From an uncultured Alphaproteobacteria bacterium (GTDB lineage Bacteria > Pseudomonadota > Alphaproteobacteria > Rs-D84 > CACZYB01): DNA of 32,000 nt. The stretch spans positions 28,141 to 60,140 of the forward strand of contig CAKQHZ010000004.1 of the NCBI GenBank assembly GCA_934246625.1. The letters run 5' to 3'. Below the pieces are notes generated by a model. That model worked only from the letters and a program-made list of their open reading frames with translations, was not told where the DNA came from and did no database searches. Shown here in pieces: positions 1 through 32,000 of this stretch (position 1 is its first letter; each line of letters opens with the position of its first letter). A program made the translations under genes and the position numbers.

Positions 1-904
1 TGCTGATGAAAAGCCTTTGGATATAGTAAAGCGTGCTTTGAAGGTGGCTAATGCTTCGAATTATGATGTGCTTTTTATTGATACCGCTGGTCGTGTTAGT
101 ATCGATGACGATATGATGAAGGAAATTGTCGAAATTAAAAAACTTTCTTTGCCTGATGAAATATTGCTTTGTGTAGATAGTCTTATGGGGCAAGATGGTG
201 TTAATGTTGCGACAGCATTTAATGATGCGATTGGTTTAACAGGTATTGTTATGACTCGTGTTGATGGTGATGCTCGTGGTGGTTCCGCAATTTCAATGCA
301 CTATATTACTGGTGTGCCAATAAAGTTTTTGGGTAGTGGTGAAAAGCCAGAAGATTTGGAATTGTTTTTCCCAGACAGAATTGCAAGTCGAATACTTGGT
401 ATGGGGGATATTGTTTCTTTGGTTGAACAAGCCCAAGCAAAGATTGATGAAAATGAAGCAAAGGCTTTGACCGAAAGAATGCTTAATGGTCAATTCAATT
501 TTAATGATATGCTTTCTCAATTTAGACAAGTGAAAAAACTTGGTTCTATTGGTGGAATTATGAAATTTTTACCTGGGATTGGTGGTTTGACTGAAAAACT
601 TCAAATGGCAGGTATAAATGATAATATGATGAAACGACAAGAAGCTATTATTCTTTCAATGACAAAAAAAGAGCGTTTGAATCCAGATATTTTGCTTATG
701 GGAAGAAAAAAACGTATTGCAAAAGGTGCAGGAGTTAGTTTGTCAGATGTTGAAAAACTTATTCGACAATATCAAAAAACAAAGCAAATGATGGACCAAA
801 TGCACAAAATGGGTGGACTTAAAGGTTTGATGCAAATGGCAAAGTCAATGCAAGAAAGTGGTGATTTTGCAAATATGCTAGATTTGTCAGGATTGAAATT
901 TTAA
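1..904 (+). CDS. ffh: Signal recognition particle protein Ffh (SRP54), 5'-truncated by the window edge
   Basis: The frame is open from nt 2; the ORF-track start at 17 is only an alternative TTG. SRP GTPase motifs 'FIDTAGR' and 'MTRVDGDARGG' are followed by a Met-rich M domain (QMMDQMHKMGGLKGLMQMAKSM). Confidence 0.95.
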   Translation, partial: ADEKPLDIVKRALKVANASNYDVLFIDTAGRVSIDDDMMKEIVEIKKLSLPDEILLCVDSLMGQDGVNVATAFNDAIGLTGIVMTRVDGDARGGSAISMHYITGVPIKFLGSGEKPEDLELFFPDRIASRILGMGDIVSLVEQAQAKIDENEAKALTERMLNGQFNFNDMLSQFRQVKKLGSIGGIMKFLPGIGGLTEKLQMAGINDNMMKRQEAIILSMTKKERLNPDILLMGRKKRIAKGAGVSLSDVEKLIRQYQKTKQMMDQMHKMGGLKGLMQMAKSMQESGDFANMLDLSGLKF

Positions 905-921
905 TTTTTGATATTTTTATC

Positions 922-949
922 TTGAAAAATTTATTTTTTAAGTTATAAT
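922..949 (+). promoter_or_regulatory. Sigma70-like promoter for tRNA-Leu
   Basis: TTGAAA (922-927), a 16-nt spacer, then TATAAT (944-949), about 27 nt upstream of the tRNA 5' end. Confidence 0.45.
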
Positions 950-975
950 TCTTTTTGTTTTATGAAACTACCTAT

Positions 976-1066
976 GCAGATGTGGCGGAACAGGTAGACG
1001 CAAGGGACTTAAAATCCCTCGGGTATTTAAACACCCGTGCTGGTTCGATTCCAGTCATCTGCACCA
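976..1066 (+). tRNA. tRNA-Leu (anticodon TAA), long variable arm, CCA encoded
   Basis: Manual cloverleaf. Acceptor GCAGATG/CATCTGC; anticodon stem AGGGA/TCCCT with loop CTTAAAA; variable-arm stem CGGGT/ACCCG; T arm GCTGG-TTCGATT-CCAGT; 3' ACCA. Confidence 0.88.
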
Positions 1067-1089
1067 TTTTTTTATGTAGGGGACAATCA

Positions 1090-2076
1090 GTGAAAAAGAT
1101 ATTTGTTTTTATAACCGTTTGTTTTATGCAAATGTTTCTTTTTGCAAATGTTTCTTTTGCCTCTTCTAATTTACAAAATCTTTTTATTGTTAAGGGAATT
1201 GAGGTTTCTCAAACTTCTTATTCTTCAAGTGAAGCTAAGAAAAAGGCTTTAAATGTTGCTCGTGATGAGGCTTTTCGTGTCGTGCTTAACAGACTTTTGA
1301 TTTCTTCTGATGTTGCAAATGTTGTTTTCCCAGATGATTACAATGTGGAAAAGTTTATTCAGACTGTGAAACTTAATAATGAAAAAATGACATCAACTTC
1401 TTATAGTGCAGTTGTTGATGTGCAAATCAATAAAAATTTGATGCTTGATTATCTTAAAAATCAAGGGTTGAAGGTGTTGGAAGATGTGCCTCCATCTACA
1501 CTTGTGATTTTTAAAAATGGTGATGTTTTGAATTTTGAAAATGCAAATTATGGCAACAGCAATGTTGTAAAATTTTATACCTATAATATGCAAAGTTTAA
1601 GTTGGTTTGATTTGGATAACTCTGATATTAGTGCATATAAATCTTTGCTTAATACTTACAATGCTACTAATGTTATGATTGTTGATGTTGTGGATATGGG
1701 ACAGGGTATTTATAAGATTAGTTTTAAAGATAAACTTTTGGGTATTGAAAGCGAATTTGAAACAAATTCTGATAATGCAATATCTGATTTCGTGGTGCAT
1801 ATAAATGATGCTTATAAGTTATCAACGAATGAAGGTGATTTTGGTAAATCCGTTTCTATGTTGGTTCCTATAATGGGGCTTTCTGATTGGATACAGCTTG
1901 AAAAAACTATTTCAAAAGTGCCATCAATAAAATCTTTTGAAGTGCAGGCTTTGAAATATAATAAGGTTCAATTAAAGTTAAAATACAATTATGACCTTAA
2001 TTCAGTTATTAACGATTTGCGTGTGGCTGGATTGGACGTGCAAAATAAAAATACTTATTTGATTGTGAAACGTTAA
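1090..2076 (+). CDS. Secreted protein of unknown function (possibly DUF2066-like)
   Basis: ORF 955-2076 overlaps the tRNA at its 5' end. An in-frame GTG at 1090 gives the signal peptide VKKIFVFITVCFMQMFLFANVSFA|SS. Its stop overlaps the hda start (TAATG at 2074-2078). The DUF2066 assignment rests only on remembered N-terminal pattern and synteny with hda. Confidence 0.6.
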   Translation: MKKIFVFITVCFMQMFLFANVSFASSNLQNLFIVKGIEVSQTSYSSSEAKKKALNVARDEAFRVVLNRLLISSDVANVVFPDDYNVEKFIQTVKLNNEKMTSTSYSAVVDVQINKNLMLDYLKNQGLKVLEDVPPSTLVIFKNGDVLNFENANYGNSNVVKFYTYNMQSLSWFDLDNSDISAYKSLLNTYNATNVMIVDVVDMGQGIYKISFKDKLLGIESEFETNSDNAISDFVVHINDAYKLSTNEGDFGKSVSMLVPIMGLSDWIQLEKTISKVPSIKSFEVQALKYNKVQLKLKYNYDLNSVINDLRVAGLDVQNKNTYLIVKR

Positions 2077-2750
2077 TGTATCAATTACCTTTGCTTTTGG
2101 AACATAGAAGATTATTGGGTCGTGAAGATTTCCTTGTGTCTCCTTGTAATATTGAAGTCATAGAATGGATTGATATTTATCCTGATTGGTATGGTAATAA
2201 TGGTATTGTTGTTTTGGGAGATAAGTGTTCTGGAAAAACTCATCTTTCTTGGCTTTTTAGTGAAAAAAGTGGTGCGAAAGTTTATCGAATTTCTGAAATC
2301 AAAGATGAAATTTTCTCTGATATAGTGCCGATTGAATCTGCTTTGGTTATTGATGATATTGATAAGGCTGTTGGTGATTATGAGATGGAGGAAAATTTGT
2401 TCCATATTATAAATTATGCAATAGAATGCAATACAAAAATGTTTTTTACGACATCAAAACCTCTTGTGAATTTAGATTTTAAAATTGTTGATTTAAAGAC
2501 TAGGTTGCTTTCTTTTCCTGTGGCAAATATTTATGTTCCTGATGATGATTTGTTAAAGGCTTTGCTTGTAAAACAATTTATGGAGCGTGGTATAATTGTT
2601 GCTCCTGATGTGATTGAATTTATTGTAAAGCATATTGAACGCAATCCATCTTCTGTAAAGGAATTGGTTGAAAGGGCGGATTTGTTATCTTTTGAAGAAA
2701 AAAAACGAATTACTATTCCATTTGTTAAAAAGATAATTGAGGAAATGTAG
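2076..2750 (+). CDS. hda: DnaA-related regulatory inactivator (Hda/HdaA family AAA+ protein)
   Basis: About 224 aa, with Walker A-like 'GDKCSGKTHL', Walker B 'LVIDDID', and a C-terminal helical part typical of the short DnaA paralogue. Confidence 0.8.
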   Translation: MYQLPLLLEHRRLLGREDFLVSPCNIEVIEWIDIYPDWYGNNGIVVLGDKCSGKTHLSWLFSEKSGAKVYRISEIKDEIFSDIVPIESALVIDDIDKAVGDYEMEENLFHIINYAIECNTKMFFTTSKPLVNLDFKIVDLKTRLLSFPVANIYVPDDDLLKALLVKQFMERGIIVAPDVIEFIVKHIERNPSSVKELVERADLLSFEEKKRITIPFVKKIIEEM

Positions 2751-2752
2751 TA

Positions 2753-3358
2753 TTATATTTCCTTTATTTTTTGTTTGATTTTTTCGATTGTTAATGTGCC
2801 CTGTCTTAAAACTTCTATTTGATTATCAATTACTTTTATTATTGTTGATGGGGTGCCTGAAAGTAATTCGTTGCTTTGAAGTATAGTTATTTGAGGAAAG
2901 ATTTTATTTGCCATTTCGTCTGTGGTGCAGGCTGGTTCGCCTGATTTATTACAGCTTGTGGAAATAAGTGGGGTATTGATTTCCCTTAGTATAGTTTGAA
3001 GAGTTTTATTTTTTGGAATACGCACACCAATTTCATTATTTTTTATTGTGTATGGTGAAAGGTGTGTGTTTGGTTTGACCTTTACAATTAAGGTTAGTTC
3101 GTTAAAATTTTCCAAAAGCAAACTTTCAAGATTTGATATGTGTGCAATCTTTTTTATTTCTGTTATGCTTGGAAGGTTTAAAAGCAAAGTTTTTGTTTTC
3201 TCTCTGTCTTTTAATTTGTAAATTTCCTCTATTGCATTTGTGTTTGTTGCATCGCAACCTATGCCAAAAACGGTATCAGTTGGAAATATTACAACATCTC
3301 CGTTTAAAATTTTTTTAATAAATAGGTTTATGTTTTCTTTGTTATTTTCAAGTATCAT
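2753..3358 (-). CDS. tsaC: L-threonylcarbamoyladenylate synthase (YrdC/Sua5/TsaC family)
   Basis: YrdC-domain signature 'FPTDTVFGIGCDATN', 'GVRIP', 'STSCNKSGEP'; length of about 200 aa. Confidence 0.85.
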   Translation of the reverse strand: MILENNKENINLFIKKILNGDVVIFPTDTVFGIGCDATNTNAIEEIYKLKDREKTKTLLLNLPSITEIKKIAHISNLESLLLENFNELTLIVKVKPNTHLSPYTIKNNEIGVRIPKNKTLQTILREINTPLISTSCNKSGEPACTTDEMANKIFPQITILQSNELLSGTPSTIIKVIDNQIEVLRQGTLTIEKIKQKIKEI

Positions 3359-3394
3359 AAATTCAACCTTGATTAGTTTGTTATTTTCAAGTAT
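3338..3394. repeat. Perfect 18-bp direct repeat (TTTGTTATTTTCAAGTAT) at 3338-3355 and 3377-3394
   Basis: Read directly. Copy 1 is codons 2-7 of tsaC (minus strand). Copy 2 lies in the tsaC/glycosyltransferase intergenic region and lacks the ATG. Confidence 0.9.
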
Positions 3395-3436
3395 TATTAT
3401 ATACAGATTTTTAACAAATACAAATGGTTTGATATA

Positions 3437-4498
3437 ATGAAGATTTTACATTTTATTGATAGTTCTTATTTCGCTTTTCATAAAAAAACTATTTCCGAGC
3501 TTATTTTATCGCTTAATAAGAATGATGTTAAGCAAGAGGTAATTACTTCATTTGGTGCAGATTTGGGGTGGCTTTCTTCTGTGGTGCCAATTAAATATTG
3601 GAAGGTTGGAAAAAATGGAAAAGTCAATACATTTAGAAATAAGTTTAATATGTGGTTGGAAGTTTCAAGATTTTTACCAGATATTATTGTAAAGTGGGGA
3701 AGGGATGCAAGAGTTCTTGCTCCGTCTGGAAATTATGTTCAAATTTCATTTTTGAATGAATGTGAAAGTTTGAAACATTTTGATAAGTCTGATTATATAA
3801 TGACGAATTTGGAAAGTGTTCTTGATTATGCAAAGGAAAATGGATTTAGTGGGGCAAAGTCATTTTATGTGCCATCTTTTGTTCAGGAATATGATGAAAC
3901 GAAACCTTTGGATAAGCGTGATTTTTATATTCCAGAAAAGTCAAGGATTATTTATATAGCTGGGAGCTTTATCAAAAATATTGGCTATGAAACTTTGTTT
4001 GAAGTTGCCTCTTCTATACAAGATACTTATTTCTTTATTGCGGGAAGTGGTAAAGATGAGGAGTATATAAAGGAGTGTGCGTCTAGGGTTAATATGAAAG
4101 CAAGGTCAAGATTTATTCCAGAGATAGAGCGAAGTTTTTCTGCTCTTGCTTTGTCTGATTTTGCAATACTTACTTTTGATGATGTGGAGCTTCAAAAAAA
4201 TATTTTGGAAGCGTGGCTTTCAAAAAAATTGGTGTTGACTTTGAAAAATGAAATTTCAGCTGAATTTATTCGTGATGGTGAAAATGGCTTTGTTGTGCCA
4301 AAAAATGATACCTATTTATTACGAAAAAAACTTAAGGATATTATGAATATGTCGGATTCTGAAAAGCAACGTATAATTGATAATGCTTTTGAATCTGCTC
4401 AGGATTTAGTCAGTTCAAAGGTTATTAAAAATTATATCAAAGTTTTTGAAGAATTGATTTCAAAGTATAATTCAAGAAAAAATCTTTTTAACAGTTAG
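3437..4498 (+). CDS. Glycosyltransferase, GT-B fold (family 1/4-like)
   Basis: 353 aa. The C-terminal half has the layout of GT4 enzymes (IAGSGKDEEY..., 'DGENGFVV'). No sharper motif was seen, so the function is generic. Confidence 0.5.
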   Translation: MKILHFIDSSYFAFHKKTISELILSLNKNDVKQEVITSFGADLGWLSSVVPIKYWKVGKNGKVNTFRNKFNMWLEVSRFLPDIIVKWGRDARVLAPSGNYVQISFLNECESLKHFDKSDYIMTNLESVLDYAKENGFSGAKSFYVPSFVQEYDETKPLDKRDFYIPEKSRIIYIAGSFIKNIGYETLFEVASSIQDTYFFIAGSGKDEEYIKECASRVNMKARSRFIPEIERSFSALALSDFAILTFDDVELQKNILEAWLSKKLVLTLKNEISAEFIRDGENGFVVPKNDTYLLRKKLKDIMNMSDSEKQRIIDNAFESAQDLVSSKVIKNYIKVFEELISKYNSRKNLFNS

Positions 4499-5128
4499 TT
4501 ATTTTGTTTCTTTTTCTTTCATATATTTGAATGCGATTGTCATATATTGTTTGCCGGTCCAAATTGTTAAAATGCTTGCAATTAAGAAAAGTCCAAGACC
4601 AACAACATATATATCAAGAAGGAATTTATCCCACCCTGAATTATAGTATTGATATTTAAAATTGTTTCCAAAAATCAAAAGTGAAATTGCAACTAATTGA
4701 GTTGCAGTTTTCCATTTTGCAAGTCTTGATACAGGCATTTTTATATGAAAATTGCCCAAGTATTCGCGAAGTCCAGAAACGAAAATTTCACGGCTTATAA
4801 TTACGGTTGCAATTATTGTTTCAAGATACCATACAAATTTTGTTTGAACAAGGACTATTAAAACTGCGGTTACAAGCAACTTATCTGCAATAGGGTCCAA
4901 AAATCTTCCAATTTCAGATGTTGTTTGTGTTTTTCGTGAAATGTAGCCATCAAGGTAATCTGTAATACTTGCGATAACGAAAAGTAGACAAGATATGTAG
5001 TTTGAATATATTATATTTTTGCTGTAAAGCATACAAAAAATAGCAGGAATTATTAAAATTCTGATGTATGTTAAGATATTTGGTAATGTCCACATAAGAT
5101 TTTTCTTTTTCATTTGCTTTGCTTTCAT
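4499..5128 (-). CDS. pgsA: CDP-diacylglycerol--glycerol-3-phosphate 3-phosphatidyltransferase
   Basis: CDP-alcohol phosphatidyltransferase motif 'DYLDGYISRKTQTTSEIGRFLDPIADK', N-terminal 'PNILTYIRI', about 200 aa and polytopic. The start could instead be an internal Met. Confidence 0.8.
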   Translation of the reverse strand: MKAKQMKKKNLMWTLPNILTYIRILIIPAIFCMLYSKNIIYSNYISCLLFVIASITDYLDGYISRKTQTTSEIGRFLDPIADKLLVTAVLIVLVQTKFVWYLETIIATVIISREIFVSGLREYLGNFHIKMPVSRLAKWKTATQLVAISLLIFGNNFKYQYYNSGWDKFLLDIYVVGLGLFLIASILTIWTGKQYMTIAFKYMKEKETK

Positions 5129-5201
5129 TTATATCCTTATTTTCCTAATGGGATAGCTACATCATAACATTAAAAAAAATAGTTTCAATAATATTTTTTT
5201 A

Positions 5202-7016
5202 TTAGTGAAAAAATTTAAATATTTTTTCGGCTAAGTTCTTGTTTATACCGTCAACTTTTAATAGTTCTTCTATATTCGCATTTATTATATTTTTAACACT
5301 TCCAAAGTAATTTAGTAATGCTTTTTTCTTTGCGGTGCCAATTCCATCTATATCATCAAGTTGGGAACGAAATGTGGATTTGTCGCGTTTTGCACGATGT
5401 GTTGTGATTGCAAATCGGTGTGCTTCGTCTCGAATCCTTTGAAGAAAAAATAGAATAGGGTTATTTTTTGCAAGGTTTATAGGTTCTTTGCCGATTTGGT
5501 AAAGTGTTTCTTCACCTGCATTTCTGTTTTCACCCTTTGCAATACCAACTATGGGTGTTGTAAGTTCAAGTCGTCTTAATACATGGTCGGCAATATCAAG
5601 TTGTCCCTTTCCTCCATCAACGATTATTAAGTCAGGAAGTGTGTCTTCGGCCTTTGCCCTTGTATATCGGCGAGTAAGAACTTCCTCCATCATTTTATAA
5701 TCATCGCCAAGTATGTCGCTTTTGATATTATATTTCCTATAGTTATCCTTTTGAAAGCCCTTTGGTCCGACAACTATCATTGCACCAATTTTATTTGTGC
5801 CGAATGTGTGGGAGTTATCAAAAACATCAACTCGTTTAGGAGATGTTTTAAGTTCAAAAAGTTGTTGTAAATCGTCCATATACTTTTTTTGATTTATTTC
5901 TGTTATAAATTTGTGTTCAAGGTGAGATTTTGCATTTCCCATAATGTTATCCACAATTTTTTTCTTTTCGCCCTTTTGTGGGGTTTCAATTTCAACCTTT
6001 TGTCCCTTTAGTTCGGAAAGAGTTTCTTCTAATTCAGGTTTTGTTTTTGAAATATCAATGTTTGTTAGGATAAGTTTTGGAATATCTCGGTCCGCATAAA
6101 ATTGTTCAATAAATGCGTTTAAAATTTCTTCGTCTGTGGCATTTTGAGTTTTTGTTGGAAAGTATGAAAAATTACCACATATAATTGAATTGCGAGAGAA
6201 AAAAACTTCTATTTCATAAACATTGTCGCGATTGACAATACAAATTATGTCAGTGTCGAAATCAAGACTTGAAAATGTGCTTTTCTTTAATATTTGATTA
6301 AGATAGCTTATTTTGTCGCGATAAATTATTGCATTTTCGTAATCTCGATTTTTGCTTGCTGTTTGCATTTTGATTGAAAATTCATCAATGATTTCTTTGT
6401 TTTCGCCCTTTAAAAATGAAATGGCTTTATCAACTTGGGCTCTGTATTCTGATGGTGTGATTTTAAGACAGCATGGACCAGAGCATTTTTTTATTTGGTA
6501 TAAAAGGCAAGGGGATTGTCGATTTTTGAAAAGTGTGTCTCGACAAGTGCGAAGTCCAAATATGGATTGGATTATTTTTATTCCTTCGTTCACGGCAAGA
6601 CTTGATGGAAATGGTCCAAAAAAGTGAAATGATGAGTTTTTATCACCACGAAATTTTCCAAGACGTGCAAATTCTTCTTTGGATATAGTCAAATATGGAT
6701 AGCTTTTGTCGTCCTTTAGCAAAATATTATATTTTGGATTAAGTTTTTTGATTAAATCTTGTTCAACAATAAGAGCTTCGTTTTCCGTATTGGTTTGGAT
6801 TATTTCCATATGTCGAGTTTCGTATATCATTTTTTTGATACGTTCAGAAAGTCCATCAAGGTCGGTGTAATTCTTTATTCGCTTGAATAAATTCTTTGCT
6901 TTTCCGACATAAAGGACATTTCCGTTTTCATCAAACATACGATAAACACCTGGGGTTTTCGGGGTTGTTTGGTGAAATTTTCTTATTGTTTCAAGTCCTG
7001 TTATCTCTTTAGTCAT
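5202..7016 (-). CDS. uvrC: Excinuclease ABC subunit C
   Basis: 604 aa. N-terminal GIY-YIG ('GVYRMFDENGNVLYVGKAKNLFKRIKNY'), Cys cluster 'SPCLLYQIKKCSGPC', a UvrBC domain, an RNase H-like endonuclease domain, and C-terminal HhH2 ('IDGIGTAKKKALL'). Confidence 0.95.
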   Translation of the reverse strand: MTKEITGLETIRKFHQTTPKTPGVYRMFDENGNVLYVGKAKNLFKRIKNYTDLDGLSERIKKMIYETRHMEIIQTNTENEALIVEQDLIKKLNPKYNILLKDDKSYPYLTISKEEFARLGKFRGDKNSSFHFFGPFPSSLAVNEGIKIIQSIFGLRTCRDTLFKNRQSPCLLYQIKKCSGPCCLKITPSEYRAQVDKAISFLKGENKEIIDEFSIKMQTASKNRDYENAIIYRDKISYLNQILKKSTFSSLDFDTDIICIVNRDNVYEIEVFFSRNSIICGNFSYFPTKTQNATDEEILNAFIEQFYADRDIPKLILTNIDISKTKPELEETLSELKGQKVEIETPQKGEKKKIVDNIMGNAKSHLEHKFITEINQKKYMDDLQQLFELKTSPKRVDVFDNSHTFGTNKIGAMIVVGPKGFQKDNYRKYNIKSDILGDDYKMMEEVLTRRYTRAKAEDTLPDLIIVDGGKGQLDIADHVLRRLELTTPIVGIAKGENRNAGEETLYQIGKEPINLAKNNPILFFLQRIRDEAHRFAITTHRAKRDKSTFRSQLDDIDGIGTAKKKALLNYFGSVKNIINANIEELLKVDGINKNLAEKIFKFFH

Positions 7017-7127
7017 CTTTTTTTTAAAAATTGCTTTTTTTATTTATAAATTTGTGATATACTGTGTTTAGTTTCTATCTATTATATAGTTATAACAAAA
7101 ATTTTTATAAAATAAAGGAGAATAAAT

Positions 7128-7610
7128 ATGTTAATTAGAAAAAATGATGCTGGCCGTTCTATCGTGGAAATGTTAGGTGTGCTTGCAATTATGGGTGTTA
7201 TTACCGTTATGGGTATTTCTGGATATTCCCAAGCAGTTGGAAAAATTAATAGAAATACAGTTGTTGAAGATGTGACTAGAATTGTTCAAGAAGTTCGTGG
7301 ACTTTATGCTGGAAAATCAAATGGTTATGATACTGTTCCAAACAGCAGTGATGATAGTGATGATGATGTTTTGGTAAAAATTGGTTTCAGAAAGAAGGGT
7401 GATACTCATCCATTTGGTGGTGTTTATTATGTTTCTCAAGGTAGTGAAGGTGTTGGTTATAAAACATCTTTTGTTGTTAATATTACAGGTTTGGAAGATT
7501 CAGATTGTTATTATTTTGCAAACTATGGTTGGCAAGGTGCAGTGCTTGATGATGATGGTAATCCAAAATCAACATGTACTGATGGAAAAGTTACTATTGA
7601 ATTTAACTAA
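7128..7610 (+). CDS. Pilin-like protein with a prepilin-type N-terminal domain (atypical +1 residue)
   Basis: Leader MLIRKNDAG followed by 'RSIVEMLGVLAIMGVITVMGI', with Glu at +5 and a hydrophobic helix as in type IV pilins/pseudopilins. C-terminal Cys residues (DSDC...STC). Strong SD AAGGAG at 7115-7120 and its own terminator. Confidence 0.7.
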   Translation: MLIRKNDAGRSIVEMLGVLAIMGVITVMGISGYSQAVGKINRNTVVEDVTRIVQEVRGLYAGKSNGYDTVPNSSDDSDDDVLVKIGFRKKGDTHPFGGVYYVSQGSEGVGYKTSFVVNITGLEDSDCYYFANYGWQGAVLDDDGNPKSTCTDGKVTIEFN

Positions 7611-7631
7611 ACTTATTTATAGTAAAATAAA

Positions 7632-7664
7632 ATCCCCCTTGAAAAATCTTGGGGGATATTTTTT
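7632..7664. terminator. Bidirectional rho-independent terminator (pilin-like gene / ABC permease)
   Basis: Stem ATCCCCC/GGGGGAT with a 12-nt loop, flanked by A-rich sequence (5') and a T-run (3'). It lies between convergent genes. Confidence 0.7.
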
Positions 7665-7686
7665 ATCTTTATATTTTCTTTATCTC

Positions 7687-8946
7687 TTATTGATACCTTA
7701 GAGCTTCGATTGGGTCGAGTTTTGTTGCCTTGATTGCTGGGAAAAGTCCAGATGCAATTCCAACAATTACTGCAACAGAAAAACTTATTATTATAGTAAG
7801 TAATGATATTGGAACGTTTTTATTTAAAATGGCTCCTGCTATTTGTGAAAGAGTTATGCCTAAAACCATTCCTGCCATACTTCCAATAAATGATATTAGT
7901 ATTGATTCAAGTAAAAATTGTCCCATAATAGAGTTGTTTTTGGCTCCTATTGCCTTTCGAATACCGATTTCACGGGTGCGTTCGGTTACGGAAACAAGCA
8001 TCATATTCATAATACCAATACTTCCGACAATTAAAGATATTGATGCAATGGAAGCAAGAAGTATTGAAAGATATGTTCCAACGGAACGAACGGTTTCTTG
8101 CATTTCAGTCATATCGTCAAGACGGAAATCATTGTCGGCAGTTGGCTTTAATCTTCTTGATTCACGAAGTGCATTTTGGATTAGCTTTTTGGTTTTGTCT
8201 ATATTCTTTTCATTATCAACTTGGGCCATAATATAACTTACTCGGTTTGGGATATTTGTTCCTTTTATCCTTCGACGATAGGTTGTTATTGGCATAAGGA
8301 CGGTGTCATCTTGGTCCATACCTCCCATTCCTTGACCCTTTGACTTTAAAATGCCCTTTATAATAAATGGGACATTTTTTATTCGCATAGTTTGACCTAA
8401 GGGATTTTCGTTGTGGAATAGTTCCTTTTGTATTGTTTTACCAATTACAACGTATGATGATGCGGATTTTACATCTCGGTCAGTGAACATTGAACCCTTT
8501 TCAATTTCCCAATTTCCAGTTGAAAGATAGTCTGGAGTTGTGGCAACGATAGACCCTGCATAGTTTTCATTTCCATAAACAAGTTGTGCAGCCCCATTTA
8601 TCATAGGAGAGACCGCAATAATATGTTTTATTTTTTTTACAACATCGGCATCATTGGTTTTTACAACGGTTTGACCAGAACCCTTTACTCCACTTGTCGC
8701 AACAAATTCTGGGCGGATTATTAAAAGATTGCTTCCCATACCTTCCAAACTTTCGTTAATCATATTTTGAACAGTTTGACCTGCGGCAACCATTATTACC
8801 ACAGCACAAACACCAATAATAATACCAAGTGTTGTTAAAAAAGAGCGAAGTTTGTTTGCCTTGATTGAAATCCAAGATTCACGGAATACCGCCTCTATCA
8901 TATGGATTTTTTTATCATCAGTTGTCTTTATTAAATTACATGTCAT
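7687..8946 (-). CDS. MacB-type ABC transporter permease (MacB periplasmic domain + FtsX)
   Basis: N-terminal 'ANKLRSFLTTLGIIIGVCAVV', a large periplasmic loop, and C-terminal FtsX motif 'ERTREIGIRKAIGA'. The start overlaps the ATPase stop by 1 nt. Confidence 0.85.
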   Translation of the reverse strand: MTCNLIKTTDDKKIHMIEAVFRESWISIKANKLRSFLTTLGIIIGVCAVVIMVAAGQTVQNMINESLEGMGSNLLIIRPEFVATSGVKGSGQTVVKTNDADVVKKIKHIIAVSPMINGAAQLVYGNENYAGSIVATTPDYLSTGNWEIEKGSMFTDRDVKSASSYVVIGKTIQKELFHNENPLGQTMRIKNVPFIIKGILKSKGQGMGGMDQDDTVLMPITTYRRRIKGTNIPNRVSYIMAQVDNEKNIDKTKKLIQNALRESRRLKPTADNDFRLDDMTEMQETVRSVGTYLSILLASIASISLIVGSIGIMNMMLVSVTERTREIGIRKAIGAKNNSIMGQFLLESILISFIGSMAGMVLGITLSQIAGAILNKNVPISLLTIIISFSVAVIVGIASGLFPAIKATKLDPIEALRYQ

Positions 8947-9656
8947 TATTTTTTCCCTTTGAATTCTGAAACTGGTCCATCATAGTGAAGAACACCGTCC
9001 AGTATATAAATAAGGCGTTTTGCATAATTGGCAATGTCTGGTTCGTGTGTAACAAGGACTATGGTTTTTCCTTCCTTGTTTAATTCGGTGAATAAATCCA
9101 TTATTTCAATAGAGGTTTTTGTATCAAGGTTTCCAGTTGGTTCATCGGCAAGAATTAACGTTGGTTCGTTTATAAGTGCACGAGCGATGGCTACACGTTG
9201 TTGCATACCACCAGAAATTTGATTTGGAAAACGGTCAATGAATTTGCCAAGTTTTACATGCTCTAGCATTGTTTTTGCCTTTTCATGTTGGCAATTTAGG
9301 TTATAGCCAGAATAAATAAGTGGGATACAAACATTGTCAAGCAAAGTTCGTTTCATTAAAAGGTTAAATCCCTGAAACACAAAGCCGATTTTTTTATTTC
9401 GAATATCGGCAAGTTGGTCGTCGTTCATTGATGATACAATTTGCCCATCAATTTCATAAGTGCCTGCGGTTGGTTTATCAAGACATCCAAGAGTGTTCAT
9501 CAATGTTGATTTACCACTTCCTGATGGCCCCATAATTGCAACAAATTCTCCTTCGTGTATTTCAAAATTTATGTCTTTTAAAACAGGATAACTGTTGCCA
9601 CCTTCCATAAAATAGGTTTTATATAAATGTTTAACCTCTATAACTTTATTAGTCAT
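8946..9656 (-). CDS. ABC transporter ATP-binding protein (MacB/LolD-type)
   Basis: Walker A 'GPSGSGKST', signature '[15 protein letters not shown]', Walker B '[11 protein letters not shown]', H-loop 'VTHE'. Confidence 0.92.
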
Positions 9657-9668
9657 ATTAGTTTTCCT

Positions 9669-10886
9669 TTACATTGGACCGCCAGGACCACGTCTTCTTT
9701 GATTGTTGGAATTGGTTTTGGTTTGTTTTTTACCTTCATAGTTAAAGTCAGAAATGACCTTATCATTATTTGAAAGTTCATCAGAAATTATTTCTGTGAT
9801 GCTTCCGTTTGTGATGCCCTTTTTAACTTTGATTGCGGTGATGGTGTTTGTTTTGTCGTCATATTTATATACAAAACCTTCGCCAACATTAAGTTTTTTA
9901 TTTTCAGGATAGATTACTTTATCCATCAAAATATCATCAGGGCGATATTGTAAAGTTATATTATCAAGTGTTTTTACATTGTCCTTTTCTTGAGTATTGA
10001 TTTCAACAAATGCAGTCATTCCAGGGAGAAGTTTATTATCCTTGTTATCAATTTTTATGATTACATTATAGATAACAACATTTTGTTCAGTTGTTGGTTT
10101 AAGGCGGACTTGGTCCACAACACCACGAAATGTTTCAAGTGGAAAGGCATCAACTGTGAAATCAACATTTTGACCTTTTTTAATGTTGCCTATGTCGGCT
10201 TCGGAAATGCTTGCTTCGATTTGCATTTTCTTTAAATCTTCGGCAATAGTGAAAAGTGTAGGAGCAGAGAAAGATGATGCGATTGTTTGACCTTCCTCAA
10301 CGTCCTTTGAAATAACAACACCGGATACAGGTGAAGTAATTCGAGCATATTCCATATTACGTTTGCTTCGTTCGTAATTTGATGTTGCAGAAATATAGTC
10401 GGCTTCTGATGAAGTGAGTTCGGTTTGTGCTTGGTCTAATTCAACCTTTGCAATATAACCAGAATTGAAAAGTTCTTCTATTCTGTTTTTATTTAGTTTT
10501 GCAAGGTCGTATTTTGCCTTTGCTTGCATCATTTTTGCTTTTGTAGAATTGATGTCTTCGATAAGTAATGATTTATCAATTTCGGCAAGAAGTTGACCTT
10601 GCTTTACATTATCATTGTAATCAACGTAAATTTTATCGATACGGCCAGAAACTTGGGCTCCAACAGATACAACATTGACAGGGTTAACGGCACCAGTTGC
10701 ACTGACCTTTGTCTTTATATCTTGATTTTGAATAGTTGAAAATTCAAAATTTGTTGGTTTTAGTTTTAATTCAGAAGGAGTGGAAAAGAATTTTTTCCCA
10801 ATTATTAAAATTATGAAAATTAAAATTATATAAATAATTCGTTTTTTCCAATTTGCTTTTTTTGTTGGGATATTAACTGTTTCCAC
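9669..10886 (-). CDS. Efflux periplasmic adaptor (HlyD/MacA family membrane fusion protein)
   Basis: N-terminal TM anchor, biotinyl-lipoyl-like segments ('VSGRIDKIYVDYNDNVKQGQLLAEID', 'ITSPVSGVV'), and a coiled-coil hairpin between them. Confidence 0.85.
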   Translation of the reverse strand: METVNIPTKKANWKKRIIYIILIFIILIIGKKFFSTPSELKLKPTNFEFSTIQNQDIKTKVSATGAVNPVNVVSVGAQVSGRIDKIYVDYNDNVKQGQLLAEIDKSLLIEDINSTKAKMMQAKAKYDLAKLNKNRIEELFNSGYIAKVELDQAQTELTSSEADYISATSNYERSKRNMEYARITSPVSGVVISKDVEEGQTIASSFSAPTLFTIAEDLKKMQIEASISEADIGNIKKGQNVDFTVDAFPLETFRGVVDQVRLKPTTEQNVVIYNVIIKIDNKDNKLLPGMTAFVEINTQEKDNVKTLDNITLQYRPDDILMDKVIYPENKKLNVGEGFVYKYDDKTNTITAIKVKKGITNGSITEIISDELSNNDKVISDFNYEGKKQTKTNSNNQRRRGPGGPM

Positions 10887-10900
10887 TTTTGTCTCCTTTG

Positions 10901-12277
10901 TTATTGTAATGTGCCTAAGTTTTTAAGGTTTAATTCCCCAGCTGTTTTTAATAGGGCAACTTTAGATGTGTATAATCCGTATTGTGCGGAAATGTAAGCC
11001 TTTCGTGCAGAAACCAATTTTGATTGTGCTTCCATAAGACTTATTATGTCGCCTTTACCAGCCTTGTATGAACCAAGTGCAACTTGTTCGTTTTCGATTG
11101 CACTTTCAAGCATTTTGGTTGCAAGAGTTAAACTTTTTATACTTGTTTTATATGAATTGTAGGCATTTACAACGCTTAGTTCGATTTCTTGTTCAAGTTG
11201 TTGTAATGCTTCCTTTTCTGCTGCGTAAGAGAATTTAGCATTTCTTAAAGAATAAGTGTTTTCAAAACCTGTGAATATAGGAAGTGAAATTTTTACACCG
11301 ATAGAACGACTTTCACGATCCTTTTTCACATTATCAATTTCTGCGTCTTCGTCAATCCATGATTTGCTTGCGAATCCAGAAATTGTTGGGAAATATGTTG
11401 CACTTGCTTGTCTTACTTTTGCATAAGATGCCTTTACATCAGCAACTTTTGCTGCAAGGTCAGGACGTTTTTTCATTGCAATATCAATAATGTCTTCAAC
11501 CTTTTTTGAAAGAAGTTCATCAGATGTGTTTGCATAAGATGATACAAGTTTTATATCCATACTTGGTGGAAGACCAAGAAGTTTTGCAAGTTTTGCCTTT
11601 GATTCAATAACGGTTTGTTCTTGCTTTGTAGTTTCAAGTTGTCTTTGGATATAAGTTGTTTCTGTTTGAAGTGTGTCGGCCTTTGATGACATACCAAGTT
11701 CAAACTTTTTGAATGCAAGTTCGAATGATTTTTTACTTGCTTCCTCATCAGCCTTTACAGCAGCGAGTTCTTCAATAGCAGAAAGTGTGTTATAGTAAGT
11801 AGATATAACATTATAAGCAACAGTTTGTAATGTATCATTATATTTGAAATTTGAAGAATTCATTGCTTGGTATGTTTGTTCAACTTGTGCTTCTCGTTTT
11901 CCAAAATCATATAAAAGCCAGTTAAGTGATAATGTGCCACTTAATTCCTTTCCATTGATTTCTGCATTTGGGTCAACTGTGAAATCAGTATTTTTACTGT
12001 CCTGATAATTTGCACTTGCAGAAATTTGTGGATAATATGAAGCCAAAGATTTTTTGTATGTTGTTGAGCCAACTTTTGTATTTAACCATGCTTGTCTTGT
12101 TTGTGGATTGTTGCACATTGAAAGTTCAATCACATCAGCAAGATTAAGTTCATCAGTTTCAACATTTTTTGTGATGTTGCATGATTTACTTATTTCAAAA
12201 GTTGATTTATTTAATGTTTCAGCGTTTGCATTTGCAGAAACAAATAAAGTTGATAACAATAGTACAAATTTTTTCAT
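10901..12277 (-). CDS. TolC-family outer membrane efflux channel
   Basis: Signal peptide MKKFVLLLSTLFVSANANA, with two-fold repeated OEP architecture of alternating coiled-coil and beta segments. It is the first gene of the 4-gene operon. Confidence 0.85.
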   Translation of the reverse strand: MKKFVLLLSTLFVSANANAETLNKSTFEISKSCNITKNVETDELNLADVIELSMCNNPQTRQAWLNTKVGSTTYKKSLASYYPQISASANYQDSKNTDFTVDPNAEINGKELSGTLSLNWLLYDFGKREAQVEQTYQAMNSSNFKYNDTLQTVAYNVISTYYNTLSAIEELAAVKADEEASKKSFELAFKKFELGMSSKADTLQTETTYIQRQLETTKQEQTVIESKAKLAKLLGLPPSMDIKLVSSYANTSDELLSKKVEDIIDIAMKKRPDLAAKVADVKASYAKVRQASATYFPTISGFASKSWIDEDAEIDNVKKDRESRSIGVKISLPIFTGFENTYSLRNAKFSYAAEKEALQQLEQEIELSVVNAYNSYKTSIKSLTLATKMLESAIENEQVALGSYKAGKGDIISLMEAQSKLVSARKAYISAQYGLYTSKVALLKTAGELNLKNLGTLQ

Positions 12278-12303
12278 TTTTTACTCCTTAAAATAATGAA
12301 AAG

Positions 12304-12332
12304 AGTATAACAACAAATATTGACAGAGTCAA
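12304..12332 (-). promoter_or_regulatory. Sigma70-like promoter of the tolC-macA-ABC operon
   Basis: On the minus strand: TTGACT (12332-12327), a 17-nt spacer, then TATACT (12309-12304). SD AAGGAG (12289-12284) precedes the ATG at 12277. Confidence 0.45.
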
Positions 12333-12333
12333 T
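12319..12333. promoter_or_regulatory. Perfect palindrome ATTGAC-AGA-GTCAAT overlapping the -35 of the efflux promoter (candidate operator)
   Basis: Read directly. A second inverted repeat, TATAGGT-N6-ACCTATA, lies at 12350-12369. Confidence 0.35.
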
Positions 12334-12406
12334 TATATTTCTTTGCTTTTATAGGTGTCTATACCTATACAAATATGTCAAATTTTTAACAAAAAAATAT
12401 AAAAAA

Positions 12407-12430
12407 AAACTCTCCAAATAAGGAGAGTTT
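12407..12430 (-). terminator. Rho-independent terminator downstream of the LysM gene
   Basis: Stem AAACTCTCC/GGAGAGTTT with loop AAATAA. On the minus strand it is followed by a long T-run (the A-run at 12392-12409 on plus). Confidence 0.7.
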
Positions 12431-12451
12431 TTATTGAATAGATATTAGAAG

Positions 12452-13666
12452 TTATTTTCTTTTTTTGTTTTCAATAACAGCCTTTGTTTTTAATTCGTTA
12501 AATTTTGGACTGTTCTTTTTTACAACTGAAAATACTTGGCCAACATAAATTTTGTTTGGATCTTTGATTTGTGATTTGTTTGCTTCAAAGATTACAACAT
12601 AATTTGTGCCTTTACCATATTCTTTAAGAGCTAAATTCCATAGGCAATCACCTTTTTTGATAACAACCATAGAATTTTCACCATCGATAAGAACAGGTGT
12701 AAATTTGTATTCTACACGTTTTATAACTTTGCCTTTTGAATTTACCATATCGGCACGGATAACTTGTTGATTATCTGATAATTCAAAAGATGTATCAATA
12801 GTCCAGTTGCCAGATTTGTTTGCAACAACACTTGATATAAGTTTGTTATTCATATAAAGATTAACTTTTAAGTTTTTCTTTGCTGTTCCTTCTACATGGA
12901 AATCGCCTTTTTCGTTATAGTCGATTTTTGCAATGCGAAGAGCACCGATGTTTTGACCCTTTGGAGCTTTGATGATTTTTGAAACTTTGTTATCACCCAT
13001 AATTGCACCAACTTCATCATTGCCTTTTTTAGATACATGAAGCACAGCAGATTGTTTGCTTTTGATTTTTTCACCCTTGTCATTTAATACAAAAAGTGAA
13101 AGTTTTCTGTTGCCAACAGGAAGGGCTTTCTTTGGAATAAATACCCATTGTCCGTTTTCATCAGCAACTTCTGTGCCAATTTCTTTACCATTGTCAAGGA
13201 TATGAACTATATCACCAGCTTTTGCTTGACCTGCAATAACAGCTTCACCTTTTTCCATACGAACAATATCAAAAGATGGATAGATTATTTCTTCGGCCTT
13301 TGTTTCTTTTTTAGAGAAAAGTTTTGACCACCAGCTTTCTTTTTTAGTTTCGTTATTTTTTACATCTTTTTTGGCTGGTTGTTCTTGTTTTACAGGTTCA
13401 ATTGTTGCAACATTTGCCTTGTCTGTGTTAAATAAAGATGCAACCCAAATTGTAATTGCAATAAGAACAATGAAAATCACAGTTGCGATTGCGAATTTTT
13501 TTTGTTTGTCAGATAATTTCTTTTCTTTTAATTTTTTGTATTTTGCTTTTACTTTATCTTTGAAAGATGTTTTTTGTTTAGCAGGTTGTTGTTTTACAAC
13601 TTCCTTTTTTTCTTCTGTTGAAGGGGAAGAAGTTGTTGTTGTTAAGATAGGTTCTTTTTTTTCCAT
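12452..13666 (-). CDS. LysM peptidoglycan-binding envelope protein (Lys-rich N-terminus, TM anchor, two Ig-like repeats, C-terminal LysM)
   Basis: C-terminal LysM 'VVIKKGDCLWNLALKEYGKGTNYVVIFEANKSQIKDPNKIYVGQVF'. TM 'FAIATVIFIVLIAITIWVA'. Repeat motif 'PSFDIVRMEKGEAVIAGQAKAGDIV...ADENGQWVF'. Start chosen at 13666 (MEKKEP), preceded by AGGAG; the ORF-track start at 13696 has no SD. Confidence 0.8.
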   Translation of the reverse strand: MEKKEPILTTTTSSPSTEEKKEVVKQQPAKQKTSFKDKVKAKYKKLKEKKLSDKQKKFAIATVIFIVLIAITIWVASLFNTDKANVATIEPVKQEQPAKKDVKNNETKKESWWSKLFSKKETKAEEIIYPSFDIVRMEKGEAVIAGQAKAGDIVHILDNGKEIGTEVADENGQWVFIPKKALPVGNRKLSLFVLNDKGEKIKSKQSAVLHVSKKGNDEVGAIMGDNKVSKIIKAPKGQNIGALRIAKIDYNEKGDFHVEGTAKKNLKVNLYMNNKLISSVVANKSGNWTIDTSFELSDNQQVIRADMVNSKGKVIKRVEYKFTPVLIDGENSMVVIKKGDCLWNLALKEYGKGTNYVVIFEANKSQIKDPNKIYVGQVFSVVKKNSPKFNELKTKAVIENKKRK

Positions 13667-13909
13667 TTTTAACACTCCTATATATAGGTTAAACAATATT
13701 TGTTGTCAAAATTAAACCTTTTTTGCATAAATGTCAAGAATATAATGAATTTTGTCAAATTGAAATTATTGCATAGGAAAAACAAGAAGTTATATTGATT
13801 TTTTAATTGCTTTTTATATGTGATAAGTTTGTGTCTTTCAGATTTCTGTTGAAATTTTTCTTTAAATGGTATATTTTTAAAGCACTTTAATATTTATAGG
13901 AGTAAAATT

Positions 13910-14476
13910 ATGAAACAACAAGCTAATCAAATCAGACCAGGTTGGGTTATCCTTAATAATGGAAAACAATATACTGTTATCGGTATTCAAATCCTTCAAC
14001 CAGGTAAGGGTGGTGCATTCATTCAAGTTGAAATGCGTGATGTTGAAACTGGTCTTAAAACTCAAGAAAGATGGAGAACTGTTGATACAGTTGAAAAACT
14101 TCTTGCTGAAGATAAAAACTATCAATTCCTTTATGCTGAAGGTGATGACCTTGTATTTATGGAAGAAGAAACTTATGAACAAATCAATGTTTCAAAAGAT
14201 ATTTTAGGTGATAGACTTCCTTTGCTTCAAGATGGTATGAAAGTTATTATTTCTTCTATTGAAGGAAAGCCTGTTTCTATACAACTTCCTAAAACTGTTA
14301 TTGCTAAAATCGTTGAAACAGAACCTGTTGTAAAGGGACAAACTGCAACTGGTTCATTTAAACCTGCTATACTTGATAATGGTATCAGAGTTATGGTTCC
14401 TCAATTTATTGATGCAGGTGATGATATTGTTATTTTAACAGACGATTTAACATATATTGAACGTGCAAAAAAATAA
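13910..14476 (+). CDS. efp: Translation elongation factor P
   Basis: 188 aa, 'QPGKGGAFIQVEMRDVETG' loop, three-domain EF-P layout, SD AGGAG upstream. Confidence 0.95.
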   Translation: MKQQANQIRPGWVILNNGKQYTVIGIQILQPGKGGAFIQVEMRDVETGLKTQERWRTVDTVEKLLAEDKNYQFLYAEGDDLVFMEEETYEQINVSKDILGDRLPLLQDGMKVIISSIEGKPVSIQLPKTVIAKIVETEPVVKGQTATGSFKPAILDNGIRVMVPQFIDAGDDIVILTDDLTYIERAKK

Positions 14477-14496
14477 ATTTTTGTTTTGTGATTTAA

Positions 14497-14526
14497 AACC
14501 TCTTTCTTTTGAAAGGGGTTTTTTAT
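14497..14526 (+). terminator. Rho-independent terminator of efp
   Basis: Stem AACCTCTTTC/GAAAGGGGTT (one G-T wobble pair) with loop TTTT, followed by a T-run. Confidence 0.7.
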
Positions 14527-14561
14527 TGCGATATTTTTATTTTTTGGTAAAATAGTCGATT

Positions 14562-15173
14562 ATGATAGTAAAAAATTTTATAAAAAGTCCGCTGGATAAC
14601 AATAATTATGTCCTTATTGATGAAAAATCAAAGGAAGCTGTGCTTTTTGATTGCAGTGAACCTTGCGATGATATTATGGATTATATTGTTTCAATGGGGG
14701 CAAAGTTAAAATATATATTCCTTACACATGGACATTTCGACCACGTTTTAGGTGTTAATTATTTTAGGGAAAAATATAATGTGCCAGTTTATATTTATAA
14801 AGATGATAAGCCTTTATTAAACTATATTGGTGATTATATAAGTGGTGCAAGTGTTCCTGTTGTCGATGATGTAATTGATGAGCAAAGCAAATTTTTTATT
14901 GGCAGTCATCAAATTAAAATTATTCATACCGCTGGGCATAGTAAGGGAAGTGCTTGCTTTTTAGTGGAAGATAACCTTTTTTCTGGGGATACTTTGTTCT
15001 TTCATACTTATGGAAGAACGGATTTACCAACGGGAAGTGATGAAGATATGTTTGAAAGTTTGACTAAACTTTTTTCATTGCTTTCTGATGATGTGAAGGT
15101 ATTTCCTGGTCATGGAAAGCCTACTTCAATAGGGGCTGAAAAAATAAGATATAATTTAAGAAAGGATTTTTAA
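14562..15173 (+). CDS. MBL-fold metallo-hydrolase (glyoxalase II-like)
   Basis: 'LTHGHFDH' (HxHxDH), 'HTAGHS', 'DTLF', 'PGHG'; about 200 aa. Confidence 0.8.
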   Translation: MIVKNFIKSPLDNNNYVLIDEKSKEAVLFDCSEPCDDIMDYIVSMGAKLKYIFLTHGHFDHVLGVNYFREKYNVPVYIYKDDKPLLNYIGDYISGASVPVVDDVIDEQSKFFIGSHQIKIIHTAGHSKGSACFLVEDNLFSGDTLFFHTYGRTDLPTGSDEDMFESLTKLFSLLSDDVKVFPGHGKPTSIGAEKIRYNLRKDF

Positions 15174-15884
15174 ATGACAGTATATGTATTTGATATGGAT
15201 GGAACTTTGACTCCTCCAAGAAAACCTATGACAGAAGAATTTAGCAAGAAATTTTTGCCATGGTTGAATGAAAATAAGGCTTTTATTGCGACAGGTTCAA
15301 ATCTTGAAAAGGTGATAGAGCAGGTAAGTCCAGAAATTATGAATGCCTTTACTGGAATATATTGTTCAATGGGTAATGAATTATGGAAAAAGGGTAAATA
15401 TGTTTATCAAAATGATTTTGTTCCAGATGAAAAGTTGATTGAAAAATTGGAAGAGTATCGTAAGAATACGACTTATCCATATCAACTTTATCCAAATTAT
15501 ATTGAACGTCGTGTTGGTATGATTAACTTTAGCGTGCTTGGTCGTGATTGCCCTTATGAAGAACGTTTGCGTTATCAAGCATGGGATAAGGAAAATTGTG
15601 AACGTGAAAAACTTAGCCAAGAATTAAAAACTATGTTCCCACAATATGAATTTTGTGTTGGTGGGTCTATATCAATGGATATTATCCCTAATGGTTGTAG
15701 CAAAGCTCAAGTTGCACAAAAACTTCGTGATGACTATCCTGATGAAGAAATTATTTTCTTTGGTGATAAAACAATGGTTGGTGGAAACGATTATGAATTG
15801 GCGTTTGCGTTGTCTGAGCTTGACAATACTTTAGTTGTGCAAGTTGATAGTCCAGATGATGTCCTTAAATTTTTAAAGATATAA
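15174..15884 (+). CDS. Phosphomannomutase, eukaryotic PMM/Sec53 type (HAD-IIB)
   Basis: 'FDMDGTLTPPRKPMT', 'ERRVGMINFSVLGRDCPYEERL', 'GGSISMDIIP', and 'IIFFGDKTMVGGNDYE' align closely with the human PMM2 / yeast Sec53 signature blocks I recall. The start directly abuts the MBL hydrolase stop. Confidence 0.85.
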   Translation: MTVYVFDMDGTLTPPRKPMTEEFSKKFLPWLNENKAFIATGSNLEKVIEQVSPEIMNAFTGIYCSMGNELWKKGKYVYQNDFVPDEKLIEKLEEYRKNTTYPYQLYPNYIERRVGMINFSVLGRDCPYEERLRYQAWDKENCEREKLSQELKTMFPQYEFCVGGSISMDIIPNGCSKAQVAQKLRDDYPDEEIIFFGDKTMVGGNDYELAFALSELDNTLVVQVDSPDDVLKFLKI

Positions 15885-15891
15885 TAAATAA

Positions 15892-15917
15892 AAAAAGAGG
15901 TTTTGAAGCCTCTTTTT
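15892..15917. terminator. Bidirectional rho-independent terminator; left boundary of the PKS-like cluster
   Basis: AAAAAGAGG-loop-CCTCTTTTT hairpin with an A-run 5' and a T-run 3', between convergent genes (PMM and the lipoprotein). Confidence 0.65.
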
Positions 15918-15923
15918 TTGTGA

Positions 15924-16343
15924 TTATTTTTTGATTACAGTTCCACGAAGTGCAACACCACTCATAATATGACCTTCCATACATTGGAATTCTGTATTGC
16001 TCCAATATGGATTTTTTTTGTAGTAGCTGTGGATATTTACAACTGCGTTTCCACCTTCTTTTACTGCTCGTGCTTGTAATGATATTAAAGCTGATGTAAA
16101 GGCACGACCGCAAGAGTTAGGAATAGATTTTCCAACATTGTTTGTTTTTTTGTTTGATGTCCATGTGCCAATAGTTTTTCCCTTTACTGATTTTTTACCA
16201 AATGAAAGTTCGATGTTTGGGTTTAGCTTTTCTTTTGCAAGTTTTGAATTTAGTTGTTCTTTGATTGGTAAATTTACCATACCAGCAGAAGAACAAGCAG
16301 AAAGTAATATTGTTAATCCAATTATATTTAGTGTTTTTTTCAT
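15924..16343 (-). CDS. Lipoprotein of unknown function, last gene of the KS-DH-KR-KS operon
   Basis: Lipobox 'LLSAC' after MKKTLNIIGLTI. Only a 1-nt gap from the upstream KS stop. The conserved-looking C-terminal half is (AVKEGGNAVVNI...QCMEGHIMSGVALRGTVI). Confidence 0.7.
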   Translation of the reverse strand: MKKTLNIIGLTILLSACSSAGMVNLPIKEQLNSKLAKEKLNPNIELSFGKKSVKGKTIGTWTSNKKTNNVGKSIPNSCGRAFTSALISLQARAVKEGGNAVVNIHSYYKKNPYWSNTEFQCMEGHIMSGVALRGTVIKK

Positions 16344-16344
16344 A

Positions 16345-17577
16345 TTAGTTTCCTTTCATTTTTTTTAATATAATAGATGTATTGATACCACCAAATGCAA
16401 AGTTGTTTGTTATTATGTATTCTGTATCAATAGTTCTTGCTTCACCCATAATATAATCAAGTTTTCCACATTCGTCATCTGGGGTGTCAAGATTAAGTGT
16501 TGGGGTGAACCAATTGTTATTCATCATTTCGGTTGCCCAAATTGTTTCTAAGGCACCGCAGGCTCCTAATGTATGACCTGTATAGCTTTTTAATGAACTT
16601 ATCGGTGTTTTGTTTCCAAATATTGCCTCTGTTGCAATGGTTTCAGCAATGTCGCCTTGTTTAGTGGCTGTTCCGTGTGCATTGATATAGCCAATTTGAC
16701 TTTCTTTAAGTTCAGCAGAATCCAAAGCCAATCCCATACATTTTGCCATAGTAATGCTGTTTGGGTGGGTGATGTGTGTGCCATCGGTGTTTGTTCCAAA
16801 GCCGACTATTTCCGCAATGATTTTTGCACCACGAGCTTTTGCGTGTTCGTATTCTTCCAAAATCAAAGTGCCAGCACCTTCACCAATGACTAAACCATCA
16901 CGGTTTTTATCAAATGGAGATGGAGTTTTATTTGGGGTGTTATTCTTTATACTTGTTGCAAAAAGTGTATCAAATACAGCAATTTGTGTAGGGCTAAATT
17001 CTTCGGCTCCACCAGCAATCATAACATCTTGGCTTCCACTTTTGATTGCTTCGTATGCATAACCTATGGCAAGGCTTCCCGATGTGCAAGCAGTTCCAGT
17101 TGGTATAAATCTTCCTGTTGTTTTAAAGTAAAGGGAAAGGTTGACTCCTGCTGTGTGTGGCATAATTTTTATATATGTAGATGAATTAAATGAACCAATT
17201 TCATTATTTTTTAACATACCAAAGAAATCGTTGATTGGTTCAATGGAACCGAATGAAGAACCATAAGCAACTCCAGTTCTTCCATTTGTAATGCAATCAT
17301 TGTTTTCAAGACCGGCTTGCTTTATGGCTTGTTCGGCTGAATATAATGCCAAAATTGATACTGGGCCCATAGAGCGAAGAACCTTTCTTGTATAATGTGC
17401 TGGCATTTCGAATTTCATTGCTGGGGACGCAAGGTGTGCATTAAGTCCCTTGTATTTTTCAAGTTCAGGTAAAGTTTGAACTGCATTTTCGAATTTGTGT
17501 AATCTTTCCCATGTTGAAGAAAGACTGCAACCAAGAGGGCTTACTACTCCCATACCAGTGATAACAACTCGTCGCAT
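16345..17577 (-). CDS. Beta-ketoacyl-ACP synthase (FabF/KAS II-like; ApeR-like position)
   Basis: Active-site Cys 'TGTACTSGS', His 'NAHGTAT', His 'YTGHTLGACG', C-terminal 'NNFAFGGINTS'. Confidence 0.9.
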   Translation of the reverse strand: MRRVVITGMGVVSPLGCSLSSTWERLHKFENAVQTLPELEKYKGLNAHLASPAMKFEMPAHYTRKVLRSMGPVSILALYSAEQAIKQAGLENNDCITNGRTGVAYGSSFGSIEPINDFFGMLKNNEIGSFNSSTYIKIMPHTAGVNLSLYFKTTGRFIPTGTACTSGSLAIGYAYEAIKSGSQDVMIAGGAEEFSPTQIAVFDTLFATSIKNNTPNKTPSPFDKNRDGLVIGEGAGTLILEEYEHAKARGAKIIAEIVGFGTNTDGTHITHPNSITMAKCMGLALDSAELKESQIGYINAHGTATKQGDIAETIATEAIFGNKTPISSLKSYTGHTLGACGALETIWATEMMNNNWFTPTLNLDTPDDECGKLDYIMGEARTIDTEYIITNNFAFGGINTSIILKKMKGN

Positions 17578-18302
17578 TAGAACATACCTCCATTTACTGA
17601 AATTACTTGTCGTGTGATATAGCCTGCATCTTCGGATAAAAGGTAAGATACAAGGCTTGCAACTTCACGTGGGGAACCGACACGTCTTGCTGGGATAATC
17701 TTTTTAACTTCATCGATTGGTAAATCCTTTGTCATATCGGTTTCGATTATTCCAGGGGCGATACAATTTGCAGTGATTTTGTGTTTTGCAAGTTCAATAG
17801 CAAGTGCCTTTGTCGCACCAATGATGCCTGCTTTTGCAGCAGAATAGTTGACTTGACCACGATTTCCAATTATTCCAGAAACCGAGGACATTGTTATAAT
17901 TCTTCCGTGCATACGGTTTTGAATCATTGGCATAATAATAGGCTTTAATACATTATAAAATCCGTCAAGATTTGTGTGAATAACGGAATCCCATTCTTCG
18001 TTTTCAAGTATTGGAAATGGATTATCCCTATTTATTCCTGCATTGCAAACAACACCATAGTAAATACCATTTTCTTCTATATCCTTTGTTATTATTTCAG
18101 ATGTTGTTTGGCGATTGGATATATCAAAACAAAGAAGGGTTGCATTTGCACCAAGTTTTTTAACTTCGCTTAATGTTTGTTCGGCACATTCTTTATTTTT
18201 ATTATAATGTAAGACTAAATCATATCCAAGTGGAGCAAGGTAAAGAGCAATAGCTTTTCCTATACCACGACTTGCACCAGTGATTAAAACGCGTTTATTC
18301 AT
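17577..18302 (-). CDS. fabG: 3-oxoacyl-ACP reductase (SDR; ApeQ-like)
   Basis: 'TGASRGIGKAIA' cofactor motif, 'NAGI', catalytic 'YSAAKAG'. TAATG overlaps with both neighbours. Confidence 0.9.
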   Translation of the reverse strand: MNKRVLITGASRGIGKAIALYLAPLGYDLVLHYNKNKECAEQTLSEVKKLGANATLLCFDISNRQTTSEIITKDIEENGIYYGVVCNAGINRDNPFPILENEEWDSVIHTNLDGFYNVLKPIIMPMIQNRMHGRIITMSSVSGIIGNRGQVNYSAAKAGIIGATKALAIELAKHKITANCIAPGIIETDMTKDLPIDEVKKIIPARRVGSPREVASLVSYLLSEDAGYITRQVISVNGGMF

Positions 18303-18763
18303 TATAGCTCCTTTAAAAAATCATCAACATTTTCTGGTCGATAGGTGTTTATGATTGCATTTGCAACGATTTTATTTTCCTTGTTATACATAGAACATTC
18401 AAAAGATGCAAGATTTTCTTCCATAAAAAGTTCTTGGACCTTTATAAAATAGCTTTCATCAACATTTAATACAGGAGTGAATATTTCCATTTTCTTTGTC
18501 CCAAGAAGAAAACCAACGGCAGGTTTTTTATTTGGATTTATTTCCAAATCGTAATAACCAGCAAAGCAACCAATGGTTTGTGCCATATATTCCAATGCAG
18601 AATAGGTTGGAACTCCATTTATGTGTGGTTGATATAGTATGTCAGTTTTTTTTATGTCTGCACGAGCGGTAAGATTGCCACCTTTTAAATCGACATTTTC
18701 GATTTCTGATATTATTATCATAGGGTGGTCGTGTGGTAAAAGTTCTTCTGGTGTTTTATACAT
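18302..18763 (-). CDS. Hotdog-fold 3-hydroxyacyl-ACP dehydratase (ApeP-like)
   Basis: 153 aa, with N-terminal 'LLPHDHPMIIISEI' resembling the FabZ/FabA 'LPHRxP' entry motif. Sandwiched between a KS and the KR. Confidence 0.75.
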   Translation of the reverse strand: MYKTPEELLPHDHPMIIISEIENVDLKGGNLTARADIKKTDILYQPHINGVPTYSALEYMAQTIGCFAGYYDLEINPNKKPAVGFLLGTKKMEIFTPVLNVDESYFIKVQELFMEENLASFECSMYNKENKIVANAIINTYRPENVDDFLKEL

Positions 18764-18764
18764 T

Positions 18765-19904
18765 TTACAATCCTAAAATCAAAGAAGCATTACTTCCACC
18801 AAAGGCAAATGAATTGCTTAGTATGATAGATAAGTGTTTTGCTTCGTTTCCGTTTGCTAAGTTTAATTTTGGTAAAGTGTCGTCATAGTTCCCATCGTAT
18901 ATGTGTGGAATTATGACTTGATTTTTTAACATTAAATATGAAAGTCCAGCTTCGATTGCACCAGATGCACCAAGTGCATGTCCAGTTAATGGTTTTGTTG
19001 ATGCACATAATACAGAATTTGTGAAAACACGAGATATGGCAAGACTTTCCATAGAATCATTTGCAATGGTTCCTGTGCCGTGCATATTTATGTAATCGAT
19101 TTTATCAGAAGTTAGATTTGCATCTTTTAGTGCAAGTGTCATTGCAAGTTCGGCACCATTGCCGTTTGGTTCTGGGTGTGTAAGGTGGTATGCGTCAGAG
19201 CTTTCTCCTATACCAAGAAGTTTTACACCATTAGCTTTTTCAGATTTTTGCATAATGAATAAAGCACAACCTTCACCAAGATTTATACCAGAGCGATTTT
19301 TTGACATTGGGTTTGTTTGTTCGGTGCTTATTGATTCAAGTGCAAAAAAGCCATTTTGTGTAAATGCACAATGGGAATCAACTCCACCAACAATAACAAT
19401 ATCACAAATGTCGTTTTTTATTAAATCACGGGCAGAGCGAAAAACTTTTGCACTGGAAGAGCAAGCGGTTGAAATTGTATAGGCAGGTCCCTTTGTCCCA
19501 GTTATTTTTTGAAGATAGACCGCTGGGCTTCCAAGTTCGATTTCATCAAATGAAAAATCCGCTGGGCAGTTATTTGTTTTTATCCATTGTTCGATATGTT
19601 TTTGTGCTTCGTGTATGCCTGTATTACTTGAACCTAAAACAATACCAATACGGGATAGTGCATAAGATTTTTTAAGGTTTTCTATATCGTCCTTTATTTG
19701 TGAAAATGCCATATCAAGTAATGTATAACAACGCATAGGTTTTGTATCATTTGTTTTTACAAAGCCAAATGGAATATTTCGATTTGGAATATCATCTTTG
19801 GTTTTTATTATTCCAGAATTTTTTGAAATTGCATTTTGTATAATTTCTTCTTTGGAATTACCTAAAGCACACACAAATCCTAAATTAGATAGTATTATAT
19901 TCAT
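18765..19904 (-). CDS. Beta-ketoacyl synthase (type II PKS KS; ApeO-like)
   Basis: Active-site Cys 'ISTACSSSAKV', 'NMHGTGT', 'LTGHALGASG', 'NSFAFGGSNAS'. First gene of the minus-strand operon. Confidence 0.9.
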   Translation of the reverse strand: MNIILSNLGFVCALGNSKEEIIQNAISKNSGIIKTKDDIPNRNIPFGFVKTNDTKPMRCYTLLDMAFSQIKDDIENLKKSYALSRIGIVLGSSNTGIHEAQKHIEQWIKTNNCPADFSFDEIELGSPAVYLQKITGTKGPAYTISTACSSSAKVFRSARDLIKNDICDIVIVGGVDSHCAFTQNGFFALESISTEQTNPMSKNRSGINLGEGCALFIMQKSEKANGVKLLGIGESSDAYHLTHPEPNGNGAELAMTLALKDANLTSDKIDYINMHGTGTIANDSMESLAISRVFTNSVLCASTKPLTGHALGASGAIEAGLSYLMLKNQVIIPHIYDGNYDDTLPKLNLANGNEAKHLSIILSNSFAFGGSNASLILGL

Positions 19905-19977
19905 AAATATTAACTTGCAATTTTGTTTTGTTTATAATATTTTTGTATTATATTATAATAAAAAGTAAAAAATCAAG
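19905..19977. promoter_or_regulatory. Divergent promoter region of the two cluster operons, with a 9-bp inverted repeat
   Basis: A 73-bp AT-rich gap. IR TTATAATAT (19932-19940) / ATATTATAA (19950-19958). Candidate minus-strand promoter TTGATT (19976-19971), 18 nt, TATAAT (19952-19947). No clear SD for either first gene. Confidence 0.35.
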
Positions 19978-20610
19978 ATGAATAAACATTTTTATATCAA
20001 CAAATTTGCAGTTTGGGAATCTTCTGATGATGTGGAACTTCCTGATGTTTGTTTTGTTCCTTCTATGTTAAGAAGACGTTTGACAGCGGTTGAAAAGATT
20101 GGAATATATCTTGCAAATCAGGTTTGTGAAAATAGAAATGATTATTTTGTTGTGTTTGCTTCTCGATTTGGTGAGTGGGGACAAACAATAAAACTTATTA
20201 AACAATTTTATGAAGATAGGGAGCTTTCTCCATCGGGGTTTAGCTCTTCTGTGCATAATGCTATGCCTGGGTTATTGTCAGTTTTGACACATAATATAAA
20301 TTCATATACTACGGTTGCAAGTAAGGAAAATACTATTGATAATGGGCTTTTGGAGGCGATGATTTCAAATTCTCCTGTGCTTTTTATTTATGCCGAGGAG
20401 GCAACACCAGAGTTTTATAAGTCTAAGTTTGATAAAAGTTTTCGTTCTCATGGTGTGGCGATTTTATTTTCCAATGAAAAGATTGGGTGTGAAATTGAGG
20501 TTGTATCAAAGTATAATGAAAATAAATCTGTTTCATTTGGTGAATTGGTTAAGTTTTTAAATGATGGTGAAAATTTGTCTTGTAATCATTTTGATATAAG
20601 GAAGATATAA
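19978..20610 (+). CDS. KS-like chain-length-factor protein lacking the active-site Cys (ApeC-like)
   Basis: 210 aa. 'FASRFGEWGQT...LSPSGFSSSVHNAMPGLLSV' matches the short CLF family found next to APE-type KS genes. No Cys-His-His triad. Confidence 0.75.
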   Translation: MNKHFYINKFAVWESSDDVELPDVCFVPSMLRRRLTAVEKIGIYLANQVCENRNDYFVVFASRFGEWGQTIKLIKQFYEDRELSPSGFSSSVHNAMPGLLSVLTHNINSYTTVASKENTIDNGLLEAMISNSPVLFIYAEEATPEFYKSKFDKSFRSHGVAILFSNEKIGCEIEVVSKYNENKSVSFGELVKFLNDGENLSCNHFDIRKI

Positions 20611-21344
20611 TGCGATTTGTTCGCTCTGTTTTAAGTGGAATTTGTTTTTTTATTTTTGGGTTGGGGGGATTTATTATTGGTTCCGCTGTTTTCCCCATAA
20701 TTGTTTTATTTTCTTCTAAAAAACGAAGATTTATACTTGCAAAAGTTATAATGGTTTCATGGAAAATTTTTGTGAAACTTATGATTGGTTTCCGACTTAT
20801 AAAGGTTGATGTCAAAAATATAGAGCGTTTGAAAAGTTGTAAGGGAAAAGTTGTTATTGCGAATCATCCTTCGTTGATTGATGTTGTGCTTCTTGTTTCT
20901 ATAATTCCGAATGCAATTTGTGTTGTAAAAAGTAGTCTTTTGCATAATATTTGGGTCAGTGGTATTATAAAAATGGTTTATATTGCCAACAATAAAGATG
21001 TGTCATCATTTATTAGCGAGGCTGGAAATCTTTTACATCAAGGGTTTAATATTGTTATTTTCCCAGAGGGGACAAGAACGAAACCTGATGATGTTGAACA
21101 TCATTTATATAGGGGATTTGCTCAACTTGCTTTGTATGCAAAGGTTCCTATTTTACCAATAGTTATAAAAAATAATCCTTCTATTTTAGGAAAGGGGCAA
21201 GGTTGGTATAATGTTGGGGACAGAGTTTCAGTTTATACTATAACTGTATGTGATGATATAAATATTCCGTTGCAAAAGGTTGAAAATTTCCATAAAACTT
21301 CAAAAGAAATTGTTTCAATTGTCAAATCAATATTCTTTTCTTAA
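20610..21344 (+). CDS. PlsC-type lysophospholipid/glycerolipid acyltransferase (ApeD-like)
   Basis: N-terminal TM segment, HX4D motif 'ANHPSLIDV', 'IFPEGTRT', 'PILPIVI'. Confidence 0.85.
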   Translation: MRFVRSVLSGICFFIFGLGGFIIGSAVFPIIVLFSSKKRRFILAKVIMVSWKIFVKLMIGFRLIKVDVKNIERLKSCKGKVVIANHPSLIDVVLLVSIIPNAICVVKSSLLHNIWVSGIIKMVYIANNKDVSSFISEAGNLLHQGFNIVIFPEGTRTKPDDVEHHLYRGFAQLALYAKVPILPIVIKNNPSILGKGQGWYNVGDRVSVYTITVCDDINIPLQKVENFHKTSKEIVSIVKSIFFS

Positions 21345-21370
21345 AATATTTGAATTTTTTCATAAAATAT

Positions 21371-21399
21371 TTGACTTTAATAGGTTTTTATACTAAATT
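21371..21399 (+). promoter_or_regulatory. Candidate internal sigma70-like promoter ahead of the tandem ACP genes
   Basis: TTGACT (21371-21376), a 17-nt spacer, then TAAATT (21394-21399). It sits in the only sizeable (85-bp) gap of the plus-strand operon. Confidence 0.4.
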
Positions 21400-21429
21400 T
21401 TCAATAACTTAATTGAAAGGTTTTAATTT

Positions 21430-21696
21430 ATGATGGAAAAAAATACTCTTATACAAGAAATAAAACAACTTATCATTGATTCTTTGGATTTGGAAGATAT
21501 GACTGTTGAAGATATTGATACAAATGCACCTTTGTTTGTTGATGGTCTTGGTCTTGACTCTATTGATGCATTGGAATTGGGTATGGCATTGAAAAAAAAG
21601 TATGGAATTGAGTTTAAATCAAACAAGGAACAAAATAAGGAATATTTCCGTTCTGTTGAAACCTTGGCTGATTTTATTATTAAAAATAAGCAATAA
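21430..21696 (+). CDS. Acyl carrier protein 1 (ApeE-like)
   Basis: 88 aa, phosphopantetheine attachment motif 'GLGLDSIDALEL'. The start may be the second ATG at 21433. Confidence 0.88.
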   Translation: MMEKNTLIQEIKQLIIDSLDLEDMTVEDIDTNAPLFVDGLGLDSIDALELGMALKKKYGIEFKSNKEQNKEYFRSVETLADFIIKNKQ

Positions 21697-21710
21697 AGTT
21701 TGGAGTAATT

Positions 21711-21968
21711 ATGCGTACACAAGAAGAAATTTTAAAAGTTGTTAAAGATATTTTGGTTCAAGATTTTGAATGTGATGCTGGTATGTTATCACCAGAAGTT
21801 CGCTTGGTTGAAGATTTGGATTTGGACAGTATTGATGCAGTTGATTTGATTGTTCGTTTGCAAAAAATTATCAATAAAAAAGTTAACCCAGAAGATTTTA
21901 AGCAAATAAGGACTTTGCAAGATATAGTTGTTGCTATTGAAAAAATTGTTAATGAACGTGCTGAATAA
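21711..21968 (+). CDS. Acyl carrier protein 2 (ApeF-like)
   Basis: 85 aa, 'DLDLDSIDAVDL' attachment motif. Clearly diverged from ACP 1. Confidence 0.88.
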   Translation: MRTQEEILKVVKDILVQDFECDAGMLSPEVRLVEDLDLDSIDAVDLIVRLQKIINKKVNPEDFKQIRTLQDIVVAIEKIVNERAE

Positions 21969-22488
21969 TATAATAAAAATAGTAGGTGTGATTTTTTCAC
22001 TTAGTTATCCTTTTATTGTTTTTGTTGCTTTGCAAAAGCATATTTCTTTACGGTTTATGGCATTATTTTTAGTGGTTGTTATTGTTGCAAATTTTTTTAA
22101 AACAGGAAAAAAAAGTTTTTTATTTTGTGGGTTGTTGTTGGCAACAAGTCTTTATATTTCAAATAATAATTTATTTTTGAAAGTTTATCCTGTGATGATG
22201 AATTTGCTTGTGTGTATGGGGTTTTTATTATCACTTAAAACTGAACCTTTGATTACAACATTTGCAAAACGTATGAAGAAAAATTTGTCAGAATGCGAGC
22301 TTTTATATACAAAAAAGTTGACAGTTATATGGGGTGTGTTTATGGCAATGAATACACTTGTTTCCTTTATAACTGTTTTTTTATCTGATGATATTTGGGT
22401 TATGTATAATGGCTTTGTTTCATATATACTTATGTTTATTTTATTTGTTGGTGAATTTTTTGTAAGAAGGAGGCTTTTCAAATGTTAA
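21952..22488 (+). CDS. Small polytopic membrane protein (ApeG/COG4648-like position)
   Basis: About 5 predicted TM helices in a conserved position between the ACPs and the adenylating enzyme. The start is uncertain: ATG at 21928 or 21952 overlaps ACP2; GTG at 21988 is an alternative. Confidence 0.6.
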   Translation: MNVLNNIIKIVGVIFSLSYPFIVFVALQKHISLRFMALFLVVVIVANFFKTGKKSFLFCGLLLATSLYISNNNLFLKVYPVMMNLLVCMGFLLSLKTEPLITTFAKRMKKNLSECELLYTKKLTVIWGVFMAMNTLVSFITVFLSDDIWVMYNGFVSYILMFILFVGEFFVRRRLFKC

Positions 22489-24197
22489 AAGATGCGAGTT
22501 TAGTATTATGTCAATTAGTATCACTTGATTATCCTGTATTTTTAAAAAATGATAAGGCTATTTCATTTAAAAAATTTCAAAACAATGTTGCAAAGTATGC
22601 GGGATTTTTTAAAACATTAGATACAGATTCAATTATTCTTTATATTTCTGATGATTTATATTTGTTTTATGTTTGCTTTATGGCAATTTTGCATGCAGGG
22701 AAAAATGTTATTTTACCAGCATATTTGACATCGGATAATATAGAAGATTTAAGTAATATTTCAAAGTATGTTATGACTACAAGTGAGCTTGGAAACACAT
22801 TTTTTAATGTGATGAATCCAAATAAAGTTCCACTTGGGGAAGCAGAGCATTTACACCCGATTGATGCAGAAAATCAAAGTGTGTTTTTCTTTACTTCTGG
22901 AAGCACAAGTAAGCCAAAAACTATTGAAAAAAAGTTTAAAACTTTGGTGTTGGAAGTTAATCTTCTTAGTCAAATACAAAGTGAAGTTTGGGATAAACGC
23001 CCTGTGATTATTTCATCAGCTATGCCAAATCATATTTATGGTATGTTATGGCGTTTTTTATTGCCTTTGTGTAAAGGATTATTACAGGATTTGGATTTGA
23101 TTTTGTTTCCTGAGGAAATTAGCACAAAGCAAAAAATATGTTCAAAAGTTGCATTTATTACGACGCCGTCTTTTATGAATCAACTTGCAAATTATGTAAA
23201 TCAATATACATTTTCAAATAATTGTATTGCAATTTATTCTTCTGGAAGTTTGCTTTCTGATACAACTTCAGATGCGATGTTTAAAACTTTTGGTGTTTCT
23301 CCGTTTGAAATTTTTGCAAGCACTGAAAGTGGTGCTGTGGCATATCGTCAGCAAAAAAATGGCCCATCATGGACTTTTGTTCCAGATATAAAATGGGAAA
23401 TTGATGAAAATGCGTCTCTTAAAATTTATTCTGAAAGAGCGTATGTGAAGCCTTTTATTATGTCTGATTCAATAAGTTTGCAAAGTGATAATAAGTTTAT
23501 TTTAAATGGTCGTGTTGACAGAATGGTAAAAATTGCGGAAAAGCGAGTTTCTCTTCCTGAAATGGAAAGTCGTATTGTCGCATATCCGTATATAGAGCAG
23601 GCTTATGTCCTTAGTTTAGAAGATAATAGCCGTTTGATTTTAGGGGCTGTTGTTGTTTTGAATGATGAGGGTAAAGAGTATTTGAAACAAAATGGAAAAT
23701 TGAATTTTGTAAGTGGACTTAGAAAATATCTTTTACAATATTTTGAGGCGGTTGTGATTCCTAGAAAAATAAGAATTGTGCAACAAATTCCAACTAATGC
23801 TCAGGGAAAACTTTTAAGTCGAAATATCGCAAAGTTGTTTGAGGTAAAAACTTCGGAACCAGTGATGCAAAATGTTGTTTCTTTGAAGGAACATTTTAGT
23901 GCAGATTTGACTTTTCTTCCTGATGCTGAATATTTCAAGGGACATTTCCCAAATTTTCCAATTTTGCCTGGGGTTATACAAATGCACTTTGTGTTTTATT
24001 TTATGAAGCAATATTTTCATGATAATCCTTCTAGGTATATTGTAAGCAGGTTAAAATTTATGAATTTGATTTTCCCGAATCAAAAAGTTGCTTTTGTTTT
24101 GGATAAAATTTCACCAGATGAATATACTTTTTCATATAAAGTTGATGAAAAAATTTGTTCATGTGGAAAAATTTCAATAGAGGTGAGAAATGTTTAA
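22482..24197 (+). CDS. Adenylate-forming enzyme (acyl/aryl-ACP ligase, ApeH-like) fused to a C-terminal hotdog dehydratase (ApeI-like)
   Basis: AMP-binding core 'FFFTSGSTSKPK' (nt 22893...), 'GRVDRMVKIAEKRVSLPEME', 'IPTNAQGKLLSR'. From about aa 455 onwards (nt ~23844-24194) it carries 'FKGHFPNFPILPGVIQMH', the FabZ/FabA-type catalytic His motif. Confidence 0.85.
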   Translation: MLKDASLVLCQLVSLDYPVFLKNDKAISFKKFQNNVAKYAGFFKTLDTDSIILYISDDLYLFYVCFMAILHAGKNVILPAYLTSDNIEDLSNISKYVMTTSELGNTFFNVMNPNKVPLGEAEHLHPIDAENQSVFFFTSGSTSKPKTIEKKFKTLVLEVNLLSQIQSEVWDKRPVIISSAMPNHIYGMLWRFLLPLCKGLLQDLDLILFPEEISTKQKICSKVAFITTPSFMNQLANYVNQYTFSNNCIAIYSSGSLLSDTTSDAMFKTFGVSPFEIFASTESGAVAYRQQKNGPSWTFVPDIKWEIDENASLKIYSERAYVKPFIMSDSISLQSDNKFILNGRVDRMVKIAEKRVSLPEMESRIVAYPYIEQAYVLSLEDNSRLILGAVVVLNDEGKEYLKQNGKLNFVSGLRKYLLQYFEAVVIPRKIRIVQQIPTNAQGKLLSRNIAKLFEVKTSEPVMQNVVSLKEHFSADLTFLPDAEYFKGHFPNFPILPGVIQMHFVFYFMKQYFHDNPSRYIVSRLKFMNLIFPNQKVAFVLDKISPDEYTFSYKVDEKICSCGKISIEVRNV

Positions 24198-24915
24198 ACC
24201 TGTTATTGTAATTCCTTTTTACAACCATCTTAATGGATTTAATAAAATTGCAAAGCAAATTTTTATGCAATCTATTCCTGTGATAGTTGTTGATGATGGA
24301 AGTGATAAAGTTGAAAAAAATGGTGTGAAAAAAATTTGTGATAAATATAACTTTATCTTTCTTGAAAGCAAAATCAATGGCGGAAAGGGTGTTGCTGTGA
24401 AAAAGGCATTTCGTTATGCGATAAAGCATAATTTTACTCATGCTTTGCAAGTTGATGCAGATGGTCAACATAATATTTCTGATATTAAGGAGTTTTTTTT
24501 GTTGGCGAAAAAGTTTCCGAATGCAATAATAAATGGTTGCCCTTTGTATGATGAATCTGTGCCAAAGGCAAGATTTTATGGACGAAAAATTACAAATTTT
24601 TGGGTTGAAATTGAAACTGGGTTTGCAAAAATTCCAGACAGTATGTGTGGTTTTCGTGTCTATCCATTGGCAAATATAAAAAAGGTTTTGCCTTTGCTTT
24701 CATGTGAACGAATGGGATTTGATACTGAAATTTTGGTGAAGTCTTATTTGCTTGGTGCTCCTTTGTATCATAAAATGACAAGGGTTTCTTATCCTTTAGA
24801 TGGAGTTTCTCATTTCCATACATTTAGGGATAATTGTCAAATAAGTTTTATGCACGTTAAATTATGTGTGTTTGCTTTGGTTAATCTTTTTAATTTTAGG
24901 AGAATTAAATGGTAA
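24190..24915 (+). CDS. Family 2 glycosyltransferase (ApeJ-like)
   Basis: 'VIVIPFYNH', 'VIVVDDGSDK', 'QVDADGQH'. ATGTTTAA overlap with the upstream gene. Confidence 0.85.
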   Translation: MFKPVIVIPFYNHLNGFNKIAKQIFMQSIPVIVVDDGSDKVEKNGVKKICDKYNFIFLESKINGGKGVAVKKAFRYAIKHNFTHALQVDADGQHNISDIKEFFLLAKKFPNAIINGCPLYDESVPKARFYGRKITNFWVEIETGFAKIPDSMCGFRVYPLANIKKVLPLLSCERMGFDTEILVKSYLLGAPLYHKMTRVSYPLDGVSHFHTFRDNCQISFMHVKLCVFALVNLFNFRRIKW

Positions 24916-25307
24916 AGGAAATTGAAATTACGATACCTTTTTATGATGTCGATTCAATGCGTGTTGCATATCATGGAAACTATGTTAAATATCTTGAAGA
25001 AGCAAGGTGTGCTTACTTGCTTGATAAAGAAATGACTTATGGTGATATGGATATTTTGGGATATGCGTTTCCAGTTGTCGAATTAAAGGTGAAGTATATT
25101 CGTTCTTGTGTTTTTGGGCAAAGGGTAAAGGTTTCAGCAGAGCTTGTGCCTTGTGATAATTGTTTGATTTTTAAATATGTGATTGTTGATGCCAAAACAG
25201 GTGTAAAATTATGTAAGGCGGAAACAAAACAAATGTGTGTTGATATGAAAACTGGTGAAAGTTTGTTTTTGCTTCCTGATATAGTATTGGAAAAGTTAAA
25301 GGATTAA
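24909..25307 (+). CDS. 4HBT/YbgC-type hotdog thioesterase (ApeK-like)
   Basis: 132 aa, 'IPFYDVDSMRVAYHGNYVKYLEEAR' with the catalytic Asp context typical of 4-hydroxybenzoyl-CoA thioesterase-fold enzymes. Confidence 0.8.
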   Translation: MVKEIEITIPFYDVDSMRVAYHGNYVKYLEEARCAYLLDKEMTYGDMDILGYAFPVVELKVKYIRSCVFGQRVKVSAELVPCDNCLIFKYVIVDAKTGVKLCKAETKQMCVDMKTGESLFLLPDIVLEKLKD

Positions 25308-25308
25308 A

Positions 25309-25887
25309 ATGAAGTTTTTTGTTTATCTTTTATGTTTTATATTTTCATTTCCTGTGTTCGCAGGAGATATTGTTAAAAATGGTGCATTTGATAAGTTTGC
25401 AAGTCAAGTGTCAGTTGAAAATGTAAAGTTCACACAGACAAAGACTATTCCAAATATAAAACGAAATTTTGTTTCAAATGGTTTTATCAAGTTTGTAAAA
25501 AATGTTGGTTTTGTGTGGGTGCAAAATCTTCCAAATTCAATAAAATTTATTGGAACACAAAAGCAATATTGTGTTAATGATGAGGTAAAGGATTTGTCTG
25601 ATTTACCTTATTTTTCACAAATACAAATGGTTGTTGATGATTTGTTGCTTGGTAATTATAAATCTTTGAATTCTGCTTTTAATGTTGATTATAGTGATGA
25701 TGGGGAAAATTGGAATTTATTTTTGACTCCTAAAAATTCACGAATATCTTCTTTTATCAAGGTTGTGCAAGTTTCTGGTGATGTGTCTTTGTTAAAAGAA
25801 ATTGTTATTGATTATTCTAATGGTATGGAAATAACTATTGATTTCGAAGTATTTAAAGAGGAAATTAGTGATGAAATTCAATGTTAG
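25309..25887 (+). CDS. LolA-like periplasmic lipid/lipoprotein carrier (ApeL-like)
   Basis: Signal peptide MKFFVYLLCFIFSFPVFA|GD, about 190 aa and beta-rich. The conserved position directly upstream of the MMPL exporter is the main argument. Confidence 0.6.
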   Translation: MKFFVYLLCFIFSFPVFAGDIVKNGAFDKFASQVSVENVKFTQTKTIPNIKRNFVSNGFIKFVKNVGFVWVQNLPNSIKFIGTQKQYCVNDEVKDLSDLPYFSQIQMVVDDLLLGNYKSLNSAFNVDYSDDGENWNLFLTPKNSRISSFIKVVQVSGDVSLLKEIVIDYSNGMEITIDFEVFKEEISDEIQC

Positions 25888-28012
25888 GAAAATAGTTTTC
25901 TTTTTATTGTTATTTTTGATTGGTGGATATAGTTTTTATTGTCGTTTTCCATTGAAAATCGAATCTTCTTTGACTGATTTGCTCCCTATGTCTTCGGGTA
26001 AAGATATTCCGCCAATGTTGTTTGAAAAGTATTCCTCATCTGTGAATATTATTGTTAAAGGTAAGAGTTTTAAAGATGTGAAGGGTGTAAGTGATAACCT
26101 TTATAATTCTCTTTTAAAAAATGGTTTTAATAATGTTAATTATAAGGTGGCAAATGTTTCAATGGATAAAATTGTGGAATTCCTTGTTGCTCACCATAAT
26201 TCTTTTTTAACCAAAGAAGATGCAGAATTGCTTCAAAATAAAAATTATGACAGGGTTGTGAAAAACAGTGAACAAAAGTTATTTAATTCTTGGTTTCCGT
26301 TGCTTGTCCCAATTACAAAAGACCCATTTTTATTGTTAAGTAATTATGTGCAGGGGATTTCAAAACCTAATTTAAAATGGGGTGAAAAAGATGGGGTTAT
26401 TTGGCAACGTGAAGGTGGCTTTGATTATACTTTTTTGAATGTTAATCTTCCAATTAAAAATGTTGATGAATTGATTGTAAAGGTTAATTTGCTTAATAAA
26501 ATTGTTGATGAAGTTTCTTTTGATATGCCTGTGGAAATTAGTATGTCTGGGGCTCCGCTTCATACGGTTAGGACATATTCAAAGTGTAATAATCAGATTT
26601 TGTTTCTTTCAATTTTATCATTTGTTGTTGTGTTGATGTTGACATATAGTCTTTTTCATAATGTGAAAATAGAATTTAGTATTGGGTTTAATTTGATGGT
26701 TGCATTTATGTCTGGGTGTATTGCTTTGCTTTTGTTTTTTGATAAATTGCATTTTTTGACTTTTGCATTTGGAACATCGCTTATTGGAATTTGTATTGAT
26801 TATTCGTATCATTATTTCTTTAGTCTTATTGAAAAAGATTATAAACGTGTTATGAAAAATATTTTTTATTCGTTTGCAACTACAGTTTTGTCTTTTACTC
26901 CATTATTATTTTCATCTTTGCCATTGTTAAAACAGATTGCAGTATTCACTATTGGTGGATTGATTGGAACCTATGTTTTGTTGTTGGTAAGTGGTGATAA
27001 GACTTTGAATCTTCGCAATGTAAAATTATTATCAGTGAAAAGTTTTTCAAATTGGGTGCGTATTACTTTGTTTTGTTTTTGTCTTGTGATTATTACAGTT
27101 GGTTTTTGTTTTGTGAAATTTGATAATTCTCCAAAATATCTTTATAAACCATCAGCTCAACTTTTAAAGGCAGAGATGAATTTTGTGAAACTTAATGGAC
27201 CTTCGTTTTCAAATTTTTTGATTATAAAGGGACGTGATTTACAGAGTGTTTTGGAAACAGAGGAAAGAATAAAACAAAATTATAAATTCTTTAGCTTGTC
27301 TGAAATTTTACCATCTTTGAAAATGCAAAAACAAAGGCAGGGTTTGATTGCGGATTTATTTAAAAATCGTGCGGATATGATAAAGGAGATTTTGGAACTT
27401 GATGAAAAGCCGATGTTTGAAAAAACAGATTTGATAACTATTTCTTCCTTTAAAAAGTTGTTTGGAGAAGCTCTTTTTAATCAATTTATTTTTTCTGATA
27501 ATGGTATGGTGTTAAGTGTTATTCCATTGACTGAAAAAATCAATGTTAGTGAAGAAAATGTTTTTGTTGTAAATCCACAAGCTCAGATAACAGAACAATT
27601 AAATCACTATACAAGTGAAGGCTATTTTTATTTAGGGGTAAGTTTTATTTCTTTGTTTATTTTTCTTTTACTTGTGTATAAAAGAAAAGCATTGATGTAT
27701 ATTTTGCCGTCCTTTATGGGGGTAAGTTTGACTGTGGCGGTATTGTCGATTTGTGGGTATGCAATTACATTTTTCCATTTATTAAGTTTATTTATTGTTG
27801 TTGGCTTAAGTATGGATTATACAATTTTTCATTTTGATAAGGATAACAAAGATAAACTTCGTCCTGTGTTGTATTCTTTTTTGACAAGTTTTATAAGTTT
27901 TGGGATTTTGTCCTTTGTGGATTTCTATCTTATCCAAGCGATGGGGTTGACTATATTTTTGGGGCTTGGATTTTCCTATGCTTTATCGCTTTTTGTTTTT
28001 AGGAAAGTTTAG
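25871..28012 (+). CDS. MMPL/RND-like membrane exporter (ApeM-like)
   Basis: About 713 aa with two blocks of 5-6 TM helices, each preceded by a large soluble loop. Start chosen at ATG 25871 (MKFNVRKIVFF...) after GAGGAA; the ORF-track start at 25838 is an alternative codon inside the LolA-like gene. Confidence 0.8.
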   Translation: MKFNVRKIVFFLLLFLIGGYSFYCRFPLKIESSLTDLLPMSSGKDIPPMLFEKYSSSVNIIVKGKSFKDVKGVSDNLYNSLLKNGFNNVNYKVANVSMDKIVEFLVAHHNSFLTKEDAELLQNKNYDRVVKNSEQKLFNSWFPLLVPITKDPFLLLSNYVQGISKPNLKWGEKDGVIWQREGGFDYTFLNVNLPIKNVDELIVKVNLLNKIVDEVSFDMPVEISMSGAPLHTVRTYSKCNNQILFLSILSFVVVLMLTYSLFHNVKIEFSIGFNLMVAFMSGCIALLLFFDKLHFLTFAFGTSLIGICIDYSYHYFFSLIEKDYKRVMKNIFYSFATTVLSFTPLLFSSLPLLKQIAVFTIGGLIGTYVLLLVSGDKTLNLRNVKLLSVKSFSNWVRITLFCFCLVIITVGFCFVKFDNSPKYLYKPSAQLLKAEMNFVKLNGPSFSNFLIIKGRDLQSVLETEERIKQNYKFFSLSEILPSLKMQKQRQGLIADLFKNRADMIKEILELDEKPMFEKTDLITISSFKKLFGEALFNQFIFSDNGMVLSVIPLTEKINVSEENVFVVNPQAQITEQLNHYTSEGYFYLGVSFISLFIFLLLVYKRKALMYILPSFMGVSLTVAVLSICGYAITFFHLLSLFIVVGLSMDYTIFHFDKDNKDKLRPVLYSFLTSFISFGILSFVDFYLIQAMGLTIFLGLGFSYALSLFVFRKV

Positions 28013-28586
28013 TTAAATCGAATTTTTTTATAAACAATGTTGGAATTGTAAGATAGCATTCAAGTTTTTCATTGATTGAGTTTGAATTTACAGATGATAT
28101 GCAAAGTATGTAATCTTCTAATTTATAAAATTCGTTGATTTTATTTTTGTTTTCATATTCTTTACCAAGTTTATATTCGGCTTCGAATTTTGTAAAATTT
28201 TTGTAAAAATCAATTTTGTCTGTTGGTGTGGGGAATTTTAAAAATTCTGAAATCCCTTTGAAATTGCGATTTACTGATGTGTTTTCAATATCTATACCAA
28301 TAGGATTTTTTGAAATCGCAAAAACAATGTATTGTCCGCTGTGAGAAAGGCTTATGTATGTATCTTTGTCATTTTTGGCAATGGGTTTTCCAGTTGGAAG
28401 AATTTCGATACCTTGTTTCAAATATTCTTTTATAAGCATTCTGCCGACAAGGAATTGTGTTTGTTTTAGTGGTTGAAGTATTCGGTTATAACGTTTTTGT
28501 TCTGGTAAAGATAAATTATCGAAATTTTTAGTTAAAAAATCTTGTATATTGATTATTTCTGATAAATCTGCTATAAAAACTTTCAT
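27999..28586 (-). CDS. Sfp-type 4'-phosphopantetheinyl transferase
   Basis: 'GKPIAKNDKDTYISLSHSGQYIVFAIS', 'PIGIDIE', 'FTKFEAEYK' (the W/FxxKEA motif). Start chosen at 28586 (MKVFIADL). The 3' end overlaps the convergent MMPL gene by 14 nt. Confidence 0.85.
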   Translation of the reverse strand: MKVFIADLSEIINIQDFLTKNFDNLSLPEQKRYNRILQPLKQTQFLVGRMLIKEYLKQGIEILPTGKPIAKNDKDTYISLSHSGQYIVFAISKNPIGIDIENTSVNRNFKGISEFLKFPTPTDKIDFYKNFTKFEAEYKLGKEYENKNKINEFYKLEDYILCISSVNSNSINEKLECYLTIPTLFIKKFDLTKLS

Positions 28587-28620
28587 ATTTATATGATACA
28601 ACAATAAAATTTCAAAGGCA

Positions 28621-29532
28621 ATGAAAATGAATAACTGGTATGAAATAAAGGAACAAAGTGCGGGCAAATACAGATTATTGTTTCTTTGGTATGTGTATAA
28701 AATTTTTAAACTTTCAGGGTTGAAATTTATGTTAAGGTTGATTTTGCCTTTTATTATTGTGTTTTCAAAATCGGCGAGGGTGAATTCGAAAAAATATCGT
28801 ATGATTTTGAATAATTTTCAAAAATCACATAATTTAAAGGTTGCAAAGTTTTCATCATATTCGCATATAAGTTCTTATGCTTTGTCTTTGGCTGAAAAAT
28901 TTAGTGTGTTATGTGATGATAAAACATCTTTGAAATTTGATGTAAATAAAAATGAAAATTGGGTGGAATTCCTTGATGTTTTAAATAAAAAAATTGGAGC
29001 ATTTTTGATTTGTTCCCATCTTGGAAATGTTGAAGTTTTATCGGCTTTGCCAGAAGTTAATAAAGATTATCCAAAAAGTTATCTTCATGCGTTTATGGAG
29101 ACGTCTCATAATAATGTGTTTCATAAATTTATTACTGAAAGAATGAAGGATAAGTCATTTGAGTTGCATTCTACAGAAACATTAAATTTTGATACAATTA
29201 TGAAATTGTATGAGGATTTGCAAGCAGGACAGTTGTTGATGATGGCAGGTGATAGAGTGTCTGCGGAAAATCCGAAAATGCTTGTGGAGTGTGAAATGTT
29301 GGATAGGAAAATAAAACTTCCAAAGGGTGTTTTTAAGTTTGCACAAACACTTCATCACCCAACATTTGCAGTTTTTTTAATGAGGGAGAAAAAGTCCTAC
29401 AAACTTTATCTTTATAAAATTGATAATAATTTGCCTGTGTCTGAAATGGCAAAACAATATGCCAGTGTTTTGGAAAAACTTTTGCTTTTGTATCCGAATC
29501 AGTGGTATAACTTTTACCCATATTTTGAATAA
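28621..29532 (+). CDS. LpxL/HtrB-like (lipid A biosynthesis-type) acyltransferase
   Basis: 303 aa, N-terminal TM segment, 'CSHLGNVE' resembling the LpxL 'HxxxxE' catalytic dyad, and 'MAGDR'. Terminal gene of the cluster. Confidence 0.7.
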   Translation: MKMNNWYEIKEQSAGKYRLLFLWYVYKIFKLSGLKFMLRLILPFIIVFSKSARVNSKKYRMILNNFQKSHNLKVAKFSSYSHISSYALSLAEKFSVLCDDKTSLKFDVNKNENWVEFLDVLNKKIGAFLICSHLGNVEVLSALPEVNKDYPKSYLHAFMETSHNNVFHKFITERMKDKSFELHSTETLNFDTIMKLYEDLQAGQLLMMAGDRVSAENPKMLVECEMLDRKIKLPKGVFKFAQTLHHPTFAVFLMREKKSYKLYLYKIDNNLPVSEMAKQYASVLEKLLLLYPNQWYNFYPYFE

Positions 29533-29576
29533 TAAGTCCATTATTTTTATAATTTAGAGATATTTAGATAAAAGAA

Positions 29577-29596
29577 AAACCCGTAAAAACGGGTTT
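29577..29596. terminator. Hairpin terminator (best for minus-strand tRNA-Glu; also closes the cluster)
   Basis: AAACCCG-TAAAAA-CGGGTTT. On the minus strand it is followed by TTTTCTTTT; on the plus strand the T-tract is weaker. Confidence 0.6.
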
Positions 29597-29612
29597 AATA
29601 ACTTTTTGTTTT

Positions 29613-29688
29613 TGGCGTCCCCAAGGAGATTCGAACTCCTGTTGAGAGATTGAAAGCCTCTAGTCCTAGGCCTCTAGACGATGGGGAC
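29613..29688 (-). tRNA. tRNA-Glu (anticodon TTC), CCA encoded
   Basis: Manual fold of the reverse complement. Acceptor GTCCCCA/TGGGGAC; D stem GTCT/GGAC; anticodon stem AGAGG/TCTCT with loop CTTTCAA; T arm AGGAG-TTCGAAT-CTCCT; GCCA end. Confidence 0.9.
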
Positions 29689-29708
29689 TTCTTTCAAACA
29701 TAGAGGCA

Positions 29709-29736
29709 ATTATACATATATTTTATCTAAATGCAA
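29709..29736 (-). promoter_or_regulatory. Sigma70-like promoter for tRNA-Glu
   Basis: On the minus strand: TTGCAT (29736-29731), a 16-nt spacer, then TATAAT (29714-29709), about 20 nt upstream of the tRNA 5' end. Confidence 0.45.
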
Positions 29737-29764
29737 GCATTTTTTTAATTTTTTTTAAATTTTT

Positions 29765-30250
29765 TTATCTTGTCATATCTCTTGCAGATTTGCTTAGGCT
29801 GTCGACCTGTTCGTGATACTTTAAACTTTCCTTTTTTACCCAGCAAATAAGCAAATCTTTTTCATTTAATGATTTTAAAAGAATATAAATTTCATCTAAA
29901 AGACTTTTCGGTTTATTAGGATTTTCAGTGTATTGTTTTATTTTTGAAATCGCATTAAGGCAGTCATTAAAGATTACAACCTTTGTGTCGTCCATTTTGT
30001 CCTTATTAAAATTAAGGTATATCAAAGTGTGTTTGATTGCCTGTAATTCCATTTCAACAGGAGAGTTTGCAGGGGCTGTGCCAGATTCTTTTGCATTCAT
30101 TTTGCCAAGTGAGATAAATCCGTATCCGCCTTTTTTATTACCAGAAGTAAAACTTCCATCGGCAAAAAATACGGTTGATGTTTTCATAAAGTTTTCACAT
30201 CTTTTTAAGGCTGTGGCTTTTGGGTAAAAATTCTTATCAATTACTATCAT
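29765..30250 (-). CDS. RNase H-like protein (RNase HI / RVT_3-type DEDD fold)
   Basis: Candidate catalytic residues in the expected order: 'FFADGS' (D), 'VEMELQAI' (E), 'IFNDCLNAI' (D), 'HEQVDSLSK' (D). 161 aa. Confidence 0.65.
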   Translation of the reverse strand: MIVIDKNFYPKATALKRCENFMKTSTVFFADGSFTSGNKKGGYGFISLGKMNAKESGTAPANSPVEMELQAIKHTLIYLNFNKDKMDDTKVVIFNDCLNAISKIKQYTENPNKPKSLLDEIYILLKSLNEKDLLICWVKKESLKYHEQVDSLSKSARDMTR

Positions 30251-30328
30251 ATCGAAACCCCTTATTTTGTCTATAAATAATATATAAACAAATATAATTA
30301 TTTTGTCAATAATAATTTATAATAAAAA

Positions 30329-30357
30329 TTGATTTTAATGAAAACAAGTGTTAAAAT
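30329..30357 (+). promoter_or_regulatory. Candidate sigma70-like promoter of fba
   Basis: TTGATT (30329-30334), a 17-nt spacer, then TAAAAT (30352-30357). SD AAGGAG lies 7 nt before the ATG at 30397. Confidence 0.4.
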
Positions 30358-30396
30358 TCTTTCATTTAATAATTAACAAACAAAGGAGAAAAATCT

Positions 30397-31458
30397 ATGT
30401 CAATGGTATCTTTAAGACAATTATTAGATCATGCTAGTGAATACGGTTATGGTATTCCTGCATTTAATATTAACAATATGGAACAAATGCTTGCTGTGCT
30501 TGCGGCTGCAAATAAATGTAATGCTCCTGTGATTATCCAAGCATCAAAAGGTGCAAGAGCCTATGCAAATGATAAGGTTTTGAAACATCTTATGTTGGCT
30601 GCTGTGGAAATGTATCCAAATCTTCCAATCTGTCTTCATCAAGATCACGGTCCTTCTGTTGCTGTATGTGCATCTGCTATTGCAAATGGATTTACATCAG
30701 TTATGATGGACGGTTCACTTACTCCTGATGGAAAGCCTTCTTCATTTGAATATAATGCTGAAACTACTGGCCGTGTTGCAGAAATTGCTCACCCTCTTGG
30801 TGTTTCAGTAGAAGGTGAAATCGGTGTTATTGGTTCACTTGAAACAGGTAAGGGTGAAAAGGAAGATGGTTTTGGTGCCGAAGGTAAAATTTCACGTGAT
30901 AAACTTGTAACTGACCCAACCGAGGCTGCAAAGTTTGTTTCTGCTACAAAAGTTGATGCTCTTGCTGTGGCTATTGGAACTTCACATGGTGCATATAAAT
31001 TTACAAGAAAACCAGATGGTGAAATTCTTTCTATTGAAACAGTAAAACTTATTCACGAAAAACTTCCAAACACTGCTTTGGTAATGCATGGTTCATCAAG
31101 TGTGCCTCAAGATTTACTTGAAGAAATCAATAAATATGGTGGTGCAATTCCAGAAACTTATGGTGTGCCAGTAGAAGAAATTCAAAAGGGAATCAAATAC
31201 GGTGTTCGTAAAGTTAATGTTGATACTGATTTACGTTTGGCAATTACTGCTGCTATCAGAAAAGTATATTCTGAAAATCCAGCAGAATTTGACCCAAGAA
31301 AGTATTTGAAACCTGCAATGGATAAAATGCAAGCTGTATGTGAAGCAAGATATGAACAATTTGGTGCAGCAGGTCATGCAAGCCAAATTAAACCTATATC
31401 TCTTCTTGATATGGCAAAAAGATACGAATCAGGTGAACTTGATCCAGTTATCAAATAA
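30397..31458 (+). CDS. fba: Class II fructose-1,6-bisphosphate aldolase (CbbA/Fba type, ~354 aa)
   Basis: '[12 protein letters not shown]', zinc ligand 'LHQDHG', 'SVMMDGS', 'GTSHGAYKF', 'VMHGSSSVP'. Confidence 0.95.
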
Positions 31459-31474
31459 GGTTATCCTTAAAATT

Positions 31475-31507
31475 AAATCCCCTAGTTGTTTGCTAGGGGA
31501 TTTTTTG
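31475..31507. terminator. Bidirectional rho-independent terminator (fba / Cys-rich protein gene)
   Basis: An 11-bp stem AAATCCCCTAG/CTAGGGGATTT with a 7-nt loop and T-runs on both strands. Confidence 0.75.
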
Positions 31508-32000
31508 TTAATACTCATAAGGGGTGCCAGTTATAATGTATCCAGAAGGTTTCCCATCACTATTATTGCCCGTAGTTGAATAAGCACAAGTTTTTGGATT
31601 GTTTTTACAATTTGCTACTGCTGCACTTCCACCACCAAATAAGTCAGTATAAGATTGAATATTTGGTTTATTACTTAAATTTATGAAAAAATAAGTTTCG
31701 CCAGTATATCTATCACAACTTAATGCATATTTATCAAATTGTCTATTAAATCCGTAGTCTTTAAAGTGTGTAAGTTTATGACCACATTTTGAATCGTAAT
31801 TTATGCAATTTGTAAGTACTTGTCCACCAACCTTAAGTGTGTGTTGAATAAATTTATTCCTATCGCTATGGCAACCACCAGGTCCCTGATAATATGTCAT
31901 ACTTTCACACTCTACACACTGTGAATTTCCCGCCAAAGAATAAGTTCCATAAGCACACTGGTGAATACCATTTGAATCACAATAACTACCAGCAGGACAT
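31508..32000 (-). CDS. Cys-rich secreted/surface protein, 5'-truncated by the window edge
   Basis: The ORF-track start at 31936 is an internal TTG. I translated 31937-31999 on the minus strand and the frame stays open (..CPAGSYCDSNGIHQCAYGTYSLAGNSQCVECES..). No catalytic motif was recognised. Confidence 0.6.
   Translation of the reverse strand, partial: CPAGSYCDSNGIHQCAYGTYSLAGNSQCVECESMTYYQGPGGCHSDRNKFIQHTLKVGGQVLTNCINYDSKCGHKLTHFKDYGFNRQFDKYALSCDRYTGETYFFINLSNKPNIQSYTDLFGGGSAAVANCKNNPKTCAYSTTGNNSDGKPSGYIITGTPYEY

Follow-up and report, generated by a model that had tools for sequence, protein, structure and literature searches.

A probable aryl-polyene biosynthetic cluster of the Escherichia coli, Xenorhabdus and Acinetobacter type in an uncultured gut alphaproteobacterium

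Aryl polyenes (APEs) are yellow antioxidant membrane lipids. A sequence-only reading of the 32,000-nucleotide stretch of DNA analysed here (the window) proposed that one compact block within it was a streamlined, APE-like gene cluster, which raised the questions of whether this block encodes APE synthesis and how far it departs from known clusters. Our analysis points, with a probability of about 85%, to an intact APE biosynthetic cluster of the E. coli/Xenorhabdus/Acinetobacter type in the chromosome of an uncultured alphaproteobacterium from the gut.

Gene content, boundaries and host

The 17 genes of the block at 15924-29532 (13.6 kb) are packed closely together and form two divergent operons (Table 1). 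Re-checking bore out the earlier ORF map, strands and junctions, including TAATG at 17577, 18302 and 20610 and the gene overlaps ATGTTAA at 22482, ATGTTTAA at 24190 and ATGGTAA at 24909. The gene set given for the minus operon also held; in the order of transcription it reads ApeO (379 aa)-ApeP-ApeQ-ApeR (410 aa)-lipoprotein. The phosphopantetheinyl transferase (PPTase) was present as claimed, but its strand had to be corrected to minus. The most likely starts were 21952 for apeG (the gene caller's start, giving 178 aa), 25871 for apeM and 28586 for the PPTase gene (195 aa). The terminators and tRNA described as bounding the block were recovered as a left-edge hairpin between a PMM gene (+) and the lipoprotein gene (-), a right-edge hairpin, and a tRNA-Glu at 29613-29688 on the minus strand. 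From consensus matches alone, the promoters of both operons are presumed to lie in the divergent intergenic region.

The host belongs to a human/animal-gut alphaproteobacterial MAG lineage, and source names support the earlier guess of an alphaproteobacterial origin. At least 8 MAG loci related to this one kept the same architecture. Near-identical copies were present on more than 100 metagenome contigs, so the cluster is neither an assembly artefact nor a decaying remnant. The host lineage has been described as gut-associated, with small genomes (PMC9769736).

Table 1. Features of the cluster and its edges, in window coordinates; identities are to E. coli proteins unless stated otherwise.
Feature	Coordinates	Strand	Evidence
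Bidirectional terminator-like hairpin, left cluster edge	15888..15921	.	15 pairs on +, 11 on -
Lipoprotein, 139 aa, YbjQ/UPF0145-like fold	15924..16343	-	lipobox LSAC; last gene of minus operon
ApeR, FabB/F-like homodimeric ketosynthase, Cys-His-His	16345..17577	-	58% to ApeR, E 4e-174
ApeQ, ketoreductase (FabG2 type)	17577..18302	-	58% to ApeQ, 43% to FabG
ApeP, hotdog dehydratase	18302..18763	-	Pfam ApeP-like PF22817, E 1.9e-13; 29% to ApeP
ApeO, ketosynthase partner of CLF, Cys-His-His	18765..19904	-	38% to ApeO
Divergent intergenic region, 73 bp, AT-rich	19905..19977	.	promoter-like hexamers on both strands
ApeC, half-size Cys-less chain-length factor (CLF)	19978..20610	+	PF13723, E 1.3e-35
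ApeD, PlsC-type lysophospholipid acyltransferase	20610..21344	+	34% to ApeD; PF01553
ApeE, starter ACP (GLGLDSID)	21430..21696	+	57% to ApeE; NF006617 97 bits > cut-off 70
ApeF, second ACP	21711..21968	+	52% to ApeF; NF003757 101 bits > cut-off 65
ApeG, small membrane protein	21952..22488	+	29% to ApeG, E 2e-16
ApeH-ApeI fusion, aryl-acid:ACP ligase + hotdog dehydratase	22482..24197	+	PF00501 + ApeI-like PF22818
ApeJ N-half, GT2 glycosyltransferase (DDGSD, DADGQH)	24190..24915	+	43% to ApeJ residues 5-230, colinear
ApeK, 4HBT/YbgC-type thioesterase	24909..25307	+	43% to ApeK; PF13279
ApeL, LolA-like periplasmic carrier	25309..25887	+	23% to ApeL, E 2e-7
ApeM, MMPL/RND-type exporter, 713 aa	25871..28012	+	19% over 721 columns to ApeM, E 3e-18
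AcpT-like Sfp-type PPTase, 195 aa	27999..28586	-	SLSHSG, GIDIE, FxxFEAxYK motifs
ApeJ C-half, LpxL-like acyltransferase (HLGNVE)	28621..29532	+	22% to ApeJ residues 268-550, E 4e-17
Terminator-like hairpin, right cluster edge	29577..29596	.	followed by tRNA-Glu

Relationship of the encoded proteins to Ape and other families

Fifteen of the 17 genes corresponded one-for-one to ape genes of E. coli CFT073, the lowest E-value being 4e-174: ApeR, Q, P and O on the minus strand, and ApeC, D, E, F, G, H+I, J (N-half), K, L and M and ApeJ (C-half) on the plus strand. So many colinear matches lie far beyond chance. Identities of only 19-23% to the E. coli proteins for ApeC, ApeL and ApeM count against the APE reading. 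The APE-type reading was further supported by NCBIfam cut-offs and PDB matches. The ketosynthases (KSs), ketoreductase (KR) and ACPs exceeded the curated cut-offs of PRK09116, PRK09185, FabG2 TIGR01831, PRK09184 and PRK05350 (ApeR, NF006587, 648 bits vs cut-off 470; ApeO, NF006618, 428 bits vs 407; ApeQ, TIGR01831, 369.8 bits vs 338.85), and missed those of FabF and flexirubin FlxB. The best PDB matches were ApeR structures for ApeR (4EWG, 495 bits; 7F27, 478 bits; FabF about 270) and ApeO structures for ApeO (6QSP_A, 248 bits; 7F28_B, 232 bits; FabF about 167), and ApeC matched only the ApeC chains 7F28_A and 6QSP_B. The references from A. baumannii were ApeO-ApeC 7F28, ApeR 7F27 and NMR studies of ApeE/F. 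Pfam ApeP-like, ApeI-like and Ketoacyl-synt_2 domains were present and catalytic motifs were intact across all enzymes, with Cys-His-His in both KSs and ApeC lacking a Cys where KSs carry theirs in the active site, as had been read from the sequence.

A locus for saturated acyl chains, whether an ordinary second type II fatty-acid synthase or an envelope-lipid locus, would likewise bring together FabF/FabG/FabZ-like folds, ACPs, and PlsC- and LpxL-like acyltransferases, but we give this explanation next to no credence. Family profile searches matched no enoyl reductase or malonyltransferase family, in agreement with the earlier claim; FabD and FabH are absent, and the block encodes a half-size CLF, an ApeH ligase and ApeI/P dehydratases. 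The KSs missed the FabF equivalog cut-off (373 bits < 494) and passed the APE-type models, and a long branch split FabF from all ApeR sequences in a neighbour-joining (NJ) tree. The identities of ApeR, ApeO, ApeQ, ApeE and ApeF in Table 1 compare with 40, 38, 43, 30 and 33% to FabF, FabG or AcpP. A closer relationship of KS and CLF to primary fatty-acid synthesis, which the sequence-only reading had named as evidence against itself, was not what we found: both match Ape structures best, and since the KSs, CLF, KR and ACPs score far better against Ape proteins and Ape structures than against FabF/FabG/AcpP, that objection fails. A flexirubin- or xanthomonadin-type cluster in place of an E. coli-type one is very improbable, as the matches that suggest it (FlxB, 292 bits; LolA2_flexi, 36.6 bits) fall under curated cut-offs of 340 and 125, whereas FabG2 passes, and DarA/DarB, TAL and a halogenase are absent. 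Moreover, two ACPs are encoded here, while xanthomonadin clusters lack the second (PMC8253772), and the genes follow the E. coli order C-D-E-F-G-H-I-J-K-L-M. ApeL matched LolA as well as LolA2_flexi weakly, ApeM matched MMPL and SecDF weakly, and ApeD carries HPSLID and FPEGTRT motifs.

Proposed pathway and starter acid

By homology to characterised systems (PMC8253772, PMC8358021, PMC12624758, bioRxiv 10.1101/2020.12.19.423268), we propose the following substrate, product and localisation for the APE cluster. The AcpT-like PPTase would produce holo-ApeE and holo-ApeF, and the ApeH domain would adenylate an aromatic acid, most likely 4-hydroxybenzoate (4-HBA), and load it onto ApeE. ApeR and the ApeO:ApeC KS:CLF pair would then extend the chain with malonyl-ACP, the malonyl group coming from housekeeping FabD, with each beta-keto group reduced by ApeQ and dehydrated by ApeP paired with the ApeH-fused ApeI domain; as there is no enoyl reductase, a conjugated polyene would form. 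ApeK may act in proofreading or release, and ApeD, the ApeJ GT2 half and the separate ApeJ acyltransferase half may build an APE-sugar-phosphoglycerolipid, which ApeG, ApeM and ApeL would move to the outer membrane; Xenorhabdus is the only case in which the lipid anchor has been determined. The cluster does not encode the methyltransferase ApeB, from which we predict an unmethylated head group; the product is likely a non-methylated aryl-polyene lipid.

In the fusion protein, the ligase spans about residues 1-455 (29% identity to E. coli ApeH over residues 60-454) and the dehydratase about residues 470-571 (26% to ApeI over residues 480-566); the ANL motifs are invariant in the homologue alignment (A1), and the identical fusion occurs in 282 homologues from many genera. 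It is possible, but unlikely, that this machinery uses a starter other than 4-HBA, such as p-coumarate or some other aromatic acid available in the gut, or a non-aromatic acid, in which case the product would be a different polyene lipid or just the conjugated fatty-acyl part of the lipid. The modest ApeH identity is compatible with this, and no 4-HBA-forming gene (UbiC or Rv2949c-like) was found in the window or in 80 related loci; however, one distant cluster (L090) bears a gene fragment resembling chorismate pyruvate-lyase (Pfam Rv2949c-like), a family of enzymes that form 4-HBA. In E. coli, too, the cluster lacks a 4-HBA gene and relies on UbiC encoded elsewhere (PMC8253772). In favour of another starter, the gut-associated host lineage with its small genomes (PMC9769736) may lack ubiquinone synthesis, A. 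baumannii ApeH was also used to load p-coumarate (methods of PMC12624758), and a C26:5 conjugated fatty acyl chain is a further product of the Xenorhabdus cluster (bioRxiv 10.1101/2020.12.19.423268). Against another starter, ApeE retains starter-ACP sequence features in alignment, and ApeR keeps Phe202 and Tyr135, a position occupied by Val in FabF and linked to aryl stacking in A. baumannii work (PMC8358021).

Departures from known APE clusters

Compared with E. coli CFT073 APE_Ec (apeA-R, c1186-c1204) and the Xenorhabdus doucetiae ape cluster, the orders C-D-E-F-G-H-I-J-K-L-M and O-P-Q-R and the catalytic motifs are retained, and all lack an enoyl reductase, FabD and in-cluster 4-HBA synthesis (PMC8253772). 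In contrast, apeOPQR here has the opposite orientation and forms a divergent operon, a single protein combines ApeH and ApeI, the two halves of ApeJ are encoded separately with the acyltransferase half beyond apeM, and the AcpT-like PPTase and YbjQ-fold lipoprotein are additional. ApeA, ApeB and ApeN, members of the E. coli apeA-R set, are absent; ApeN (DUF3261, LolB-like) has been called conserved across APE clusters (PMC8253772), and these absences count against the APE reading. The acyltransferase previously described as LpxL-like proved to be the detached C-terminal half of ApeJ, since it aligned colinearly with E. coli ApeJ with a conserved HLG(N/D)VE motif. The PPTase resembles E. coli AcpT (holo-ACP synthase 2) in length (195 aa) and Sfp-type motifs (hhalign probability 97.8%, E 9e-13; BLASTP E 1e-7), but identity is about 29% over 76 residues only, and the PPTase gene here lies within the cluster and converges with apeM. 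Its AF2 model (pLDDT 70) best matched Sfp 1QR0/4MRT (E 1e-7). AcpT is reported as activator of the ApeE/F homologues in E. coli O157:H7 (PMC8253772, citing De Lay & Cronan 2006).

The A. baumannii APE cluster has the same ApeH-dehydratase fusion ('ApeH-Nt', 'ApeH-ApeP DH', PMC8358021), and Acinetobacter loci (L015, L020, L033, L038 and others) combine this fusion with separate genes for the two ApeJ halves, as here. However, within the fetched flank their genes all lie on one strand, from C to M, with N where it occurs, followed by O-P, whereas the OP block is divergent here; ApeN was detected at every Acinetobacter locus, and no PPTase was adjacent within 10 kb. Gut and rumen MAG clusters (Alphaproteobacteria including Ca. 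Enterousia, Gastranaerophilales, Opitutales and Sphaerochaetaceae) share the inverted OPQR block and form one clade in the ApeR NJ tree, but their ApeH-I proteins are just 40-49% identical and flank synteny is not shared. The arrangement apeM (+), PPTase (-), ApeJ C-half (+) is shared by the alphaproteobacterial loci of this group and is conserved at L006-8, L010, L013 and L022. Gastranaerophilales clusters lack the GT2 half, several but not all carrying ApeB. The claim of a markedly different streamlined variant was thus weakened, as the H-I fusion, split ApeJ, adjacent PPTase and inverted OPQR each recur elsewhere, and published work on Acinetobacter and E. coli has already described the fused ApeH and the ApeE/F-activating AcpT (PMC8358021, PMC8253772). 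On sequence comparison, only rearrangements known from other bacteria as well appear to set the cluster apart from that of E. coli, and nothing about it seems out of the ordinary for a complete cluster of the widespread aryl-polyene family.

The lipoprotein, the only gene product left without an assignment, showed no relationship to ApeA or ApeN in hhalign comparisons. It has two invariant Cys, and its AF2 model (pLDDT 90.8) best matched 1vr4, 1y2i and 3qkb in Foldseek (probability 1.0, E 2e-3). Homologues were not found at L091 or L092, and only two of the gut/rumen MAG clusters (L010, L012) have one; such homologues adjoin APE genes in 18 of the 80 loci, and one is present in L090, suggesting a putative accessory gene that recurs beside some APE clusters.

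Assignment to the aryl polyene family

We compared each protein of the window with ApeA to ApeR, the proteins of the reference aryl polyene (APE) cluster of E. coli CFT073 (locus L004, 33728-48749), and the counterparts found are listed in the table. Pfam identified ApeP-like, ApeI-like and Ketoacyl-synt_2 domains, and the chain-length factor (CLF) ApeC matched PF13723 (E 1.3e-35). The curated cut-offs of NCBIfam were exceeded by ApeR (PRK09116, NF006587; 648 bits against 470), as were those for ApeO (PRK09185; 428 bits against 407), ApeQ (FabG2 TIGR01831; 370 bits against 339) and the acyl carrier proteins (ACPs; PRK09184 and PRK05350). Among solved structures, the ketosynthase (KS) KS410 was nearest to the ApeR structures 4EWG (495 bits) and 7F27 (478 bits), with FabF at about 270 bits, and KS379 was nearest to the ApeO chains 6QSP_A (248 bits) and 7F28_B (232 bits), with FabF at 167 bits; the CLF matched the two solved ApeC chains only.

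The gene set is that of an APE cluster of the E. coli/Xenorhabdus/Acinetobacter type. It contains a KS with a half-size, Cys-less CLF (ApeO:ApeC), a second FabB/F-like KS (ApeR), a ketoreductase (ApeQ) with two hotdog dehydratases (ApeP and ApeI), and an aryl-acid:ACP ligase (ApeH) with tandem ACPs (ApeE and ApeF), the last group recognized by homology, ANL motifs and the curated ACP cut-offs. No family match to an enoyl reductase was obtained among the 17 ORFs of the cluster. The lipid-attachment set of ApeD and ApeJ (GT2 plus acyltransferase) is present, as is the export set of ApeG, ApeL and ApeM, in the same order as in E. coli.

The sequence-only reading had taken 15924-29532 for an APE-like cluster, while allowing that its KS and CLF proteins might instead group with primary fatty acid synthase (FAS) enzymes or with another family. 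Against a primary type II FAS, the FabF model reached 373 bits, below its cut-off of 494, identity to E. coli FabF, FabG and AcpP was lower, with the Ape paralogue always closer, and FabD, FabH and FabI were absent. In a neighbor-joining (NJ) tree, a long branch set FabF apart from every ApeR sequence. A flexirubin-type cluster fared no better, with FlxB at 292 bits (cut-off 340), LolA2_flexi at 36.6 bits (cut-off 125) and DarB at just 26 bits (cut-off 550), and the combination of FlxB-type reductase, LolA2, DarA, DarB and TAL was not found. Because the Ape paralogues and structures were closer, the FabF and FlxB cut-offs were not reached and FabF lay on its long branch, neither alternative was retained and the APE reading stood, supporting the assignment of the cluster to this well-known family of biosynthetic gene clusters.

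The catalytic motifs are intact. Cys-His-His is present in both KSs and the active-site Cys is missing from the CLF; the DSxD serine is found in each ACP, the ApeI domain retains GHFP, ApeD has HPSLID and FPEGTRT (HX4D present), and ApeK retains the Asp of YDVD; in a 30-sequence alignment, ApeH showed invariant ANL motifs, the A10 lysine among them. Tyr135 and Phe202 of ApeR, which a structural study of A. baumannii tied to stacking of the aryl group (PMC8358021), are conserved, and FabF has Val in place of the Tyr. This conservation alone lends indirect support to the prediction that ApeH would activate 4-hydroxybenzoate and that the product would be a yellow aryl polyene.

Features of the cluster and its boundaries, with E. 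coli CFT073 counterparts
Feature	Coordinates	Strand	Counterpart	Identity or remark
Bidirectional hairpin	15888-15921			left edge of cluster
Lipoprotein, 139 aa	15924-16343	minus		YbjQ/UPF0145/DUF74 fold, confident model (pLDDT 90.8)
KS410	16345-17577		ApeR	58%, E 4e-174
KR			ApeQ	58%
DH153			ApeP	29%
KS379			ApeO	38%
Divergent spacer, 73 bp, AT-rich	19905-19977			both operons start from here
CLF210			ApeC	21%
PlsC-like			ApeD	34%
ACP88			ApeE	57%
ACP85			ApeF	52%
Small membrane protein			ApeG	29%, E 2e-16
571-aa protein, residues 60-454			ApeH	29%
571-aa protein, residues 480-566			ApeI	26%
GT2			ApeJ, residues 5-230	43%
Thioesterase			ApeK	43%
LolA-like			ApeL	23%, E 2e-7
MMPL (MMPL/RND)			ApeM	19%, E 3e-18
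PPTase, Sfp/AcpT-type	27999-28586	minus		motifs SLSHSG, GIDIE, FxxFEAxYK
'LpxL-like' protein	28621-29532		ApeJ, residues 268-550	22%, E 4e-17
Hairpin	29577-29596			right edge of cluster, followed by tRNA-Glu
tRNA-Glu	29613-29688			beyond right-hand hairpin

Gene layout and departures from the E. coli cluster

Eleven of the 17 ORFs are read from the plus strand. The minus strand has five, plus one more gene lying between the last two plus-strand genes, and G+C is about 31% throughout the window. All gene junctions quoted in the sequence-only reading were found: TAATG overlaps at 17577, 18302 and 20610, the overlaps ATGTTAA at 22482, ATGTTTAA at 24190 and ATGGTAA at 24909, and 1-nt gaps at 16344, 18764 and 25308. 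The 17-nt overlaps that it mentioned were obtained with shorter starts for ApeG (21952), ApeM (25871) and the phosphopantetheinyl transferase (PPTase; 28586), which were suggested by alignment with relatives and by independent gene calls on identical metagenome contigs. We do not claim an internal promoter in the apeD-apeE gap, as the consensus match was only 9/12 in an AT-rich genome, and Rfam returned two tRNAs and nothing else in the window.

Gene order within the blocks C-D-E-F-G-H-I-J-K-L-M and O-P-Q-R is the same as in E. coli, but the O-P-Q-R block is inverted in the window. The GT2 and LpxL-like proteins, when concatenated, were colinear with the entire E. coli ApeJ, with DDGSD, DADGQH and HLG(N/D)VE retained. 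Pfam searches gave no significant match for ApeG or for this C-terminal (Jc) acyltransferase, which were settled by other means.

Several E. coli genes have no counterpart here. When the window was translated in six frames, an HMM built from 38 ApeN homologues (LolB-like, DUF3261) gave no match among the ORFs at E<=10, and ApeN is also absent from the loci of the closest relatives; ApeA has no homologue anywhere in the window. No window ORF matched the E. coli head-group methyltransferase ApeB, which is present in some relatives, e.g. Gastranaerophilales, and which as a tailoring step is not universal in APE clusters. Profile comparison also aligned the ApeA family (L004 48360-48749) with that of ApeN/DUF3261 (L004 37317-37901) at an hhalign probability of 81.5% over 95 columns, so that these two may be distant paralogues.

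With regard to the starter acid, jackhmmer searches with E. coli UbiC and a fragment from the locus L090, small seeds of limited sensitivity, found no UbiC or Rv2949c-type 4-hydroxybenzoate synthase in the window or the loci. That fragment, of an Rv2949c-like (chorismate pyruvate-lyase) gene, lies at 7723-8432 of L090, a distant APE cluster on a long, frameshift-ridden contig, between apeR and a lipoprotein homologue; as we take this family to be a putative 4-hydroxybenzoate synthase, such an enzyme would there be encoded inside an APE cluster. The E. coli cluster is also without a gene for 4-hydroxybenzoate, and depends on ubiC located elsewhere (PMC8253772).

Two genes of the window have no Ape counterpart in E. 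coli. The PPTase gave no significant Pfam match, and its Pfam and NCBIfam scores were below the curated cut-offs; nevertheless, it has the length of E. coli AcpT (hhalign probability 97.8%), its structural model (pLDDT 70) best matched Sfp and human AASDHPPT (E 1e-7), and it shows the two-domain PPTase fold with the GxDxE and (F/W)xxxEAxxK motifs. In Thalassospira, Rheinheimera and other genera, homologues adjoin APE clusters. A PPTase gene is missing from the CFT073 cluster, and AcpT is reported as the activating PPTase for the ApeE and ApeF homologues of E. coli O157:H7 (PMC8253772).

The lipoprotein has two invariant cysteines, and in 18 of 80 APE loci its homologues are neighbors of APE genes, in many cases immediately following apeR; of three distant homologues, two occurred in unrelated contexts and the third, in L090, in an APE cluster. 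These contexts support only in part a function as an APE-specific accessory, and any part in handling the lipid at the outer membrane is no more than a guess. Profile-profile comparison rejected the lipoprotein as a diverged ApeN (hhalign probability 0.8%) or a diverged ApeA (6.8%, over the signal peptide only).

Related loci in gut bacteria

A large protein collection yielded 282 homologues of the fused ApeH-I protein; nearly all of the best 120 were about 565 aa long, and the named ones came from Alphaproteobacteria MAGs. A genome scan then gave the 80 loci, and we annotated their genes by BLAST comparison with the proteins of the window and of E. coli. Acinetobacter, Thalassospira, Azospirillum, Gastranaerophilales and others also have the H-I fusion, and the A. 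baumannii literature describes ApeH as an N-terminal ligase plus the dehydratase partner of ApeP (PMC8358021). Acinetobacter and Rheinheimera likewise encode the two halves of ApeJ (Jn and Jc) as separate genes. The exact architecture <R<Q<P<O >C...>M <PPT >Jc recurs in Alphaproteobacteria MAGs from rumen and gut, among them Ca. Enterousia; MAGs of gut Sphaerochaetaceae, Opitutales and Gastranaerophilales, as well as one of Holophagaceae, also have the OPQR block inverted. The departures from the E. coli cluster, where the sequence-only reading saw a streamlined variant, are rearrangements and accessory genes that recur elsewhere.

In an NJ tree of ApeR, which without bootstraps is indicative only, the window formed one clade with gut/rumen Alphaproteobacteria, Opitutales, Sphaerochaetaceae, Gastranaerophilales and the Holophagaceae MAG, apart from Azospirillum, Rhizobiales, Caulobacter, Acetobacteraceae and Gammaproteobacteria (loci L005-L014, L036, L041, L056, L062-64 and L074 compared with L026, L035, L039, L040, L061 and L079). 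Every member of this gut clade had apeOPQR on the opposite strand. This sequence comparison hints at exchange, or cross-phylum transfer, of APE genes among gut lineages, and no flanking genes shared with relatives, which would argue for vertical descent, were found. It is possible, but in our judgment rather unlikely, that these loci represent a distinct APE lineage spread across phyla of gut-associated, probably anaerobic bacteria (Alphaproteobacteria, Gastranaerophilales, Opitutales and Sphaerochaetaceae). Such a lineage would be marked by inverted apeOPQR, in many cases a dedicated AcpT-like PPTase, the lack of a LolB-like ApeN and, in some members, a YbjQ-fold lipoprotein, and its product would be an aryl-polyene lipid without methylation, active at the interface with the host. 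If true, this would be a gut lineage of APE clusters in organisms that have received little attention with respect to aryl polyenes.

More than 100 metagenome contigs carried proteins identical, or nearly so, to those of the window, and a contig from a Hadza human-gut assembly included a near-identical copy of the cluster's right-hand end (L086-L089 compared); the organism is therefore a recurrent gut alphaproteobacterium represented by MAGs only. NCBI assigns the name '[Alphaproteobacteria bacterium]' to members of the 90%-identity cluster that contains the window's EF-P.

Predicted pathway and neighboring genes

From the roles established in characterized APE systems, the PPTase would activate ApeE and ApeF, and ApeH would load an aryl acid on ApeE, the starter ACP in A. 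baumannii (PMC12624758). Elongation by ApeR and ApeO:ApeC, reduction by ApeQ and dehydration by ApeP and the ApeI domain would follow, and as there is no enoyl reduction step the product would be a conjugated polyene. ApeD and the GT2 and acyltransferase halves of ApeJ would build the lipid, which ApeG, ApeM and ApeL would export; the Xenorhabdus lipid consists of APE-GalNAc-phosphate-glycerol plus a C26:5 conjugated acyl chain (bioRxiv 10.1101/2020.12.19.423268). Since ApeB is lacking, an unmethylated head group is expected, like that of the Xenorhabdus apeB mutant (bioRxiv 10.1101/2020.12.19.423268).

This finding leaves the known working of APE clusters unchanged. [quoted passage not shown] The organism here is an uncultured gut alphaproteobacterium with a small genome, encountered repeatedly in metagenomes from the human and ruminant gut; the intact cluster in it adds a predicted producer living in association with a host, and suggests that the APE trait has been exchanged between gut phyla. 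Chemical follow-up would be of some value, because, according to a 2025 preprint, no aryl polyenes had until then been isolated from obligate anaerobes.

Outside the cluster, just past the tRNA-Glu boundary, a minus-strand gene at 29765-30250 encodes a 161-aa RNase H-like protein (16 bits against the RNase HI equivalog cut-off of 160). ORFs at 7128-7610 (plus, 160 aa) and 31508-31936 (minus, 142 aa) had no family match. A mechanical 373-aa ORF at 955-2076 (plus), also with no Pfam match, starts upstream of tRNA-Leu(TAA) at 976-1066 and overlaps it, so that the real gene, if any, starts later. A 414-aa protein with Big-like and LysM domains is encoded at 12452-13696 (minus), and a four-gene efflux operon at 7687-12277 (minus) comprises an OEP outer-membrane factor, a membrane-fusion protein, an ABC ATPase and a MacB/FtsX-type permease. 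Immediately upstream of the left terminator, the interval 14562-15884 (plus) encodes an MBL-fold hydrolase and, with zero gap, a phosphomannomutase of eukaryotic type (PF03332, E 2e-34).
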